NCBI GenBank assembly: GCA_964492425.1
Contig: CAZBKB010000005.1
Span: 12,468 to 76,467, forward strand
Origin: an uncultured Gammaproteobacteria bacterium
Lineage (GTDB): Bacteria; Patescibacteriota; Microgenomatia; Curtissbacterales; GWA2-41-24
Direction of reading: 5' to 3'
Length of the DNA: 64,000 bases
In this document: positions 1 through 64,000 of the stretch, in pieces
Numbering within the stretch: position 1 is the stretch's first letter
How the letters are laid out: every line of letters starts with the position of its first letter
Notes under the pieces: model-generated
Databases searched by the model: none
Told to the model about the DNA's origin: nothing
What the model saw: only the letters and a program-made list of their open reading frames with translations
Position numbers and translations under genes: made by a program

Positions 1-771
1 ATAAGTGCTATCGCCCCCTTGTTAATTGTCGCTGCTTTTGCTCTTATTCCAGTGGCGTATAAACAATCACTCTTTTCTATTCCAGAAATCGGAACCCCAG
101 ATTTGTCCTTGTTATTTACAAACCAGTTTGCTGGATATCTCGTTTCTACTCTAAAGCAATACTATAACCAGACTCTGCCTTGGTATTGGGGTGTATATAA
201 ATGGTTGTCATTGACCGTTCCTCACGTTTACTACAAGATAATTAACAGGGCAATCGTATTAGCACTCGTTGGTTTAATTGTCTGGATTGTAATAACAATC
301 AAAAACAAAAAAATAAATAAACAAGATTTAATGATAATTACTTTTATCGCCAGTATATTCATTTACATTTCAACTTTTATAATTTGGGATTTTTACTTTC
401 AAAGAATTTATAGTTATTCGTTCGGTATTCAGGGCAGATATTTTCTACCTCTTATTTTGCCCATTACAACAGTTTTATTTTTTGGCTTAAAAAACTTGTT
501 CCAGTTATTCATTAAAAGATATCTATATGTTGTTTACTTTATATTAATGTTTGCCATGGTCTTATTTAATGACGTTTCCCTAGCTCATGTTTCATCAACA
601 TATTACGATGGCGAGAATGCAGAAGTGCTTATAAGCCAAATAAGCCAATATAAACCTTTTATTTTTAAAGGTTATATAATACCAATCATTATTTCGCTTA
701 CAATTTTGTCGCAATTAATATATTTATATAAACTTTCAATTTACTTTAAAAAAAATAATGAAAGCTATTGA
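1..771 (+). CDS. Polytopic membrane protein, 5'-truncated by window edge (frame open to position 1)
   Basis: ORF 19..771 is open upstream to nt 1. The product is highly hydrophobic with multiple predicted TM helices and sits in a glycosylation locus. No diagnostic motif was recognised. Confidence 0.4.
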   Translation: MSAIAPLLIVAAFALIPVAYKQSLFSIPEIGTPDLSLLFTNQFAGYLVSTLKQYYNQTLPWYWGVYKWLSLTVPHVYYKIINRAIVLALVGLIVWIVITIKNKKINKQDLMIITFIASIFIYISTFIIWDFYFQRIYSYSFGIQGRYFLPLILPITTVLFFGLKNLFQLFIKRYLYVVYFILMFAMVLFNDVSLAHVSSTYYDGENAEVLISQISQYKPFIFKGYIIPIIISLTILSQLIYLYKLSIYFKKNNESY

Positions 772-1312
772 AGAAATAGGACAAAAAAAATTAGGTAGGT
801 TCATCCTTTATTCAATATTAGTGGTAATTTACCACGGAATCATAAATCATTTTCTTTATTTCTCTCCATTCAGAAAATATTTTTTAATCATTCTAGGTGC
901 TCAAATTGGGACAGATTCAATTATTATGGATGTAAGATTTATTAATTGGCACCAAAAAGGTCCTCGTGGACTAACAATTAAGAGCAAATGCTTCGTTAGC
1001 GACGGGGTTATGATAGACCTCTACGATTCAGTAAAACTTGGAAATAACGTGACTCTTGCTCAACGCGTACTGATACTAACGCATACAAATGTTGGTTATA
1101 AAGATCATCCTTTGCAGAGATATTTCCCTAAAAATTCAAAACCTGTTATTTTTAAAGACGGATCATTTATAGGTGCCAATTCGACAATATTACCGGGCGT
1201 GACAATAGGGAAAAACTCATTTGTAGCCGCCGGAAGTGTAGTAATAAAAAATGTACAATCAAACACCTTAGTAGCTGGAGTGCCAGCAGTTAAAGTAAGA
1301 AGAATTTCATGA
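758..1312 (+). CDS. Hexapeptide-repeat (left-handed beta-helix) sugar O-acetyltransferase, WbbJ/WcaF-like
   Basis: C-terminal tandem hexapeptide repeats (IGANSTILPGVTIGKNSFVAAGSVV) follow an N-terminal hydrophobic helix, as in WcaF-type acetyltransferases. It overlaps the upstream gene by 14 nt. Confidence 0.75.
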   Translation: MKAIEEIGQKKLGRFILYSILVVIYHGIINHFLYFSPFRKYFLIILGAQIGTDSIIMDVRFINWHQKGPRGLTIKSKCFVSDGVMIDLYDSVKLGNNVTLAQRVLILTHTNVGYKDHPLQRYFPKNSKPVIFKDGSFIGANSTILPGVTIGKNSFVAAGSVVIKNVQSNTLVAGVPAVKVRRIS

Positions 1313-2463
1313 GACAAAGTTTTATCTCCTCTAGAATTTTGTTTATCTACATAACATTCTTAATAATATATTCATCATTACAATTCATACTAATTTTACG
1401 ACACAAAACATCATACTTATCAGACAGTCTTTTTTATAAACATCTATACCATCAGTTTCAGGGTGATAATTTTAATGATGCCTATCAAAAAGTTATTCAC
1501 AAGCTAGATATATCTAGAGCTACACAAATTGATTGGAATATCTTTTACAACGAAAACCAATACAGGGATACACTACAATATTTTTCTAAGAGGCCATTAT
1601 ATCCATTTTTTGCATATCTAATAAATTCTGTGTTTAACAATGAACTTTTAGCGTTTACCATACCTATATTTGTTGCTTATATTGGTCTCATAATTACAAT
1701 ATTCATACTTTTTAAACAAGGATTAAATTACTTTTTTGCTTCGTTTGGCACATTTCTTTTTGTAAGTTTTTATCCCTTTTTAGATTTATCTACCTATTTT
1801 TTAACTGATACAATCGGTGCTTTTTTTTGGATGCTTCAAGTTGGATTTCTTTTTAAATTCATACAGAAAGGAAGTAGAAAATGGATTGTTTTATTCACTA
1901 TAATGCTTGCAATTTCACTTACAAATAGAGAGCAAAGTATTCTACTTCTTCCGATGCAAATTGCTTTATCAATTATTTTTTACAAACTAAAAATGAATCA
2001 CTTCTTGCATGCGAGTGTAAAAATTACCATGATCAGTGCAGTAATAGTCTTTTGTTATCTTTTAATATCTATTCTTCAAGGGAACAAAACGTTATGGGAT
2101 ACTATACACTATACAATGAACAATTATGGTTATTTTGATAACACCTATAGCGTTACTGAGACGTTATCTTACTTATTTAAACAAGTATACCTTCTGCATA
2201 CTGTTTTTGTCAGAGATTTAATATCACACCATATTTGGTCTCTTATTTCGACTTTTTCAATAGTAGGGACAGTGATTGCGTTAAAAAAAATAACCTTAAT
2301 AAACACAACTTTCATATTATCGGGATTAGCGTCATATTCTTTTGTCTTTTTATTCCCGGAATTAAGTTATCGATATTATTTCCCTGTAATAATTTCCATA
2401 TGTTACTTTTGCTCCTATTTTTTATCTCATCTGGTAAATCTTTCTACGAAAGGAAGGGATTAG
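1309..2463 (+). CDS. Polytopic integral membrane protein of unknown function (glycan-assembly locus)
   Basis: 384 aa with about 10 hydrophobic segments. ATGA overlap with the upstream acetyltransferase suggests translational coupling. No recognisable catalytic motif. Confidence 0.45.
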   Translation: MRQSFISSRILFIYITFLIIYSSLQFILILRHKTSYLSDSLFYKHLYHQFQGDNFNDAYQKVIHKLDISRATQIDWNIFYNENQYRDTLQYFSKRPLYPFFAYLINSVFNNELLAFTIPIFVAYIGLIITIFILFKQGLNYFFASFGTFLFVSFYPFLDLSTYFLTDTIGAFFWMLQVGFLFKFIQKGSRKWIVLFTIMLAISLTNREQSILLLPMQIALSIIFYKLKMNHFLHASVKITMISAVIVFCYLLISILQGNKTLWDTIHYTMNNYGYFDNTYSVTETLSYLFKQVYLLHTVFVRDLISHHIWSLISTFSIVGTVIALKKITLINTTFILSGLASYSFVFLFPELSYRYYFPVIISICYFCSYFLSHLVNLSTKGRD

Positions 2464-3027
2464 ATGTCGCTTACTTACATTCGAAACAAACTACGAAGCA
2501 TCTCATTACCACTCCAGCTAATAGACGAAAGTCTCCCCAGAAGAGGGACCATAGTAGATCTGGGTTGTGGGGAGGGAGTAATCGCCCATTATCTTGCCCA
2601 GAATCGTATGAGAAAAATTATTGGAATAGACAAAAACGTAAAGAGACTTCCAAAATATAGTACAAGTAACCTTCAATTTAGACTTGACGATATTAGCAAT
2701 TTAGATATTAAGAATATACATGGCGCCATCATATCAGATGTTTTACACCATATAAATTTTAGGAAACAACCTTCAATCATAGAAAATATATTCAATCACA
2801 TGAAAGTTGATGGCATTTTAATTATAAAAGAAATTGACAAAGAGGAAGCTATAAGAAGCATCTTATCTCGTCTATGGGATCTTATTTTATATCCTAAAGA
2901 AAAAATCTATTTCTCCAAATCCTCGGATTTAATGATCCAGATAAAAAAGGCAGGTTTTCGCGTCACCATAAAAAGACCATGCAGATTATTCCCAGGCTCA
3001 ACCACTTTGTATATTTGTAAAAAGTGA
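2464..3027 (+). CDS. Class I SAM-dependent methyltransferase
   Basis: Motif I VDLGCGEGV (glycine-rich SAM-binding loop) and motif II/post-I acidic residues. 187 aa. Confidence 0.7.
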   Translation: MSLTYIRNKLRSISLPLQLIDESLPRRGTIVDLGCGEGVIAHYLAQNRMRKIIGIDKNVKRLPKYSTSNLQFRLDDISNLDIKNIHGAIISDVLHHINFRKQPSIIENIFNHMKVDGILIIKEIDKEEAIRSILSRLWDLILYPKEKIYFSKSSDLMIQIKKAGFRVTIKRPCRLFPGSTTLYICKK

Positions 3028-4562
3028 GTATCTTTATAAAAAAATTCTGGTTTGTAATTATTATTGCCATAATCTCAGTTACTTTAAGACTATTTAAACT
3101 AAATGATCTTTTCTATTTTTCCTACGATGAAGCGATTCCGGCCTTTGTCGGAAAGAATCTTTATCTGTTGCACAAATTACCGTTAATTGGGGGAGTAACA
3201 CCATTTGGTTTTCACTTGCCGCCCTACTTTTATTGGCTCCTTTCCATATTGTTATCTCTGGGTAAGCTCCACCCCATTGCATGGGGAATTGCATCAGCAT
3301 TTCTGTCAAGCATCACAATAATTTTAATCTACATAGTTGGGAAAGATTTTTTTAACAAAAGGGTAGGACTTTACGCTGCCGTACTTTGGAGTTTTTCTTA
3401 TATTGCAAATCTATACGACCGACACTTTTGGGCACTATATTGGGGACCTATTCTTACGCTGTCAACACTATTTTGTCTTAAAAAAATCATAAATGGAAAC
3501 AGCAAATTTGTTATTCCTCTTTCTATAGCTTTTGTCTGGGCTATTGCAACCGATCCTTCTAATCTTGTCCTCATATTTTTGGCAATCACCGTGTATGTAT
3601 TATATAGGGTCAAATTTAAAAAAACGGAATTGCTGGGGATATTAATTATTATCTTTTCACTTTTGCCGCTTATGTTCTTCGACCTTCGTCACAACTTTGC
3701 CAACACAAAACCCCTACTGCAATACCTAAAAGCACAAAAGACGGAATCCAGATTCGAAAATCAGGATATGTTGGACCGAACAGCGATTTTTGCCAATTCT
3801 TATACCAGATTAATTTATCCGTTCTCAGATAATGAAGTCGCAAAACAATATTCATATTGCACGTCATTTATAAACGAAAAATATCAAAATATTCCAATAG
3901 CCGTTAGTCTGTTCTCGCTTTTGGCACTCACGATTTTTATGCTCACCACGTTTAAAAATAAAAATGGAAATAAAAAAGTAATCATTTCTCTGCTCATAAT
4001 GATTTACTTTTTGGGCATACAAGCATACGGGGTTATGTTCAACGGTGACATTTTCGAACACTATATAACAGGGCTATTCCCTATATTTTTACTTATTGCC
4101 GCCTACTTCCTAAGCTATCTCCCTAAAAAGCTGGCATATGTCATTTTGGCTATTTTCATTACTGCCAACCTATATAAACTGTCTATTGCCCAAAATTCGC
4201 ACGGCTTGCTGTATAAGAAGCAAGCAATAAAATTTGCCATGACGCAAGTAGGAGATAAAGATTTTTCACTTGAGTCGCTTTCCACATGCTGGAAATATTC
4301 TGGTTATCGTTACCTGTTTGCAGTATACGGCCGCGAACCCGTAAAAAGTTATGTCGATCCCAATTTTGGGCACCTATATGGCAGGACTCCAATTTCACCA
4401 ACACATCCGGAAACTGTTATAGCCTTCGTGACGCACGATTTTAAACAAGAAAACCGGGAGTTTTACGAAAAGTACGCCCTATATAAATCCCACTCAGTAA
4501 CAGACGCTATATTTGGAAACATTGAAGTACTAATTATGGACAATAATTCCGGATGGTTTTAA
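3024..4562 (+). CDS. GT-C fold membrane glycosyltransferase, ArnT/PMT (GT39/GT83)-like
   Basis: N-terminal TM helix followed by a YDEA acidic motif in the first extracytoplasmic loop, about 11 further TM helices and a C-terminal soluble domain. This is the architecture of ArnT/PMT_2 family proteins. Confidence 0.6.
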   Translation: MSIFIKKFWFVIIIAIISVTLRLFKLNDLFYFSYDEAIPAFVGKNLYLLHKLPLIGGVTPFGFHLPPYFYWLLSILLSLGKLHPIAWGIASAFLSSITIILIYIVGKDFFNKRVGLYAAVLWSFSYIANLYDRHFWALYWGPILTLSTLFCLKKIINGNSKFVIPLSIAFVWAIATDPSNLVLIFLAITVYVLYRVKFKKTELLGILIIIFSLLPLMFFDLRHNFANTKPLLQYLKAQKTESRFENQDMLDRTAIFANSYTRLIYPFSDNEVAKQYSYCTSFINEKYQNIPIAVSLFSLLALTIFMLTTFKNKNGNKKVIISLLIMIYFLGIQAYGVMFNGDIFEHYITGLFPIFLLIAAYFLSYLPKKLAYVILAIFITANLYKLSIAQNSHGLLYKKQAIKFAMTQVGDKDFSLESLSTCWKYSGYRYLFAVYGREPVKSYVDPNFGHLYGRTPISPTHPETVIAFVTHDFKQENREFYEKYALYKSHSVTDAIFGNIEVLIMDNNSGWF

Positions 4563-4596
4563 AGGCACATATTGTATACTCAACTAGCCACATCTA

Positions 4597-5835
4597 ATGC
4601 TTTCAACTTTAAAAGGATTATACTTTTCAGACACAGGAAAAGACACGATTATCGTTTTTGCAAGTTCAGCTATCAATGTTTTGGCAGCTGGCATCTTTTT
4701 TATGCTCTCAGTAAGGATTCTGGGTCCGGCAAACTATGGTTTATTTGCAACAGTTGTTGCAACAGGACTACTTGTAGTCAGGTTAACTAATATAGGAATA
4801 GACACCGGAATCTTACGTTTTGCAAGCAAGGGCTCTGCAAGCAATAACGCGGTTCTTTCGCTGGCTTTAAAATCTTACCTCATGCTTGGCGCTTTGGTAG
4901 CAGTTATTGGTTTTGTACTTTCGCCACATATAGCAATTTTTTTAAAACAGCCTCAGATTACGAATCTTCTTCGTATTTCCCTGGGAGCAACAGTTTTTTT
5001 TCATTTAACAAATTTGTTTGTCGCTGGTCTTCAAGCAAACCACCAGTTTGTAAAATCATATATACCACTTATCTCGAATAATTTAATAAGGATAGTTTTG
5101 ATATTATTAGGTGCCTATTTTTTCACCATTGGCCTACTCCAACTAACAATAATTTATTTTTCTGTAACTATAGCTTCCTCAGTAATAGGAAAATTGTTAT
5201 TCCCTATAAGGCTTCAAAAAACTGAGAAACAACTAGCCAGCGATTTTTTTAAATTTAATATCTGGATTGGCTTGGCACTTACAATAAGCGCGATTTCTTT
5301 TGATAATTACTTTTTGCTCAAATTAACTGGCCCTATCCAAACAGGTCTTTATGCAGCGCCGTTCAAAATTTTAAATTTTGTATACGAATTCGGCAGTAGC
5401 TTTACAAGGGTTCTAGCTTCTCGGTTCTCATCGTTTGACTCCAACCAAAAAGCGATTAAATTTTCCCAAAAAGCTTTCGCCTTTCCCATATTGCTTGCAT
5501 GCGGGATGGTTTTTTTGATAATACTAGCGAAGCCTGTAACTCAGTTAGTACTCGGAAGCGAATATCTTGAATCTGTCCAAATCTTAAGAATACTTTCCGT
5601 TGGCTTTATATTTTTCTTTCTTTCAACTGTTCCTAGTTCAATTATCCTTTATTATTTAGGCAAATCTTCTGTTTCTTTTTTTATAACATTGGTGAAATAT
5701 ACTCTATTTGCATTGCTGCTCTGGATGCTTGTGCCAACTCAAAAAGCTCAAGGTGCTGCAATATCTTTTACAATCGCGGAAATTGTATCACTGCTTCTTA
5801 TGTCAGCCTACTCGTTCTACAAAGTGCGAAAATGA
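4597..5835 (+). CDS. Wzx-like polysaccharide flippase (MOP superfamily, Polysacc_synt family)
   Basis: About 12 TM helices. The N-terminal region (SVRILGPANYGLFATVVATGLLVVRLTNIGIDTGILRFASKG) matches the conserved start of Polysacc_synt/Wzx proteins. Confidence 0.6.
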   Translation: MLSTLKGLYFSDTGKDTIIVFASSAINVLAAGIFFMLSVRILGPANYGLFATVVATGLLVVRLTNIGIDTGILRFASKGSASNNAVLSLALKSYLMLGALVAVIGFVLSPHIAIFLKQPQITNLLRISLGATVFFHLTNLFVAGLQANHQFVKSYIPLISNNLIRIVLILLGAYFFTIGLLQLTIIYFSVTIASSVIGKLLFPIRLQKTEKQLASDFFKFNIWIGLALTISAISFDNYFLLKLTGPIQTGLYAAPFKILNFVYEFGSSFTRVLASRFSSFDSNQKAIKFSQKAFAFPILLACGMVFLIILAKPVTQLVLGSEYLESVQILRILSVGFIFFFLSTVPSSIILYYLGKSSVSFFITLVKYTLFALLLWMLVPTQKAQGAAISFTIAEIVSLLLMSAYSFYKVRK

Positions 5836-7250
5836 AACTAGAAAAATTTTTAGATAAGCACACTGTAATTATCTTTGTTTTATTACTCCTAACTCACTTC
5901 ATTTTTCTAATTAATACAAAATTCACTCTATGGCCGGAGATGATGGTCTATCCCTATTTAACAAATAACGGGTTTGATCTTTATACAGATTTAATAAATC
6001 CTTACCCACCCTCTTTTATCTTTTTTTTGTCACAATTTTCTAAACTATTTAATTACTCGATAACAAGTTATCAATTATTAACATGGACAATAATAATATT
6101 TATAGATTTAATAATCTTCCTTCTGACTCAAAAAATTTTTAAAAAATATTATTTATCAATCACATCTTCAATTTTCTTCACATTTTTTTCAATTCCGTTT
6201 GGGATAAATCAATTATGGTTCGATCTTATTCAAACGCCTTTAATACTTTTCTCAGCATACAATTTTTATCTTTTTATAAAAGAAAAAAAACTTCAAAACC
6301 TAGATTTATCAGTACTTTTTGCGCTTGCAGCGTTTTTTATAAAGCAGCAAAGTATCTGGCTCATCATTTTTTACGTTTTTGTTGTTTGGATTATTTATAA
6401 ACGAAAAACATTACCATTGTTTTTAAAAATTAAAAAAACTTACGTATTTCTCGTTTTGGCAGTTATTGTACATTTGCTGCTATTTTTAAAATTTAAAACA
6501 CTTCCCGATTTCTTATTTTGGGTTATTTATTTTCCATTTTTTAAGGCATCGTCAATGCCCGGTTATCTTTCTCTTCCGACACTGAGGCAGCTTTTAACTA
6601 TATCTGGATTGGCTTTATTTTTTCTTCCTGTGGCAACAATCAAAAAAAGAGAATTTAAAATAATTCTTCTAAGTTCACTCCCACTCATGCTTTTTGCTTA
6701 CCCGAGATTTGATTACTTCCATGTTATTCCGGCCCTTGCAGTCCTATCGCTTCTTGTTGGAAAAAATATTCAGCTGGTTCTGAACTCATCACTAGTTGTA
6801 AAAATAGTTGTGACTACTGCAACAGTTATGTTATTAGTTTTTAACACACGTTTTTTAAGCAACAACTGGACCACGGAAATAAGATTTTTTGAAAATGATA
6901 TATTGGCAAGTGCCAGCATGATCTCCATATTCACCAGCGAACAAGATAAAATTTATATCCAAAACGGACCGGACCAGTTATTGCCGCTAGCACTTCGCCT
7001 ACCGCCCAAACCCTGGATAGACGAGTTTCCCTGGTATCTGGAAAATAACACTTACCAACAAAGGGTAACGTCAGCACTAAAAAATGAAAAAGTAAAATTC
7101 ATAGTTTATAAGGAATATTCATACGATGGGCAGTACGAACTTGGTTCATACATCCCACAAGAAATCGCCTCCTATGCCAATAACAACTACGAAAAGTATA
7201 TTCAGTTATCCGGTGGGCTCTGGCTAAATAAAAGAAAGTCCTTTAATTAA
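5832..7250 (+). CDS. Polytopic membrane protein, possible GT-C-like glycosyltransferase
   Basis: 472 aa with many TM helices and a C-terminal soluble domain. ATGA overlap with the upstream flippase. Family not recognised. Confidence 0.4.
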   Translation: MKLEKFLDKHTVIIFVLLLLTHFIFLINTKFTLWPEMMVYPYLTNNGFDLYTDLINPYPPSFIFFLSQFSKLFNYSITSYQLLTWTIIIFIDLIIFLLTQKIFKKYYLSITSSIFFTFFSIPFGINQLWFDLIQTPLILFSAYNFYLFIKEKKLQNLDLSVLFALAAFFIKQQSIWLIIFYVFVVWIIYKRKTLPLFLKIKKTYVFLVLAVIVHLLLFLKFKTLPDFLFWVIYFPFFKASSMPGYLSLPTLRQLLTISGLALFFLPVATIKKREFKIILLSSLPLMLFAYPRFDYFHVIPALAVLSLLVGKNIQLVLNSSLVVKIVVTTATVMLLVFNTRFLSNNWTTEIRFFENDILASASMISIFTSEQDKIYIQNGPDQLLPLALRLPPKPWIDEFPWYLENNTYQQRVTSALKNEKVKFIVYKEYSYDGQYELGSYIPQEIASYANNNYEKYIQLSGGLWLNKRKSFN

Positions 7251-7287
7251 ATCGGACCTTCTGATATATTCAAAAACAGCTGACATC

Positions 7288-8364
7288 ATGGCCAACATTG
7301 CGTTTATAAGTTTTTATTCTGGGGTTGTAGACAGGGGAGTTGAAACTTTCGTACACGAATTAGCAGATAGACTCTCAAAAAAACACAAAATAACAATTTT
7401 CCAGGCCGGTAGCACAATAAATAATCCTGCGGTAAGAACTTATCAAATAATTTCCAACGCAAAAATACCAAAATCCACTATCAACCCTTTGGCAAAAATA
7501 TATCTGGATCCGCAATCGTTAAAAATACTCTTATTCACGACGAAAGCAATACCAAAACTAATGAGAGGAAAATACGACTTGATAATTCCACTAAATGGTG
7601 GTTGGCAGGTTGCAATATGTAAACTGCTCTCGGCTTTTATGAATTTTAAAATTATGGTTACAGGACAGGCAGGAATTGGCAGTGACGATGCTTGGAATTT
7701 ATTTTTTCATCCCCACATTTTTATCGCGCTCACAAAGGCCCAGACCAGTTGGGCTAAAAAATTAACAAATGAAGTAAAAATATCTAATATCCCCAACGGT
7801 GTCGACCTTTCTAAATTTCATCCTAAAATTATGCCCAAAAAAATCAATCTTCCAAAGCCAATCATTGTATGCGCATCAGCATTGGTACCATACAAAAGAA
7901 TAGACCTGACAATAAAAGCCGCTGCAAAAGCCAACCTAAGCCTACTTTTGTTGGGTGATGGGCAAGACCATGGTTCTTTAGATACACTCGGCAAACGTCT
8001 CCTAAAAAATAGGTACTTGAGACTCGTGGTGCCTCATTCAGAAATCCCTCGCTACTTCAGGGCAGGCAATATCTTTAGCCTAGTATCAAAAACAGAAGCC
8101 TTTGGAATCTCGTATATAGAAGCTTTAGCATGTAACTTACCCGTGGTTTGTACCAACGATGAATCCCGGGCAGAAATTATCGGCGACGCAGGAATTTTAA
8201 CTTCGCCCCAGGACATCGACACTTATGCAAAAGATTTAAAAATTGCCGCAAATACCAATTATCGCAATAAACCTTACAACCAGTCGCTAAAATTCTCGTG
8301 GAATAAAATAGCTGAACTTTACGAAAGGGAAATTAGGGATTTGACTAGCGGTAAAAATATATGA
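7288..8364 (+). CDS. Glycosyltransferase family 4 (GT-B, GT1 superfamily)
   Basis: C-terminal EX7E-type motif region SKTEAFGISYIEALACNLPVVCTNDESRAEIIGDAGIL, typical of retaining GT4 enzymes. Confidence 0.75.
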   Translation: MANIAFISFYSGVVDRGVETFVHELADRLSKKHKITIFQAGSTINNPAVRTYQIISNAKIPKSTINPLAKIYLDPQSLKILLFTTKAIPKLMRGKYDLIIPLNGGWQVAICKLLSAFMNFKIMVTGQAGIGSDDAWNLFFHPHIFIALTKAQTSWAKKLTNEVKISNIPNGVDLSKFHPKIMPKKINLPKPIIVCASALVPYKRIDLTIKAAAKANLSLLLLGDGQDHGSLDTLGKRLLKNRYLRLVVPHSEIPRYFRAGNIFSLVSKTEAFGISYIEALACNLPVVCTNDESRAEIIGDAGILTSPQDIDTYAKDLKIAANTNYRNKPYNQSLKFSWNKIAELYEREIRDLTSGKNI

Positions 8365-9191
8365 CTGTTTCAGTAATAATACCTGTGTATAACGAAGAGA
8401 AGTTGATTGCACAGTGCCTGGCGTCCCTAGAAAAACAGTCGGTAAAAAATATAGAAATTATTGTTGTCGATGATGGCTCGACAGACTCATCAAAATCAAT
8501 TGCAAAAAAATTTGATATTACAATACTAAAACAGCACCACAAGGGTCCTGGAAATGCCAGAAACCTTGGAGCAAAAAATGCCAAAGGGGAAATACTCGTT
8601 TTTGTCGATGCCGATATGACTTTTGACAAGCATTTTATTCGTGATTTAACCAAACCAATCTTCGAAAAAACAGCAATTGGTACCTTTTCAAAAAACGAGA
8701 TGGTGGCAAATAAAAACAACAGGTGGTCGGTTTGTTGGAATATAAATAGAAATGTGCCAAAGGATAGGATGCTCTCAGAAAGTTACCCAAATGAAGCGCC
8801 GGTTTACAGGGCCATTCTAAAAAGTGAATTCGATAAAGTTAACGGTTTTGAAACTTCTGGCGCTTATACAGACGATTGGTCGTTATCGGAAAAACTGGGT
8901 CAAAAATCCACAATTGCTCCAGGCGCCATTTACTACCACTCTAATCCGTCAACGGCTCGCGAAGTATGGCTCCAGGCAAGGTGGATAGGAAAGAACAAAT
9001 TTTTAACTGGGAGCGCAATGCGAAAGGTAAAATCAATATTTATTTACAGTTTGCCAATGTCACTGCCCATTGCAATATATAAGGCAATACTCAGGCGTTA
9101 TCCACTTTTTATTTTTTTTAAACTTTTATATGACATGGCCATCACGTTCTCTGTAGCCGAATCATTTTTCACAAAGGTGAAATTTAGATGA
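8361..9191 (+). CDS. Glycosyltransferase family 2
   Basis: N-terminal VSVIIPVYNEE...IEIIVVDDGSTDSS and a DxD (VDAD) motif. ATGA overlap with the upstream gene. Confidence 0.75.
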   Translation: MTVSVIIPVYNEEKLIAQCLASLEKQSVKNIEIIVVDDGSTDSSKSIAKKFDITILKQHHKGPGNARNLGAKNAKGEILVFVDADMTFDKHFIRDLTKPIFEKTAIGTFSKNEMVANKNNRWSVCWNINRNVPKDRMLSESYPNEAPVYRAILKSEFDKVNGFETSGAYTDDWSLSEKLGQKSTIAPGAIYYHSNPSTAREVWLQARWIGKNKFLTGSAMRKVKSIFIYSLPMSLPIAIYKAILRRYPLFIFFKLLYDMAITFSVAESFFTKVKFR

Positions 9192-10633
9192 GTGCAAAAC
9201 TACTAATTTTAATAATATCAGCATCAATCCTATTAAGGCTTGTGGTAATTAATCAAAGCCTATGGCTCGATGAAGGGATAAGCGTAAGCGTAGCCAGCAA
9301 TTTAAGCTACAGTGCCATAATAACAGATTTTTCCCCAGGTGATTTTCACCCCCCATTGCATTATCTTATTCTTAAGCTTTTCATAGACATTCTTGGCCTG
9401 TCAGAATTATCAGCCAGGTTGCCTTCCATACTTTTTGGCTCATCTACTGTGCTGGTTGTATATTTATTGGCAAAAAAACTTTATGACACAAGGACTGCTT
9501 TAACAGCGGCGGCGCTCCTGGCAACATCTCCACTGCATATTTTCTACTCACAAGAGGCAAGGATGTATTCTCAGGCAACACTCTTCTCACTTACATCACT
9601 GTATTTTTTTGTTTCAATTCTTCAAAAGGACAAGTTTGCCAATTGGATTGGCTTCATAAGCTCCCTCGTGCTCGCGTTGTATACGGATTACATCCCAGGC
9701 TTCTTGCTCCCAGCGTACATGGCATATTTATTATTTTTTAGAAAAAAACTCAATAAAACCACGATTAAATCCTTCGTCCCCGCATTCATATTAATATTTG
9801 CCTCTTTGTTGCCCTGGGCAGGCATATTTTACAATCAGTTGAGCATTGGTCTTTCGCTTTCAACTACATCTCCACAGTGGTACGGCGTCATTGGATCTGC
9901 CACGCCCAAAGATTTAGGTTTGGTTTTTATTAAATTCATTATCGGACAGATTTCAGTTGATAATAACCTTACCTATTTGCTGCTTTTCCTGCCGATTGGC
10001 TTGTATGTCATCTTCTTAATCATCATTTCATTTTTACGTATGAGTGTAACCAGATCAACACTATGGTTTTATCTGCTTCTACCAGTGACCTTATCCTTTT
10101 CGGTTTCACTTTTTATACCAGCCTTTTCCTATTTTAGATTGCTATATGTTTTACCTGCTCTTTATGTCATATTGGCATCAGCCATCAATAATCTTCATTG
10201 GACAAAACCAACGATATTCATGCTGACGCTTATGCTCGCAGTCAACCTTTTTTCAACGACAATTTACCTTAGGAATACAAAATTTCAAAGAGAGGATTGG
10301 AGATCGGCAACATCCTATATCAAGGAAAATAAAACCGACAACTCACTTGTTCTTTTCGAATCCAACTATGTGATTAGTTCCTTCGATTACTACAATCGAA
10401 GCGAAGTGGAGGCGATAGGAGTTTTAGATAGTTTTAGCCCGAACCCGGACAAGGTGTCGGATAACGTTAAAACTGCTATCGCTGGAAAAAACAAATTATT
10501 CCTGTTCCAATACCTGTCACCGATTTCCGATCCGCAAGGTATCGTATTCCAATCCCTCATAGAGAATGGATTCAAAAACACAGGTACTAAAGATTTTAGA
10601 GGGGTTGGATTCGTTTATGAATTTACAAAATAA
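9188..10633 (+). CDS. GT-C fold membrane glycosyltransferase, ArnT/PMT_2-like
   Basis: SLWLDEGIS motif after TM1, which is characteristic of the PMT_2/ArnT first loop. Multiple TM helices and a C-terminal soluble domain. Confidence 0.6.
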   Translation: MSAKLLILIISASILLRLVVINQSLWLDEGISVSVASNLSYSAIITDFSPGDFHPPLHYLILKLFIDILGLSELSARLPSILFGSSTVLVVYLLAKKLYDTRTALTAAALLATSPLHIFYSQEARMYSQATLFSLTSLYFFVSILQKDKFANWIGFISSLVLALYTDYIPGFLLPAYMAYLLFFRKKLNKTTIKSFVPAFILIFASLLPWAGIFYNQLSIGLSLSTTSPQWYGVIGSATPKDLGLVFIKFIIGQISVDNNLTYLLLFLPIGLYVIFLIIISFLRMSVTRSTLWFYLLLPVTLSFSVSLFIPAFSYFRLLYVLPALYVILASAINNLHWTKPTIFMLTLMLAVNLFSTTIYLRNTKFQREDWRSATSYIKENKTDNSLVLFESNYVISSFDYYNRSEVEAIGVLDSFSPNPDKVSDNVKTAIAGKNKLFLFQYLSPISDPQGIVFQSLIENGFKNTGTKDFRGVGFVYEFTK

Positions 10634-11441
10634 AAATAAAATTTACGATCTTTTTAAAAAACATTTTTGGCGGCAACACCCTGAGTCTGCACTTCGATAT
10701 GCACCTGTCATATCCGAGATAAAAAAGGTAAAAATTCCAAATCCAAAGATATTGGAAATTGGATCAGGATCACTGGGCATGACGCCATACTTTAAACAAA
10801 AGATCGATGCGATAGATGTGGATTTTTCAGGACCACCATCGCCATATATAAACAAAATAAAAGGTCAAGCATGGAACCTTCCGTTCAAAAAAAACTCTTA
10901 CGATATAACAATTTCTGTTGACGTTCTGGAACATATTCCTCCGCCTTTACGTGAAAAATCTATTTATGAAATAATTAAAGTAACCCGTAAATTAGCATTA
11001 ATTGTTGTCCCCACATCAACAGCATCTGAAGAACAAGACAGGGAACTTCAAAGGCGCTGGAATAATGTCTTCAAAATTAAAAATCAGTTTTTAGATGAGC
11101 ATGTAAAATATGGCCTACCGCAATCAGAAAAAATCCTGGTTTATATAGATAGGAGCAAAAGAGCGCTGAAAAAAGAATTAAAAGTTAAATCTTATCCCAA
11201 TCTAAACCTTGTCGTAAGAAATATTCTTATGAAAACATGGATAACTAAAAATAAATATATTTATTATTTGTATTTAAAAGGTTTTCTTCTTCTTGTCCCC
11301 ATCCTTAAATTTATTAACTTTGGAAAGACTTACAGAAGAGTCTTTGTGATAGAATTCGCGAGTCCAGCCAGAACGCAATTTGAGCCGTATACGACTAGTA
11401 TTGAAAAGGCGAAAATTAAGTTCAAGTGGGGTCGGCAGTGA
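10617..11441 (+). CDS. Class I SAM-dependent methyltransferase
   Basis: ILEIGSGSLG glycine-rich SAM motif and ISVDVLEHIPPP (Methyltransf_11-like). The start was chosen at ATG 10617 (17-nt overlap with the upstream gene). An alternative ATG lies at 10566. Confidence 0.55.
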   Translation: MNLQNKNKIYDLFKKHFWRQHPESALRYAPVISEIKKVKIPNPKILEIGSGSLGMTPYFKQKIDAIDVDFSGPPSPYINKIKGQAWNLPFKKNSYDITISVDVLEHIPPPLREKSIYEIIKVTRKLALIVVPTSTASEEQDRELQRRWNNVFKIKNQFLDEHVKYGLPQSEKILVYIDRSKRALKKELKVKSYPNLNLVVRNILMKTWITKNKYIYYLYLKGFLLLVPILKFINFGKTYRRVFVIEFASPARTQFEPYTTSIEKAKIKFKWGRQ

Positions 11442-12562
11442 AAATAGGAATAGACATATCTCAAATTGTATACAAGACTGGAGTCTCAACGTATACAGAA
11501 AATTTAGTAAAAGCCCTCCTGAAAATAGATAAAAAAAACCAATATCTACTTTTTGGGACATCACTAAGGCAATACACTAATCTTAATAAATTTAAAAAAG
11601 AATTAAATGACACGAGCAAAGTGGATTTTAAAATATTCATGGCGCCAATCAGCTCTTTTGAGGTTTTATTTAATAAAATTCATATCTTTAGCATAAACAA
11701 ATTAATTGGCGATGTGGATGTTCTGCATACATCGGACTGGATAGAACCAAAAGTTATTTCAACGAAGACTAAAAAGATTACAACAATCCACGATATGGTT
11801 CCATTCCTTTTCCCCTCAACGATTCCGAAAAGAATTCTTAATAATCAACTGTGCAGAATGGAAATAGTAAAAAAAGAATCAAACATTATACTCACCCCAT
11901 CCAAAGCAAGCAAAGAAGACATTGTAAAATTTTTAGATTTTCCAGCGGAAAAAATTAAAGTTACACCAGAAGCTCCCGCAAGGGATTTTAAACCGCAACC
12001 AGAGGAAACAATTAATGAAGTATTAGCAAAATATAAAATAAAAAGACCATATATTTTATCTGTCAGCACCCAAGAACCACGTAAAAACATTCACAAATTA
12101 ATAGATGCTTTCGAAAATTTAGTAAAAGATAGAACGGATATCACACTAGTTTTAACTGGTAAAAAAGGTTGGGGTCAAGCGCTCGATGTTGTACCAAGCA
12201 CCATACAGACTGGCTTTGTCACGGAAAAAGAATTAATTGCACTTTATGCAGGGTGTAGAGTATTTGTTTATCCATCACTTTACGAGGGTTTCGGGCTACC
12301 TGTTCTTGAGGCGATGGCTTGTGGAGCACCGGTTGTCACATCAAATAATTCTGCAATGGCAGAAATCGCCGAGAATTCTGCCATTCTTGTCAACCCTAGA
12401 AGTGATGGCCAAATAAGAAAAGCGATAGAGTTGGTACTTGATCTTGATCCTGAAAATTACCAAAAGATGGTACGCGCAAGCCTGGACAAAGCGCGTCAAT
12501 ATACATGGGCAAAAACCGCGAAAGAAACCTTAAATATTTATGAAGAACTTGCAAGGAGTTAA
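11426..12562 (+). CDS. Glycosyltransferase family 4
   Basis: YPSLYEGFGLPVLEAMACGAPVVTSNNSAMAEIAENSAILVNP, a canonical GT4 C-terminal motif block. Confidence 0.8.
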   Translation: MGSAVKIGIDISQIVYKTGVSTYTENLVKALLKIDKKNQYLLFGTSLRQYTNLNKFKKELNDTSKVDFKIFMAPISSFEVLFNKIHIFSINKLIGDVDVLHTSDWIEPKVISTKTKKITTIHDMVPFLFPSTIPKRILNNQLCRMEIVKKESNIILTPSKASKEDIVKFLDFPAEKIKVTPEAPARDFKPQPEETINEVLAKYKIKRPYILSVSTQEPRKNIHKLIDAFENLVKDRTDITLVLTGKKGWGQALDVVPSTIQTGFVTEKELIALYAGCRVFVYPSLYEGFGLPVLEAMACGAPVVTSNNSAMAEIAENSAILVNPRSDGQIRKAIELVLDLDPENYQKMVRASLDKARQYTWAKTAKETLNIYEELARS

Positions 12563-12564
12563 GC

Positions 12565-13659
12565 TTGATAATTGGTCTTGACGGAAACGAAGCAAATGTT
12601 AATAGTAGGGTAGGCTCCGGTGTATATGCCTATGAGCTTCTAAAAGAATTTGCAAAAAGCAAAAATCACAACTTTATTGTTTATTTAAAAGAAAAACCCT
12701 TGAACGATTTGCCCAAACAAACGGCAAATTTTAAATACCGGGTTTTCGGCCCGAAAAAACTTTGGACACAGCTGGCTCTGCCTGTCAATCTCTTAATTGG
12801 TAAAAAACCAGATGTTTTCTTTTCGATGGGGCATTACGGTCCCAGATTTTCGAAAGTTCCTTACACAATAACAATTTTTGATCTTTCCTACCTCCACTTC
12901 CCGGAGCTTTTCAAAAAGAGCGATTTGTATCAACTGACCAATTGGTCGGCATATTCTATAAGAGGAGCAAAACACATTTTTGCAATATCAAGATCTACTA
13001 AGGATGACATTGTAAAAAATTACAAAGTGGATCCGTCAAAAGTCACGGTTACATACATGGGTTACGATAATTCGCGGTTTAAGCCTCAAGCAAAGCAGAA
13101 AATCGATGTAGTTAAGAAAAAATATAAACTTCCCGAAGAATACATTATATTTATTGGTACGATTCAACCTCGAAAAAATATTGAATTTTTACTGGAAGCT
13201 TTTTCTAAGTTAGGAAACCAAAAATTAAAACTTGTAATCGTAGGTAGAAAAGGCTGGTTATTCGAGCAGATCTTCCAAAAAGTTAAAGAACTTCAATTGG
13301 CTTCAGAGGTGATCTTTACAGGGTATGTTTCAAATGCAGATTTGCCTGCATTATTATCCGGCGCAAAACTTTATGTTTCCCCTTCCCTCTGGGAAGGTTT
13401 TGGAATTCCTACAATTGAAGCCCAAGCGTGTGGAGTACCTACTGTCGTTTCAAGCGTTTCATCACTTCCAGAGGTAGTAGGGGAAAGTTCAATACTTATA
13501 AATCCAAAAAGCGTTGAATCAATTTCACAGGGAATGATTAAAGTTATTCGCGATAACAGCTTGGAAACAAGGTTAATACAAGATGGCTTTCAAAACGCAC
13601 GACGTTTTTCCTGGGAAAAGTGTGCACAGCAAACACTTTCAGTCTTAGAAAAACTATAA
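12565..13659 (+). CDS. Glycosyltransferase family 4
   Basis: SPSLWEGFGIPTIEAQACGVPTVVSSVSSLPEVVGESSILINP. A paralog-like neighbour of the previous gene. Confidence 0.8.
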   Translation: MIIGLDGNEANVNSRVGSGVYAYELLKEFAKSKNHNFIVYLKEKPLNDLPKQTANFKYRVFGPKKLWTQLALPVNLLIGKKPDVFFSMGHYGPRFSKVPYTITIFDLSYLHFPELFKKSDLYQLTNWSAYSIRGAKHIFAISRSTKDDIVKNYKVDPSKVTVTYMGYDNSRFKPQAKQKIDVVKKKYKLPEEYIIFIGTIQPRKNIEFLLEAFSKLGNQKLKLVIVGRKGWLFEQIFQKVKELQLASEVIFTGYVSNADLPALLSGAKLYVSPSLWEGFGIPTIEAQACGVPTVVSSVSSLPEVVGESSILINPKSVESISQGMIKVIRDNSLETRLIQDGFQNARRFSWEKCAQQTLSVLEKL

Positions 13660-13711
13660 TAAATACAAATATTATTTAAATTTTAATCTAGTGAATTAAA
13701 TTACGAAAAAG

Positions 13712-15250
13712 TCAGAAAGACTTTACACCAGATGTGTCAACAATAACAATTTCCAAATCCTTAAATATTTGTTTCCAAACAACATTATTATTAGTTTGCA
13801 AACTTTCCCCAACTTGTTGAAATATCACAGCCTTACCAGGATCAGTTTGCTGTATTTGAGTAGGATAAAGACTATAAGAAGCGTAAATCCAGTCAGTAAA
13901 AATGTACCAATAACTTTTAACAGCTGGATACTTTTGCAGGGTATAAAGTTCGGTCCAGCCACCACCCTGTATTTCGCCTATCTGAGACGCTTCAATGGCA
14001 AACTTATCTTCCTTTAATACAGAAATACTTTGTCTAACTAATGCAATCTTTTTAGATAATGGATATTTAATTGAGGAATTTTGTAAAGTGTAATAATTTG
14101 CAAAGAAATAAATTAGTAAAAATAAAGGTAGTGAAATTTTTAATTTTTTTTCAAGAGCAACAAGTGTTGGAGAAATTGTCAATAGAAAAACAGGCATGAT
14201 TACAAGAAAATATAGTTGACTGAAGTTAGACCGGAAGAGTCTGTTAAATAATAACATCCCAAAAATAAAACTAACGATAACTAGCCATGGTATCAACTTT
14301 GATTTGTCTGGCTTTCGCCATAAAATGAAAAGACTCAAGCCCAACAAGGTTACCACTAGAATTTGGCTAAATGGTGAAAACATTGGAGTAGGGTAAATGC
14401 AATCCCCATGGCACCATTGAGAATCTATAAAATGGCTTGGTTTTGTAAACAATATTCGGGTAAGTACATTTATGGCATCACTCATACCAAAAACGCTATA
14501 TAATCTCCCCGGGGACAAACCTTGTCCTTCAAATGGTTTGTTGATTGTATGTAAAAACGGACCCGACACCGCACCGTTATATCTTATTTCCGCAACACCA
14601 AACGGAAGTGCGAAAATGATTAACAAGCACACGAAAATAAACGAATACCAATGTTTAATCGGAAATTTAAAAATCACCCAGCAAACAATAATACTCAGCA
14701 CCAAAACCAATAGATATAAATCCGAATGAAAAGCAAAACCGATTGGTAATGCGAGAACTGGAATAAATTTCAAATCTCCTTTTAAAACCTTAGCTAAAGA
14801 TAGTACGGTAAGAATTGCTAAAAAGGGACCAGGTGTAAGTGGCCATAACCTCCTATCAAGAAGAGAAATTAGAAAAGAACAGGCATACAAAAAACTGGCT
14901 ACAAGGCCAACATTACTGTCATATATAAACTTTCCACATCGAAAGATCATATAAGTAGTAGCGACACCTATAATTGATGCAACACCCTGAACTAAAACTA
15001 GGTTGAAATTTGTTAGGTAATAAAAAATGGAAATTGCATAAAAATAATAAGGACCCATACCGAACCCCAATGTGGAATTTGGGATCAGCAAGCTTGGGGA
15101 TTTATCCCAAATTATATGTCTGATTGTGGCAGTTATTATTTCATCATCACCTGTCCAAAGCTGCAGATTTGCATAATTATAGAATCTAAAAAAAATTGCA
15201 ATTACAATTATTGCACCAAGGAGATAAGCAGATCTGCTGTGTTTTTTCAT
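13712..15250 (-). CDS. GT-C fold membrane glycosyltransferase, ArnT/PMT-like
   Basis: The minus-strand ORF encodes TM1 followed by LWTGDDEIITA (acidic DDE loop motif), about 11 TM helices and a C-terminal soluble domain. Confidence 0.6.
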   Translation of the reverse strand: MKKHSRSAYLLGAIIVIAIFFRFYNYANLQLWTGDDEIITATIRHIIWDKSPSLLIPNSTLGFGMGPYYFYAISIFYYLTNFNLVLVQGVASIIGVATTYMIFRCGKFIYDSNVGLVASFLYACSFLISLLDRRLWPLTPGPFLAILTVLSLAKVLKGDLKFIPVLALPIGFAFHSDLYLLVLVLSIIVCWVIFKFPIKHWYSFIFVCLLIIFALPFGVAEIRYNGAVSGPFLHTINKPFEGQGLSPGRLYSVFGMSDAINVLTRILFTKPSHFIDSQWCHGDCIYPTPMFSPFSQILVVTLLGLSLFILWRKPDKSKLIPWLVIVSFIFGMLLFNRLFRSNFSQLYFLVIMPVFLLTISPTLVALEKKLKISLPLFLLIYFFANYYTLQNSSIKYPLSKKIALVRQSISVLKEDKFAIEASQIGEIQGGGWTELYTLQKYPAVKSYWYIFTDWIYASYSLYPTQIQQTDPGKAVIFQQVGESLQTNNNVVWKQIFKDLEIVIVDTSGVKSF

Positions 15251-15602
15251 AATATTTTTATCATAAAGTATTACTTTAAGTTATAATTATTCCACCAGAA
15301 ACCTATAGAAATGGCAACCCACTGAAATTGTATAACCCTTAAAAAAGTGTATTTTGATCAAATATACGACCCATAGTATAATAGTCAGCACATGGGACGT
15401 TTGGGTGTTGTTCTAACAGTTGGCTCTCTAATCAAAATATCGCTGATAATGTGAACGAGTTTATTTTCAAACTAGATCGAAAATAGAGACGCATTTTGAA
15501 ATCAAAATACGTCAAGAATTCCCATGCTGATAAATAATTAGAAGTCATCAAAAGCTTGTTTTATGGAATAAGCGAACACAATTCTGATATCATAATTAAT
15601 AT

Positions 15603-16199
15603 ATGAGAGACCGGATGGGGAATGAATTAACAAAATCTCAAGTTATTAAAAAGATCAATAATCGAATTTACTGGATATTATTAGATTTTTGGCTATATGT
15701 CCTGAATAGGCTGGCATACGATATGCCTTTACACTTTGTGCGCAGGTTCTTTTTTACCATTTCGGGAATGAAAATAGGCAAAGATTCATTTATTCATATG
15801 TGGACGAGGGTCTATAAACCGTCCGGGATAGAAATAGGCAACGAAACAATTATTGGTGACCATTGTTTCCTGGACGGTAGGGCAACACTTAAAATCGGCA
15901 ATAACGTAGATATTGCGACGGGAGTTTTAATATACAACAGTGAGCACGACGTTCACTCAGATGGATTTGATCCAATAGAAGAACCGGTTGAAATTGGCGA
16001 TTATGTATTTATCGGCCCGCGGGCAATAATTCTTCCCGGCGTTAAAATCGGTAAAGGTGCTGTTATCGCAGCAGGCGCAGTTGTCACATCAGATGTTGGC
16101 GATTTCCAAATAGTAGGCGGCGTTCCGGCAAAAATCATAGGGGAGCGCAAAAACAAAAGTCCGAACTATAAACTCGGCCGCGCCAGGTTGTTTCAATAA
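15603..16199 (+). CDS. Hexapeptide-repeat sugar O-acetyltransferase (WbbJ/maltose acetyltransferase-like)
   Basis: Repeated [LIV]G-x4 hexapeptides (IGNETIIGDHCFLDGRATLKIGNNVDIATGVLIY ... IGKGAVIAAGAVV). Confidence 0.75.
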   Translation: MRDRMGNELTKSQVIKKINNRIYWILLDFWLYVLNRLAYDMPLHFVRRFFFTISGMKIGKDSFIHMWTRVYKPSGIEIGNETIIGDHCFLDGRATLKIGNNVDIATGVLIYNSEHDVHSDGFDPIEEPVEIGDYVFIGPRAIILPGVKIGKGAVIAAGAVVTSDVGDFQIVGGVPAKIIGERKNKSPNYKLGRARLFQ

Positions 16200-16201
16200 G
16201 G

Positions 16202-17092
16202 ATGGATTTATCCGTTATCATTGTCAATTGGAATACCAAAAATTTACTTGAAGATTGTTTGTCATCGATTTTCAAATTAACAAAAGGTGTAAAGTTCGAA
16301 ATTATCGTCGTTGACAATGCTTCAAAGGATGGCAGTCCTCAAATGGTTAAGGCGAGGTTTTCTAAAGTTATTTTAATCAAAAACAACAACAACCGAGGTT
16401 TTACTAAAGCAAATAACCAAGGGATCAAAGTGACAAAAGGGGAGTACATTCTCCTATTAAATTCAGACGCATACCTTATTGAAAATTCCCTAAAAAAGCT
16501 GCTAGAGGCAGTAAAATCTAAAAATAACAAAGCAGTTTTGGCTCCCCTGCTCCTAAACGAAAACAGGACAATTCAGCAATCGGTAGGCTTTTTCCCGCAC
16601 TTGCCCCAGGTGTTTTTGTGGATGAGTTTTTTAGACGATTTGCCTCTAGGACAATTCCTAAATCCCTATCATGTGGACCATGATTCGTTCTACAAGAAGG
16701 AACACGTTGTTGATTGGGCAACAGGGGCGGCACTTTTTTTCCCAAAATCAATGATTCCCAAAACTGGCCTGCTTGATGAGAAAATATTTATGTATGGTGA
16801 AGATGTTGAATGGTGCTATCGAATTAAAAAAGCCGGTTACAATATGTATTTCACACCCGAAACCAAAATCGTCCACAGCGGTCGAGGTTCGTCGGGTAAA
16901 ATACTAAAAGGTGCATTAGTGGGTGAATTTATTGGCCTCAGGTATTTTTATAAAAAACACAAAGGTTATGTGGCTTTGCAAATTCTAAGAGTCTTCCTTA
17001 AAATAGGAGCATTGGCAAGAATTATTATCTTTTCCGCATTAGGAAGATTTAGACTTGCCAAGTTCTATGTTGAAGCTTTTAAAGTGGCTTGA
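16202..17092 (+). CDS. Glycosyltransferase family 2
   Basis: LSVIIVNWNTKNLL...EIIVVDNASKDGS and a DxD-containing region. Rhamnosyltransferase-like GT2 architecture. Confidence 0.75.
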   Translation: MDLSVIIVNWNTKNLLEDCLSSIFKLTKGVKFEIIVVDNASKDGSPQMVKARFSKVILIKNNNNRGFTKANNQGIKVTKGEYILLLNSDAYLIENSLKKLLEAVKSKNNKAVLAPLLLNENRTIQQSVGFFPHLPQVFLWMSFLDDLPLGQFLNPYHVDHDSFYKKEHVVDWATGAALFFPKSMIPKTGLLDEKIFMYGEDVEWCYRIKKAGYNMYFTPETKIVHSGRGSSGKILKGALVGEFIGLRYFYKKHKGYVALQILRVFLKIGALARIIIFSALGRFRLAKFYVEAFKVA

Positions 17093-18620
17093 CGATCATA
17101 TCTTAGAGTTTCTGTCATTTGCCCTCATAATACTTATTCCGCTTTATCCAAAAATTCCTCTTGCGGATATTCTACCCGGCTATATTGTCAGAATTCGTTT
17201 TGATGATCTCCTGGTTGGTTTTGCATTTCTTGTTTGGACTATCCAGGTGATGAGAAAGAAAGCTACAGTCAAAGGCAATCCGCTCATATTACCAATCTTA
17301 GCCTATATCCTCATAGGTTTTGCTTCATCTCTTTCCGCAATATTTATAACAAAAACGGTTCCACAAGAAACTCTGCATGTAAGTAAATTGTTTTTACATT
17401 GGGCCAGGAGAGTAGAGTACTTTTCGGTATTCTTTATATTTTTCTCATCAATTAAATCCCCGCGGCAGATTAGAGAGTACGTTTATCTCTCTGCAATAGC
17501 TCTTCTTGCGGTTTCCATCTATGGATTTGGACAAAAGTATTTGTATTGGCCGGCTTTTTCCACAATGAATCGTGAGTTTTCAAAAGGGATAAAGCTTTAT
17601 CTGACAGAAAATGCGAGGGTACTTTCCACATTCGGCGGCCATTACGATCTAGCTGCATACTTAATGATTTTGCTTACGCTATTTGTGCCTCTCGCAATGA
17701 TTGTTAAAAAATGGTTTCACAAACTCCTTTTTTTTGCAGCATCAATTACTGGTTTTTGGCTTATGATTCTTACAGTCTCGAGGACATCTTTTATCGCATA
17801 TCTTGTTTCGATAACTGTTGCATATGGTCTGTTGATTTCTAAAAAAGGTTGGGTTTGGGCACTACCAAGGTGGTTTGTTGTAATTTTCCTATCCCTTGCT
17901 GTTATGTTATTTTTTGGTGACTTATCAGACCGTTTTGCTCACGTTCTAAAAGTAGATGGTATTAAAAATTTAGCGCTCAAGCCATGGACGGAGAAACCAA
18001 CTGATAATAATGCTTTTTTAGAAATTGGTTCAAAATCAGACACACCACCCTCAACATCAAAACCAGGAGATGATAGCATCCAATCTAAAAAACCTTCTGA
18101 TGTATATGTTGATGTACCGGAATTTGGAATAGATGGTGTGCCTTCTTCTCTTTCAGCACGTCCTCGGGTTTATTCACAAAACGCAATTCAGTATGACCTC
18201 TCAACAGGTATACGCCTCGATTACACCTGGCCAAAAGCAATCGAAGGACTTGCCAGAAATCCACTGTTAGGTTCAGGCTACTCAACTTTGACCAAAAAGA
18301 ATATAGAAGATTTTACAGAAGCCGAATCGACAGATAACGATTTTCTGCGTGCACTTGGCGAAACAGGGCTTCTTGGCTTTTTAACATTTTATGGAATCAT
18401 CGCTGTTGTCTTTTACCAGGTAGTAATTTCTTATAAAAAAATAAAAGATATTTTCAACGCTACAATCATCGCTTCAATATTTGCTGCAATCGTTGGTCTT
18501 TTAGTTAATGCGTTTTACATAGATGTCTTTGTTGCATCAAAAGTTGCCTACACATTTTGGATAATGGTTGCCATTCTTCTTGCCACTATCAAATTCTCAC
18601 AAAGCAAAACGCAGAAGTGA
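17055..18620 (+). CDS. O-antigen ligase/polymerase-like membrane protein (Wzy_C family)
   Basis: Multiple TM helices. A Wzy_C-like core around LTVSRTSFIAYLVS. A large periplasmic loop carries a low-complexity P/S/T/D-rich insert. Confidence 0.55.
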   Translation: MPSSMLKLLKWLDDHILEFLSFALIILIPLYPKIPLADILPGYIVRIRFDDLLVGFAFLVWTIQVMRKKATVKGNPLILPILAYILIGFASSLSAIFITKTVPQETLHVSKLFLHWARRVEYFSVFFIFFSSIKSPRQIREYVYLSAIALLAVSIYGFGQKYLYWPAFSTMNREFSKGIKLYLTENARVLSTFGGHYDLAAYLMILLTLFVPLAMIVKKWFHKLLFFAASITGFWLMILTVSRTSFIAYLVSITVAYGLLISKKGWVWALPRWFVVIFLSLAVMLFFGDLSDRFAHVLKVDGIKNLALKPWTEKPTDNNAFLEIGSKSDTPPSTSKPGDDSIQSKKPSDVYVDVPEFGIDGVPSSLSARPRVYSQNAIQYDLSTGIRLDYTWPKAIEGLARNPLLGSGYSTLTKKNIEDFTEAESTDNDFLRALGETGLLGFLTFYGIIAVVFYQVVISYKKIKDIFNATIIASIFAAIVGLLVNAFYIDVFVASKVAYTFWIMVAILLATIKFSQSKTQK

Positions 18621-20050
18621 AAAAAATCGAAATTATTATAATTGGAGCAATAATTTTGCTTGCCTTTTTACTTCGCCTCTACAAAATAGACAGGCCTCTT
18701 GCAGATTGGCATTCATGGCGACAGGCAGATACGGCGGCTGTTTCACGAAATTTTGTAAAGGAAGAATTCAATTTGCTAATCCCCAAATTCGATGACATGT
18801 CCAAACAAGCAAACGGCCTTGATAACCCCAATCGCTATCGTTTTGTAGAATTCCCTATATACAACGCAATAATTGCCGTTATATGGAAGATCACAAGCGT
18901 GCAAACATTATATGCCAGGCTTACAACTGTATTGTTTACCCTTTTTTCAACATTATTCTTATATTTAATAGTCAGAAAATTCTCATCTATTCTTACAGCA
19001 GCCTTATCTGCCTTTTTCTTCGCATCAATTCCATACAACATATTCTATTCGTCATCTATACTGCCTGGGCCCTTTATGGTTTTTTCAATTCTCGGACTAT
19101 ACTTTTTCTTCATCAAGTTCTTAGAAAATGAATCCACAATATTTCTGATTCTATCGGTACTTTTTGCCAACTTGGCCCTCTTGTCTTGGCCAATAGCAAT
19201 CTTCTTCTTCCTTCCTGTAATTTATCTCGCTTTCGAAAAATTCAAACTAAACATATTTAAAAATTTCAAACTTTGGGTCTTTACGATATCTTCAATTCTA
19301 CCGTTTTTTGCCTGGAGAATATGGATTCTAAATTTCCCACAAGGTATCCCAAATTGGCGTTTTGTAATAAACGAAGACAACATTCGTTTCAAAGGTGCCT
19401 TTTTTCGATGGATATTTGCGGAAAGGTTGGGAAATTTAATACTGGCCTTCGGTGGTGTACCTCTCTTTATATTGGGCGTGGTTCTAAAGCAGGGTAAAGA
19501 AAAGCTTTTTTACTATTCCATACTCGCCTCGGGCATGCTTTACGTTATTGTTTTTGCCTCAGGGAACGTTAGACACGATTATTATCAAGTTCCGCTTGTT
19601 CCAGCGCTGTCAATCTTAATGGCCAAAGGAACAGAAATACTCGTTAGCAGGAGGTCGAGTATTTTCAACAAGTATACAAGCATCATTATCACCATTTTCT
19701 TAATTTTTCTAATGTACGCATTTGGTTACCTTCAAGTACGAGGTTATTACTGGATAAACAAACCTCAAATTTTAGAAGCCGGTGCGGCAGTAGATCGACT
19801 TTTGCCCAAAGATGCAACAGTTATTGCTCCTTACAATGGTGATGCAGCTTTTCTATACCAGACTAACAGACACGGTTATCCTATAACAGATAGGTCACTT
19901 GAGGATTTTGTTAATCAAGGCACCAAGTATTTAGTATCCGTAGAACCCGATGACGAGGGTATCAAAAACTTGGCCGAAAAATGTAAAATCATAGAATCAA
20001 ATGCCAGATATGTTATTGTCGAAATGTCCAAAGAATGCCTAAATTTCTAG
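18617..20050 (+). CDS. Polytopic membrane protein, putative GT-C-like glycosyltransferase
   Basis: The start was chosen at GTG 18617 (GTGA overlap with the upstream stop). An ATG at 18557 would overlap by 64 nt. TM1 is followed by RPLADWHSWRQADTA and about 11 TM helices. Confidence 0.45.
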   Translation: MKKIEIIIIGAIILLAFLLRLYKIDRPLADWHSWRQADTAAVSRNFVKEEFNLLIPKFDDMSKQANGLDNPNRYRFVEFPIYNAIIAVIWKITSVQTLYARLTTVLFTLFSTLFLYLIVRKFSSILTAALSAFFFASIPYNIFYSSSILPGPFMVFSILGLYFFFIKFLENESTIFLILSVLFANLALLSWPIAIFFFLPVIYLAFEKFKLNIFKNFKLWVFTISSILPFFAWRIWILNFPQGIPNWRFVINEDNIRFKGAFFRWIFAERLGNLILAFGGVPLFILGVVLKQGKEKLFYYSILASGMLYVIVFASGNVRHDYYQVPLVPALSILMAKGTEILVSRRSSIFNKYTSIIITIFLIFLMYAFGYLQVRGYYWINKPQILEAGAAVDRLLPKDATVIAPYNGDAAFLYQTNRHGYPITDRSLEDFVNQGTKYLVSVEPDDEGIKNLAEKCKIIESNARYVIVEMSKECLNF

Positions 20051-21244
20051 ATGAAAATTTTAATGCTAACCCCATACTTGCCCTATCCTTTGGTATCCGG
20101 CGGACAAATACGTACTTACAATCTTCTAAAAAACTTATCAAAAAAACATAAAATCACGCTAGTCTCTTTTATCCGTGAACCACGAGAAAAACAATACTTG
20201 CAATATTTACGGCCATTTTGTGAAGATATCTTAATTTACCAAAGAAGAAAAGCCTGGTCCCTAATAAATATAATGTTGGCGGCTATAACTCCATACCCGT
20301 TTCTAGTATCCATTTATATCAGCCTTTCCCTTCGTCGGGATATTAAAGAGTTAATTGTTAAAAAAAACTTTGATCTTATTCATGCAGAAACATTTTATGT
20401 TATGCCCAATATTCCACAAACAAACGTTCCTATTTATCTTGTCGAACAAGTTATCGAATATCTGGTCTATCAAAGATTTGTTGAGGGACTACCCTTATGG
20501 CTTATACTCTTAAAACCATTATTGCTATTCGACGTAATAAAGATAAAATTTTGGGAGAAATATTATTGGGGTAGAGCAAAAAGGCTTGCAGCGATGTCCC
20601 AGGATGATAAAGAATTTATAGAAAACACTAGCCCCAAGCTAAAAGTTGATGTTGTCGCCAATGGGGTAGATATCGACTATTTCACCAGTACCAAAAAAGT
20701 AAAGACTAAAAACCCGACAATCCTATTTATTGGTAATTTTAAATGGTTGCCAAATAGGGATGCTGCAAAATTTTTAGCTACTGAAATCTGGCCAAAAATT
20801 AAAAAAAATTTGCCATCTGCCAAACTTTGGATTGTTGGTAAAAATCCCTCAAAAGATCTTAAAGCCTACGAGTCTCCAAGTGTAAATGTTGATGAAACGG
20901 TAGAAGACATCAGAACCGCTTATGGCAGAAGCGATGTTCTTCTGGCACCAATTAGAAATGGCCGCGGAACAAAGTATAAAATTTTGGAAGCGATGGCGAC
21001 TCGCACCCCAATTGTAGGTACATCTTTGGCAACAGAAGGCATTAATATAAAAAATAAAATTCATGCCTTTGTAGCAGACAAATCCGAAGATCTAGCCGCA
21101 AGTACTGTACATATTCTAAAAAATAAAAAAGAAGGCGAAAAACTTGCCCAGAATGCATACAAACTTGTTGCCCAAGATTATAGTTGGGTCAAAATATCAG
21201 CAAATCTCGACAAAGTATATCGTGAAGTAGGGGGTAAAAAATGA
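20051..21244 (+). CDS. Glycosyltransferase family 4
   Basis: N-terminal MKILMLTPYLPYPLVSGGQIRTYNLLKNLS and C-terminal GTKYKILEAMATRTPIVGT. Confidence 0.8.
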   Translation: MKILMLTPYLPYPLVSGGQIRTYNLLKNLSKKHKITLVSFIREPREKQYLQYLRPFCEDILIYQRRKAWSLINIMLAAITPYPFLVSIYISLSLRRDIKELIVKKNFDLIHAETFYVMPNIPQTNVPIYLVEQVIEYLVYQRFVEGLPLWLILLKPLLLFDVIKIKFWEKYYWGRAKRLAAMSQDDKEFIENTSPKLKVDVVANGVDIDYFTSTKKVKTKNPTILFIGNFKWLPNRDAAKFLATEIWPKIKKNLPSAKLWIVGKNPSKDLKAYESPSVNVDETVEDIRTAYGRSDVLLAPIRNGRGTKYKILEAMATRTPIVGTSLATEGINIKNKIHAFVADKSEDLAASTVHILKNKKEGEKLAQNAYKLVAQDYSWVKISANLDKVYREVGGKK

Positions 21245-22140
21245 AATTATCGATTGTCATTGTCTCCTATAACGTTCAAGAGCTTTTAGATAAATGTTTA
21301 AAATCCATATATATCGCTTCTAAAAATATCGACCATGAAATTTACGTTGTAGATAACAATTCCCAAGATGGAACAAAAGAGCTGATTATAAATAAACATC
21401 CGCGAGTGCGGTTAATTGCAAATACTCACAATATTGGTTTTTCAAAAGCTAATAACCAGGCAATCAAGTTTGCAAAAGGGGAATATGTCCTTATCTTAAA
21501 TCCGGACACTGTGCTCATGCCCGACACTCTTGTCAAAATGCTCAAGTTTATGGATCAAAAGGATGCAAAAGTAGCCATAGCAACATGTAAGATAGAGCTA
21601 CCCAGTGGCTTGCTCGATCGTGATTGCAGACGCAGTTTCCCAACTCCCGCAAGAGCCCTTACACACTTCACAGGACTTTCTAAAATATTCAGGGGAACAA
21701 AAATATTTGATTCCTACTATATGGGTTATATCTCGATTAACCAAGAAACTGAGGTTGACGCTTGTGTTGGTGCTTTTATGTTTATTAGGCGCAAAATCTT
21801 AAAGGAAGTAGGCAACTTTGATGAAGACTATTTTTTCTATGGTGAAGATTTGGATCTTTGTTATCGTATACGTCAACATAATTACAAAATTTTCTATACT
21901 CCAATTACCAAAATTATTCACCACAAAGGTGCGTCATCCGGCATCAAAAAACACTCAGCCGAATTATCTAAAGCACCTGAAGAGTCTAAAAAGAGGGCAA
22001 TTGTTGAATCAACACATGCAATGGAACTTTTTTATAAAAAACATTACAAAGGTAAATACCCCCTCTTTATTACGTTTGCAGTGATAATAGCGATTGAGAT
22101 TGTTAAAAATATAAGGCTTTTCAGGCATAATTTTTTATGA
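21241..22140 (+). CDS. Glycosyltransferase family 2
   Basis: LSIVIVSYNVQELL...YVVDNNSQDGT and LNPDTVL (DxD-like) motifs. ATGA overlap with the upstream gene. Confidence 0.75.
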   Translation: MKLSIVIVSYNVQELLDKCLKSIYIASKNIDHEIYVVDNNSQDGTKELIINKHPRVRLIANTHNIGFSKANNQAIKFAKGEYVLILNPDTVLMPDTLVKMLKFMDQKDAKVAIATCKIELPSGLLDRDCRRSFPTPARALTHFTGLSKIFRGTKIFDSYYMGYISINQETEVDACVGAFMFIRRKILKEVGNFDEDYFFYGEDLDLCYRIRQHNYKIFYTPITKIIHHKGASSGIKKHSAELSKAPEESKKRAIVESTHAMELFYKKHYKGKYPLFITFAVIIAIEIVKNIRLFRHNFL

Positions 22141-23237
22141 AGATTGGAATAGATGCAAGATTTGTGGGGCCCCAAGGAACAGGGCTAGGTAAATACACCG
22201 AAAAGCTAATCGAAAATCTTGAAAAAATCGATACAAGAAATCAATTTTATATCTTCCTGCGCCAAAGCAACTGGTCATTTCTAAAGTTGACAGGGGGAAA
22301 CTTTACAAAAGTTTTAGCAGACGTCCCCTGGTACTCCCTGGAAGAACAGATAAAAATGGCAGGGATTTATAAATCAAAACATTTAGATCTTCTGCATGTC
22401 CCCCACTTCAATGTTCCTATCCTTTACAACCTGGTGTTTATAGTTACAATACATGATTTAATACATCATAAATTTTCGCAGGAATCAACAACAACCAAAA
22501 ATCCGTTTATTTTCAAAATAAAAAGGTTTGCCTACAAAAGGATAATCACCCATGCTGTGACAAAATCCAAAAAAATATTTGTTCCTTCAAATTATGTTAA
22601 AGAAGAAATCATCAATAACTTTAACCTCGACGCTAAAAAAATTGTTGTAACTTATGAAGCTGCAGAAGAAGAATACTCACAAGGAACAAAATCAAAAGCT
22701 TCAAAATCAAACCAGATAATTTATGTAGGCAATACCTATCCTCATAAAAACATAGCGAAACTTCTGGAAGCTCTAAACATTTTAAAATCAGAAATTAAAA
22801 ATTTAAAATTGATCATCGTCTGTCCCCGGGATGTCTTTACAAATAGGCTGGCAAAAGAAATTACAGATAAGGGTTTAACCCAAGAAGTTGAAATTCTTCC
22901 TTATCAAAATGTAGATCAGCTAGTTAGAATTTTTGCAAAATCCAAGGCTTATATTTTTCCATCTCTGGAAGAAGGTTTCGGTATACCAGGTCTAAACGCT
23001 ATGGCCGCAGGCCTGCCAGTTATTGCATCAAATATTCCAACCTTAAAAGAAATCTACGAAAATGCGGCTATGTACTTTAATCCAAACGACCCAAAAGACA
23101 TTGCCGAAAAAATAAACCAGGTCATCGGCAGTTCAGATATCAGAAAAAGTTTGATCTTTGAAGGTGGGAAACAGGTAAAAAAATATTCATGGCTAAAAAT
23201 GACCAAAGAAACCCTTGCGGTTTACCGCTCAGTCTAA
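22137..23237 (+). CDS. Glycosyltransferase family 4
   Basis: FPSLEEGFGIPGLNAMAAGLPVIASNIPTLKEIYENAAMYFNP. Confidence 0.8.
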   Translation: MKIGIDARFVGPQGTGLGKYTEKLIENLEKIDTRNQFYIFLRQSNWSFLKLTGGNFTKVLADVPWYSLEEQIKMAGIYKSKHLDLLHVPHFNVPILYNLVFIVTIHDLIHHKFSQESTTTKNPFIFKIKRFAYKRIITHAVTKSKKIFVPSNYVKEEIINNFNLDAKKIVVTYEAAEEEYSQGTKSKASKSNQIIYVGNTYPHKNIAKLLEALNILKSEIKNLKLIIVCPRDVFTNRLAKEITDKGLTQEVEILPYQNVDQLVRIFAKSKAYIFPSLEEGFGIPGLNAMAAGLPVIASNIPTLKEIYENAAMYFNPNDPKDIAEKINQVIGSSDIRKSLIFEGGKQVKKYSWLKMTKETLAVYRSV

Positions 23238-23295
23238 TTTAACAAACACAGCTTTTCAATAGAAGAATGTTAGGACGTATAATCCCAACCTCAAG

Positions 23296-23460
23296 AAGAC
23301 AGCCCTCACATATGATCCTTCGACTTCGTTCAGAGCGACTGATTTCAATCTATTAGGTTTTTACTTTAGGCTGTGGAGATAGGATAATCAACATACTACT
23401 CCGACCAAATTTTAATGTCAATAATCAAAAAGTTGCAGACTAATCTATAACTTGTATAAT
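23296..23460 (+). repeat. Diverged copy (R0) of the cassette-junction module, including an outward promoter
   Basis: gatccttcgacttcgttcagagcgactgatttcaatcta ... tttaggctgtggagataggataatcaacatactac ... ttttaatgtcaataatcaaaaagttgcag aligns segment by segment with the R1/R3 modules (gatgacccttcaatttcattcagggtt ... tttgggctatggagataaggtgtttccactatagcac ... ttttctgtcaataatctaaaagttgacac). Confidence 0.5.
23432..23460 (+). promoter_or_regulatory. Candidate sigma70-like promoter with extended -10 (TTGCAG-17-TGTTATAAT)
   Basis: ttgcag at 23432-23437, a 17-nt spacer, then tgt+tataat at 23452-23460. This lies 17 nt upstream of the small ORF at 23478. Confidence 0.4.
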
Positions 23461-23477
23461 CTTTCATTAGCCCCGAT

Positions 23478-23639
23478 ATGACAGAGAGACAACAGCAACT
23501 AGCACGAATTTCTGAAACAAGAACACTATCAACTACAGATAGATTATCGCTCGCCTATTTAGCAAGACAAAATTTTGAGGAGGCAATTGAGATTGCAGCT
23601 CAAACCAAGGGAGGACATTCAAACAATTCTTGCAAGTGA
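23478..23639 (+). CDS. Small hypothetical ORF (53 aa), possibly a frameshifted remnant
   Basis: ATG 23478 to TGA 23639. A +1 frame continues as ILASDDEIAKQAVAYFGRV*, suggesting a decayed gene. No homology recognised. Confidence 0.2.
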   Translation: MTERQQQLARISETRTLSTTDRLSLAYLARQNFEEAIEIAAQTKGGHSNNSCK

Positions 23640-23709
23640 CGACGAAATTGCAAAGCAAGCAGTGGCATATTTTGGCCGAGTGTGAAAACAAAACTATCGG
23701 TGTGCCTTT

Positions 23710-24132
23710 TTAATTTGTATCGAGTGGGTATTGGCTTAAGTGCTTAACAAAGGGAAGATTTACAGCCTTAACAAATTTAGAGTCTGCAGTAAAAAGATCA
23801 CAATTATTTTCTTGAGCTAAGATTGCATATGAAGCATCGTAAACTGTAACCTTATGCTCTTTGGCAAATTTTAAACATTTGGGGAAAAAATCTGGAGTGG
23901 GATTAAATATCTCTATCTTGAAATTCACGAAAAGATTCCAAGCTGCACTTATATCTTTGAGCGTTAATTCAGCTTTAGAAGAAAGAACATTTGCAAGTTC
24001 ATACAAAAGGATGTCGGGAGCGATAACTTTTTGTTCACCTGCTAAAAACTTGTCCAGTAGTATCAAAGATACATGTCTTGTATCTTCTTCCCTTAGCCAT
24101 TTATAAATAATTGAAGTATCGGCTACTACCAT
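23710..24132 (-). CDS. vapC: PIN-domain ribonuclease toxin VapC
   Basis: MVVADTSIIYKWL (conserved Asp5), internal acidic residues and C-terminal FTADSKF. 140 aa. It overlaps the upstream antitoxin gene by 7 nt. Confidence 0.75.
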   Translation of the reverse strand: MVVADTSIIYKWLREEDTRHVSLILLDKFLAGEQKVIAPDILLYELANVLSSKAELTLKDISAAWNLFVNFKIEIFNPTPDFFPKCLKFAKEHKVTVYDASYAILAQENNCDLFTADSKFVKAVNLPFVKHLSQYPLDTN

Positions 24133-24383
24133 TTTCCTTCATATCTCATCTCTCTTAATGATTGAACTATGTCAAAATCTTTTAGCTTTCTTTTCAATAC
24201 TCTTGCGACCTTACGACGATTTGCATGAATTTGATTAACTTGGGTTTGAGAGCGAGTTTTATCTTCGGTGCGTATTTTTTCCCTAACTACTGCAGATAAG
24301 CTTTGACGTTTTTTGGCAGCTTCAGCTTTCAGTCTCAAGTAATCCTCCTCAGAAATTCTTATATTAGTAGTAACATAATTCAT
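24126..24383 (-). CDS. vapB: Ribbon-helix-helix type antitoxin (VapB-like)
   Basis: 85 aa. N-terminal beta-strand TNIRISEEDYLRLKAEAAKK (RHH pattern). It lies directly upstream of the PIN gene and overlaps it. Confidence 0.55.
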   Translation of the reverse strand: MNYVTTNIRISEEDYLRLKAEAAKKRQSLSAVVREKIRTEDKTRSQTQVNQIHANRRKVARVLKRKLKDFDIVQSLREMRYEGKW

Positions 24384-24384
24384 A

Positions 24385-24417
24385 ATACAATTGTATCATT
24401 GTATTGATATTTGTCAA
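24385..24417 (-). promoter_or_regulatory. vapBC promoter with palindromic operator
   Basis: On the minus strand, TTGACA (plus 24412-24417) is followed by a 16-nt spacer and TACAAT (plus 24390-24395). A perfect 12-bp palindrome atacaattgtat (24385-24396) overlaps the -10 and abuts the vapB ATG at 24383, so the transcript would be leaderless. Confidence 0.45.
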
Positions 24418-24453
24418 TTCTTCAACTAACACATATAATCTCAGTAATCAATA

Positions 24454-24660
24454 ATGAAGACTACCCTAGTGCATGATGACCCTTCGATAGACTCAGGGCA
24501 GTTGCTCAATCTCGAAGGTCTTTTTATTCTGAGCGAAGCAAAAATCAGAGACGAAGTTCTCTATTTGGGCTATGGAGATAAGGTGTTTCCACTATAGCAC
24601 TTGCAACTTTTCTGTCAATGCTACAAATTGACATCAAACCTGATGATATGTAATATGTGA
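24454..24660 (+). repeat. Cassette-junction module R1: remnant of the GT 5' end plus a conserved 114-bp block plus promoter
   Basis: It begins atgaagactaccctagtgcatgatgac (M K T T L V H D D, matching MKIALVHDDF of the GT at 28348). Positions 24506-24619 are 114/114 identical to 27547-27660. Confidence 0.7.
24628..24656 (+). promoter_or_regulatory. Near-consensus sigma70-like promoter driving cassette gene 1 (TTGACA-17-TAATAT)
   Basis: ttgaca at 24628-24633, a 17-nt spacer, then taatat at 24651-24656. The ATG at 24665 is only 8 nt downstream of the -10, so the mRNA would be leaderless or have a very short leader. Confidence 0.5.
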
Positions 24661-24664
24661 AACG

Positions 24665-25507
24665 ATGGTTAGAGAAAGAGACTACAAGCCAATAGAAATT
24701 CCGCAAACTGAGCCTCTTGTTATTCTCAGAAACCAGAAATTTTTCCCATTTTCAAATCTTGAATTACCTGAGGAAACAATAGGACATTTTGATTTTGCAA
24801 GCCAGGAGTTTCAGCTTCAAGAAGAAGATGGCATCACTACGGGTAGATTTCTGTATCAAGATGTGATGAGCAATGGTAACACGGCAATGTGGAACTTCCC
24901 TTTTCTTGCCGAAAAGTATTACACCTTAGGCTCTACAGAAGACGATCTAAAGCAATATACTGAGACATATCCTGACTCACCGCATAGGAGAATAATGTTT
25001 AAAGTTGCATTTGACCTTCCGAGGCCTATGGATCCAGAAAGTGAGTTCCGTAAGACGACTAGAATCAGAGTTGAAAATGGACAAACTGGAAATGTGTTTT
25101 ACGCAGTAGAGGCAAGGGCACAAGGTGGATATGACCGAACAAGATCCCCAAAAGATGGGCACTACGCCATACTTTACGATAGCTTCTACTACAAAGGAGA
25201 ACAGTGGGATGATCGTTTGAATAAACATGCTCACTTAGATATTCCAGAAGAAAGATGGCCTGAGATACATCAGCAGGTAGCAGATTATGAAGAAGATAAC
25301 TCCAAGCCTTACCCACAAGAGCTTGCAGACGCACATCGAAGAGTAAGAGAAGAGGATGATAGACGCTCTTATTTAATGCCATTTCGCTTGTCTATCATCA
25401 CGAAACCAGAAGTGGCAAGAGGTATTGCACTAACCATTGAGCAGGTTCCTATGGGTTCTGTAGATCTAAGTGTCAACACACCAGACCAAGTGTTGCACGG
25501 GCACTAA
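24665..25507 (+). CDS. Hypothetical protein (280 aa), cassette gene 1, no recognisable domain
   Basis: Clean ORF with visibly higher G+C than the flanking genes. Acidic and aromatic-rich. Flanked by junction repeats R1 and R2. Confidence 0.5.
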   Translation: MVRERDYKPIEIPQTEPLVILRNQKFFPFSNLELPEETIGHFDFASQEFQLQEEDGITTGRFLYQDVMSNGNTAMWNFPFLAEKYYTLGSTEDDLKQYTETYPDSPHRRIMFKVAFDLPRPMDPESEFRKTTRIRVENGQTGNVFYAVEARAQGGYDRTRSPKDGHYAILYDSFYYKGEQWDDRLNKHAHLDIPEERWPEIHQQVADYEEDNSKPYPQELADAHRRVREEDDRRSYLMPFRLSIITKPEVARGIALTIEQVPMGSVDLSVNTPDQVLHGH

Positions 25508-25694
25508 TCAATTAACCTTAAAATCATCCTCAGCTAAAAAATTGTTAAAATCAGATAGTGAAAATTGCACTAGTACACGATGACTTCAATCTCGAAGGTT
25601 TTTTGTTTGGGGCGTGTTGATAAGACAATTCCATAGTACCACTTGCAAGTTTTAAGTCAAGAAATCAAAATGATGCAAGTTAAAATAGAAGTCT
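25508..25694 (+). repeat. Cassette-junction module R2 (3' repeat plus GT 5' remnant plus diverged 5' module)
   Basis: 25513-25589 matches 28303-28379 (native GT upstream plus first codons) at 75/77. It then carries caatctcgaaggtttttt... and a diverged ccatagtaccacttgcaagtttt. Confidence 0.65.
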
Positions 25695-26873
25695 ATGCCA
25701 GAAAGATTTGAAAGACGAGTCACAAGACCAGTTCAAGTAGGAGAGATAACTATTGGTGGGGATAACCCCATTGCTGTGCAATCAATGGTAACTAGGGAAA
25801 CTCAGGATATTCAAGGAGTAACGGAACAAATCAAACAACTCAACCTCGCAGGTGCTGAAATTGTTAGAGTAACGACACCTACAATTCAAGACGCAGAGTC
25901 GCTTGCTGAAATAAAAGTTGAACTTAAAAGACGATATAAAGATGTACCACTTGTTGCAGATGTTCATCATCAAGGCACAAACATTGCAGTAGAGGCTTCA
26001 AAACATGTTGAGAAAGTTCGCATAAACCCTGGGCTTTTTGTTTACCATAAGAGAACATCCCAGGAAGAATATACACACAATGAGATTGATGAACAAAGGA
26101 ATGAAATTGACTCTGCCTTATCTCCACTTATAAGTGCATGTAGAGAAAGAGGTGTTGCCCTGAGGGTTGGAGTAAATCATGGCAGCCTTGCAGAAAGACT
26201 TACTGTCATGTATGGCGACACACCAGAAGGAATGGTTCAGTCCGCAATGGAATATCTAAAAATATGCGAGGGCTATGGCTTCAAAGATGTAGTGGTTTCG
26301 TTAAAAGCTAGTAGAGCTCCCACCATGATTGCAGCCAATAGGCTAATGGTTGAGCGAATGGATGAGGAGAATATGAACTACCCCATCCATTTAGGTGTTA
26401 CAGAAGCTGGCAAAGACCAATACGCAAGGATTAAAAGCACTTACGGAATTGCAACTCTACTCTCAGAAGGTGTTGGGGATACTATTCGGGTTTCCTTAGC
26501 AGAAGACCCAGTTAAAGAGTTATCCGTTTGTTATGACATCCTTCAAGCAGGAGGCCTTAGGCGTACCAAATCTGAACCAATAGCTTGTCCAGGTTGTGGA
26601 AGAACTAAGTTTGACCTTGATACCGTCACTGATGACATATTTGGTGCAACTGAGCATTTAAAAGGTTTAAGTATTGCTGTGATGGGGTGCATTGTAAACG
26701 GGCCTGGGGAAATGGCAGATGCTGATTATGGCTATGTTGGTCTGGGTGGTGGCAAAATAGCTCTATACAGAGGAAAAGAAGTAATCAGGACTGTCCAGCA
26801 AGAAGAAGCAAGAGATTCTTTAATTGCACTTATAAAAGAAGATGGAAAATGGATAAACCCACCTTCTAATTAA
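25695..26873 (+). CDS. ispG: 4-hydroxy-3-methylbut-2-enyl diphosphate synthase IspG/GcpE
   Basis: Diagnostic IspG blocks: PIAVQSMV, AEIVRVT, VPLVADVHH, RINPG, VGVNHGSL, HLGVTEAG, LSEGVGDTIRVSL, and the [4Fe-4S] Cys ligands in ACPGCGR and GCIVNGPGE. Collinear with E. coli IspG. Confidence 0.85.
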   Translation: MPERFERRVTRPVQVGEITIGGDNPIAVQSMVTRETQDIQGVTEQIKQLNLAGAEIVRVTTPTIQDAESLAEIKVELKRRYKDVPLVADVHHQGTNIAVEASKHVEKVRINPGLFVYHKRTSQEEYTHNEIDEQRNEIDSALSPLISACRERGVALRVGVNHGSLAERLTVMYGDTPEGMVQSAMEYLKICEGYGFKDVVVSLKASRAPTMIAANRLMVERMDEENMNYPIHLGVTEAGKDQYARIKSTYGIATLLSEGVGDTIRVSLAEDPVKELSVCYDILQAGGLRRTKSEPIACPGCGRTKFDLDTVTDDIFGATEHLKGLSIAVMGCIVNGPGEMADADYGYVGLGGGKIALYRGKEVIRTVQQEEARDSLIALIKEDGKWINPPSN

Positions 26874-26905
26874 CCCTAAAATCTTCCTCAGCTAAAAATT
26901 GCGTG
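26871..26905 (+). repeat. Partial copy of the 3' junction repeat after ispG
   Basis: taaccctaaaatcttcctcagctaaaaattgcg matches the start of the 28303/25513 repeat (2 mismatches) and then diverges. Confidence 0.4.
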
Positions 26906-26918
26906 CTAAAATGCCTGA

Positions 26919-27239
26919 GTGGACACATCGTTTGTCAGAAGAAAAGTTGAAAGCGGAGAATATGACCTTTCAAGCCATGCTCACCGAGAAAGACAAGAAG
27001 AACAAATTACAGTAGCAGAAATAGAGCAGGCTCTCCTTACAGGTGATATAATTGAAAAGTATCCAAAAGACGAGAGAGGCGAAAGCTGTTTAGTTGCAGC
27101 AAAAACAGAAAATAAACCAATGCATATAGTGTGTGGAAAACGAGACAGCAGGTTATTAATAGTTACAGTCTACAGACCAAAACTGCCTACTTGGGAAAAT
27201 TATAAACAAAGAACAAAGGAGTTGAAAAGCCGTGTCTAA
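26919..27239 (+). CDS. DUF4258-like small protein (putative toxin-like partner)
   Basis: 106 aa. SSHAHRERQEEQITVAEIEQALLTGDIIEKYP...ESCLV.G...RPMHIVCG...IVTVYRP resembles the DUF4258 family. GTG start. It overlaps the downstream Zn-finger gene by 8 nt. Confidence 0.45.
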   Translation: MDTSFVRRKVESGEYDLSSHAHRERQEEQITVAEIEQALLTGDIIEKYPKDERGESCLVAAKTENKPMHIVCGKRDSRLLIVTVYRPKLPTWENYKQRTKELKSRV

Positions 27240-27471
27240 TTGTTACTTTTGCAAAGGAAAAACCGAAATTAGAAATGTGAACGTGGACTTCAGATGGAAG
27301 GATAAGCTTTTCGTCTTTAAAAGTGTTCCCGTAGAGGTTTGTATCCAATGCGGAGAAAAGTACTACAGTGCAGAAATTTCCAAAAAACTAGATGATTTTG
27401 TCAAAAAACAATCAGAAGCAAAGATCAGTCCACAAAATACCATCCAAGTCCCCGTTTTCAATTGGCAATAA
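27232..27471 (+). CDS. YgiT-type (MqsA N-terminal-like) zinc-finger protein
   Basis: 79 aa. CYFCKG ...(32)... CIQCGEKYY forms a four-Cys zinc ribbon, as in YgiT-type antitoxin-like proteins that commonly pair with DUF4258. Confidence 0.5.
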   Translation: MSNCYFCKGKTEIRNVNVDFRWKDKLFVFKSVPVEVCIQCGEKYYSAEISKKLDDFVKKQSEAKISPQNTIQVPVFNWQ

Positions 27472-27489
27472 ATCTGTTGCTATAATCTT

Positions 27490-27711
27490 CTCATGCGGAT
27501 TGCGTTAGTACACGATGACCCTTCAATTTCATTCAGGGTTATAAATTCAATCTCGAAGGTCTTTTTATTCTGAGCGAAGCAAAAATCAGAGACGAAGTTC
27601 TCTATTTGGGCTATGGAGATAAGGTGTTTCCACTATAGCACTTGCAACTTTTCTGTCAATAATCTAAAAGTTGACACGTAACTAATCCCAGGTATAGAAT
27701 CAGCCTGTTTT
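27490..27711 (+). repeat. Cassette-junction module R3 (GT 5' remnant plus conserved 114-bp block plus promoter)
   Basis: atgcggattgcgttagtacacgatgac (M R I A L V H D D). 27547-27660 is identical to 24506-24619. Confidence 0.7.
27671..27700 (+). promoter_or_regulatory. Sigma70-like promoter driving cassette gene 3 (TTGACA-18-TAGAAT)
   Basis: ttgaca at 27671-27676 and tagaat at 27695-27700. The ATG at 27712 follows with no Shine-Dalgarno sequence. Confidence 0.45.
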
Positions 27712-28305
27712 ATGACAGTAGAGCAACAGCACGAAATTAGAGGCTGGTTGGATGTTATTGCATCTATTCGACAAAAGAGAGCAGAGGCATCACGAGCTGC
27801 TTATTCCTTAAAAGATGTTAGCAGAAAAGATTACGATGGTTTAGATGTGGAGCGATTTGGAGATATTACCACAGGTTTATCAATGGTACTAAAACCAGAG
27901 GAAATAGATGAAGCCCCTCTTGAAATACAAATGGTCCTGAACGATTTAGGTTTAACCTCCGAAGACCAAATTCAAGCCCAGCTAATATTGAAACAATCAG
28001 ACGGCTCACGTGGTTATGATTTTGTACTTAAGCCTACTGAATTAGTAGGAGGGAGAATGGGAATACTTTTAGACAGCAATGGCAGTCACGCAGTTTTAGG
28101 TGGTCCAAGATCAAGGAGCTTTGATGGCATACATCAAACTGTTGAAACATATGAAGGTAAATCAGCAGAAATCTACGAGAACTATAGATTTGGTATGGGA
28201 GATGCTCAAAATCCAAACTTAGTTGAAATTCTATATTCGTGTGTTAAATGGTTCGCAACCTTAGCAGAAAATAGACGAAAGACTCCACCAGAACCTATTA
28301 GTTAA
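27712..28305 (+). CDS. Hypothetical protein (197 aa), cassette gene 3, no recognisable domain
   Basis: Clean ORF with higher G+C than the host genes. Flanked by R3 and the native junction copy. Confidence 0.45.
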   Translation: MTVEQQHEIRGWLDVIASIRQKRAEASRAAYSLKDVSRKDYDGLDVERFGDITTGLSMVLKPEEIDEAPLEIQMVLNDLGLTSEDQIQAQLILKQSDGSRGYDFVLKPTELVGGRMGILLDSNGSHAVLGGPRSRSFDGIHQTVETYEGKSAEIYENYRFGMGDAQNPNLVEILYSCVKWFATLAENRRKTPPEPIS

Positions 28306-28400
28306 CCCTAAAATCATCCTCAGCTAAAAAATTGTTAAAATCAGATAGTGAAAATTGCACTAGTACATGATGACTTCACTCAGGCTGGCGGGGCAGAAAG
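28303..28400 (+). repeat. Native target copy: upstream region plus first about 17 codons of the GT4 gene, shared by all junction modules
   Basis: taaccctaaaatcatcctcagctaaaaaattgttaaaatcagataGTGaaaattgcactagtacatgatgacttcactcaggctggcggggcag. Copies or remnants lie at 25513, 26871, 24454 and 27500. Confidence 0.6.
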
Positions 28401-29472
28401 TCTGTTTGCCACAATTGCTGCCCTTTATCCGAATGCGCCGATTTACACTTCCCTAGTCAATTGGCGCAAACTGCCCGCATCAATCGATAGAAACAGGATC
28501 CGACCCTCATTTATGCAAAAAATCCCATTTGCCGCAAGCTTTTTTAAACTCCTTTTGCCGCTTTACCCGCTAGCCTTTGAAAGTTTCGACTTTGACAACT
28601 ACGACCTTGTCATTTCTTCGACAACTCGTTTTGCCAAATCGATAATCACAAAACCCAAAACTTGTCATATTTCTTATTTAAATAGCACACCTAGATTTTT
28701 GTGGGAAGAGGACAAAAAAAATGTCTATTTGCCAAAAATTTTGCTGTTTCTCTTAAGCCCCTTTTTTCGTTGGTTAAAACGCTGGGACTTATCATCAGCC
28801 CAAAGAGTTGATTATTTTCTTGCCAATTCCCAAAACGTAAGTCAAAAAATCCTCAAAATATACAGACGAAAAAATAAAGTTATTTATCCTTTTGCCGACA
28901 CCACTTTCTTTACTCCCGATAGAATCCATAATTGGAAACTTAAAAGCAAGAATTATTACCTTATTGTTACCAGACTTGTTAAATGGAAAAAAATAGACAT
29001 CGCAATTGAGGCGGTGAATGATATAGGTGCAAATTTAATAATTATCGGTGACGGGCCTGACAAGGGGAGGCTGGAGGGAATAGCGGTCAGGGACCAGCGG
29101 TCAGGAACCAGAGATCAGGTTACTTTTATCGGCAAGATAACACGAGAGGAGCTAAAAAGCTGTTACCAGAACTGCAGGGCGCTTATTGTGACACAAGAAG
29201 AGGATTTTGGTATTGCAACTGTCGAGGCTCAAGCTTGCGGTACTCCGGTTATAGCTTATGGGAAAGGTGGCACAGTCGAGATCATCACAGACAAAAAAAC
29301 GGGTGTATTCTTTAGTTCTCAAACCATGTCTTCGCTAAAAGATGCAATTTCAACGTCTTCTAGGTTAAAATATGATAAGTTAGCTATAAGACACAATGCT
29401 CTTCGTTTCACAAAAACTAACTTTGAAAAAATATTTAAGGAAATCGTAAGACAATATGCCAAATCAGCCTGA
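28348..29472 (+). CDS. Glycosyltransferase family 4 (target gene of the cassette array)
   Basis: GTG start with no Shine-Dalgarno sequence. The N-terminus is MKIALVHDDFTQAGGAESL. GT4 C-terminal block VTQEEDFGIATVEAQACGTPVIAYGKGGTVEIITDKKTGVFF. Confidence 0.8.
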   Translation: MKIALVHDDFTQAGGAESLFATIAALYPNAPIYTSLVNWRKLPASIDRNRIRPSFMQKIPFAASFFKLLLPLYPLAFESFDFDNYDLVISSTTRFAKSIITKPKTCHISYLNSTPRFLWEEDKKNVYLPKILLFLLSPFFRWLKRWDLSSAQRVDYFLANSQNVSQKILKIYRRKNKVIYPFADTTFFTPDRIHNWKLKSKNYYLIVTRLVKWKKIDIAIEAVNDIGANLIIIGDGPDKGRLEGIAVRDQRSGTRDQVTFIGKITREELKSCYQNCRALIVTQEEDFGIATVEAQACGTPVIAYGKGGTVEIITDKKTGVFFSSQTMSSLKDAISTSSRLKYDKLAIRHNALRFTKTNFEKIFKEIVRQYAKSA

Positions 29473-30556
29473 TCTCAAAATCGCTCTTTTTTGCGGTGGT
29501 AGTGGTACCCGTATGTGGCCTATGAGTCGCAAAAATTTACCTAAACAGTTTCAACCACTTATTGAAAACACGTCTACTTTCGAAATGATGATCACGCGTC
29601 TCACTAAAAAGTATCCGCACTCAAGCATATTCCCAGTAACAACCAGAGATAATGTTCAATGGATAGTAAAACTCGCCCCTGAAATTCCGCTGGAAAATAT
29701 CATTATTGAACCTGAGGTGAGAGATACAGCAGCAGCGGTTGGACTATCAGCCGCAGTTCTTGATAAAAAATTTGACAACCCTAATGTTCTCGGCCTTTGG
29801 AGTGATCACGTTGTAAGAAACGAAGAAGAATTTATAAGGGCTATTGAGCTTGCAAACGAAACAGCAAACGAGATGGACAAGTTTATAGAAATTGGTGTGC
29901 GCCCCACATTCCCCAGTGTCGCATTAGGATATTTAAAAGTCGGCAAGATGATTAAAAGATCAAACGGTATGGGCATTTTTGAATTTGTCACCCAAATAGA
30001 AAAGCCTGCTTACAAAGATGCTAAAAAATTTGTGGAATCTTGGGAATACCTTTGGCATATTGGCTATGCTCTTTGGTCAGCCAAAAAGATGCTTGGCTAT
30101 TATGAAAGATTTTTCAAGGAAGGCTGGGAACCTCTCATAAAAATACAAAAAGCCTGGGGAACACCTGATCAGGAGAAAATATTACAGAGAGAATATATCA
30201 ATATACCCAAAAACTCTATCGACTTTGCTGTTAATTCCCACCTAACAGGGGAGGATCAAATTGTTATTTCTACAGATCTCGGCTGGCGTGATGTTGGCAC
30301 TTGGAATGAGTTAAAAGATGAAATGGCGGCTAACCCTCGCGACAATATTATTCAGGGTGATGTAATAGATTTGGATCTGAAAGACTGCCTTGTTTACTCA
30401 TCACACAAACAAAAAATTATCGCGGCAATTGGTCTTGAGGGGCTGATAATTGTAGATACAGAGGACGCACTCTTGATCTGCCCAAAAGATAGGACTCAAG
30501 ATGTTAAGCAAATTATTGACAAACTCAAAGAGAGTAAAAGAGAAAGTCACCTTTAA
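29456..30556 (+). CDS. manC: Mannose-1-phosphate guanylyltransferase (NTP_transferase family)
   Basis: N-terminal KIALFCGGSGTRMWPMSRKNLPKQF (GGxGTRLWPLS signature). About 360 aa. It overlaps the upstream GT by 17 nt. Confidence 0.7.
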   Translation: MPNQPDLKIALFCGGSGTRMWPMSRKNLPKQFQPLIENTSTFEMMITRLTKKYPHSSIFPVTTRDNVQWIVKLAPEIPLENIIIEPEVRDTAAAVGLSAAVLDKKFDNPNVLGLWSDHVVRNEEEFIRAIELANETANEMDKFIEIGVRPTFPSVALGYLKVGKMIKRSNGMGIFEFVTQIEKPAYKDAKKFVESWEYLWHIGYALWSAKKMLGYYERFFKEGWEPLIKIQKAWGTPDQEKILQREYINIPKNSIDFAVNSHLTGEDQIVISTDLGWRDVGTWNELKDEMAANPRDNIIQGDVIDLDLKDCLVYSSHKQKIIAAIGLEGLIIVDTEDALLICPKDRTQDVKQIIDKLKESKRESHL

Positions 30557-30565
30557 TTCCACTGC

Positions 30566-31216
30566 ATGTTTTACGACTTCACAAAAAGAATAATTGATAT
30601 TGTTGGAAGTATAATTGCACTTTTGATCGTCTCCCCTGTATTTGTTACTTTCGCAGTACTGGTTAAAATCACATCGACTGGCCCTATTTTTTACACACCA
30701 GTTAGAGTAGGCAAAGACGGAAGGCCTTTTAAAATGCTGAAATTTAGAAGTATGCAAATGTATAAAATCGGCGGAGTTTTAGTCCATGCTCAGAAATATC
30801 TTGACACAAACCCAAAGCTTAAAAAGGAGTATCAAAAAAATAGTTTCAAACTTACAAATGATCCGCGAGTTACGCCGATTGGGAAAATACTACGTAGGTT
30901 TTCAATAGATGAATTACCACAACTTATTAATATACTTACAGGAGACATGTCGCTGGTTGGCCCACGAGCATATCAGCAGGATGAGCTGCTTCATCAGCAA
31001 AAAGTTTATCCCAATACCGCAAAGTTCGTTAAAATCATTCTGAATGCCCGCCCGGGGGCATCCGGTCCCTGGCAGGTTTCCGGTAGATCATTTATTAACT
31101 TTGACACTAGAGTTCAAATGGATGCAACTTATGTTAAAAGAAGATCCACTCTCTACGATTTTTGGATAATCATCAGGACGCCGATTGCCATGATAACCGG
31201 AACAGGTGCCGTTTAA
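30566..31216 (+). CDS. Initiating phosphoglycosyl transferase (Bac_transf family, PglC/WbaP C-domain-like)
   Basis: IIDIVGSIIALLIVSPVF (re-entrant helix), RPFKMLKFRSM, and DELPQLINILTGDMSLVGPRA (conserved catalytic DE and PRP region). Confidence 0.75.
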   Translation: MFYDFTKRIIDIVGSIIALLIVSPVFVTFAVLVKITSTGPIFYTPVRVGKDGRPFKMLKFRSMQMYKIGGVLVHAQKYLDTNPKLKKEYQKNSFKLTNDPRVTPIGKILRRFSIDELPQLINILTGDMSLVGPRAYQQDELLHQQKVYPNTAKFVKIILNARPGASGPWQVSGRSFINFDTRVQMDATYVKRRSTLYDFWIIIRTPIAMITGTGAV

Positions 31217-33022
31217 ATGAAAAAGTATAAGAGAATAATTCTAATATTAATCTTATTATTTTTCTTTTTTGGGGTATTTACCGCATTTAGTTTGTTTAAT
31301 GCTTACAAATCAGCAAAACACGTCTCTGCCGCTCTTAATTCTCAAGACCTTGATGCTGCTAAAAATTCTATAAAAAAGGCAAGAAATGAGCTCAAGATGG
31401 CCAATACGGCACTTATCGTCTTTACCCCGCTCAGATTCGTACCTCTGGTTGGTTGGTATATAGCAGATGTCCAGCGTGGTACATATGCCGCGGTTGCCAC
31501 TCTCGATGCGGCACAAGTTATGGCAGAAGCAATTACACCTTACGCGGACATTCTAGGCCTTAGGGGTCAAGGCACTTTTTTAGGTGGCACAGCCCAGGAG
31601 CGTGTTGCCAGTATCATTGAGACACTTTCCAAAGTTTCACCGCAGCTTAATGAAATTGGAGACAATTTAAAAGAAGCAAAGGATCAAATTAGTAAAATCC
31701 AAGCATGGAAATATCCGAATTTTCTACCTGGCAGACCAAAAGATAAAATAGAATCTGCCCAAACCGCCATTATTCAGTTTGAAACTTTAATAGTAGATGC
31801 CAAGCCTTTCATAGAGGTCTTGCCTGAAATAATGGGCCAAGGTAGTGAGAAAACTTATCTTGTACTGTTGCAAAACGACAAGGAGTTACGGCCAACAGGA
31901 GGCTTTATTACAGCATATGCAATACTGAAGGTTAACAAAGGTGATGTAAAAATAGAGCTTTCTGAAGATATTTATAAACTCGACGATACCCTAACAAAAA
32001 GAGTTGCGGCACCAGACCATATAAAAAAATACTTAGAGGTGCAGTCACTTAACTTGCGCGACTCAAATATATCACCAGATTATTTGTCATCCATCAAACT
32101 TTTTGAAGACCTTTACCAATACAGTACTGCGAAAAAGCAATATGAAGGTATTATCGCTTTGAATACAAACTTTGTCCTTAAAATGATAAAAGCGCTTGGG
32201 CCAATTGAGATTGATGGCACTAAATATACTGCGGAGGTAATAGACGAATGCGCCTGTCCGCAAATTATTTATCAGCTAGAACAATACACTGGGCAGCCTA
32301 CGCCTTTCCAAAGGGAAGACAGAAAGGGTATCATTGGCGTTCTTATGCAGCAGCTTCTGGCAAAAACTTTTGAAGCACCCCAGTCTACTTGGCCAGATAT
32401 TTTAGGAGCGGTTGTATCTTCACTTCAGGAAAAAGACCTGCTACTTTATTTTGAAAATATCTCAACCCAAGAGGCAGTTGAAAAAGTTAATTTTGCTGGC
32501 CGCATTTATCAATACGACAGTGATTTTTTACACATCAACGAAAGTAATCTTGGTGGAGCAAAATCGAACATTTACATAAAGGAAAAAGTTAAACAGGAAA
32601 TAAAAAGAGATAAAGATATTACTATAAAGAAAGTGACTATCGAATATAAATATCCTCGCAAAATGGACAACTGTAGCCTGGAGCGCAAAGGTGGTCTTTG
32701 TCTTGCCGGAATTTACAGAGACTGGATTCGTCTTTATGTTCCCAAGGGTTCAAAGATCATCGCAGCGAATGGAAGCGAAGCTCCCCTAGAAACCTATGAC
32801 GAGCTAGGCAAAACTGTGTTTGAAGGTTTTTTAACTGTGCGTCCCGAAGGTACTGCCAAATTTGAAATAGAATATTCACTGCCGATTGAGTTCTCAAAGG
32901 AGTATAAACTTCTCGTGCAAAAACAACCAGGGGCTCCGGCACATGAATACGAAATAAATGCTTTTGGCAAAAGAATATCATTCCCCCTTAATACTGATAA
33001 AGAATTTATTGCAAAAATTTAA
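31217..33022 (+). CDS. Membrane-anchored extracytoplasmic protein (601 aa), possibly DUF4012 family
   Basis: Single N-terminal TM followed by a large soluble domain. The size, architecture and position next to a phosphoglycosyl transferase resemble DUF4012 proteins. The family call is from memory and is not motif-verified. Confidence 0.35.
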   Translation: MKKYKRIILILILLFFFFGVFTAFSLFNAYKSAKHVSAALNSQDLDAAKNSIKKARNELKMANTALIVFTPLRFVPLVGWYIADVQRGTYAAVATLDAAQVMAEAITPYADILGLRGQGTFLGGTAQERVASIIETLSKVSPQLNEIGDNLKEAKDQISKIQAWKYPNFLPGRPKDKIESAQTAIIQFETLIVDAKPFIEVLPEIMGQGSEKTYLVLLQNDKELRPTGGFITAYAILKVNKGDVKIELSEDIYKLDDTLTKRVAAPDHIKKYLEVQSLNLRDSNISPDYLSSIKLFEDLYQYSTAKKQYEGIIALNTNFVLKMIKALGPIEIDGTKYTAEVIDECACPQIIYQLEQYTGQPTPFQREDRKGIIGVLMQQLLAKTFEAPQSTWPDILGAVVSSLQEKDLLLYFENISTQEAVEKVNFAGRIYQYDSDFLHINESNLGGAKSNIYIKEKVKQEIKRDKDITIKKVTIEYKYPRKMDNCSLERKGGLCLAGIYRDWIRLYVPKGSKIIAANGSEAPLETYDELGKTVFEGFLTVRPEGTAKFEIEYSLPIEFSKEYKLLVQKQPGAPAHEYEINAFGKRISFPLNTDKEFIAKI

Positions 33023-33028
33023 CATTTT

Positions 33029-33661
33029 ATGAATTTTAAATCAGAGGGAATTGTTCTCAGTAGAAAAAGTTTTCAGGAGGCAGATAGACTGGTTACCTTT
33101 TATACTAGAGATTACGGCAAAATTACCTGTATCGCCAAAGGTGTTAAAAGACCAAAATCAAGAAAAGCTGGACACTTGGAGCTTGCAACTTACTGTACTA
33201 TTTTTGTGGTCAAAGGCAAGAACATGGATATATTAACTGAAGTTGAAACTAAAAAAGCCTTTGGTCTGGAAAATCTTCCCAGCCAAAAAACGAATGAGAT
33301 ATATCATTTACTGGAACTTATTGACAACTTAACACCCACAAATCAAAAGAACAAAGAAGTCTTTGACTTGCTTGTAAGCTTTTTAAAAGTTATAAAAGAA
33401 AACAACAATTACGAGCTTCTTCTTGTTGCATTTAAAATCAAACTCTTGTCTATGCTTGGCTTTTTCTCCAGTAAAAATTTAAAAGATTCAAAATCTAAAG
33501 ATTTGCTGCAAAACTTTGAAACAAAAGACTTACAAACACTTCATAAAAAATTTAAAACAGGCTATAAATATTTGAAACTTTTAGCGTTTCTTGATAGCAT
33601 TATTGAAAAGATAACAGAGCGGAAACTTAAAACAAGTCGCTTTATACATGCCCAAATCTAA
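33029..33661 (+). CDS. recO: DNA repair protein RecO (short form)
   Basis: N-terminal OB-fold signature SEGIVLSRKSFQEADRLVTFYTRDYGKITCIAKGVKR... then HLLELID. 210 aa. Confidence 0.6.
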   Translation: MNFKSEGIVLSRKSFQEADRLVTFYTRDYGKITCIAKGVKRPKSRKAGHLELATYCTIFVVKGKNMDILTEVETKKAFGLENLPSQKTNEIYHLLELIDNLTPTNQKNKEVFDLLVSFLKVIKENNNYELLLVAFKIKLLSMLGFFSSKNLKDSKSKDLLQNFETKDLQTLHKKFKTGYKYLKLLAFLDSIIEKITERKLKTSRFIHAQI

Positions 33662-34487
33662 AAGAAATCTTTACATTCTTGCTGCAGCGGCATTTGTTTT
33701 TATTTTTGCAGCAATATATTTTTTATTTGTTTTTCAAAAATCTCCAAAATTATCAAAAGTTGATAGATCAGCCTTTGAAGTAAAATCAATAATAGACATA
33801 GAAGTTACAAAAAGGCCTTTTGTAACACTTACCCCTACAGCACCTGGTGCAGAAATCATTATCTCCATAGAAAATATGAGCGAGTTTGATAATATTGAAT
33901 ACGAACTTACATACTTAGCAGATAATCCTCAAATTCCAGGAGAAAAGATTCAAAGAGGCTCAACTGGAATTGATGTTGACACAAAATCGCCCAAATATAA
34001 GAAATCGATGCTGCTGGGAACTGCCTCAAGAGGGGTATCCAATCCAGACAGGGGGATAGAGGAGGGTAAATTAACACTTCATATGTTCAAAGGTAATACT
34101 GAATACCAATCAGAAACTCCGTGGTATTTATTCGAGATAGGCCTTACTACAACCGAAATCTCAACACCTGATGGCAATTTAAGTATAAAAACCCCTAAAC
34201 TAACTAAAGATTATTTTGCGATTGTGTCAGATACGGTTGGTCTTCCTCCAGAAGGGGACATTGATAAGGGTAAAGCAGAATTACCAATTTATGGGGTCTT
34301 TTCAACTACTCCTAAATTCACCCAAAAAGCAGATCTTACACTTAGGGTAAAAGGTCAAAATTCAAAACTTTATATCTATAACAATCAAAATAACACTTGG
34401 GGTAATATTGACTCAACTCAAGCGGGAGAGAACATCAAAGCCAAAATTGAAATTTTCTCAACATATGTGGTAGTCTCCCAAAAATGA
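33648..34487 (+). CDS. Membrane-anchored hypothetical protein (signal-anchor plus beta-rich ectodomain)
   Basis: N-terminal hydrophobic anchor (ILAAAAFVFIFAAIYFLFVF). No recognisable domain. Confidence 0.4.
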   Translation: MPKSKRNLYILAAAAFVFIFAAIYFLFVFQKSPKLSKVDRSAFEVKSIIDIEVTKRPFVTLTPTAPGAEIIISIENMSEFDNIEYELTYLADNPQIPGEKIQRGSTGIDVDTKSPKYKKSMLLGTASRGVSNPDRGIEEGKLTLHMFKGNTEYQSETPWYLFEIGLTTTEISTPDGNLSIKTPKLTKDYFAIVSDTVGLPPEGDIDKGKAELPIYGVFSTTPKFTQKADLTLRVKGQNSKLYIYNNQNNTWGNIDSTQAGENIKAKIEIFSTYVVVSQK

Positions 34488-35788
34488 CATTAGACAAGAT
34501 CGTCTCCTTTGCAAAAAGGCGTGGTTTTATTTACCCCGGTTCGGAAATATATGGCGGCCTTGGCGGTACATGGGATTATGGTCCTCTTGGTGTCGAGCTT
34601 AAGAACAACATCAAACGCGAATTTTGGAAATCCATGATCAACCTGCGCGAAGATGTTGTTGGTCTTGACGCTGCAATTATCATGAACCCAAAAGTATGGG
34701 AGGCATCAGGCCATATTCAGGCCTTTACCGATCCGTTGGTAGAATGCAAAATCTGCCACTCCCGCCTCAGGGCTGACCAGTTAGAAGAAATCCAAAGTCA
34801 CGAAGAAAATCACCAAGAAAAAGAAATTGTGTGGACCAATCCAAAAAAATTTAATTTACTTGTGGAGGCAAAGCTCGGAGTTGTGGAGAATTCAAAACAA
34901 AAAGTTTATCTTCGTGGGGAAATTACCCAAGGTGTTCATGTTAATTTTAAAAACGTTCTTGACTCAACCCGAGTTTCGATACCCTTTGGTATTGCACAAA
35001 TTGGAAAAGCTTTCAGAAACGAAATCACACCCGGTAATTTTACTTTCCGCTCGCGGGAATTTGAACAAATGGAACTGCAGTATTACATCAGACCCGAGGA
35101 GCAGGAATCTAAAAAATGGTACAAATACTGGAAAGAAGAACGAATGAAATGGTATCTCTCACTTGGGATGACCAAGAATAGTCTGCGATTCCGGCAGCAC
35201 GAAGAAAGCGAACGGGCACATTATGCTCTGGATGCTTGGGATATAGAGTACAATTCACCATTCGGCTGGAAAGAATTTGAGGGAATTCATCACCGTGGTG
35301 ATTGGGATCTCAAACGTCATCAAGAGTATTCCGGTCAGGATCTCACTTATTTCGACCAAGAATCTGGCAAAAAGTACTTGCCATACATCATTGAAACATC
35401 CGGTGGAGTAGACCGTGCAGCTTTATTTTTCTTATTAGATGCTTACAGTGAAGATAAAGATAGGATAGTTCTCAAACTTAATCCAAAGCTTGCCCCATAC
35501 AAAGCGGCAGTCTTTCCGCTCCTTGCAAACAAAAGCCAGCTGGTTAAAAAAGCAAGAAGTGTCTACCAGAAACTTAAAATATCGAATATTGGACCAGTTG
35601 CCTGGGACGACCGCGGTAATATCGGTAAACGTTACTTCGCCCAAGATGAGGCAGGAACGCCTTTCTGTATCACCATTGATTTTGAAACGCTAGAAGATGA
35701 TTCGGTCACAATCCGTGACCGCGACAGCGCCAGGCAAGAAAGAATAAAAATTTCTGAAATCAAAGTTCGCGTAGAAAAAAGTCTTTAA
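34484..35788 (+). CDS. glyQS: Glycine--tRNA ligase (alpha2 dimeric type)
   Basis: MTLDKIVSFAKRRGFIYPGSEIYGGLGGTWDYGPLGVELKNNIK matches the GlyRS N-terminus. Class II motifs are present. 434 aa. Confidence 0.85.
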   Translation: MTLDKIVSFAKRRGFIYPGSEIYGGLGGTWDYGPLGVELKNNIKREFWKSMINLREDVVGLDAAIIMNPKVWEASGHIQAFTDPLVECKICHSRLRADQLEEIQSHEENHQEKEIVWTNPKKFNLLVEAKLGVVENSKQKVYLRGEITQGVHVNFKNVLDSTRVSIPFGIAQIGKAFRNEITPGNFTFRSREFEQMELQYYIRPEEQESKKWYKYWKEERMKWYLSLGMTKNSLRFRQHEESERAHYALDAWDIEYNSPFGWKEFEGIHHRGDWDLKRHQEYSGQDLTYFDQESGKKYLPYIIETSGGVDRAALFFLLDAYSEDKDRIVLKLNPKLAPYKAAVFPLLANKSQLVKKARSVYQKLKISNIGPVAWDDRGNIGKRYFAQDEAGTPFCITIDFETLEDDSVTIRDRDSARQERIKISEIKVRVEKSL

Positions 35789-35871
35789 TTCTCTAGGTTC
35801 TAATTAAGGGACGGGTTGACTAACAGAATGTATCTTATCATACTGGTACCAGCACAAAAGCTAAAAAACTT

Positions 35872-37473
35872 GTGGCAACAATCCAAAATTTTGATTTAGA
35901 CGATAAACCATATGACCATTGCGGGATTGCGGCAGCTTTAGTCAAAGAGGGTATCAACGCTTCAAACATAGTTGTAGAAATGGGCAAAGCTCTCCAGCAC
36001 AGAGGCCAAAACGGTGGAGGACTTGGAGTAAAAGCGCAGGGCAAACTTCTCAAAATATATAAAAAAACACAAGCTTTCAACGAAATATTCCGCTCTGTAG
36101 AAGTCATTGAAGAGAATTCCTTAAGGGGTGAGCTTGCACTAGCTCACCTGAGATATCCAACCGAAGGTGCAAGTCGCGAAAATTGTGACGCCCAGCCATT
36201 TTTTGCTTCATATGGCGGTTGGGAAATTGCCCTTGGTCATAACGGGAGTATAGTTGATGTCAAACGGCACAAAAACAAACTCAAGAAATTCAATATAAAA
36301 ACCGATTCCGATTCTGACAGCGAAATCCTTGCATGGCTTATTGTGACAGCTCCCGGAATCACTTGGAAGCAAAAAGTTTCAACTGCCCTAGCCGACGTCA
36401 AAGGGGCTTATTCCCTGGCAATGATCACAAATGACGATAAGCTGTTGGCTCTTCGCGACCCATGGGGTATCAGACCTCTTGTCTGGACCCAAGACAACGG
36501 ACATGTCTTTGTAGCATCAGAAACTTGTGCCCTCGATAGAATAAGTATCAGAAATAGTCAAAAACTTGATGCAGGAAAACTCTTGATTGCAGACAAGGAT
36601 GGCGTGACAATTACAGATTATACTTTGGCGCAAAAACAAAGCTTTTGCGTATTTGAAAAACTTTACTTCTCAAATGAAACCTCAACCTGGGACGGTGTAA
36701 TTGGTGAAAATAGAGAAGCTTTAGGGCAGGAACTTGCCAGACAAGAAATAAGATTGCTTGAAAAAGGAGAAATTAAAAAGGAAGTATTTAATAAGATAGA
36801 TTATATTGTTGCAGTTCCGGATACTGCGCGACCAGGGGCATTTGCCTTCTATGAAACATTAAAGCACGAATTGCCTGCAATGCCAAAATTTAGGTACTTC
36901 AGAGGTCTTGTTAAAGAAAGATACGATTACGCAAAAAGAACATTTATAGAGGATGATCCATTTCTTAGAAAGCGTCACATAGAAAAAAAGTTTTTCGTTT
37001 CCCCAACCATAATAGGCAAATCTATTTATCTTATAGATGATACTGCAGTAAGACTTAATACATATAAAATCTTAGTCGAGCATTTACTTAAAATCGGGGT
37101 TATGGAGATTCATTGTAGATTCCTAGCACCAAAGTTTGTAAATCCATGTTTTTTAGGAGTTAATATAGGTTCTCGAGATGAATTAGGGGCTGTTAAAAAA
37201 GACAAAAATGGCAAATATACAATATTTAGTGATGAAGCAATAAGAAAGATGCTAAACGTTGCATCAGTCAAATATCTTTCTATACAAGGTTTAGCCAAAT
37301 CTCTAGGTTTAACACAGGAAGAAATGCAAGAAAGTCATTGTACAGGTTGCCTTAACTACCATAACCCTTTCGACATGAGACAGTTTGATAAGGAATATAA
37401 AAATACGCCATACGCTGTGAAAGGACCAGCAGAAACTAAGCTCCAAATTTACTCACAGGTTCAAGCAATTTAG
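35872..37473 (+). CDS. purF: Amidophosphoribosyltransferase PurF ([4Fe-4S] type with N-terminal propeptide)
   Basis: Collinear with B. subtilis PurF. Nucleophile Cys in YDHCGIAA, followed by LQHRGQNGGG, LALAHLRY, ALGHNGSIVD, TDSDSEILAWLI, RPLVWTQDNGHVFVASETCALD, the PRTase loop IYLIDDTAVRLNT, and the cluster cysteines PCFLG and CTGCLNYHNP. Confidence 0.8.
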   Translation: MATIQNFDLDDKPYDHCGIAAALVKEGINASNIVVEMGKALQHRGQNGGGLGVKAQGKLLKIYKKTQAFNEIFRSVEVIEENSLRGELALAHLRYPTEGASRENCDAQPFFASYGGWEIALGHNGSIVDVKRHKNKLKKFNIKTDSDSDSEILAWLIVTAPGITWKQKVSTALADVKGAYSLAMITNDDKLLALRDPWGIRPLVWTQDNGHVFVASETCALDRISIRNSQKLDAGKLLIADKDGVTITDYTLAQKQSFCVFEKLYFSNETSTWDGVIGENREALGQELARQEIRLLEKGEIKKEVFNKIDYIVAVPDTARPGAFAFYETLKHELPAMPKFRYFRGLVKERYDYAKRTFIEDDPFLRKRHIEKKFFVSPTIIGKSIYLIDDTAVRLNTYKILVEHLLKIGVMEIHCRFLAPKFVNPCFLGVNIGSRDELGAVKKDKNGKYTIFSDEAIRKMLNVASVKYLSIQGLAKSLGLTQEEMQESHCTGCLNYHNPFDMRQFDKEYKNTPYAVKGPAETKLQIYSQVQAI

Positions 37474-37533
37474 TACTCAGATTTTTAAAGTTCTAATAGT
37501 AGCTTAAAACACCCATTGACAATCGAATAAAAA

Positions 37534-37569
37534 TGGTGAAAAATGGTTATAGATGGTGAATATTGGTGA
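37534..37569 (+). promoter_or_regulatory. Candidate MraZ operator: four direct TGGT(G/T)A repeats with exact 10-bp phasing upstream of mraZ
   Basis: tggtga 37534-37539, tggtta 37544-37549, tggtga 37554-37559 and tggtga 37564-37569. A ttgaca hexamer lies at 37516-37521. mraZ starts at 37663. Confidence 0.55.
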
Positions 37570-37662
37570 TTCTGAATAATATAGAACACCAATTAAGCCC
37601 CGATAGCTTAGCTGCCCGGGTGTTTTACTAGCCTCTTCGAGAAAAGGTTGTAAGGGATTCCA

Positions 37663-38064
37663 ATGTTTTTGGGCAGCTATGTACCTTCGTTTGATTTAAC
37701 TACGAGAAGGATTGCTTTGCCAAAAAAAATACGTGACTATCTTGCGACAAGTGAAATCATACTATCCTACGGCTTCGATAAATGCCTGTTTGGCTTTGAT
37801 ATTAAATCCTGGCAACAAGAGGCAAACAAACAGCTTAATTTACCGCTTACCGACAAACGCTCACGCAATATTCGCCGATTCTTCTTTTCTTCAGCAATCC
37901 GTATCATGCTTGATGATCAAGGCCGTTTTGTCATACCTCTTGCTTTATTGGAGTATGCGCAAATAAAAGAACCAGTAATTACTGGTTCTGGAGATCATTT
38001 TGAAATTTGGGATCAACAGATTTGGAAAGAACAACTGAAAAAGATAACAGCGCAAGAGACATGA
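37663..38064 (+). CDS. mraZ: Transcriptional regulator MraZ
   Basis: First gene of the dcw cluster. Duplicated MraZ/SpoVT-AbrB-like halves with LDDQGRFVIPLALLEYA (DxxxR-type motif). 133 aa. Confidence 0.8.
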   Translation: MFLGSYVPSFDLTTRRIALPKKIRDYLATSEIILSYGFDKCLFGFDIKSWQQEANKQLNLPLTDKRSRNIRRFFFSSAIRIMLDDQGRFVIPLALLEYAQIKEPVITGSGDHFEIWDQQIWKEQLKKITAQET

Positions 38065-38924
38065 TTCGGTTTCATACAAGCGTACTTCTAAATGAGGCGA
38101 TAGGTTTTTTGAAGCCAGAAAGCGGTAAGAGTTTTATAGATGCGACAGCTGGAGGCGGGGGTCACACACAAGACCTGCTAAAAAGAGGAGCAAGAGTTTT
38201 AGCGCTGGATAGGGATCCAGAGGCAATTGAATACTTAAAGCAAAAAAAAGAGGAAAATTTAACAGTCGAAAAAGGAAATTTTTCGCACATTTATACAATT
38301 GCACAAGAAAACGGGTTTAAAGAAGTAGACGGCATTCTTTTTGATCTTGGTGTTTCCTCTTATCAACTAGAATCAGCGCAGAGGGGATTTAGCTTTCAAA
38401 AAGATGGGCCACTAGACATGCGCATGGAGCCTGAACTTGAAGTGCAAGCTAGTAATATTGTTAATCATTTTGAGAAAAGGAGGTTGAATGAAATCTTTAA
38501 AGTATTTGGTCAAGAAAAGCTTAGTTTGGCAATTGCTGAGGCTATTTGCAGCACCCGTCAAATAAAGCTGCTTGAAACTACAAAAGATTTAGAAAAAGTA
38601 GTTTATGAGGTGTATAGGAAAAAAAACGTAAAGACAAAGTTGCATCCTGCAACAAAAGTTTTTCAGGCACTACGGATAGTAGTAAATAGCGAACTTTTAA
38701 ATTTAGAAGAAGCCTTGCCGCAGACGACACGGTTACTAAAAAAAAGTGGCCGGTTGGTAATTGTAAGTTTTCATTCTCTTGAAGATGCAATAGTCAAACG
38801 ATTCTTCAAGGACTGTAAAGAATTAAAAACGCTTACAAAACTACCTATCGGCCCAAGTATCTTAGAAATACAAAGAAATCCAAGGTCAAGAAGCGCAAAA
38901 CTTAGGGCAGCAGAAAAACTCTAA
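38061..38924 (+). CDS. rsmH: 16S rRNA (cytosine1402-N4)-methyltransferase RsmH (MraW)
   Basis: MIRFHTSVLLNEAIGFL..FIDATAGGGGHT. The start was chosen at ATG 38061 (ATGA overlap with the mraZ stop). The long ORF from 38007 probably over-extends. Confidence 0.85.
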   Translation: MIRFHTSVLLNEAIGFLKPESGKSFIDATAGGGGHTQDLLKRGARVLALDRDPEAIEYLKQKKEENLTVEKGNFSHIYTIAQENGFKEVDGILFDLGVSSYQLESAQRGFSFQKDGPLDMRMEPELEVQASNIVNHFEKRRLNEIFKVFGQEKLSLAIAEAICSTRQIKLLETTKDLEKVVYEVYRKKNVKTKLHPATKVFQALRIVVNSELLNLEEALPQTTRLLKKSGRLVIVSFHSLEDAIVKRFFKDCKELKTLTKLPIGPSILEIQRNPRSRSAKLRAAEKL

Positions 38925-38939
38925 CACAGGAGAATATTT

Positions 38940-39272
38940 ATGAAACTGCCTAGAGACTATAAAAAGGAACAATTTAATAAAATTAATCAGATTAGCATCT
39001 TGCCAACAGTTGCAGGTTCAATTCGGCTTAAAGTTGTGTTTATTTCTTTATTTTTACTTGTCGGGCTAGTTTTTGTACAACTAGTATTTGCAAATAGTTT
39101 GGCAACCGACGGTGAAAAACTTTCACTCACTCAAGAGGAAATTAGAAGGCTCGAGCGTGAAAATACAACTCTTAAAGCAGAAATAGCTGAAGTCTCAGCG
39201 CTTACAAAATTAGCCCAAAAGGCCAAGGATGACGGATTCATAAAACCAAAATCTATAACGACTATCGACTAA
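38940..39272 (+). CDS. ftsL: Cell division protein FtsL-like (single TM plus coiled coil)
   Basis: 110 aa. One TM (VVFISLFLLVGLVFVQLVF) followed by a heptad-like LTQEEIRRLERENTTLKAEIAEV. It lies between rsmH and ftsI. Confidence 0.55.
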   Translation: MKLPRDYKKEQFNKINQISILPTVAGSIRLKVVFISLFLLVGLVFVQLVFANSLATDGEKLSLTQEEIRRLERENTTLKAEIAEVSALTKLAQKAKDDGFIKPKSITTID

Positions 39273-39290
39273 TTTTGTTAAACTGATTAA

Positions 39291-41033
39291 GTGGACAGGC
39301 TCAAAATTGTTCGGGGAATAATTTATCTTGTTACACTTGCAATAATTATCAGGCTTGTATATTGGCAATTTATAGCAGGTGTACAGTCCGCCCCAAGCCA
39401 AATCAAACAAGAAGGCAGAATTCCTGCGGCAAGAGGAGAGATTTACACATCTGATAATTTTCCGATAGTGGCCAATCAGGAAGCTTTTATCTTGTTTACT
39501 AAACCAAAAGAAATTAATATAAAACCGTCAGATATAGCCACAAAAGTTGCCCCACTTTTAATATCTGAAAAATATTCAACGATGGAAGCGGAGCTTGGTG
39601 AAGATGAGTTAGAAAAAAAAAATAAAGAAATAGAACAGCAAGAAACAAGCGTAATTCAAAAGATATCAGAAGAAAAACTTTTTTGGGTGCAGCTGGCAAG
39701 AAAAATTACGAAACAAACTAAAGAAAAGATAGAAAGTTTTAATCTTAGTGGCATCGGTTTTCAGCAAGATACAAGAAGAATATACCCAGAATCCTCCATG
39801 GCTGCACACCTTTTAGGTTTTGTTGGTTCTAACCAGTTTGGTGAAGACATGGGTTATTTTGGGTTAGAAGGTTACTACGATAATCAGCTGAGGGGCAAAG
39901 ATGGGCGTGGTGGTCAAATAGAAGATCCTCTTGGTCTCCCGATACTTGTTGCAAAGTTTGAACCTATTCCGCCCAAAAAAGGGAACTCTCTTTATTTATC
40001 AATAGACAGAGGCGCCCAATTTATTGTCGAAGATAGATTAAGGCAAGCAGTTGAAAAGTATGGAGTAAAACAAGGTGTGGTAATAATTTCTGACGTAAAA
40101 AGTGGAAAAATACTTGCTATGGCATCTTCGCCTACGTACATTCCAAACCTCTTTGCAGAATTTACAGAAGATCTGTATAGAAACCCAGCTGTAGCAGATA
40201 CGTATGAACCAGGATCAACTTTTAAACTTATAACAATGGCTTCAGCTCTAGATCAGGGTTTAGTAGAACCAAATACAAAGTGCACAGTATGCACTGGACC
40301 AAGAAGAATCGGCGGTTACGAAATATCAACATGGAACAAAAAATATTATCCTAACTCAACTATGGTCGAAGTTATCCAACATTCTGACAATATAGGCATG
40401 ACATTTGTGTCCCAAAAATTGGGGATAAATAAGTTTGTGGACTATATAACTCGGTTCGGTTTCGGGCAAAAGACTGGTGTTGATCTCCAAGACGAAGCGA
40501 GTGGTGTAATCAGGCCAGTTAGCGATTGGAAAGAAATTGATCTTGCAACAGCCTCCTTTGGTCAGGGGATTGCTGTAACACCGATACAGATGATTCAAGC
40601 TGTTCAAGCAATTGCAAATGGTGGTAGGTTAATCTCACCCAAAATAGTGAATAAAATAGTATCAGATGACAAAAAAGAGATTGTTAAACCAGAAAAAGAC
40701 ATTCAAGTTATTTCCCCTAAAACGGCTTCTCAAATAACCGAAATGATGGTCAACGCAGTTGAACAGGGAGAGGCAAAAGCATTCGCACCGCAAGGCTATA
40801 GAATTGCCGGCAAAACCGGTACAGCCCAAATTCCCGTAGCTGGCCATTACGATTCTGAAAAAACTATAGCGAGTTTCATTGGCTTTGCACCAGCAGATGA
40901 CCCTAAATTTGTCATGCTCATTAGCTTTACAGAACCCTCATCATCAGTTTTTGGCTCAGAAACTGCAGCGCCAACATTCTTTGCAATTGCTAAAGACTTG
41001 TTCAATTACTGGGGAATATCGCCAAGAGACTAA
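39291..41033 (+). CDS. ftsI: Peptidoglycan D,D-transpeptidase FtsI (class B PBP)
   Basis: GTG start. N-terminal TM. Transpeptidase motifs STFK (GSTFKLIT), SxN (HSDNIGM) and KTGT (AGKTGTAQ). Confidence 0.85.
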   Translation: MDRLKIVRGIIYLVTLAIIIRLVYWQFIAGVQSAPSQIKQEGRIPAARGEIYTSDNFPIVANQEAFILFTKPKEINIKPSDIATKVAPLLISEKYSTMEAELGEDELEKKNKEIEQQETSVIQKISEEKLFWVQLARKITKQTKEKIESFNLSGIGFQQDTRRIYPESSMAAHLLGFVGSNQFGEDMGYFGLEGYYDNQLRGKDGRGGQIEDPLGLPILVAKFEPIPPKKGNSLYLSIDRGAQFIVEDRLRQAVEKYGVKQGVVIISDVKSGKILAMASSPTYIPNLFAEFTEDLYRNPAVADTYEPGSTFKLITMASALDQGLVEPNTKCTVCTGPRRIGGYEISTWNKKYYPNSTMVEVIQHSDNIGMTFVSQKLGINKFVDYITRFGFGQKTGVDLQDEASGVIRPVSDWKEIDLATASFGQGIAVTPIQMIQAVQAIANGGRLISPKIVNKIVSDDKKEIVKPEKDIQVISPKTASQITEMMVNAVEQGEAKAFAPQGYRIAGKTGTAQIPVAGHYDSEKTIASFIGFAPADDPKFVMLISFTEPSSSVFGSETAAPTFFAIAKDLFNYWGISPRD

Positions 41034-41053
41034 AAAAATGCTAATATAGTTCA

Positions 41054-41350
41054 ATGGATTCGTTTATAATCAATAATTTTATGGCAGTACAGAAGTTCAC
41101 TCCTCTCACATCAGTGATTATTGCGTTAATATTTATTTGGTCCATTTTTTGGAAAGGAACTGCACTTTGGCATGCGTCGCAAAATAGGGAGAAAATATGG
41201 TTTATCGCTATTATTTTATTAAATACAGGTGGTATTCTAGAGATAGCTTATTTGTTTTACTTTTCAAAAAGTAAGCTTGCTCTACGAGAGGCAAAGATTT
41301 TTGTAAAAACCTTGAGTTTTAAGAATATAAAAAAACTACTAACCTCATAA
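41054..41350 (+). CDS. Small membrane protein of unknown function
   Basis: 98 aa with two predicted TM helices. Embedded between ftsI and murE. No homology recognised. Confidence 0.35.
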   Translation: MDSFIINNFMAVQKFTPLTSVIIALIFIWSIFWKGTALWHASQNREKIWFIAIILLNTGGILEIAYLFYFSKSKLALREAKIFVKTLSFKNIKKLLTS

Positions 41351-41512
41351 CTGCAAACTAGCACTCATATATACATAAGTGACAACCACACGCAGTACGG
41401 TATTATGCCTATCTAGAGCCAAAAACACGTAATCTCTGCAACAAAAAAACAAATTAATGTGAATCATAAGCCTATAGAAATCTTTTGGCAGATTAATATA
41501 TAATTAACCTAC

Positions 41513-42721
41513 ATGTGGCAAAAGATAAAAAACGTTTACCATCTTACCCAAGCTCTGGCTGCCTCCGCCTACTTTGGGTTTCCCTCACGTCATTTAACAG
41601 TCCTTGCAGTGACTGGCACAGATGGCAAAACCACAACCATCAGTATGATTTATCACATCCTCAATTCGTCAGGTAAAAAAACCTCGATGGTTTCTTCACT
41701 TGGTGCACAGATTGCAGATGAATCAATTGACACGGGTTATCACGTTACTACACCCAATCCCTGGCAGCTGCAGAAACTTTTAAAAAAAGCACATATCAAA
41801 GGTTCAGAATATTTCATACTCGAAGCGACCTCTCATGGTTTAGACCAAAATAGATTAGCATTTATTAACATTCACATAGCAATCATTACAAATATCACAA
41901 GCGAGCACATTGATTATCATAAAAGTTGGTTAAATTATGCAAAATCTAAGTCAAAAATATTTAAAAATGTCAAGTATTCAATTTTAAATATTGATGACAG
42001 CAAATCATACAATTTTTTAAAAGACAAGACTTTTGGTAAAGTGATCACTTACTCACAAAATAGAGATGCGGATTATGACCTTAAAAAATATCCTATAAAA
42101 TTACAGGTTTTAGGTGAATACAATTTATCAAATGCACTTGCGGCGTGTGCGGCAACAAATACCCTGGGAATTCCCAAGCGAGATATCATAAGCTCTCTTA
42201 CTAAATTTTCGAGTGTAAAAGGAAGACTTGAAAAAATCGACATTGGACAAGCATTTGATACTATTGTTGATTTCGCACATACACCACACGCATTAGAGAC
42301 AGTATTAGCTGCTTTAAAAAAGACCAATCCGAAATCAAGAATTATTGCAGTCTTTGGGGCAGCTGGTGAAAGGGATGCATCTAAAAGGCCACTCATGGGT
42401 GAGATAGCAGCCAAATATGCAAATATCGTTGTTGTTACCGCAGAGGATCCAAGAAACGAAAATCCTAAGGATATCGCAGAAGATATCGCATCAGGTCTTA
42501 AAAAACATGGCAAAAAAGAGGATAAGGATTTTTTTATTGTGCTTGATCGCAGGAGTGCAATACAATTTGCAGTAAATAAAGCAAAAAAAGGTGATGTATT
42601 AGGCTTTTTTGGCAAAGGCCATGAAAAAAGCTTGTGCATCGGGAAAAAGGAGTGTCCATGGAATGAAATTCAAGAAGTAGAGAATGCAGTTAGAAAGCAA
42701 ATAAAAAATGGCAAAAACTGA
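41513..42721 (+). CDS. murE: UDP-N-acetylmuramoyl-tripeptide ligase MurE (short form lacking the N-terminal domain)
   Basis: Mur ligase P-loop VTGTDGKTTT near the N-terminus. EATSHGLDQNRL matches the MurE ME.SSH.L.Q.R block. C-terminal Mur ligase domain present. Confidence 0.6.
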   Translation: MWQKIKNVYHLTQALAASAYFGFPSRHLTVLAVTGTDGKTTTISMIYHILNSSGKKTSMVSSLGAQIADESIDTGYHVTTPNPWQLQKLLKKAHIKGSEYFILEATSHGLDQNRLAFINIHIAIITNITSEHIDYHKSWLNYAKSKSKIFKNVKYSILNIDDSKSYNFLKDKTFGKVITYSQNRDADYDLKKYPIKLQVLGEYNLSNALAACAATNTLGIPKRDIISSLTKFSSVKGRLEKIDIGQAFDTIVDFAHTPHALETVLAALKKTNPKSRIIAVFGAAGERDASKRPLMGEIAAKYANIVVVTAEDPRNENPKDIAEDIASGLKKHGKKEDKDFFIVLDRRSAIQFAVNKAKKGDVLGFFGKGHEKSLCIGKKECPWNEIQEVENAVRKQIKNGKN

Positions 42722-44705
42722 TTTTTCAGCGATCATTTTGGCAGCGGGAGTAGGTAAAAGGATGAACAGTGAAAAATCCAAAGTCCTTCATAAAATTGGC
42801 ACCAAGCCTATGATCCAAAAAACTGTAGAGACGTTAGAAAATTTAGCCCCACATCAGATTATTGTTGTTGCAAATAGGGCAAATAAAGACGAGCTCAAAA
42901 GCGTTATTCCAAATACTACCATAGTTATCCAAGATAAGCCTTTGGGAACTGCAGACGCCACAGCTATTGGATTACAACAGGTCAGTCCTCCTAGCATACG
43001 AGACATTGCTGTGCTTTATGGGGACGATACAGCTTTCTATAGCCCCGAAACTATCAAACATGTGTTCAACTTCCATCAAAAATCCAAAGCTAAAATCACG
43101 TTTGTCACCATCAAAAGAGAAAATCCCGAGAGGTTGGGAAGAATCATAAGAAGTGGCGAAAAACTTTTAGGAATAATTGAGGACAAAGATGCAACTGAAG
43201 AGCAAAAGAAAATTAGAGAGGTAAACGATGGTTTGTATTTCTTTGATAAAAGTTATTTAAAGGCAAATATCCACAAACTTAAGCCATCCAGAACCACTGG
43301 TGAGCTTTATATTACCGACCTTATCGCGCTCGCGTTAGAAAACCATCAAAAAGTTGAAACGTATAAACTCGATAATGAAGCTGAATGGCATGGCATTAAT
43401 ACGCAAGTTGAACTTGCGAAAGCAAACTTTAAAATCAACAAGTCAATACATATTATGGGTATTTCTGGAGCTGGAGCTTCAGCTATTGCTGGGATTTCAA
43501 AAGCCGAAGGCTATAAGGTATCTGGGTGCGATATCAATCCTAATTCTTCATACATCGACAAGTCAGAGATAAAAATTGTCAAAGGTCACAACAAAGCTCA
43601 TCTGGATTCTATCTCTTGCCTGGTTATCTCCCCCGCTGTTGTGAAATTCAATCCAAAAAACGAGGAGGTTATCAGCGCAAAAGATAAAGGCTTATCAGTT
43701 CTAACTTGGCAGGAATTCCAAGGATCCATACTTATGGAAAATAAATTAACAATTGCAGTTGCAGGAGCATACGGAAAATCAACAACAACTGCTATGATCG
43801 GCAAACTACTTTCAGACACCGGACTCGATCCAACAATAGAAATCGGCGCAAAAATGCTCAATTGGGGTAAAAATTTCAGAGTTGGTAAATCAAAATATTA
43901 CGTCTGTGAAGCAGATGAATATAACGATAATTTTTTAAATTATAGACCCGGCATTGCTGTAGTTCTGAACGTCGATTGGGACCACCCGGACTATTTCAAG
44001 AGTCGTCAACAAGCCGAAAAATCTTTCATGTCATTTATAAACAATATTAAAGACGACGGGTATCTGATAACGACACAAGAAATTATTGAAAAGATATGTA
44101 AAAATATCAGAAAAGATATAATAATTACAAAAATATCTAAATTTTCAAATATCAATCTAAAGATTATTGGAGATTTTAGAATAGAAAATGCAAATGCCGC
44201 ACTCACACTTGCCCAAATTCTCAAAATTGATCTTGAAAAAGCCCGAAAGTCAATAAATAACTTTAGTGGATTAGGGAGAAGGCTTGAGTTTAAAGGCGAA
44301 CTAGGAGGTGTAAAGTTTTATGATGATTATGCAGTTCAGCCTTATACTGTACAGAAAACTGCAAATGCTCTAAGACAAAAATATAAAAAAAGAAAAATTA
44401 CCCTAGTGCTAGAGCCTCACACATTCACAAGAGTAAATATGTTCTTCAATGATTTTGTGCAGAAATTAAAGAATACAAATGTTGACCAGATCCTCATCAC
44501 CGACGTTTACGCAGCCAGAGAAAAGGGTAATAAAAGTAGTCTATCGAGAAAATTAGCCAACGTTATAGGCAAAAAAGCATGGTACATTGGCTCTGTCAAG
44601 GATATTGCAGATAACATAAGAAATAATATGGACCTTTTTGATGTCGTTTTAACAATGGGTGCAGGTGAGGTTTACAAAGTATATGATTTAGTTAAAAATG
44701 GATAA
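42708..44705 (+). CDS. murC: Fusion protein: GlmU-type UDP-GlcNAc pyrophosphorylase domain (N) plus UDP-N-acetylmuramate--L-alanine ligase MurC (C)
   Basis: Residues 1-240 are collinear with the E. coli GlmU uridyltransferase domain (AIILAAGVGKRMNS..KVLH, GIIEDKDATEEQKKIREVNDGLY, ELYITDLIALA), with no LbH acetyltransferase domain. Residues about 245-665 are MurC (IMGISGAGASAIAG, GAYGKSTTTAMIG, CEADEYNDNF). Confidence 0.75.
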   Translation: MAKTDFSAIILAAGVGKRMNSEKSKVLHKIGTKPMIQKTVETLENLAPHQIIVVANRANKDELKSVIPNTTIVIQDKPLGTADATAIGLQQVSPPSIRDIAVLYGDDTAFYSPETIKHVFNFHQKSKAKITFVTIKRENPERLGRIIRSGEKLLGIIEDKDATEEQKKIREVNDGLYFFDKSYLKANIHKLKPSRTTGELYITDLIALALENHQKVETYKLDNEAEWHGINTQVELAKANFKINKSIHIMGISGAGASAIAGISKAEGYKVSGCDINPNSSYIDKSEIKIVKGHNKAHLDSISCLVISPAVVKFNPKNEEVISAKDKGLSVLTWQEFQGSILMENKLTIAVAGAYGKSTTTAMIGKLLSDTGLDPTIEIGAKMLNWGKNFRVGKSKYYVCEADEYNDNFLNYRPGIAVVLNVDWDHPDYFKSRQQAEKSFMSFINNIKDDGYLITTQEIIEKICKNIRKDIIITKISKFSNINLKIIGDFRIENANAALTLAQILKIDLEKARKSINNFSGLGRRLEFKGELGGVKFYDDYAVQPYTVQKTANALRQKYKKRKITLVLEPHTFTRVNMFFNDFVQKLKNTNVDQILITDVYAAREKGNKSSLSRKLANVIGKKAWYIGSVKDIADNIRNNMDLFDVVLTMGAGEVYKVYDLVKNG

Positions 44706-45714
44706 GTCAAAAATTGAAGAAGCTAAGAATATACTCGGCCCTTTGAGAGTTTACGAAAAAGAACCACTCTCAAAGCACACATACTTTAAAATTGGTGGTC
44801 TAGCAGATTTATTTTTTGAAGCCAAAAACACCGATGATTTTACTCTGGCTTTGGAAACTGCCTTTAGACTAAAGATACCTTTCGTTGTTTTAGGTAGTGG
44901 TGCAAATGTTTTGGTCTCCGACGAAGGCTATCCAGGCATCGTTATTAAAAATAAAACAGACGGGGTCAAGCTTGTCGGTATTAAAGGAACAATGGGCAGG
45001 GAAGGAGCTGGTATAAAAGAAGCACTTGTTTGGGTCGCATCTGGAACACTCATGAACAGGCTTGCTCGTTTTACTATCGATCAAGGCTTAGAAGGTTTGG
45101 AATTTCTGCTTTCTGTTCCCGGTACTATTGGCGGCGGCATTAAAATAAACTCTCATTATGAGGTTGAAAAAGGTGAATTTATTGGCAATTCGCTGGCAGC
45201 AGCTACACTTTTTGACCCAACAAATGGTGAAACAAAAAAGGTGGATAGAAAATATTTCGAGTTCGCCTATGACGCTTCTAAAATCCAAAAAACAGGAGAA
45301 ATTGTAATAGATGCGACTTTTAGGGTCACAAAAGCAAAAGATAAAAACGCTCTTTGGCAAAAAGCTACAAACGATGTAAAAAGACGAAACGATGAGCAAC
45401 CTATAGGGATTGCTTGTTCAGGTTGCATTTTTCAAAACATCAGCCACGATGATGCAATGAGACTTGCAACACCCAACATAACAACATCTACGGGATATAT
45501 AATACAAAGCTTAGGACTCAAAGGAACAAAAATAGGTGGTGCTCAAATATCGGAAAAACATGCTAATTATATTTTAAACATAAATGATGCTACGGCAAAC
45601 GATGTTTACAATTTGATAAACTTAATTAAACTTAAAGTGAAAAAAACATATGGCTTAGATTTAAAAGAGGAAATATTTCTTGTAGGAAAATTTGATGGCA
45701 AAGCTGTTAATTAA
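44698..45714 (+). CDS. murB: UDP-N-acetylenolpyruvoylglucosamine reductase MurB
   Basis: FAD-binding N-terminus YFKIGGLADLFFEAKN...IPFVVLGSGANVLVSDEGYPGIVI. 338 aa. Confidence 0.8.
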   Translation: MDKSKIEEAKNILGPLRVYEKEPLSKHTYFKIGGLADLFFEAKNTDDFTLALETAFRLKIPFVVLGSGANVLVSDEGYPGIVIKNKTDGVKLVGIKGTMGREGAGIKEALVWVASGTLMNRLARFTIDQGLEGLEFLLSVPGTIGGGIKINSHYEVEKGEFIGNSLAAATLFDPTNGETKKVDRKYFEFAYDASKIQKTGEIVIDATFRVTKAKDKNALWQKATNDVKRRNDEQPIGIACSGCIFQNISHDDAMRLATPNITTSTGYIIQSLGLKGTKIGGAQISEKHANYILNINDATANDVYNLINLIKLKVKKTYGLDLKEEIFLVGKFDGKAVN

Positions 45715-46948
45715 AGGTCCGGCCAAACTTTCCGGTACAATTAAAATAGCCGGTAACAAAAACTCGGTGCTTCCAATTATGGCAGCGAGTCTTCTTGCGA
45801 AAGACCCAAGCACGATTGAAAATGTGCCTCACATATCCGACGTAGCTGTGCTTGCTCAGCTGCTAAAGCTAACTGGTGTAGAAACGAGATTTCATTCAAC
45901 TTCAAAACTTACTGTCAATCCGGCAAAAGTAAAAAAAGTGGAATTTCCTAATGAATTCACAGAAAAATTAAGAGCATCTGTCATCTTGATTGCTCCAATG
46001 CTTGCCCGTATTGGCTATATAAAAATGGGATATCCAGGGGGAGACATCATAGGCAGACGTCCTCTCGATACTCATTTTCAAGTATTAGAAGCTATGGGAG
46101 CAAAAGTGAAGAAAGAAGAAGACTACTTTGAAGTTTTCGCGGATAAATTAACGGGAGCTGAAATATTTCTTCATGAAGCATCTGTAACAGCCACAGAAAA
46201 TGCCATAATTGCAGCATCGGTTGCAACTGGCCAAACAGTAATCAAACGAGCTGCTTCCGAACCTCACGTCGTAGACCTATGTGAATATTTAATAAAAATA
46301 GGAGCAAAGATTGAAGGGGTCGGGAGTAATGTTTTGAAAATAACAGGCAGCGAAAACTTTTATGGAACAACTCATTCTATCCGTCCGGATCATATAGAAG
46401 TTGGTACTTTTGCAATTTTGGCAGCTGTTACTAAAAGTAGGCTTGAATTAGTTCCTGTTATTAAAGAAGATTTGGATATGACGCTTCTAACTCTAAAAAA
46501 ATTTGGGGTTAAATACGAAATTAAGAATAATAGGCTATATATTATCCCTGCCAAATTAACTGCAATTGAAAAGGTAGTAACAGACATCTGGCCAGGTTTT
46601 CCAACAGACCTCATGGCACCAATGATAGTTTTAGCAACGCAAGCGGAAGGTGTTACTATTCTCCATGACTGGATGTATGAGTCACGGATGTTTTTTGTTG
46701 ACAAACTTCTTTCTATGGGAGCAAAAGTGGAAATAGCAGACCCGCATAGAGTATTTGTATACGGTCCAACAAAACTTCATGGCCAAAAATTAGATACGCC
46801 GGACATCCGCGCTGGCATGGCACTTGTTATTGCTGCCCTGGCAGCATCTGGAAAAAGCGAAATTGATAAAGCAGAACTTATCGAACGTGGTTACGAAAAC
46901 ATTGTCGAGCGCCTCTCTGCTTTAGGGGCAAAAGTTACGAAAATTTAA
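45695..46948 (+). CDS. murA: UDP-N-acetylglucosamine 1-carboxyvinyltransferase MurA
   Basis: MAKLLIKGPAKLSGTIKIAGNKNSVLPIMAASLLA is the canonical MurA N-terminus. ATG 45695 was chosen over TTG 45692. Confidence 0.85.
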   Translation: MAKLLIKGPAKLSGTIKIAGNKNSVLPIMAASLLAKDPSTIENVPHISDVAVLAQLLKLTGVETRFHSTSKLTVNPAKVKKVEFPNEFTEKLRASVILIAPMLARIGYIKMGYPGGDIIGRRPLDTHFQVLEAMGAKVKKEEDYFEVFADKLTGAEIFLHEASVTATENAIIAASVATGQTVIKRAASEPHVVDLCEYLIKIGAKIEGVGSNVLKITGSENFYGTTHSIRPDHIEVGTFAILAAVTKSRLELVPVIKEDLDMTLLTLKKFGVKYEIKNNRLYIIPAKLTAIEKVVTDIWPGFPTDLMAPMIVLATQAEGVTILHDWMYESRMFFVDKLLSMGAKVEIADPHRVFVYGPTKLHGQKLDTPDIRAGMALVIAALAASGKSEIDKAELIERGYENIVERLSALGAKVTKI

Positions 46949-47098
46949 ACTGGATGTTTTATATTGCAGTTCACCTAAGTGGTAAATCTGCCGAGGATAA
47001 AATCTCGCTGCTTACTAATTATGAAATAATTGAAGACCTCAATAAGAAAAATAGCTCTTATTCCTATTTGATAAAAAAAACAAAATTGCCAGGGTCAG

Positions 47099-48229
47099 AT
47101 GTTTGATAAACTGAAAAAAATTCTAGGAAGGACTTATTATCCTCTCAATAAAATAGAATTAAATAAAAAAAGGTTACTAAAAAATTACGATTATCTTAAG
47201 TCTCTTGACAATAATTTACAAATAGCACCTGTTGTCAAAAGCAATGCATATGGTCATGGTATAGAAGAAGTTTCAAAAATACTAGACAGTCAAAAACCGC
47301 CATTTTTTTGTGTTGATAGTCTATTTGAAGCGTATCAACTTAAAAAAGCGAAGATTAAATCACCCATACTCATTATGGGTTTCGTGGACGGAAGAAATCT
47401 TAAAGCCAGGAAACTACCTTTTTCTTTTGCGGTTTTCGATTTGGACTTTGCTAAAGCCTTAAATAAATATCAACCCGGTGCAAAGGTACATATTAAAGTT
47501 GATACTGGTATGAATCGTATAGGCGTATCGTTAAAAAGTTTAGCCAAATTTCTCTACCAAATTAAAAAATTAAAAAACCTCGAAGTCGAAGGCTTAATGT
47601 CGCACCTTTCATCCCCTAGGTCGTCCGAAAGTTATACCAACTATCAAATTGATAATTACAAAAAGGCGATCAGAATATTTGAGGATTCAGGCTTTTTCCC
47701 CAAATGGAAGCATTTAGCAGCATCAGGGGGACTTTTTAACATAAGGCCCAAAACTTTAGAAAAGATATCAAACCTGGCTCGCTGTGGAATTGCACTTTAT
47801 GGAGCAAGTGGAGAAGGCCAAACAAGGCCTGTCATTGAGCTTAAATCTCAAATAGTCCAAATTAAAAAATTAAACAAGGGAGACCTTGTTGGTTATGATC
47901 GTACGTATAAAGTCAAAGGGCCAACAACAATTGGAATTTTGCCGATAGGTTATAACGACGGGATAGACAGAAAGTTGTCCAATAACGGCTACGTTTCACA
48001 TACATATAATAAGGTAAATTGTCCAATAATTGGTAGGGTGAGTATGAATATAACAACAATAGATATCACCAAAGTTAAAAAAGCAAAAGTGGGAGACGAA
48101 ATCACTGTTATATCGTCAAAGCTAACTGACATAAACAGCATTACAAATTTAGCAATACAAATAAACACAATTCCGCACGATATATTGGTTCATTTACACC
48201 CAAAATCCATCAAAAGAATTATCGTTTAG
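47099..48229 (+). CDS. alr: Alanine racemase
   Basis: PLP-binding lysine motif APVVKSNAYGHG. About 376 aa with a C-terminal beta domain. Confidence 0.8.
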   Translation: MFDKLKKILGRTYYPLNKIELNKKRLLKNYDYLKSLDNNLQIAPVVKSNAYGHGIEEVSKILDSQKPPFFCVDSLFEAYQLKKAKIKSPILIMGFVDGRNLKARKLPFSFAVFDLDFAKALNKYQPGAKVHIKVDTGMNRIGVSLKSLAKFLYQIKKLKNLEVEGLMSHLSSPRSSESYTNYQIDNYKKAIRIFEDSGFFPKWKHLAASGGLFNIRPKTLEKISNLARCGIALYGASGEGQTRPVIELKSQIVQIKKLNKGDLVGYDRTYKVKGPTTIGILPIGYNDGIDRKLSNNGYVSHTYNKVNCPIIGRVSMNITTIDITKVKKAKVGDEITVISSKLTDINSITNLAIQINTIPHDILVHLHPKSIKRIIV

Positions 48230-48282
48230 CCCCATAGTTTGCTTCAATCAATGATCATGGGATATAATACAACTTTGATCTT

Positions 48283-49482
48283 ATGAACCTAACGCTTTAT
48301 GAAGAAGTAAGAGGTTGGAAAGTTCCTTTTCATAAATCTAAAACAACGTTAGCAAAAAATTACCTTAGACTTCTTTCAAATGTAGAGATTATTGGAGTTG
48401 CTGGTAGTGTTGGCAAAACCATAACGCAAAACACGATCTACTCTGTTCTCTCACAAAAATACCATACGGTGGTGGGAGAAGAGAATCTGGATCCTACATT
48501 TAGAATCCCAAAAACAATTTTACAAACGAAACCGTGGCATAAATATTTAATTTTGGAATATGGTATCGAACACCCTGGAGAAATGGATTATTACACAAGT
48601 CTTGTGACTCCAAAATATGCTGTAGTAACTACAATTTCCGAAGAACATCTAAAATATTTTAAAGATTTGGAAGGAGTTTTCGAAGAAGAGTCAAAAATAG
48701 TCAAAAATTTACCAAAAAATGCCTACGCAATACTTAATGCAGATGACGCTATGACTCATAAACTGGCAACACTGACCAGGGCAACGGTCGTTTGGTATGG
48801 TCAACGTGCTAAACGCGGTGTAAAAATATCTCATTACCAACAAAACCTGCATGGTTCGAAATTTAGAATACATTACGCAGGAAACATTGCGTCGGTCCAT
48901 ACAAAAATAGTAGGTAAACATCAACTAGTGTCTGCTTATGCGGCTGCAACTATAGGTATTCTGTCAGGTTTAACTATAAAACAAATTGCCAAGGGTTTAT
49001 CCCTGGCAACTGCTCCCAATCACAGACTTAATCTTAAAATAACTGAGCATGTAAACATTATCGATGACACTTACAATTCTTCACCTAAAGCAGCCATTGA
49101 GGCAGTTAAAACCTTAACTCAACTTGGCAAAAGTAAAAAGAAAATAGTAGTTCTTGGGACAATGAGAGATTTAGGTAGTCAAACAAAAAGTGCTCATAAA
49201 AAGCTTGGTTTGCAAATATCCAAAACTAGAATAAACTATTTGCTAACCATCGGTAGAGGCGCACACGTTATTTCTCAAAGTGCCAAAAAACAGGGTTTTA
49301 AAGGCAAAATTACAAATGTTAAAAGTACTAGAGAAGCTATAAAGTTTCTCAAACCTATTGTCACAAAAAAGACTGTGGTACTTATCAAAGGGTCAAGACA
49401 CGAACACTTAGAAAGGGTGGTTCTTGGATTGCTTCATAAATCTACAGCAATTGAATGTTATCATTGTGGAAAGCTAAAATAG
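48283..49482 (+). CDS. murF: UDP-MurNAc-pentapeptide synthetase MurF (short form)
   Basis: Mur ligase P-loop IGVAGSVGKTITQ, followed by a VGEENLDPTFRIPKTIL block (MurF GN.NN.IG.P.T.L-like). It is the only Mur ligase not otherwise accounted for in the cluster. Confidence 0.55.
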   Translation: MNLTLYEEVRGWKVPFHKSKTTLAKNYLRLLSNVEIIGVAGSVGKTITQNTIYSVLSQKYHTVVGEENLDPTFRIPKTILQTKPWHKYLILEYGIEHPGEMDYYTSLVTPKYAVVTTISEEHLKYFKDLEGVFEEESKIVKNLPKNAYAILNADDAMTHKLATLTRATVVWYGQRAKRGVKISHYQQNLHGSKFRIHYAGNIASVHTKIVGKHQLVSAYAAATIGILSGLTIKQIAKGLSLATAPNHRLNLKITEHVNIIDDTYNSSPKAAIEAVKTLTQLGKSKKKIVVLGTMRDLGSQTKSAHKKLGLQISKTRINYLLTIGRGAHVISQSAKKQGFKGKITNVKSTREAIKFLKPIVTKKTVVLIKGSRHEHLERVVLGLLHKSTAIECYHCGKLK

Positions 49483-49505
49483 AAATAGTGTTGGGCAAAT
49501 AGTAT

Positions 49506-50540
49506 ATGTTTCAAATTCTTGGATTAATCCTTCTCTCGTTTTTTACAGTAAGCATACTTTCTGTTCCTTTTATTAATTTCCTTTATAAAATAAAATTCCA
49601 AAGACAAAAACAAAAAACTACTGATATATTCGAGGGAAGAACAGTAATATTTGATAAACTCCATGCGCACAAAGCAGGCACACCTGTTGGTGGTGGCGCA
49701 TTAATTATCTTTGTTGTCACCGTCCTGTATTTATTTATTATTTCAACCATGCCTTATTTAGGAATGGCAAGAACAGCTGTTTATCCCTATAGCAAAGAAG
49801 TACAAATCCTACTGTTTACATTCCTTTCATTTGGCGTCCTTGGACTCTATGACGATCTTCGTAAAACATTCGGTTTCAAAAGAGCAAATTTTTGGGGGAT
49901 TCGCGCAAGATTCAAATTTATAGCACAGTGGGTTCTGGCATTTATTATTGCATCTACCCTATATTTTTCCCTTGGTATTGATATTGTCAACGTAAGATTT
50001 TTTGATGTTATGAGTTTAGGTTATTTTTATATCCCATTTGCCGCATTTGTGATTGTCTCATTTACAAACGCCGTAAATATTTCAGATGGCTTGGATGGGC
50101 TGGCATCAGGGCTGCTTTTAATTTGTATCACTGCATTCCTTGTAATATCCGGAGCAATTTTAGACACAACATTATCTGTATTTTTGGGTCTTTGGATAGG
50201 TGCGCTCATTGCCTTTTTATACTTTAATATCTGGCCGGCTCGTATTATTCTTGGTGATGTCGGAGCCCTCTCATTCGGTGCGACTTTAGCTGTTGCCGGC
50301 TTGATTTTGGGAAAACCAATTGCATTAGTTCTGATTGGGGGCATGTTTGTTGTAGAGGTAGCATCATCTGCTGCACAGCTTCTGTCAAAAAAAATTCGCG
50401 GAAAAAAATTATTTGAGGTTGCACCACTACACCTTTTAGTCCAACACAAAGGTTGGGAAGAGCCAAAAATCGTATCCCGTTTCTGGCTGGCGCAATTAAT
50501 TTTAGCAGTGCTGGGTCTTTGGCTATCATTTAAAAAATGA
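49506..50540 (+). CDS. mraY: Phospho-N-acetylmuramoyl-pentapeptide transferase MraY
   Basis: NAVNISDGLDGLASG (NAxNxTDGLDGLA signature) and 10 TM helices. Confidence 0.85.
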   Translation: MFQILGLILLSFFTVSILSVPFINFLYKIKFQRQKQKTTDIFEGRTVIFDKLHAHKAGTPVGGGALIIFVVTVLYLFIISTMPYLGMARTAVYPYSKEVQILLFTFLSFGVLGLYDDLRKTFGFKRANFWGIRARFKFIAQWVLAFIIASTLYFSLGIDIVNVRFFDVMSLGYFYIPFAAFVIVSFTNAVNISDGLDGLASGLLLICITAFLVISGAILDTTLSVFLGLWIGALIAFLYFNIWPARIILGDVGALSFGATLAVAGLILGKPIALVLIGGMFVVEVASSAAQLLSKKIRGKKLFEVAPLHLLVQHKGWEEPKIVSRFWLAQLILAVLGLWLSFKK

Positions 50541-50568
50541 TTTCGGCCTCATTAAATCTAATTTAATA

Positions 50569-51915
50569 ATGACTAGCAGAAAAAAAGTTATTGTTTTAGG
50601 TCTCGGTATCGAAGGTTTATCACTAGTCAAATATTTTTCCAAAAATTACGAAGTATCAGTTTTTGATGAAAAAGTAGAAAGTGATATTGAAAAACAAGCA
50701 ACAGAAGCAGTCAAAGGATATGGTGCTAAGCTTTATTTAGGCAATATAAAAAAGTTACCGAAATTTGATATTATAGCCCGTTCCCCAGCAGTTAGGCCAG
50801 ATTATCCACTGATTTCAAAATTAACAAAAAAAGGGTCTTTATTAACCAGTGCTACAAAAATATTTTTCAACATATGCAAAGGAGAAATAATTGGAGTTAC
50901 AGGCACCAAAGGCAAAGGTACTACCTGTACTCTAATCTATAAGTTGTTAAAAACTCAATACAATAATGTTCATCTTGCGGGCAATATTGGTATCCCCATG
51001 CTGGACATATTGCCTAAAATTAAAAAGTCTTCCAAAGTCGTTTTAGAACTTTCCAGTTTTCAATTAATGGACTTGGGAAAAAGTCCCCACATTGCTGTAG
51101 CTTTAATGGCTACATCAGAGCATTTAAACTGGCACAAAGATCAAAACGAATATTTAAAAGCAAAAAGTAACATTTCAAAGTATCAAAATACAACCGACTA
51201 TGCTGTAATCAATGCCGATTTCCCAAAATCAATAAAGCTCACAAAAGAAACAAAAGCAAAAAAATATTTTTTTTCAACCACAAAAGAAACAAATGGTGTA
51301 TACGTAAAGTCAAATAACATTATATCAGCTATCGGTGAACAAGAGCGAGTCTGTACAGCTACAGAAGTTCTTCTTCCTGGCAGACACAATTTGCAAAACG
51401 TTCTTGCAAGTTGCACTGTTGCAAAAATCTATGGCATAACTAGCAGCAATATACGAAAGGTTTTAAAAAATTTTAAAGGATTGGAACACAGACTGCAGCT
51501 TGTAGCCACAAAAGAAGGTGTAAAGTATTACAACGACTCATTCTCTACAATACCCGAAACAACAATTGCAGCAATGGAAGCATTTAATGGTCCTAAAATT
51601 TTAGTCCTTGGTGGATCCTCAAAAAATTCTGATTTTAGAAAATTAATTAATAAAATCGAAACTACTTCAACAGTAAAAAACATAGTCCTTATAGGAAAGG
51701 AGAGTATCAGGATAAAAGGTTTAATCAAAGATGACCGAACGAGAAAAAAAATAATAACAGGGCTGAATTCAATGGCAGAAGTTGTTACAAAATGTAAAAA
51801 TTTATCAAAATCTGGAGATATCGTATTGCTTTCCCCCGCTTGTGCATCTTTTGATATGTTCAAAAATTATAAAGATCGCGGAAATCAGTTTATAAAAGCA
51901 GTCAACCTATTATGA
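50569..51915 (+). CDS. murD: UDP-N-acetylmuramoylalanine--D-glutamate ligase MurD
   Basis: IGVTGTKGKGTTCTLI P-loop and GNIGIPMLD (MurD GN.G.P). 448 aa. Confidence 0.8.
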   Translation: MTSRKKVIVLGLGIEGLSLVKYFSKNYEVSVFDEKVESDIEKQATEAVKGYGAKLYLGNIKKLPKFDIIARSPAVRPDYPLISKLTKKGSLLTSATKIFFNICKGEIIGVTGTKGKGTTCTLIYKLLKTQYNNVHLAGNIGIPMLDILPKIKKSSKVVLELSSFQLMDLGKSPHIAVALMATSEHLNWHKDQNEYLKAKSNISKYQNTTDYAVINADFPKSIKLTKETKAKKYFFSTTKETNGVYVKSNNIISAIGEQERVCTATEVLLPGRHNLQNVLASCTVAKIYGITSSNIRKVLKNFKGLEHRLQLVATKEGVKYYNDSFSTIPETTIAAMEAFNGPKILVLGGSSKNSDFRKLINKIETTSTVKNIVLIGKESIRIKGLIKDDRTRKKIITGLNSMAEVVTKCKNLSKSGDIVLLSPACASFDMFKNYKDRGNQFIKAVNLL

Positions 51916-53033
51916 GAGTTGATCAAGGAAGGTTACGGCTAAAATCGCAGCGCAAACAGTTAGACATGCCGCTTGTCATTTCAACTGCCGCACTTATTTT
52001 AATTGGTTTAATAATAATATATGACGCTTCTGTGGTTGCAGCTTACCGTGATTTTAACGATAAATTCCATTTTTTTGCTAACCAACTAATATGGGCAATG
52101 GTCGGTACTTTTTCATTAATTTTCTTCACTTTTTTCGATTACAAAAAAATTATAAAGATTGCACCTTATATATTCTTGGCAAGTTTCATATTATTGCTTC
52201 TTGTACTCGTACCATTTATAGGTACAGAAGTTTTGGGGGCAAGGCGTTGGATAAATATAGGTACTTTTACTTTTCAGCCATCGGAATTTGCCAAACTTGC
52301 TGTTGTTTTTTATGCAACTTATATAATTTCAAAATTTGAAAATTTCAAAATGCGCTTAAAGGATACTTTAATTGTTTATTTTTTACCAATATTTTTTGTT
52401 ATGTTGTCAGTTGTTATTCAACCGGATTTAGGCACGGCACTTATTTTTTTTGGCGTTGCTGCCATAATATATTTTACAGCCGGAGCTCCCATCATTCACT
52501 TTTTACTTACGGCACCCTTTTTAGTGCTGGCAGTCATAGGTGCAATAATTACTCACCCTTACAGAATAGAACGTATAAAAGCTTTTTTAGACCCAAGCTA
52601 CGATCCACAAGGATCCTCATACCATATTAATCAAATAATCATTGCGCTGAAAACTGGCGGCCTATTTGGAGTAGGTCTAGGTTCATCAAGGAGTAAATTT
52701 GAGTTCATTCCCGAAGTCCATAGCGATGCTATATTTGCAGTTGTAGTCGAAGAAGTAGGTCTAGTTGGTGCACTAATACTTATATCAATATTTATTTTTT
52801 TAATAACAAGAGCAATAAAAATTGCCAGAGAATCATACGATTATGAAAGTAAAGTTTTAGCAAGTGGCATAGTGGCGCTCATTGCCACGCAAACTCTTAT
52901 TAATCTTTCAGCCATAGTTGCCCTAATACCCCTCACGGGCGTTCCCCTCCCTTTTATTTCCTATGGAGGCTCATCTCTTTTTGTGACATTAACTGCCATA
53001 GGTATCTTACTAAATGTAAGGAGACAATCATGA
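51912..53033 (+). CDS. ftsW: Peptidoglycan glycosyltransferase FtsW (SEDS family)
   Basis: 10-TM SEDS architecture. Conserved RWINIGTFTFQPSEFAKL and C-terminal PLTGVPLPFISYGGSSL. Confidence 0.8.
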   Translation: MRVDQGRLRLKSQRKQLDMPLVISTAALILIGLIIIYDASVVAAYRDFNDKFHFFANQLIWAMVGTFSLIFFTFFDYKKIIKIAPYIFLASFILLLLVLVPFIGTEVLGARRWINIGTFTFQPSEFAKLAVVFYATYIISKFENFKMRLKDTLIVYFLPIFFVMLSVVIQPDLGTALIFFGVAAIIYFTAGAPIIHFLLTAPFLVLAVIGAIITHPYRIERIKAFLDPSYDPQGSSYHINQIIIALKTGGLFGVGLGSSRSKFEFIPEVHSDAIFAVVVEEVGLVGALILISIFIFLITRAIKIARESYDYESKVLASGIVALIATQTLINLSAIVALIPLTGVPLPFISYGGSSLFVTLTAIGILLNVRRQS

Positions 53034-54121
53034 AAAAAGTTTTAATCTGCGGCGGTCACCTAACACCTGCGCTAGCAGTTATAGAACAGTTGAAAAGAGA
53101 AAAGATTGAAATAATCTTTATCGGTCGAAAACATTCGATTGAAGGTTCGAAGAATCTCTCAACAGAATTTGTAAAAATTAAAGCTCTAAATATTAAGTTT
53201 TTACCACTTTTAACAGGCAGACTTCAAAGAAAAATCACCACCCATACGTTTATCTCAATCATTAAAATTCCAATAGGTCTGCTTCAAAGTTTTATTTATC
53301 TTCTTCTCAACAAGCCCAATGTGGTTGTTTCTTTTGGGAGCTATCTTTCAACCCCGGTTGTCATTTCTGCATGGCTTCTGGGTATACCATCCATAACCCA
53401 CGAACAAGCAACAAAGATTGGTATCGCCAACAAAATAAATTCTCTCTTTACTCGCGAATTTTACTCTGCTTGGCAGCTGCAAGGATTAGACAGTCGCTCA
53501 GTAATTGGCAACCCTACTAGGCTTTGCATTTATCAAAAATCAGCAAAAAATAAACGTATACAACAATTTCTAAAAACTAATAAAAAAATTCTCTATATTA
53601 CGGGGGGAAATTTAGGCTCTCACTATATTAATAGAATAATTTTTGAAAGCCCAAAGAGGTTAAAAGAATATAAGATTATCCATCAACTTGGTAATGCAAA
53701 TTACAAAGGAGATCACCAGACGGCAGGAAAAATTAATGATTCAAACTATTTTGCCCTTCCTTATATAGAGGACTCGGATATAGGTGCAGTTCTCAACTGC
53801 GCACATATTGTTGTATCAAGGTCTGGCGCCAATACTATCTGGGAACTCGCGCTCCTTAAAAAAGTTTCGCTTTTAATTCCCTTGCCATTTGCAGGTGCAA
53901 AGGAGCAGGAACATAATGCAAAGGTGCTGGAAGAAGCTGGTTCAGCTCTCATAATTCATCAAAAAAATCTAACACTCCAGACCTTGGAATCTGGCCTAAA
54001 AGAGATTAGTGCCAATTATGCAAAATACACAAAGAACGCGCACAATTTTTCTGGCAAGCTTAAAAAAGACGCAGCAACTGTTCTTAAAAATCATATTCTT
54101 AAATATCTGAAAAATGCTTAA
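53030..54121 (+). CDS. murG: UDP-GlcNAc--undecaprenyl-PP-MurNAc-pentapeptide GlcNAc transferase MurG
   Basis: ICGGHLTPALAV (G-loop 1), GG(N)LGS and the C-terminal SRSGANTIWELALL region. Confidence 0.8.
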   Translation: MKKVLICGGHLTPALAVIEQLKREKIEIIFIGRKHSIEGSKNLSTEFVKIKALNIKFLPLLTGRLQRKITTHTFISIIKIPIGLLQSFIYLLLNKPNVVVSFGSYLSTPVVISAWLLGIPSITHEQATKIGIANKINSLFTREFYSAWQLQGLDSRSVIGNPTRLCIYQKSAKNKRIQQFLKTNKKILYITGGNLGSHYINRIIFESPKRLKEYKIIHQLGNANYKGDHQTAGKINDSNYFALPYIEDSDIGAVLNCAHIVVSRSGANTIWELALLKKVSLLIPLPFAGAKEQEHNAKVLEEAGSALIIHQKNLTLQTLESGLKEISANYAKYTKNAHNFSGKLKKDAATVLKNHILKYLKNA

Positions 54122-54800
54122 AAAAGTCTTTTTTTTAACCCTCGTCTTAATCCCACTCACATTAGGTTTGTATGTACTCAAAAGCTTTACAAAACTAAAA
54201 ACGCTCGAAATTAAAGGTGGAAATACTTGTATAAACCAATCAGAAGTTTATAAAAAAAATAAAATTCTCAATCAGAACCTATTCATATTGTCAGAGGAGC
54301 TACTTGAGGAGAAAATAAAAGAGGAATTTCCTTGCACGACAGCTGTAAAAGTTACAAAAGACTTTCCTTCCACCATAATTGTTAATGTGCAAACTTCCGA
54401 GGTTATAGTTGAGATATCAGACAAGCCCTTCAGTCTCACAAGTGAAGGTTTAGTTACTAAAAGCCAAAGTGGCAATAACCTCCCAAAACTTTTTTTGCCA
54501 CAAGAGGTAACTGTCGAAGAAAATAAGAAAATCGGAAGCGAAAAAGTCCTATTCGCCTTAAGGCTTCTAAAAGGTCTTTTAAAATCGGATTTTACTCCGA
54601 CCCAAGTAAGATTTATAGACGACATAGATATTATTGTCTATAGCCAGACAGAAGCCAAAGCAATTTTTACAACGACCAAAGACCCCAATGTTCAGGTTGA
54701 CTCTTTACAGTCTGTCTTGGCAAAAGCTAAAATAGATGCGTCAAAAATCTCACAAATTGATCTGCGCTTTAATAAGCCCGTGATTACTTACAATAAATAA
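54114..54800 (+). CDS. ftsQ: Cell division protein FtsQ/DivIB-like (POTRA)
   Basis: Single N-terminal TM, then a POTRA-like segment LKTLEIKGGN. It lies between murG and ftsA. Confidence 0.5.
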   Translation: MLKKVFFLTLVLIPLTLGLYVLKSFTKLKTLEIKGGNTCINQSEVYKKNKILNQNLFILSEELLEEKIKEEFPCTTAVKVTKDFPSTIIVNVQTSEVIVEISDKPFSLTSEGLVTKSQSGNNLPKLFLPQEVTVEENKKIGSEKVLFALRLLKGLLKSDFTPTQVRFIDDIDIIVYSQTEAKAIFTTTKDPNVQVDSLQSVLAKAKIDASKISQIDLRFNKPVITYNK

Positions 54801-56077
54801 TGTCTAAAGATAAAGTAATAGTTGGCATAGATGTTGGCTCCACGAAAATTACGACCATTATCGCATCTATCCAAGAAGATGAAACTCCAAATATCATCGG
54901 TGTATCTTCCTCTTCCGCTGGGGGTCTGAGAAAAGGTCAAGTTGTAGATATCGATGAAGCAGTAGCTAGCATAACGCAGTCGCTCGAAAGTGCAGAAAGG
55001 ATGGCAGGTTACTCAGCAGGCTCAGCTTTTGTTTCGGTTGACGGTGTACACATAGAATCACAAAACTCCAAAGGAGTTGTAGCAATTTCGAATCCCCAAG
55101 GGGAAATATCAGCAGAAGACATTACTCGTGTAATTGAAGCAGCGCGTGCAATTTCACTACCGTCTTCAAAAGAAATATTACATGTTATCCCAAGGTATTT
55201 TATTGTTGATTCCCAAAGCGGCATTAAAGACCCAATTGGCATGAACGGCGTGCGCTTGGAAGTAGAAACACACATTGTCACTGGCGCTACAACTGCTCTC
55301 AGAAACATAGCCAAATGCGTTTCTCAAGTAGGCGTAAATGTGGAAGGTATGGTTTTTTCGGGACTGGCTTCATCGTATTCGGTTCTGTCAGACACGGAAC
55401 GTGAACTTGGAGTTGTGTTGGTGGATTTTGGTGGAGGCACAACTGATGTTGCCATATTCATAGACGGTGCACCTGCACATTGCGCTGCTCTGCCAGTAGG
55501 AGCCAGAAATGTCACCAATGATTTGGCAATAGGTCTCAGGATCTCACTCGAAAGTGCAGAAAAGATTAAACTGGCGCTTTCCAAACCTCCCAGAACAGCA
55601 GTAGAACCAGATGAAAACGGTAAGGCTCATGATAAAAAAGAGTCAGATAGCCTGGATATTTCCGGACTTTCAATAGAAGAAGACCTGAAGTTAGTTTCCA
55701 AAAAAACATTAACAGACGGTATTATCAAACCAAGACTTCGAGAAATTATCAACATGGTGAAATTGGAATTACAAAAATCTGGTTACGCAGGACTTACCCC
55801 CTCCGGAGTAGTTTTAACAGGTGGTGGAGCGCAGACCGCTAACTTTGTGGAAATTGCCAGACAAGAGCTTGGCATGCCGGTACGCCTTGGTGTCCCGCAA
55901 GGGGCCAAAGGCCTGATAGACGAGATATCTACACCAGCCTATGCTGCCGGCTTAGGGCTTATTATTTACGGATCAAGTTTCAGCCAGGAAAATGTACGTT
56001 TGCCACTTGTTGGTAGAATAGAAATTAAAGGTGTTATGGCCAAAGGCATAAGTCTTATAAAATCACTTCTCCCATGA
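54800..56077 (+). CDS. ftsA: Cell division protein FtsA
   Basis: Actin-fold phosphate-1 motif VGIDVGSTKITT, followed by VVDFGGGTTDVAIF and GVVLTGGGA. Confidence 0.85.
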   Translation: MSKDKVIVGIDVGSTKITTIIASIQEDETPNIIGVSSSSAGGLRKGQVVDIDEAVASITQSLESAERMAGYSAGSAFVSVDGVHIESQNSKGVVAISNPQGEISAEDITRVIEAARAISLPSSKEILHVIPRYFIVDSQSGIKDPIGMNGVRLEVETHIVTGATTALRNIAKCVSQVGVNVEGMVFSGLASSYSVLSDTERELGVVLVDFGGGTTDVAIFIDGAPAHCAALPVGARNVTNDLAIGLRISLESAEKIKLALSKPPRTAVEPDENGKAHDKKESDSLDISGLSIEEDLKLVSKKTLTDGIIKPRLREIINMVKLELQKSGYAGLTPSGVVLTGGGAQTANFVEIARQELGMPVRLGVPQGAKGLIDEISTPAYAAGLGLIIYGSSFSQENVRLPLVGRIEIKGVMAKGISLIKSLLP

Positions 56078-56148
56078 GCTAAAACTCTTGCAAATAAACA
56101 GCCCCTGTGTTAAATTGTGCAGGCTTTTAGCACTAACTTCATGATTCC

Positions 56149-57252
56149 ATGTTAATTAAACCCGATGTCAACAGATTCGCAAAAATAAAAGTGCTTGGAA
56201 TCGGCGGCGGTGGAACAAATGCCCTAAATTCCATGATTACTCAATCACAAATTCAAGGTGTAGATTTCGTCGCTATCAACACTGATCAACAGCATTTACT
56301 TGCATGTCACGCTCAGACAAAAGTGCAGATAGGTGATGGCTTAACCAAAGGCCTAGGTGCTGGTGCGAATCCAGAATTAGGTAAGAAGGCGGCCGAAGAG
56401 TCCCTTGAGCGAATAAAAGATGTTGTAACCGGAGCTGACATGGTTTTTTTAACATATGGTTCCGGTGGTGGAACAGGTACCGGAGCTGGCCCGGTAATTG
56501 CCGAAATGGCAAAAAAACTTGGTATTCTTACAGTTGCAGTAGTTACCAAACCATTTGGTTTCGAAGGCACAAGAAGAATGATAGTCGCAGACGAAGGTAT
56601 AGATGCACTCAGAGACAAGGTCGATACTCTTATCGTAATCCCCAACCAAAAACTTTTGGAAGTTGTTGACAAAAATGTGTCGCTTCTCGAAGCATTCAAG
56701 CTTGCAGATTCAGTACTTTCACAAGGAGTACAGGGAATCTCCGATATTATAGTAATGCCTGGTTTAATCAACGTAGATTTTGCAGATGTTAAGGCGATCA
56801 TGATCAATGCCGGTTCGACTTTAATGGGCGTCGGCACGGCATCCGGTGAAAACAGGGCAGCGGCAGCGGCTAGATCGGCTATCGCATCACCACTTCTTGA
56901 TGCATCAATAGATGGTGCCAGAGGAGTACTTTTTAATATCACTGGCGGATCAGACATGACCATGAGTGAAGTTGATGAAGCAGCCAAAGTTATCACGACC
57001 CAGGCAGACCCGGATGCGCAGATAATTTTTGGTGCAGCAATAGACGAAAAGTTAATTGACCAGGTTAAGGTAACAGTTGTGGCAACAGGTTTCGACGAAA
57101 CTAGGAGAAAGTATGTACAGATTACACCTCCAGACCTTTCGATGATGCCACAAAGTCAACAATCAGACGACCAAATCGATAAGTCGCCTACTAACGGCCA
57201 GATAGATGATGACGAATTCGACGTTCCCACATTCCTGCGTCAGATAAGATAA
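56149..57252 (+). CDS. ftsZ: Cell division GTPase FtsZ
   Basis: [15 protein letters not shown] and the tubulin signature [12 protein letters not shown]. The C-terminal tail ends [14 protein letters not shown]. Confidence 0.9.
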
Positions 57253-57421
57253 CTTCTGTTTAAGTTTCCAAAGTAAGTAAAAGACTGAAGGGTGCTAACA
57301 ATATATAGCACGATTCCCTTGTCATAACAGGCAATAGGGGAGTTTGGTACTTGCGGAACTCGTTGTTCCAATAGGCTAATCGCTTGAATTAAGAGAAGAA
57401 AATTGCTAGAATAATAGCTAC

Positions 57422-58561
57422 ATTCCTCGCAAGAATCCTTCTCAGCCGCAAGTTGCTCCCCGAAAGGGAGCATGCATATTTCAGAAAAGGACTTCAAGTC
57501 TTTTATAACTGTAAAACAGAACTTGGCACCACAATCCGTGAGGCATTGTTTAAGTCGTCTCGGCATCATCAACAGGTGGTTTGCAGACAAAGACCTGAAC
57601 AAAGACAATGTCGAGAAGTTTTATATGGAGCTTAAAGCCAAAGGCTTAAAAAATAATTCTCTCAATACTTATCACACAACATTCAGTCAGATTAGAAATT
57701 ACTGCCTAGATAGAGGGCTTCCAGCCGATTTCTATAGCGGCTTTAAGGCATACAAGAAGACAAAACCGGACATACTTGTTTTTACCCCAGAAGAAATTGA
57801 AAAAATAATAAGCACAGAACTTACTTACGGAAAGTTTTACGGCAAAGATGTTTCTTTCTTAAACTTCAGGTACAGAACGCTCACTATGTTTCTTGCATAT
57901 ACAGGTTGCAGATATTCAGAAGCAGCAGACCTCCAGATAAAGCGGCTAGATTTGTCTGCTGGAAGGGCCATTTTTATAAATACTAAAACAAACGAAAATA
58001 GGCCTGCCTATATAACTGAACCGCTTAAATCAAATCTTATGCAACTAGTAGATGGTAGAACTCCAGATGAATTTGTTTTCAGAAACGCAGTCGAAAAGCA
58101 CATTCATGTCTCTGACTATAGTGCAGACCTGAAAAGGCGTGCTAGGACTGCTGGTGTTACCAAAAGAACATTTCCACATAACTTCAGGCACACTTATATA
58201 ACACTTATGCTCGAGGCGGAAGTGCCAATAACAGAAGTGGCATCACTTGTTGGTCACAAGGACATCCAAACCACATACGATACATATATGCATCTCGCGG
58301 ATAGGACTTTGCAGAAAGCTGCCATGAGGCACCCGCTAGTTAGGAGAAATGTAAACCCAGCAGAAATAGTAAAAACTGTCAAAGAAACCCTTGAAAGTCT
58401 TCACCTAGAGAACGACGCAAGGTTTACCTTCAGCCTTTCAGAAACATCGAACGGATTGCAGTTTTCTCTTCAAACAAAGAACGAATAGGGGACTGAATCA
58501 GTTATAATTCAATCCCCTTTCTCAGCTCGCAAGCTACTCCGCCTGAATTCCTCGCAAGAAT
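57422..58561 (+). mobile_element. Integrase module bounded by a perfect 15-bp direct repeat (attcctcgcaagaat)
   Basis: The direct repeat lies at 57422-57436 and 58547-58561. Adjacent imperfect repeats ccttctcagccgcaagttgctcc (57437-57459) and ctttctcagctcgcaagctactcc (58517-58540) are arranged in swapped order. The module lies immediately after ftsZ at the start of a defense island. Confidence 0.4.
57472..58488 (+). CDS. Tyrosine site-specific recombinase/integrase (phage integrase family)
   Basis: N-terminal SAM-like core-binding domain. The catalytic domain has R (TGCRYSE), HNFRHTYIT, VGHKDIQTTYDTYMH (H-x-x-R ... Y). Higher G+C than its surroundings. Confidence 0.8.
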   Translation: MHISEKDFKSFITVKQNLAPQSVRHCLSRLGIINRWFADKDLNKDNVEKFYMELKAKGLKNNSLNTYHTTFSQIRNYCLDRGLPADFYSGFKAYKKTKPDILVFTPEEIEKIISTELTYGKFYGKDVSFLNFRYRTLTMFLAYTGCRYSEAADLQIKRLDLSAGRAIFINTKTNENRPAYITEPLKSNLMQLVDGRTPDEFVFRNAVEKHIHVSDYSADLKRRARTAGVTKRTFPHNFRHTYITLMLEAEVPITEVASLVGHKDIQTTYDTYMHLADRTLQKAAMRHPLVRRNVNPAEIVKTVKETLESLHLENDARFTFSLSETSNGLQFSLQTKNE

Positions 58562-58725
58562 TAATTGGGTAGCTTTTCCTGTTCTATTAACAACTCCAAG
58601 GCCCGTTCGGTAAATGTTTTAAGCGTCTCTCGCTTTTTTACTGCCTCAAGTTTGGCAACCTGATGCAGTTCTTTGTCTATTCTTATTTGCTTGGTTTGTT
58701 TTATGTCGATTTGTCGATTGTTCAT
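58561..58725 (-). CDS. Ribbon-helix-helix (CopG/antitoxin-like) small protein
   Basis: The start was chosen at ATG (plus 58725) giving 54 aa: MNNRQIDIKQTKQIRIDKELHQVAKLEAVKKRETLKTFTERALELLIEQE (beta-alpha-alpha RHH pattern). The longer 104-aa ORF to 58875 runs through a GC-rich non-coding-looking stretch. Confidence 0.35.
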   Translation of the reverse strand: MNNRQIDIKQTKQIRIDKELHQVAKLEAVKKRETLKTFTERALELLIEQEKLPN

Positions 58726-59330
58726 GTTATTTCGGAGGGCCCCTAGAACCTTCCCTCCCTCGCTCCCTCTGGGAATATACATAGTTAAATTAGCTATATA
58801 TATCTTGCTGCCACCCAGAATCTTGTCTGGGTCAAAGGCTGCACATTCCCGTCGGTCGCTTCGGTCGGTCGCCACTAATCTTCAGCTAGTTTTATTTTTA
58901 GTCGCCTAACTACTCGTAGCGGTCGAGCCCTCTGCGACAATAAAAAAACACCGGGACGAAATGAATTTCTTCATCTCGTTTTGCCAGTGTTTGGGTCGAA
59001 AAATGCTTTCTCGACTTAAATCGACTATAACTCAAATCGACACAAATGTCAAGTTTAGCCTATTCGGACAACATAATTGTAATAACTTACAGACCATGAA
59101 AGAGGTTATTAGTTTTAGCAGAAACACTTGAACAGATTTAAGGATTTCTGTACCTTTAATGTGTCGAAATACCTCCCATATATCTCTATATAGTTTATGA
59201 ACTATGTATTATCTCTTATACATAATATATATTATGATGCGTGTGCCTAGAGCGTCGCCATCTAAATTAAAAAAGGTACTAAACTATCAAGGACTAACCG
59301 ACCAGTTCTTGTTATAATCATTACACCTCT

Positions 59331-60101
59331 ATGAATATCTCTGATTTAAAACTTTTTGCAGAAAGCAACGATATAAAAATGGCAAATCAGAGCACAATTG
59401 CATCGGAAGCAGCAGACATTATTACGAAACGATATAACTACAGCCTTGATGCTATTAAAATTAACTTTGATAAGCTTTTGTATGAAACAGAAAGAGAAAC
59501 TTACAAAGTTTATTTGAAATATCAGAAGGAATACGGGAAAAAAGTATTTGACAAATTCACAGCAGAGTTAATAAAAAACAAAGAATTAAAACAACTCGGA
59601 GAAGTTGGTGAAGTTTTAGGTAATTATTTCGAAGTTTTTGATAAGTTTTTTCTTTCTTTAGCACAATCTAGGAAAGCCCGAGCTGGTAAGTCTTTTGAGG
59701 CTATACACAATGCATTATTTAAAGAACTGTCTTATCCATTCGATGAACAAAGGGTGATAAACGGAAAGCCAGATTTCATTATGCCCTCATATGACCATTA
59801 CATGAATAATGCACCAGACTGCATTATCTTTACTGCAAAAAGAACGCTAAGAGAAAGGTGGCGACAAATTGTAATAGAAGGTACTAGAGGTTTGGGCTTT
59901 TTTCTTGCGACAATCGACGAAAACATAAGTGCAAACCAAGTCTTAGAGGCACACAACAACAGAATCTTCATAGTCTGTCCAGAAATAATTAAGAAGGAAA
60001 AATATTCAAATGCAATTAATGTATTAAGTTTTACCCAATTTTTTAAAGATTATCTTGACCCAGCATTAGCAAGATGGAAAAGGAATGAGATAGTTTCATA
60101 A
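59331..60101 (+). CDS. Type II restriction endonuclease (specificity unknown)
   Basis: 256-aa ORF ending 2 nt before the C5-MTase gene. It has a PD-(D/E)xK-like arrangement (KPDFIMP ... [10 protein letters not shown]). The call rests mainly on genomic context. Confidence 0.45.
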
Positions 60102-60103
60102 AT

Positions 60104-61195
60104 ATGAAGAAGAAGTTCACATTCATTGATTTATTCGCCGGAATAGGAGGGACTAGAATTGCATTTGAAGGTGCTGGAGGTGAATGTGTATTTACTTCAG
60201 AGTGGGATAAGTATTGTCAATTTACATATCTGGCAAATTTTAAGGAGAAACCACATGGTGATATTAGAGTAATTGATGAAAAAAACATTCCAGACCATGA
60301 CCTGCTCTTAGCAGGGTTTCCATGTCAGCCATTTTCAATAGCAGGCGTTTCTAAAAATAAAAGCTTGGGCAGAGCCCACGGTTTCAAACATGTTAAGCAG
60401 GGAAATCTTTTTTTTGACATTGCAAGGATAATTCTTGAAAAAAGACCAAAAGCATTTTTACTCGAGAATGTAAAAAATCTTAAAACTCATGACAAAGGTA
60501 ACACATTTAAGGTTATAAGTGAGACATTGGATAGCCTTGGGTATGAGACTTTTGTTGAAGTATTGGACGCGAAATCTTATGTACCGCAACACAGGGAAAG
60601 AATTTTTATTGTGGGATTCCGAAAGGAAATAAGTAAAAGTATTAAATTCAATTTTCCAAAATCTCATAAACGAAATAAAAACTTAAAAGATATACTCGAA
60701 AAAACCGTTGATAGTAAATATACCCTGTCGGATAAGCTCTGGAATTATTTACAAAATTATGCAAAAAAACACAAAGAAAAAGGTAACGGATTTGGTTTTG
60801 GTTTAATTGACCCCGAAACGGATGATATTACTCGAACGCTAAGTGCTAGGTACTACAAGGATGGTTCGGAAATTTTAATTAGGCAGAAAAATAAGAACCC
60901 ACGAAGGCTTACACCTCGAGAGTGTGCACGATTAATGGGATTTGACGACAGCTTTAAAATAGCAGTTTCGGACACGCAGGCATACAAGCAATTCGGCAAT
61001 GCTCTTTGTGTGCCTTTGGTAAGTTCTATAGCAAAAGAAATGATTAAAGGTTTAAACTCTTATGGAATTATAAAAAATTATGGACAAACTGACGACTCAA
61101 GAAAGAAGCTGGAATATGTCCAGAATCAAATCAAGAAATACAAAGCCAGAGATGAAGCTGAGAAGATTTCTCCACAAGTCAGGCTACCGATATAG
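60104..61195 (+). CDS. dcm: DNA (cytosine-5)-methyltransferase
   Basis: Motif [11 protein letters not shown], motif [10 protein letters not shown] (catalytic Cys), ENV (FLLENV) and motif [10 protein letters not shown]. Its 3' end overlaps vsr by 116 nt in another frame. Confidence 0.85.
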
Positions 61196-61487
61196 AATAC
61201 ATTACCCCATTACTGGTAGGCCAGATATCGCCTTTCCATCAAAACAAATAGCTCTATTCATTCATGGTTGTTTTTGGCATCAGCATGGTTGCAAAAACTC
61301 AGTGATTCCCAAAACCAATACAGATTTCTGGATGCATAAATTACAATCAAATGTTGAACGAGACTCAAAAGTTACGAAACTGTTAAAAAAAGACGGTTGG
61401 ACTGCTTATACCTTATGGGAGTGCGAACTTGAGGAACGATTTGAACATGAAGCAGGAAGGTTGGTGAAAAAATTACACAATCGATAA
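61080..61487 (+). CDS. vsr: Very short patch repair endonuclease Vsr
   Basis: [58 protein letters not shown] and [11 protein letters not shown] are collinear with E. coli Vsr. Confidence 0.8.
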
Positions 61488-61530
61488 AATGGGCATTCTT
61501 TTTTACCCTGTAGTATAATTTTCACGCCTA

Positions 61531-63006
61531 ATGACGATAACAAAATCTGAATACTTATTATTTCTTAAACATCCAGCTTGGCTGTGGCTTAAAAAACATG
61601 CCAAAGACAAATTACCAGCAACATCTGCAGAACTGCAAAGACTTTTTGATTTGGGACATGTTTTCGAGACATACGCTGAAAAACTTTTTCCCAATGCAAT
61701 AAAGTTAGGTTTTCGAGAATATCAGGAGTATTTGGACCTTCCCACCAAGACAGTTGAACTTCTGAATAATGGCGTAAAAACTATTCTGCAAGGAAGAATT
61801 GAAATCAATAATCTAACATGTATTTTCGATTGTTTAGACAAAGTTGGTAAGGATGAATTTGACTTGATAGAAATTAAGGGAAGCACTTCAGCGAAACCCG
61901 AGCATCATTTAGACCTCGCATTTCAGCTTCTTGTTATAGAGTCTGCCGGTTACAAGGTAAGGAACATTAAAATAATCCATGTAAACAATGCTTTTATAAG
62001 GAATGGTGAAATATCTCCTGATGAAATAACTACTGTTACCGATGCTACCAAAGAAGTGCGTGCCTTGGAAGAATTTACAAAGACAAGCATTAAAAAGGCA
62101 TTTGAGATAATCAATTCTGACATCATGCCAAGTTTATCGCCTCGACACGCCTCAACAGGTGCACTAAAAGAATGGATAGAAATTCATTCATACATAAACG
62201 GGGGGTTGCCAAGTCACCATGTTTATAATATTTCATCCCCAAACCCCGCCGCATTAGGTGAGCTTGAAGACCTGCATATAGAAAAGATTGAAGATATTCC
62301 AGATGATTTCAACCTTAGTGCAAAGCAAAGATGGCAAGTAATTGCAAATAAGAGTGGGAGGCAAACAGATAAGAAGAAAATTAAGGAGTTTATAAAATCA
62401 ATTGAATATCCGCTTTACTTCTTAGATTACGAAACTTTAGCAGGAGTAATTCCACCGTTCGATGGATTAAAACCATATGAGCAATTACCGTTTCAGTATT
62501 CTCTGCACATTTTAAAAAAAAGAGATTCAAAGCTGGAGCACGAGGAATATTTGCATACCGATAGCACTAACCCTTTGCCTCAACTTTTGAAACAATTAAA
62601 AAATGATATTGGAACAAAAGGAACAGTCTTAGTGTGGAACGAATCTTTTGAAAAAAGATGCAATGACTTGATGGCTATGCTTGCTCCAGAATATGCTGAC
62701 TTTTTAAAATCAGTTAATGCAAGAATTATTGACTTAATGAAGCCATTTGCTAAAGGATGGTTTGTAGACAAAGAATTTAGGGGGAGCTCATCTATTAAAA
62801 AAGTTTTACCAGCCTTGGTTAACAAATTATCTTACAAGGAGTTGTCAATTAGTGAAGGAGGCTTAGCTCAATCCATATGGATGGATACTTTTTTAAATGG
62901 GGAGAACACACAACAGAAAGAAAAAATTGCGAGTGACCTTCGGGAGTATTGTAAGACTGATACTCTCGCAATGTTTGAAATCTACAAACTGCTTAAAAAT
63001 TTTTAA
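61531..63006 (+). CDS. Two-nuclease protein: N-terminal Cas4/RecB-like PD-(D/E)xK domain plus C-terminal DEDDy 3'-5' exonuclease-like domain (DUF2779-like)
   Basis: N-terminus: FDCLDK ... DLIEIKGSTSAK (D ... ExK) then HHLDLAFQLLV. C-terminus: YFLDYETL (Exo I DxE), VWNESFEKRC (Exo II-like), YCKTDTLAMFEIY (Exo III YxxxD). Confidence 0.5.
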   Translation: MTITKSEYLLFLKHPAWLWLKKHAKDKLPATSAELQRLFDLGHVFETYAEKLFPNAIKLGFREYQEYLDLPTKTVELLNNGVKTILQGRIEINNLTCIFDCLDKVGKDEFDLIEIKGSTSAKPEHHLDLAFQLLVIESAGYKVRNIKIIHVNNAFIRNGEISPDEITTVTDATKEVRALEEFTKTSIKKAFEIINSDIMPSLSPRHASTGALKEWIEIHSYINGGLPSHHVYNISSPNPAALGELEDLHIEKIEDIPDDFNLSAKQRWQVIANKSGRQTDKKKIKEFIKSIEYPLYFLDYETLAGVIPPFDGLKPYEQLPFQYSLHILKKRDSKLEHEEYLHTDSTNPLPQLLKQLKNDIGTKGTVLVWNESFEKRCNDLMAMLAPEYADFLKSVNARIIDLMKPFAKGWFVDKEFRGSSSIKKVLPALVNKLSYKELSISEGGLAQSIWMDTFLNGENTQQKEKIASDLREYCKTDTLAMFEIYKLLKNF

Positions 63007-63823
63007 ACCAGTCCTCGTCAATCGTTACTACTTCTTCTGTTCTCACAAAGATACCTAAACCAAGCTCCTTCATTTTCTCGACCAGCTGCTCTCCATCAAC
63101 CAAGTCAATAGGGGTTGAACCATCTCTCGATGCTTCAAGTTTAGCGTCCCTTGTGAATGAGCCTGTTGTAATTAGCAAACCTTTATCAGCTCTACCCACC
63201 ATTGTTCCTTTAAATTCTCTTATTTGTTGAGAGGTAACAGTTCCTTGGTATCTCTTACACTGAAAGATTACTTTGAAGCTAAGAAAACCTCCAATTCTTA
63301 CAATGCCAGTCCCGTCAATTCCACCATCACCTGATTTTCCTGTCACCTTAACTTGAATGAAACCAGCTTCCCTCAAAACTCTCTGGCAAAGCCGTTCAAA
63401 TTCTGAAGGGTCAAGGGACTTTAAAATCTCTAAGAGCTCATCTTGCCAATCAGGTTGTTTTGTGTCTGATTTTCCAGTTTCTTGTACTTCATCATCAACT
63501 TCTGTTTTGTCAATATTTTTGACTGTTTTATTAACCTCATCCTTGTCAACAGATTTCGTTTCTACACCCTTGCTAGTTAAAGACCAGACACCTCTCGAAG
63601 AATTTTCAAGTAGACCAAATCTTTTTAGATAATTCCTCGCCCATGCAAGCCTGTAGCTAAGTTTAGTTCTATTGCCTCTATGAATCTCACTAATTTCTGC
63701 ATCACTAAGTTTTAAGATTTCTGCAACTTTTTCCTCAAGTTCAGAAACAGAAGCAGAGTTACCAAGTTCGTGTAACGCCTCAAGTAAAGGATTAAATAAA
63801 CCATCATATTTAGGTACAGTCAT
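62993..63823 (-). CDS. mrr: Type IV (modification-dependent) restriction endonuclease Mrr
   Basis: N-terminal Mrr_N winged helix (LFNPLLEALHELGNSASVSELEEKV). C-terminal Mrr_cat PD-(D/E)xK: GKSGDGGIDGTGI ... VIFQCKRY. It converges on and overlaps the upstream nuclease gene by 14 nt. Confidence 0.8.
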   Translation of the reverse strand: MTVPKYDGLFNPLLEALHELGNSASVSELEEKVAEILKLSDAEISEIHRGNRTKLSYRLAWARNYLKRFGLLENSSRGVWSLTSKGVETKSVDKDEVNKTVKNIDKTEVDDEVQETGKSDTKQPDWQDELLEILKSLDPSEFERLCQRVLREAGFIQVKVTGKSGDGGIDGTGIVRIGGFLSFKVIFQCKRYQGTVTSQQIREFKGTMVGRADKGLLITTGSFTRDAKLEASRDGSTPIDLVDGEQLVEKMKELGLGIFVRTEEVVTIDEDWFKNF

Positions 63824-63914
63824 AATATTATTTTACAATAAATATCCCTTCAGTGTGTTCTAAATAATTTATTTTATAGCAGAGTTTGGGTTTAAAAAAT
63901 TATAATAAGGTTAC

Positions 63915-64000
63915 ATGAAACCTACTGAAGTGATGAGCACACTCGCAAACCCTTGGAAAAAATACAATGAGTTTTTTGACAAAGGCTGTAGGAATATTTG
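63915..64000 (+). CDS. 5' end of an ORF truncated by the window edge
   Basis: ATG 63915 opens MKPTEVMSTLANPWKKYNEFFDKGCRNI... to the window end. Too short to classify. Confidence 0.15.
   Translation, partial: MKPTEVMSTLANPWKKYNEFFDKGCRNI

Follow-up and report, generated by a model that had tools for sequence, protein, structure and literature searches.

Mobile islands of the lambda type are known to target, and to restore, the 3' end of a conserved gene, as in the islands of tRNA and tmRNA genes and in SCCmec at rlmH/orfX. A different arrangement is found in the TnpI/IRS system of Tn4430 and in the attI1 site of integrons, where an inverted-repeat core and direct-repeat accessory sites sit beside the recombinase gene, and in the xerS/difSL system the recombination site lies just upstream of the gene for its recombinase. 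The tycheposons of Prochlorococcus are presented as small integrative elements with tyrosine recombinases (bioRxiv 10.1101/2020.12.28.424599).

The locus described here lies towards the end of a 64,000-nucleotide stretch of DNA, which we refer to as the window. The family to which it belongs resembles the lambda-type 3'-end islands in that a tyrosine integrase adjoins the att site, the element carries the 3' end of its target and leaves the gene intact, delimited sister elements have a direct repeat of the target end on either side, a circular excised form of one member carries attP, elements pile up in tandem at a single hotspot, and the cargo is of accessory or defence type. We propose that the window holds the left part of an integrative element inserted at the tail of ftsZ, and that the repeat units around its integrase gene (A/B, below) are internal sites, most likely bound by the integrase; sequence comparison makes this reading, taken as a whole, reasonably probable. 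The family of small ftsZ-tail elements of ultra-small (CPR) bacteria to which it belongs is apparently undescribed, our literature search having found no description of integration at the ftsZ tail or of such a recombinase in CPR.

Integration at the coding tail of ftsZ

The last ~10 codons of ftsZ serve the element as its attachment site (Table 1); the original prediction, which had tentatively put attB in the 3' flank of this gene, was right as to the gene's 3' end, but the site lies inside the coding sequence and not in the flank. Alignment of attL, attR and empty sites places the crossover within ~57224-57236 (TTCCCACATTCCT), in CCCACATTCCT, from which point on the window and the sister elements L001 and L055 are identical; sequence from 57237 onward (GCGTCAGATAAGATAA) is element-derived. 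The spacer beyond the ftsZ stop is likewise homologous among the window, L001, L055, L017, L021 and L002.

Comparison with relatives that lack the island had been suggested as a way to define attB, and it does so: homology between the window and L044, the closest relative without the element (FtsZ 95% identical), runs up to the ftsZ stop (57252) and no further, and in the more than 40 other dcw loci that lack it the break is likewise at the ftsZ tail. Such empty sites carry neither promoter P nor either of the motifs A and B. Among the FtsA-anchored related dcw loci the int gene follows ftsZ in 3 of ~45 (~7%), and the identity of Int is decoupled from that of the host; L001 and L021, for example, share 94% identity in FtsA and 96% in FtsZ but 61% in Int, and Int identity correlates with host identity at a Spearman coefficient of 0.29-0.40, as against 0.76 for FtsZ with FtsA.

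One family member, P0111, whose Int is 65% identical to that of the window, is found both integrated beside ftsZ and on circularly permuted contigs; from the terminal overlaps of these contigs (127, 79 and 55 nt) a circle of 6,414 bp is recovered in every case. It is closed by a 32-nt ftsZ-tail copy, and A lies 80 nt inside that junction. Orphan tails of the form ...[IV]P[AT]FLRQ..* bound the elements L001, L055, L014, L018, L022, L007, L020, L124, L026 and L010, and orphan ftsZ tails thereby mark the far ends of 10 or more elements; for the element in the window, the expected far-end signature would be an orphan ...P[TA]FLRQ..* tail after an arm of the ...ATGACTNAGGA type. Tandem arrays of elements also occur at the ftsZ tail. 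There is no second ftsZ tail in the window, which holds attL alone, and we place attR beyond 64000; the target-end repeat stands at both ends in L001, L055, L014, L018, L007, L020, L124 and others.

The element in the window is at least 6.75 kb long, starting at ~57224-57236 and running past 64000. It supplies the last codons of FtsZ and includes the integrase promoter, both copies of A, the RHH gene and an anti-phage cargo of restriction-modification, Vsr, nuclease and Mrr genes, and it belongs to a family of 2.5-7 kb elements in Microgenomates (CPR bacteria). The status of the window's own copy is suggested by, and rests on, its sisters L001 and L055 (Int 85% and 60% identical; same A word, spacer and RHH). 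The integrase had originally been placed at the head of an island, and a mobile island inserted at ftsZ is what the circular and integrated relative, the orphan tails and the empty site point to.

We suggest that the Xer-like integrase would recombine the chromosomal ftsZ tail with the copy of the FtsZ C-terminal codons carried by the element, such that integration would rebuild the FtsZ C-terminus from element DNA and leave an orphan tail at the far end. Because the element supplies the last FtsZ codons, integration can alter the C-terminal variable tail of this essential division protein; in L001, a C-terminus of ...QIRKPK* becomes ...QIR*.

Table 1. Features of the ftsZ-int locus in the window
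Feature	Position	Strand	Description and basis
ftsZ	56149..57252	+	Target gene of the element; ORF; FtsZ homologues syntenic in all dcw loci
ftsZ tail, attL core region	57223..57252	+	VPTFLRQIR*; attL/attR/empty-site alignment
Spacer, att core to int promoter	57253..57383	+	Element-borne; absent from empty sites
Promoter P of int	57384..57412	+	TTGAAT-17-TAGAAT with TG extension
A-left	57422..57436	+	15-mer ATTCCTCGCAAGAAT; short palindrome, imperfect, located at or close to the predicted start of transcription
B	57437..57459	+	Conserved accessory motif, family consensus ..CTCAAACCACAAGCTACTCC; 3' half is an anti-Shine-Dalgarno (SD) sequence
Leader hairpin	57454..57472	+	GCTCCCC/GGGAGC(A); sequesters the SD up to the ATG
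int	57472..58488	+	338-aa Xer-like tyrosine recombinase with extra C-terminal helix and β-hairpin
3' hairpin	58487..58518		GGGGACTGAAT..ATTCAATCCCC; terminator-like score on the minus strand
B′	58517..58540	+	Second copy of the accessory motif; closer than B to the family consensus
A-right	58547..58561	+	Second copy of the 15-mer
RHH gene	58561..58725	-	54-aa ribbon-helix-helix; weak Omega-repressor/HicB-type match
Non-coding leader	58726..59330		Conserved with L001
Cargo of element	59331..64000		Pfam; continues beyond the window
EcoRII-C-like endonuclease	59331-60101		Cargo; Pfam
Dcm methylase	60104-61195		Cargo; Pfam
Vsr	61080-61487		Cargo; Pfam
DUF2779/Cas4-like nuclease	61531-63006		Cargo; Pfam
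Mrr	62993-63823	-	Cargo; Pfam

Across the family, int has neighbours of the kind usual in mobile elements (G2P Rep, Toprim primase, XRE, RHH and toxin-antitoxin pairs). A tRNA or Rfam RNA at the site was ruled out, none being present in the window. A phage origin was considered and rejected, the sole family member in IMG/VR lying beside a separate phage that has its own integrase. RHH is a recurrent partner of int, with homologues adjoining the module in L001, L055, L026, L124 and L144, and is a candidate regulator or directionality factor; within the non-coding leader beyond it are a ~45-nt motif (at ~59229) and, on the minus strand, a strong promoter (59052-59024).

The integrase gene and its bracketing units

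Int matches the catalytic domain PF00589 at 96.4 bits (Pfam gathering cut-off 27.1), and its catalytic residues R147, K172, H236, R239, H262 and Y272 (pattern R..K..H-x-x-R..H/W..Y) are invariant across 92 sequences. Its nearest curated families and structures are XerA, XerD, XerC and XerH, with every score against the Xer equivalogs falling below its cut-off (XerA 106 against 220 bits, XerD 86 against 330, XerC 85 against 335, XerS 34 against 267). The integron-integrase family TIGR02249 is matched at 56.5 bits against a cut-off of 265, with residues 208-280 alone aligning; an integron-like system was rejected, there being no IntI signature in the protein and no attC-like folding of the A sites. 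As modelled, Int would adopt the canonical fold with the C-terminal helix and β-hairpin added to it, and the predicted fold matches those of XerA, XerH, IntI and lambda Int. The N-terminus is a SAM-like core-binding domain directly, with no lambda-like N-terminal arm-binding domain found in the protein.

The -10 box of promoter P ends 9 nt upstream of A-left, and an equivalent promoter (TTGAnn-N17-TAnAAT) is found at the same place in nearly all relatives. The SD-sequestering leader hairpin is kept in 18 of 18 loci (mean z -3.5) and its stems co-vary; the 3' hairpin of int, with a mean z of -3.7 across loci, probably terminates transcription from both directions.

The 15-mer ATTCCTCGCAAGAAT, here called A, has exactly two copies in the window, both on the plus strand, and no third copy is present there even at 3 mismatches. 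The segments on its inner side at both ends, B and B′, are imperfect copies of one another, matching at about 20 of 24 positions by eye and at 85% over a 13-nt core. Both positions of the 15-mer, and the order A-B...B′-A, are as first described, and the enclosed ORF (57472-58488), which starts 220 nt past the ftsZ stop, does encode a tyrosine recombinase (PF00589, 96 bits). In a sequence of 64 kb a perfect pair of 15-mers is not unusual by chance (N^2/4^15 gives an estimate of about 2-4 pairs), and two or more matches with no more than 2 mismatches turned up in 3 of 100 shuffles. It is the symmetric placement of the A copies (36 nt before the int ATG and 59 nt after the int stop), together with the similarity of B to B′ and the recurrence of the layout in 25 further related elements, that makes the bracket non-random. 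At the right-hand end, A-right and the RHH gene of the opposite strand share one base, the last of A-right and the first of the RHH stop codon.

Promoter-A-B-int-hairpin-B′-A is the layout of 26 of the 33 related Microgenomates elements, with the A/B units in direct orientation in 20 and inverted in 6, and this recurrence marks the bracket as a maintained feature and not a scar. The two configurations arose at least 3-4 times independently. In every case one A/B unit is 80-230 nt away from the att core, and the int module as a whole is found in both orientations relative to that core, neither unit having a fixed arm position. Between int and the right unit the content varies (nothing, a 60-aa ORF, a 192-aa gene, TerB_N plus a 126-aa gene, or 3-5 kb), and the homology between some close relatives stops exactly at A-right.

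Within an element the A word matches between left and right, including its non-palindromic centre (CGC, CAC, TAC, ACG and others), and it differs between elements; at the last position of the 7-nt centre, at least 5 left/right pairs differ. Self-complementarity between the arms of A is locus-specific (3.55 against 2.66 of 5; 0 of 10,000 permutations reached the observed value), and the left half of A, RTTCCT, corresponds to the att-core half-site. Co-variation is also seen between B and B′ (0.654 against 0.596, p = 5e-5), and B′ keeps the family consensus instead of tracking the SD of each element. The far att arms of 10 delimited elements held A and B motifs at chance level throughout, and the best matches to a third, degenerate A between ftsZ and the promoter were all at chance level. 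We also rejected the ideas that A mimics the ftsZ tail (local scores 6.5, against 6.2 for shuffles) and that selection for self-complementarity maintains it as a stable hairpin in RNA or ssDNA (0 to -6 kcal/mol; native versus chimera 8 versus 9, p = 0.53).

A/B and B′/A form a conserved pair of bipartite internal sites that bracket int, with P-A-B in the promoter/5'UTR region and hairpin-B′-A downstream of int, and we suggest that they most likely bind the integrase. B might be recognised by the extra C-terminal domain of Int or by the RHH partner. As A-left lies at the predicted transcription start and B pairs with the SD, the left unit would restrain both transcription and translation of int; the two units may also act as arm-like accessory sites and allow the int gene to be looped out. 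The A copies would be kept matched by integrase-mediated exchange, or by gene conversion, between them from time to time. Several features sit awkwardly with this model. A pure binding-site model leaves an A centre that is matched left and right, but variable between elements, unexplained; the half-sites of A are spaced by 3 nt, those of the att core by 6-7 nt; the module is found either way round, so that neither unit can be assigned an arm position; and the six elements with an inverted right unit resemble a recombination substrate or product.

Alternative readings of the bracket

On the main rival reading, the A sites would be true crossover cores of the same integrase, with B and B′ as inner arm sites. 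The bracket would then be a nested cassette or switch, in which int (alone or with a few genes) would be excisable where the units are direct and invertible where they are inverted, and the integrase could delete or flip its own gene, either locking the element or uncoupling int from P. A-B...B′-A is formally equivalent to attL...attR, having a core-plus-inner-arm topology at both ends; an A word matched within and variable between elements, down to its asymmetric centre, is the usual sign of overlap identity; and the existence of both configurations, with at least 3-4 independent origins, and the variable content between int and the right unit point the same way. Against this, neither an empty bracket nor a product junction (B′-x-A-B or P-A-downstream) appeared in 40+ loci, a scan that took in 60+ contigs with three identical Int proteins, and the B′-x-A-B pattern gave 0 matches in JGI metagenome contigs, a weak negative, as the scan was run without a positive-control count. 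Deletion would abolish the mobility of the element, the 7-nt centre is mismatched in the pairs already mentioned, and symmetry within sites is no higher than symmetry across them, a test of 'parental' versus 'hybrid' sites giving 4.00 versus 3.58 of 6 (p = 0.2). The multi-contig sets for the three Int proteins each show one orientation, none of them being confirmed as belonging to the inverted class, and the P0023 contig set (L134 being of the inverted class) shows a single gene order; 1.2-kb contigs, considered as excised int mini-circles, proved to be plain fragments with no terminal overlap. The window repeats are direct, and so do not conform to a DNA-inversion switch of the Fim/Rci/shufflon type. 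We regard the nested-site reading as having an appreciable, if minority, chance of being correct. The narrower claim that the integrase gene is 'floxed' by its own enzyme, with the A/B units as working secondary recombination sites, we think rather doubtful; were it true, a promoter-less int would be excised as a 1.1-kb circle (direct) or flipped (inverted), giving the mobile element a built-in self-limiting lock or switch, and the FtsZ C-terminal peptide target would let the element alter the tail of the division protein.

The match between left and right might instead reflect base-pairing and not protein binding, as it would in an RNA-level device where a convergent RHH transcript, carrying anti-A and anti-B′ and ending at the hairpin, pairs with the A-B 5'UTR of the int mRNA, freeing the SD or triggering decay. 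The terminator score of the hairpin is on the minus strand, the overlap of the RHH stop with A-right means that the RHH 3'UTR would hold anti-A and anti-B′, the 3' half of B is a conserved anti-SD, and a matching but variable A word is what RNA pairing predicts. However, half of the B/B′ differences are transversions, with no significant excess of wobble-compatible transitions (47 versus 32, p = 0.11); elements of the convergent type have a separate terminator between ftsZ and A-right that no gene reads past; and, as noted, B′ holds to the family consensus and does not follow the element's SD. This makes such a device very unlikely in our view. The original prediction took the 15-mers for att cores or tandem-integration scars, delimiting an integrase-only element at the head of a separate defence island, and perfect 15-bp direct repeats around the integrase alone, with arm-like repeats inside them and the homology of some close relatives ending exactly at the right-hand A, do have that appearance. 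The accessory DNA starts ~190 nt to the left of A-left, however, and includes the int promoter, which lies outside the bracket and always co-travels with it (in three contexts and both orientations); empty relatives lose everything from the ftsZ stop and not from A; A has no third copy and is unlike the ftsZ tail, which forms the demonstrated junction of a family member, well outside A; and the identical arrangement recurs among relatives, in which the bracket is a fixed feature, an outcome that the original prediction had itself named as counting against it. We now hold the integrase-only reading to be highly improbable, and the further idea that the same recombinase acts on a repeat array at 23-28 kb has no support, no A or B motif being present there. 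To the remaining reading, of a housekeeping Xer-like recombinase of the division cluster that resolves chromosome dimers at dif-like sites, we give hardly any credence. The nearest families and structures are indeed Xer proteins, the gene stands beside ftsZ and the left unit is placed as difSL is to xerS; yet every equivalog cut-off is missed widely, the gene is found in a small fraction of related dcw clusters with a phylogeny incongruent with that of the host, no 28-31-bp dif-type site was found, 6.4-kb circles and tandem arrays occur, and, were both dif sites active at 1.1 kb from each other, the gene between them would be lost. Presence/absence data, together with the circular forms, rule this reading out.

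Significance and relation to known systems

CPR/Patescibacteria have tiny genomes, in which gene gain and loss are little known. An ftsZ-tail family of 2.5-7 kb elements, able to form free circles and tandem stacks and carrying restriction-modification systems, toxin-antitoxin pairs, replication genes and other cargo, offers a concrete mechanism for island-type variability beside the division cluster in Microgenomates. The integrase/att pair, with an enzyme of 338 aa and a core of about 30 bp, is compact and could also become a genetic tool for organisms that are at present intractable.

With XerS/difSL and XerH/difH the integrase shares its Xer-like sequence and fold and a cognate-looking site immediately upstream, but its gene is accessory and mobile and not a conserved, single-copy housekeeping gene. 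The left unit recalls Tn4430 TnpI/IRS and attI1 in that its core A is weakly palindromic and is followed, just upstream of the recombinase gene, by B in direct orientation, in overlap with promoter and leader; in those systems, however, there is one site per element and it is the crossover site, whereas here there are two units and the crossover is at the ftsZ tail, and Int lacks the integron-integrase signature of the attI1 system. Tycheposons offer a parallel of another kind, as small tyrosine-recombinase elements that explain island-type variability of streamlined genomes, with cargo and with arrays at fixed sites; they inhabit a different host phylum and reportedly target tRNA genes, and we know of no bracketed integrase among them. 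Finally, and unlike the lambda-type 3'-end islands, the target is the coding tail of the essential gene ftsZ, so that the last FtsZ codons are rewritten; Int has a C-terminal add-on in place of an N-terminal arm-binding domain and the far arm is devoid of accessory motifs; and int is bracketed by two copies of a bipartite site, an arrangement that, whether direct or inverted, textbook att architecture does not account for.

A conserved bracket around the recombinase gene

Starting 220 nt past the ftsZ stop codon, the Xer-like gene int encodes a tyrosine recombinase (PF00589, 96 bits). It is bracketed by two copies of the 15-mer ATTCCTCGCAAGAAT (A-left and A-right), whose inner neighbours, B and B′, are imperfect copies of each other, so that the arrangement originally described is borne out by position (coordinates are in the table). 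A search for further 15-mers in the 64-kb window, allowing up to three mismatches, returned none, and neither a tRNA gene nor an Rfam match was found there. One perfect 15-mer pair within 64 kb is not improbable by itself; what gives this pair meaning is its position, the paired B segments and, above all, recurrence in relatives. In the deposited record the window Int (P0003, 100% identical) is a 287-aa protein that begins 51 codons after the start used throughout the family (M.I.E.DF...), probably through a start-codon miscall.

More than 300 homologs of the recombinase were found (53-96% identity), all in Patescibacteria and mostly in Microgenomates. We compared 33 different elements: 20 came from GTDB species representatives, one from IMG/VR and three from a metagenome scan anchored on FtsA, and exact-protein look-ups gave the remainder. 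The layout could be read in 26; in seven the flanks were too short. Twenty share the window layout: a sigma-70-type promoter (P; TTGAnn-N17-TAnAAT) is followed 7-9 nt on by A and then B, a leader hairpin pairs the 3′ half of B with the Shine-Dalgarno sequence, and int is followed by a 3′ hairpin, B′, a 5-9-nt spacer and the second A. In six others the entire right-hand unit (hairpin-B′-x-A) sits on the opposite strand, 3-5.5 kb downstream. Judged by sequence comparison, the bracket, recurring in 26 of the 33, is thus a conserved architecture and not the integration scar that had been suggested.

Within an element the left and right A words are the same over 8-15 nt, and they differ from element to element (for example GTTTTACGTAGCAA, GACTTCTCACATCC, GCTTCTTACAGTT and GTTTCCTACA); the A arms form short inverted repeats with locus-specific complementarity (3.55 vs 2.66 of 5; 0/10,000 permutations reached the observed value). 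B and B′ are kept across elements (consensus CTCAAACCACAAGCTACTCC) and co-vary within them (identity 0.654 vs 0.596, permutation p = 5e-5). Each hairpin is structurally conserved and its stems co-vary; the leader hairpin is present in 18/18 loci with a mean z of -3.5, and the mean z of the 3′ hairpin is -3.7.

Coordinates of features in the window and in loci of relatives
Feature	Locus	Position (strand)
Repeated intergenic leaders ahead of successive ORFs	window	23300-28400
Perfect 114-nt repeat	window	24506-24619; 27547-27660
109-nt pair (85%)	window	25483; 28273
43-nt family	window	24438; 25542; 27477; 28332
38-nt family	window	25503; 26861; 28293
Crossover region	window	~57224-57236
ftsZ stop	window	57252
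A-left	window	57422-57436 (+)
B	window	57437-57459
int	window	57472-58488
int codons before deposited start	window	57472-57624
B′	window	58517-58540
A-right	window	58547-58561 (+)
RHH gene	window	58561-58725 (-)
TTGACA-17-TATAGT promoter	window	59024-59052 (-)
ATATTATGATGYGYRTRCMTAGARYGTCKCCATYTAAA motif	window	~59229-59275
ATATTATGATGYGYRTRCMTAGARYGTCKCCATYTAAA motif	L001	~11845-11890
ATATTATGATGYGYRTRCMTAGARYGTCKCCATYTAAA motif	L046	~10600
Vsr/Dcm overlap	window	61080-61195
ftsZ tail from the element	L001	9756-9785
Displaced host ftsZ tail	L001	13655-13693
Tandem tails	L010	135; 7169; 7931
Tandem tails	L026	70; 5986
Tandem tails	L134	4675; 5746
Tandem tails	L099	10516; 12061
Tandem tails (one contig)	L008/L011	
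Second integrase	L026	6303-7385
Replication initiator	L015	9166-10212
Replication initiator	L018	9046-10104
acagtgccaNNcNATCCTCGCAANcgctNggatctaat tandem	L002	6560-6620 (-)

A mobile element at the ftsZ tail

The recombinase adjoins ftsZ in nearly all loci, either co-directionally or with the module inverted as a unit together with its promoter; among ~45 FtsA-anchored dcw clusters with enough sequence past ftsZ, only 3 carry it. On sequence evidence, its divergence is uncoupled from host divergence: the pair L001/L021 shares 94% identity in FtsA and 96% in FtsZ but only 61% in Int, and Spearman coefficients are 0.29-0.40 for Int against FtsA or FtsZ, as against 0.76 for FtsZ against FtsA.

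The original prediction tentatively placed attB at the ftsZ 3′ end, to be defined by comparison with a relative lacking the element. The closest relative, L044 (FtsA 93%, FtsZ 95%), has no recombinase gene, and its DNA homology to the window breaks off precisely at the ftsZ stop. In empty sites ftsZ is followed at once by other accessory genes, and promoter, A and B are all missing. Given this break and the empty sites, the accessory DNA begins ~190 nt left of A-left and takes in the int promoter, which excludes the 15-mers as element ends and refutes the integrase-only element that they had been thought to delimit.

The predicted attB, by contrast with those ends, is upheld by the empty-site alignment, by ftsZ-tail junctions and by orphan tails. 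One Int protein (P0111, 65% identical to that of the window) was found in two contexts. In its integrated form the element lies between a host response-regulator gene and ftsZ, the latter on the opposite strand, and comprises in turn ~6 kb of element genes, HTH, RHH, P-A-B-int, the gene for a 192-aa protein and hairpin-B′-x-A. The second context consists of three circularly permuted contigs (6541, 6493 and 6469 nt; terminal overlaps 127, 79 and 55 nt), each of which resolves to one and the same 6,414-bp circle. The circle junction is a 32-nt sequence found at both ends of the integrated copy, namely the reverse complement of the last nine ftsZ codons plus stop (IPAFLRQRN*), with the far copy a synonymous variant and A-right 80 nt inside this att core. 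A search for tails without an attached gene (...[IV]P[AT]FLRQ..*) delimits elements of 2.5-7 kb in L001, L055, L014, L018, L022, L007, L020, L026 and L010, and also shows tandem arrays and tail-flanked toxin-antitoxin cassettes.

When attL, attR and empty sites are aligned, one sequence is shared without a difference by the window, L001 and L055 from GCGTCAGATAAGATAA-CTTCT on, and is therefore element-derived; upstream of CCCACATTCCT each follows its own host, and the orphan copies are host-type synonymous tails. The switch point and these tails together place the crossover within ~57224-57236, and the last five FtsZ codons are element-supplied. As no second tail was found in the 64-kb window by peptide search or DNA pattern, the window element should be at least 6.75 kb long and run past 64000.

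In L001, the element-supplied tail reads ...VPTFLRQIR*, where the displaced original ended in ...QIRKPK*; integration there removes a basic C-terminal variable extension from FtsZ. Tandem tail arrays mark the ftsZ tail as a stacking hotspot. Some tail-to-tail intervals hold only a toxin-antitoxin pair (a zeta toxin in L134), and that of L099 holds HEPN/MNT and a lone hairpin-B′-A unit without int. In L026, a second, distant tyrosine integrase (27% identical) directly follows an orphan tail, with phage-like genes (tail-fibre/virion matches) downstream; an unrelated phage may use the same attB.

What the A and B units may do

The recombinase has the canonical two domains and comes nearest to XerA, XerH, IntI4 and Tn1549 Int, yet scores far under every curated Xer or IntI cut-off. 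A housekeeping Xer/dif role is refuted by the missed cut-offs, by presence in so few dcw clusters and by the circle, and an integron by the missed IntI cut-off and by A not being a stable hairpin. An extra C-terminal helix and beta-hairpin, modelled with confidence (pLDDT 81-88), may be the part that reads B. A small RHH gene recurs in the neighbourhood, convergent and abutting A-right (window, L001, L055, L144) or upstream with its stop codon overlapping the -35 box (L005, L007, L010, L012, L026, L124). In the window, a near-consensus promoter (11/12) points to the 54-aa RHH from ~300 nt upstream of its start, suggesting a long leader or an unannotated small RNA/ORF in the conserved 58726-59330.

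A and B are confined to the two flanks of int: neither was found in the far arm of ten delimited elements, nor a third A between ftsZ and the promoter. A does not resemble the whole ftsZ tail, although its left half, RTTCCT, matches in direct reading the ATTCCT half-site of the att core. Native A sites are no more stable as hairpins than left/right chimeras, so their weak palindromy would suit a protein dimer on duplex DNA; B is doubly constrained, as DNA motif and as anti-SD, while B′ keeps closer to the pure consensus, which favours a protein-binding role. As the likeliest reading we infer that the A+B units are bound by the integrase, and possibly also RHH, which would repress int at promoter and leader. 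The units would double as ‘arm-like’ accessory sites, given that the distance from the core to one of them is always 80-230 nt, and the two A copies would stay matched through occasional exchange or gene conversion. L002 has, between murG and ftsQ, a 39-nt unit in tandem, acagtgccaNNcNATCCTCGCAANcgctNggatctaat, in which an A-like word, ATCCTCGCAA, lies within a different palindrome.

The main rival to such binding sites takes A x A to be a true crossover and int a nested excisable or invertible cassette; it is favoured by the attL/attR-like topology of the units, the matching asymmetric centre of A and the existence of both direct and inverted classes. Against this, no product junction was seen in 40+ loci, in 60+ contigs carrying three identical Int proteins or in a JGI pattern scan; deletion would immobilise the element, and at least five pairs differ at the last position of the A centre. 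The differences between B and B′ are rich in transversions, and some element types allow no transcript to pass A-right; both points weaken an antisense-RNA model.

Cargo and relation to known systems

The window element carries RHH, an EcoRII-C-like endonuclease, Dcm, Vsr, a DUF2779 nuclease and Mrr; the Vsr ORF overlaps the Dcm 3′ end by ~115 nt in another frame, which we take to be the classic dcm-vsr overlap. The ~45-nt motif ATATTATGATGYGYRTRCMTAGARYGTCKCCATYTAAA immediately precedes the variable cargo operon of the window and of L001; in L046, a locus without integrase, it comes right after ftsZ. It may be a common leader or promoter for exchangeable cargo. Inverted-class cargo includes a Phage_CRI/G2P rolling-circle replication initiator (75 bits), from which some family members look like inovirus-like or RC-plasmid replicons. 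The suggested tie of the integrase to the 23-28 kb repeat array found no support, the array being unrelated in sequence and sharing no A or B.

Full-text literature searches returned no account of integration at the ftsZ tail or of this family of recombinases in CPR. The closest likeness is to a lambda-type integrative island, in that the element inserts at the 3′ end of a conserved gene and restores it; here, however, insertion is into the coding tail of a division gene that is essential, the integrase carries a C-terminal add-on in place of any N-terminal arm-binding domain, there are no far-arm sites, and int itself is bracketed by two bipartite sites.

Follow-up and report, generated by a model that had tools for sequence, protein, structure and literature searches.

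In the analyzed window, a 64-kb stretch of DNA, a restriction island begins directly after ftsZ. Its left edge is occupied by a tyrosine recombinase/integrase gene (57472..58488, forward strand; Pfam Phage_integrase, 2.1e-27), which lies between the two copies of an exact 15-nt direct repeat (57422-57436 and 58547-58561). Three genes follow on the forward strand, encoding an EcoRII-C-type type II restriction endonuclease (59331..60101; Pfam EcoRII-C, 6.5e-23; PADLOC REase_II), a Dcm-like C5 cytosine DNA methyltransferase (60104..61195; Pfam DNA_methylase, 2.8e-101; TIGR00675), and the very-short-patch mismatch endonuclease Vsr (61080..61487; Pfam Vsr, 8e-27; TIGR00632, 1.7e-40), with vsr overlapping dcm by 116 nt. 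After a gap of 43 nt, the same strand carries a DUF2779-family gene (61531..63006; ATG start, 491 amino acids plus stop; assigned by its open reading frame and Pfam PF11074). A promoter-like sequence TGGGCA-18-TATAAT (61490..61519, forward strand; 10 of 12 matches in a consensus scan) is located 12 nt upstream of the ATG, but argues weakly for independent transcription of the DUF2779 gene, since such sites are no commoner in the region than in shuffled sequences. The 3' end of the gene overlaps by 14 nt with a convergent gene for a Mrr-type type IV (methyl-directed) restriction endonuclease (62993..63823, reverse strand; Pfam Mrr_N and Mrr_cat; PADLOC mREase_IV, 1.4e-34). The R-M and Vsr genes upstream and the overlapping convergent mrr are the context described in the earlier sequence-only reading. 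The right flank, obtained from an identical metagenome contig by an exact DNA pattern search of a metagenome collection, holds SRAP, HicAB, and an IS3-type transposase; no contig was retrieved with the exact sequence of the window protein or of the homolog P0024.

Between 57253 and ~65130 the sequence is devoid of CCWGG, against an expectation of 6.5 sites (P ~0.0015) and a density of 1.4 sites per kb elsewhere in the window; this is in agreement with one mobile block containing the DUF2779 gene. The 64-kb window contains no tRNA that could mark an integration site, and the search for long att repeats returned only the 15-nt repeat around the integrase gene. The island is clearly an accessory region rich in restriction genes, and the DUF2779 gene is cargo of this horizontally acquired unit, along with the integrase, EcoRII-C/Dcm/Vsr, Mrr, SRAP, HicAB, and IS genes.

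The gene product is unexceptional within a large family that has been described before. It matches PF11074 (DUF2779) at 141.3 bits against a gathering cut-off of 23.3 (E=2.5e-41; profile positions 1-126 of 126), as the sequence-only reading had anticipated. The family counts more than 3,245 homologs, and 6,879 representatives of 50% clusters. Homologs align from residue 1, and the assigned start codon is therefore right. Similarity to other members extends over the full length and includes the same order of the PD-(D/E)xK and DEDD(y) domains and the same D...ExK and DEDDy residues; in the family, as in this protein, tyrosine replaces the DEDDh histidine and the Cas4 Fe-S cysteines are lost. 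In contrast, the mollicute UU173 proteins (NCBIfam NF045869) are longer, with a profile length of 650, and the 491-aa protein scores below the cut-off of that subfamily (93.6 vs 225 bits), only its C-terminal part being aligned. The two-nuclease architecture was already published in 2014, so that we deal here with a new member of a known family, and the structural claim in itself adds nothing new. DUF2779 was then described as family F.17 of the RNase H-like superfamily, combining a Cas4-like and a DEDD domain (Majorek 2014, PMC3985635), and the same architecture emerged from an HHpred re-analysis in a 2026 paper on JCVI-syn3.0 (PMC13621843).

According to the profile matches and the AlphaFold (AF2) model, the protein is built from an N-terminal Cas4-like nuclease and a C-terminal DEDDy exonuclease, joined by a helical linker. 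Searches of PDB sequences with the single sequence and with the family profile gave only spurious matches to cubilin and FtsY, and hence a comparison of folds was needed. The model is of high quality (pLDDT 91.8, pTM 0.85), and both nuclease folds proposed from the sequence are present in it. All motifs quoted in the sequence-only reading are found in the translation. In an alignment of 78 sequences from many phyla, down to ~31% identity, 16 residues are invariant and both catalytic sets are among them; D100, E114, K116, Q132, D299, E301, E374, D401, Y473, and D477 are 100% conserved. The motifs are not chance matches, and both active sites are under very strong purifying selection across phyla.

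The N-terminal domain (aa 1-190; 61531..62100, forward strand) is a Cas4/RecB-like PD-(D/E)xK nuclease without an Fe-S cluster. Its catalytic residues lie in the motifs IFDCLDK (D100, codon 61828-61830) and DLIEIKGSTSAK (E114, 61870-61872; K116, 61876-61878), followed by PEHHLDLAFQ, which carries H125, D128, and Q132. The fold matches Cas4/RecE/MGME1-type nucleases, and the domain is structurally similar to RecE, LHK-Exo, and other phage-type alkaline exonucleases. With the Cas4 proteins compared (4IC1 SSO0001, 4R5Q Pcal_0546, 8D3L type I-C, and 7MI4 Cas4-Cas1), it shares the RecB-type PD-(D/E)xK motifs and the fold. Unlike them, it is joined to another nuclease and has neither the four-cysteine Fe-S cluster nor an accompanying cas1/cas2 pair or CRISPR array. 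The score against Pfam Cas4 (PF01930) is 20.1 bits, below the gathering threshold of 22.7, and the PADLOC Cas4 and Cas4b models match weakly (E=3e-6 to 7e-3). The four Fe-S cysteines are absent both from the protein and from the 78-sequence alignment, in which just two cysteines are well conserved: C474, which belongs to the exonuclease domain, and C97, a cysteine in 23 of the 78 sequences.

A mostly helical linker or bridge (~aa 191-290; 62101..62400, forward strand; boundaries approximate), defined by the secondary structure of the model (pLDDT 82-93) and giving no Pfam profile match, leads to the C-terminal domain (aa 291-491; 62401..63003, forward strand), a predicted DEDDy (DnaQ-like) 3'-5' exonuclease. 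Here the ExoI motif is FLDYETL (D299 and E301, 62425-62433), the ExoII-like motif is WNESFE (N370 and E374; E374 codon 62650-62652), and the ExoIII motif is YCKTDTL (Y473, 62947-62949; D477, 62959-62961). The full pattern D299-Y-E301, N370-E-S-F-E374, and Y473-x3-D477 is present, with the acidic residues and the tyrosine invariant; Q322, H326, D401, S421, and K423 are also invariant. The model shows an RNase H-like fold that matches the DEDD 3'-5' exonucleases MrfB, Pol III epsilon, and the PolB exonuclease domain. The comparison covered DEDDh and DEDDy enzymes (MrfB 8UN9, Pol III epsilon 1J53, ExoI, TREX1, and PolB proofreading domains) and the defense-linked DEDD proteins Cas2-DEDDh 8FYC and Cap18 7T2S. 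The DUF2779 domain differs from DEDD exonucleases by a glutamate instead of an aspartate as the ExoII acidic residue (WNxxFE, against the usual pattern Nx2-3[F/Y]D), by the five additional invariant residues, and by being covalently joined to a PD-(D/E)xK nuclease rather than attached to a polymerase or helicase.

A close analog of this domain combination is COG2251/TM0106 (PF13482, RNase_H_2; F.13 of Majorek, PMC3985635), in which a DUF83/Cas4-like PD-(D/E)xK domain is likewise accompanied by a 3'-5' exonuclease domain of the RNase H-like type. However, the DUF2779 protein scores below the PF13482 gathering threshold (17.2 vs 22), and COG2251 proteins often contain tandem AAA domains, of which this protein has none. 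No helicase or ATPase domain is found anywhere in its 491 residues. In contrast to RecBCD/AddAB, it is a single chain that lacks a helicase/ATPase motor and the Chi-recognition apparatus.

The genomic neighborhoods of homologs are diverse. Recurrent restriction/defense clusters occur within four genes of DUF2779 in at least 23 of 76 loci (at least 30%), as judged from crude ORF calls without a matched control, and the PADLOC tally of recurrent neighbors covers the top families only, making the defense enrichment semi-quantitative. These clusters include N6/N4 methyltransferase with ResIII, SNF2-PLD with Eco57I methyltransferase, GmrSD, SIR2-HerA, and RhuM-Fic. Many singly inspected loci are likewise defense-rich, with a KAP/PifA-like NTPase, a GajB-like UvrD, a NACHT ATPase, Mokosh-like helicases, a dGTPase, a MORC/MzaB-like ATPase, and PLD among the neighbors; about half of all neighbors are unannotated. 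Occasionally, DUF2779 itself is fused to defense-type domains. Recombinases or transposase-like HTH genes are found near DUF2779 in 11 of the 76 loci. All-vs-all clustering of 543 neighbor ORFs revealed no conserved operon partner, the largest family being present in 8 of 81 loci. Conserved linkage to the restriction genes of our island was rejected as well: across 81 other loci, Vsr was observed once, Dcm and Mrr three times each, and EcoRII-C never. The sequence-only reading had taken residence of homologs in housekeeping operons as an argument against a defense role, and here the outcome is mixed. The synteny rpoBC-dnaG-rpoD ... dsbA-hisS-typA surrounds DUF2779 in 7 of 76 loci, all from one CPR clade, and pairwise identities of the DUF2779 proteins track those of their neighbors, which indicates vertical descent. 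In three more loci DUF2779 lies beside typA, and P0001 (71% identity), the closest homolog on a long enough contig, has metabolic neighbors.

The family is patchily distributed across bacteria and archaea in varying contexts, as expected of a horizontally moving gene. Its carriers are rarely phages or plasmids: the 50,697 phage records searched contain no full-length copy, 2.9 million viral contigs gave only 6 loci, and 29 full-length copies came from 72,556 plasmid records, with 27 of 33 matching plasmids non-mobilizable, although some megaplasmids do carry DUF2779. A phage or plasmid origin as a general explanation was therefore rejected.

We tentatively favor the explanation that the protein is a helicase-independent DNA-end exonuclease of two polarities, serving in this mobile island as an accessory of restriction. 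The two predicted metal-dependent nuclease domains on one chain would load onto free DNA ends, or onto frayed or single-stranded termini, where the Cas4-like site would degrade or trim the strand with the 5' end, and its DEDDy counterpart the strand with the 3' end. Such an enzyme could process or destroy linear DNA from both polarities with no need for a helicase. In the present locus it would most likely degrade the linear fragments cut by the adjacent restriction enzymes. This task would be comparable to that of RecBCD in E. coli, which degrades linear DNA after restriction. The folds, the intact and invariant catalytic sets, the island setting, and the neighborhood statistics are established here; the substrate (DNA or RNA), the polarity assigned to either site, and a defense role are inferred. 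Activity, substrate, and polarity are deduced from remote homologs, because the family literature (PMC3985635, PMC13621843) reports no biochemically characterized DUF2779 member.

The sequence-only reading had proposed a stand-alone defense effector or a DNA-processing accessory. The restriction-rich island, the surroundings of at least 30% of homologous loci, and the defense-type fusions make this proposal, and with it a part in the destruction of foreign DNA, plausible, although a self-sufficient sensor-effector role seems less likely than that of a restriction accessory. The defense reading has partial support, and several observations speak against it: the lack of a fixed partner, the housekeeping loci, and the metabolic neighbors of P0001. 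Moreover, beyond the weak Cas4/Cas4b matches, no defense-system or PDC candidate model of PADLOC-DB v2 matches the protein. Finally, the Mycoplasma mycoides homolog MMSYN1_0389 is quasi-essential in JCVI-syn3.0, in phage-free medium, and its role was described as lying "beyond bacterial immunity" (PMC13621843), and a screen of Mycoplasma bovis for growth in cell culture yielded a transposon mutant in its DUF2779 gene (Mbov_0804).

The mycoplasma data suggest that DUF2779 proteins could instead be housekeeping enzymes that process nucleic-acid ends, that is, core nucleases of repair, recombination, replication, or RNA maturation in small genomes where RecBCD/AddAB-type machines are lacking; the position of our gene would then be incidental, representing a horizontally moved copy without a role in immunity. 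This is a substantial possibility, if not the one we expect. It agrees with the vertically kept site between dnaG-rpoD and dsbA/hisS/typA in the CPR clade, with the metabolic neighbors of P0001, with the very strong purifying selection acting on the two catalytic centers, and with the wide use of DEDD and Cas4-like folds in repair enzymes such as MrfB, ExoI, MGME1, Exo5, and Dna2. Against a core enzyme stand a patchy, non-universal distribution, a highly variable position with recombinase or transposase-like genes sometimes nearby, and frequent restriction/defense neighbors and defense-type fusions. In addition, the copy analyzed here lies inside a CCWGG-avoiding block bounded by mobile-element genes; it belongs to an accessory island, unlike the quasi-essential mycoplasma gene. 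Another scenario is a nuclease that maintains or recombines the mobile element itself, either by preparing DNA ends when the element excises, integrates, or transfers or as a recombination exonuclease of the lambda-Exo/RecE kind, rather than defending the host. The resemblance of the Cas4-like domain to RecE, LHK-Exo, and phage-type alkaline exonucleases, the serine or tyrosine recombinases near several loci, the integrase and IS flanking the island, and the copies on megaplasmids are all compatible with it. Yet the virtual absence from phages and viral contigs, the rarity on mostly non-mobilizable plasmids, the lack of a Red-beta/RecT-type annealing partner among recurrent neighbors, and the lack of a recombinase nearby at most loci make this scenario unlikely.

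Two further explanations tie the gene to specific partners. The position of the gene on the same strand as vsr, 43 nt downstream, could mean that it is the fourth gene of the R-M-Vsr operon and excises the patch after Vsr has nicked 5' of the mismatched T, a task that belongs to Pol I in very-short-patch repair of E. coli. A similar arrangement exists in one Methanosarcinales locus (L075), with Dcm at -1 and Vsr at -3. Nevertheless, given Vsr at only 1 and Dcm at only 3 of the 81 other loci, the linkage is not conserved, and a promoter-like site separates vsr from the DUF2779 gene; we consider this function very unlikely. The least probable candidate is a genuine CRISPR-associated Cas4 engaged in spacer acquisition. 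Two nucleases, Cas4 and DEDDh, are known to trim prespacers, and the protein combines weak matches to Cas4 profiles with structural likeness to Cas4 in Cas4-Cas1-Cas2 complexes. Against this stand the sub-threshold Pfam score and the missing Fe-S cysteines. No CRISPR-like tandem array is present in the 64-kb window, and no cas gene occurs among the identified neighbors of this gene or among the recurrent neighbor families and individually annotated neighbors of homologs. An association with CRISPR is thereby effectively refuted.

In summary, the modestly interesting part of DUF2779 is its function: in JCVI-syn3.0, a minimal cell, a family member is quasi-essential, whereas elsewhere, as observed here, the genes are often embedded among very diverse restriction/defense systems. 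To our knowledge, few defense systems beyond restriction-modification are recognized in CPR bacteria. If the role of a defense accessory is true, a common nuclease module would be added to the immunity repertoire of these bacteria, and a testable hypothesis would become available for a minimal-cell gene of unknown function.

The gene at 61531-63006 (+, ATG start) encodes a protein of 491 aa and belongs to the DUF2779 family (Pfam match at aa 296-421, E=2.5e-41, 141 bits vs. a cut-off of 23.3). A sequence-only reading had described it as a Cas4-like PD-(D/E)xK nuclease combined with a DEDDy exonuclease-like domain. Translation returned that reading frame exactly, together with every motif it had quoted: IFDCLDK (D100), DLIEIKGSTSAK (E114, K116), PEHHLDLAFQ (H125, D128, Q132), FLDYETL (D299, E301), WNESFE (E374), and YCKTDTL (Y473, D477). 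The observation holds, far beyond chance. Profile matches to Cas4 (aa 97-184), RNase_H_2 (aa 312-488), and the NCBIfam UU173 family remained sub-threshold, and PADLOC gave weak Cas4 matches only.

The two folds are seen in an AlphaFold2 model built from 42 homologues, which is confident throughout (mean pLDDT 91.8, pTM 0.85, every segment at 70 or above). Residues ~1-190 form the alpha-beta-beta-beta-alpha-beta core of PD-(D/E)xK nucleases, in which D100 lies on strand 2 and E114-x-K116 on strand 3, and structure searches match this part to RecE, LHK-Exo, MGME1, Exo5, ACE1, and Dna2. The C-terminal part (~aa 291-491) matches DEDD 3'-5' exonucleases, among them ExoI, TREX1, and ERI1. In an alignment of 78 homologues with identity down to ~31%, from CPR bacteria, Acidobacteriota, Planctomycetota, Bacteroidota, Campylobacterota, Chloroflexota, and archaea, 16 residues are 100% conserved (D100, E114, K116, Q132, D299, E301, Q322, H326, E374, D401, S421, K423, Y473, C474, D477, and T478). 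Judged by this invariance, both active sites are intact, and selection on them is strict. The single chain combines two nuclease sites, each in a known fold class, and lacks a motor, having neither a helicase nor an ATPase domain. One JGI metagenome protein, P0024, equals residues 1-274 (61531-62352), then diverges and ends at 292 aa. It is therefore a frameshifted copy that would keep the Cas4-like domain only, and the cause may be an error in sequencing, or the copy may be a natural pseudogene.

The fold assignment was correct, and this architecture is already in print. Within the RNase H-like superfamily, DUF2779 has been assigned to the clade of 3'-5' exonucleases as family F.17, and it co-occurs with the PD-(D/E)xK-like DUF83 (Cas4) domain (Majorek et al., 2014, PMC3985635). 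HHpred analysis of MMSYN1_0389, the DUF2779 protein of JCVI-syn3.0, assigned a Cas4-like N-terminus (7MID, 4IC1) and a DEDDy C-terminus (MrfB, 8UN9) with the D/E/K and DEDD residues conserved and the set of Fe-S cysteines incomplete; from its quasi-essentiality the authors concluded that it must have a role "beyond bacterial immunity" (mSphere 2026, PMC13621843). A Mycoplasma bovis DUF2779 transposon mutant appeared in a cell-culture growth screen (PMC7373297). Biochemical characterization of DUF2779 proteins was not found in the literature searched.

The local context of the gene is an accessory island, probably mobile. A tyrosine integrase (57472-58488) directly follows the ftsW-murG-ftsQ-ftsA-ftsZ cluster, and a small ORF comes next. 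Profile searches then identify an EcoRII-C-type endonuclease (59331-60101), a Dcm-type C5 methyltransferase (60104-61195), and Vsr (61080-61487), followed by the DUF2779 gene and a convergent mrr gene (62993-63823, -) that overlaps its 3' end by 14 nt, the same surroundings that had been read from the sequence. A promoter-like site within the 43-nt gap after vsr is weak evidence for separate transcription of the DUF2779 gene. The metagenome contig L091 (Ga0075864_139), found by exact-match search, is 100% identical to 63190-64000 and reaches 6.6 kb beyond the window; its positions 726-7412 add a 241-aa unannotated ORF, SRAP (SOS-response-associated peptidase), the toxin-antitoxin pair HicA/HicB, three further unannotated ORFs, and an IS3-type (rve) transposase.

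Several other features of the island were observed. The small ORF (58561-58875, -) has a weak sub-threshold match to the Omega repressor (ribbon-helix-helix), and its product may be a regulator of the island or of the R-M system. An exact 15-nt direct repeat, ATTCCTCGCAAGAAT, stands on either side of the integrase gene (57422-57436 and 58547-58561), each copy adjoined, in swapped order, by an imperfect second motif (TCTCAGCcGCAAGtTgCTCC / TCTCAGCtCGCAAGCTaCTCC); these may be the recombination sites of a small integrase cassette. The dcm and vsr frames share 116 nt (61080-61195), the Dcm C-terminal tail extending past its Pfam domain and the Vsr profile match beginning at residue 1; the corresponding overlap in E. 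coli is much shorter. ARAGORN detected no tRNA or tmRNA genes in the 64 kb, and TRF found one trivial tandem repeat.

The EcoRII/Dcm/Vsr-type site CCWGG is not depleted in 1-57252 (80 sites, 1.4 per kb) and is missing from 57253 to ~65130, the last part being read from L091 (812-1941, equivalent to ~64001-65130). About 6.5 sites were expected in 57253-64000 (P about 0.0015, with the motif fixed beforehand through R-M homology and the block boundaries set afterwards). This suggests that everything from the integrase to mrr, the DUF2779 gene included, moves as a single unit, and that this unit is a mobile R-M block avoiding its own target site.

Clustered at 50% identity, DUF2779 homologues number 6,879 representatives at E<=1e-3 and 1,885 at E<=1e-30, a large family with a patchy taxonomic distribution. 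It is rare on plasmids and essentially absent from phages (no full-length member in 50,697 records, six loci among 2.9 million viral contigs). To describe its neighborhoods, ORFs were called at 81 non-redundant loci and 543 neighbors within four genes were clustered. No conserved partner gene emerged, the largest neighbor family occurring at 8 of the 81 loci. At least 23 of 76 loci have a restriction, defense, or mobile context, a lower bound since singleton neighbors were left unannotated. The recurrent clusters are an N6/N4 methylase with a ResIII helicase, an SNF2-PLD helicase with an Eco57I-type methylase, GmrSD, SIR2-HerA, RhuM-Fic, and, at 11 loci, serine/tyrosine recombinases or transposase-like HTH genes. 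Among named defense systems, SIR2-HerA gives the most specific adjacency that recurs: HerA lies directly upstream of DUF2779 and in the same orientation in three genomes that are unrelated (L006, L009, L012), and SIR2 comes before it in L006 and L012, the two loci that extend far enough upstream to show that position. Individually inspected loci carry a KAP/PifA-like NTPase; type I R-M with a GajB-like UvrD and HEPN; a MORC/MzaB-like ATPase with a PbeA-like helicase and PLD; or NERD with AAA and a metallophosphoesterase. On plasmids, a NACHT ATPase overlaps the DUF2779 gene start, and Mokosh-like helicases, dGTPase, and SbcCD-like genes occur. By estimate, roughly one-tenth of the 288 first and second neighbors on each side have an R-M/defense-type Pfam domain, which, compared without a matched control, is suggestive of a share above that of a typical genome. 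In L022 (Candidatus Magasanikbacteria, 308-15628), one full-length and three partial DUF2779 ORFs lie within 15 kb, two adjacent fragments looking like a second copy that has split, which points to duplication or decay of the gene at this site.

A different context is housekeeping synteny, observed at 7 of 76 loci, all CPR, in the order rpoB/C - dnaG - rpoD - DUF2779 - dsbA - exonuclease - hisS - typA; at three more loci DUF2779 stands beside typA. Comparison of five of the syntenic loci shows DUF2779 pairwise identities that follow those of DnaG, DsbA, and RpoD, which indicates vertical inheritance there. The exonuclease is a small (~190 aa) stand-alone RNase_H_2/PolB-exo2-like 3'-5' enzyme, conserved next to dsbA in L008, L011, L015, L017, L018, L043, and L044, where it is encoded two genes downstream, on the strand opposite DUF2779. 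Thus, beside dnaG-rpoD, no more than 2 kb separates two DEDD-type exonucleases.

Cas4, RecB, Exo5, and MGME1 enzymes are end-dependent, act mostly 5'-3', and use single-stranded or frayed DNA, whereas DEDD enzymes have 3'-5' polarity. The DUF2779 protein would therefore attack free DNA ends with both polarities and without ATP. In the island, its most economical role would be to degrade or process linear fragments produced by the EcoRII-C-type and Mrr endonucleases, by analogy with RecBCD, on which destruction of restricted DNA depends. That homologues stand beside such varied NTPase-based systems suggests a generic nuclease acting downstream, not a specific sensor. We tentatively prefer this reading, an ATP-independent two-polarity DNA-end nuclease that here processes restriction fragments, while rating it somewhat short of probable.

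The proposal of a defense effector or accessory made from the sequence thus remains plausible, with new circumstantial support from the island and the neighborhoods, but it meets real counter-evidence. The quasi-essentiality of MMSYN1_0389 and the CPR synteny both favor the main rival, a housekeeping nuclease of repair, recombination, or RNA processing that is simply carried along with islands; this explanation is possible, though less likely. A nuclease for island maintenance or recombination is unlikely. Linkage to Vsr, Dcm, or Mrr is not conserved among homologue loci, and a partner of Vsr repair is even less to be expected. Cas4 typically has four Fe-S cysteines, which homologue alignments show to be absent here, and a true CRISPR Cas4 is highly improbable. 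The main, modest point of interest is that a quasi-essential minimal-cell gene of unknown function is a frequent resident of restriction and defense neighborhoods.
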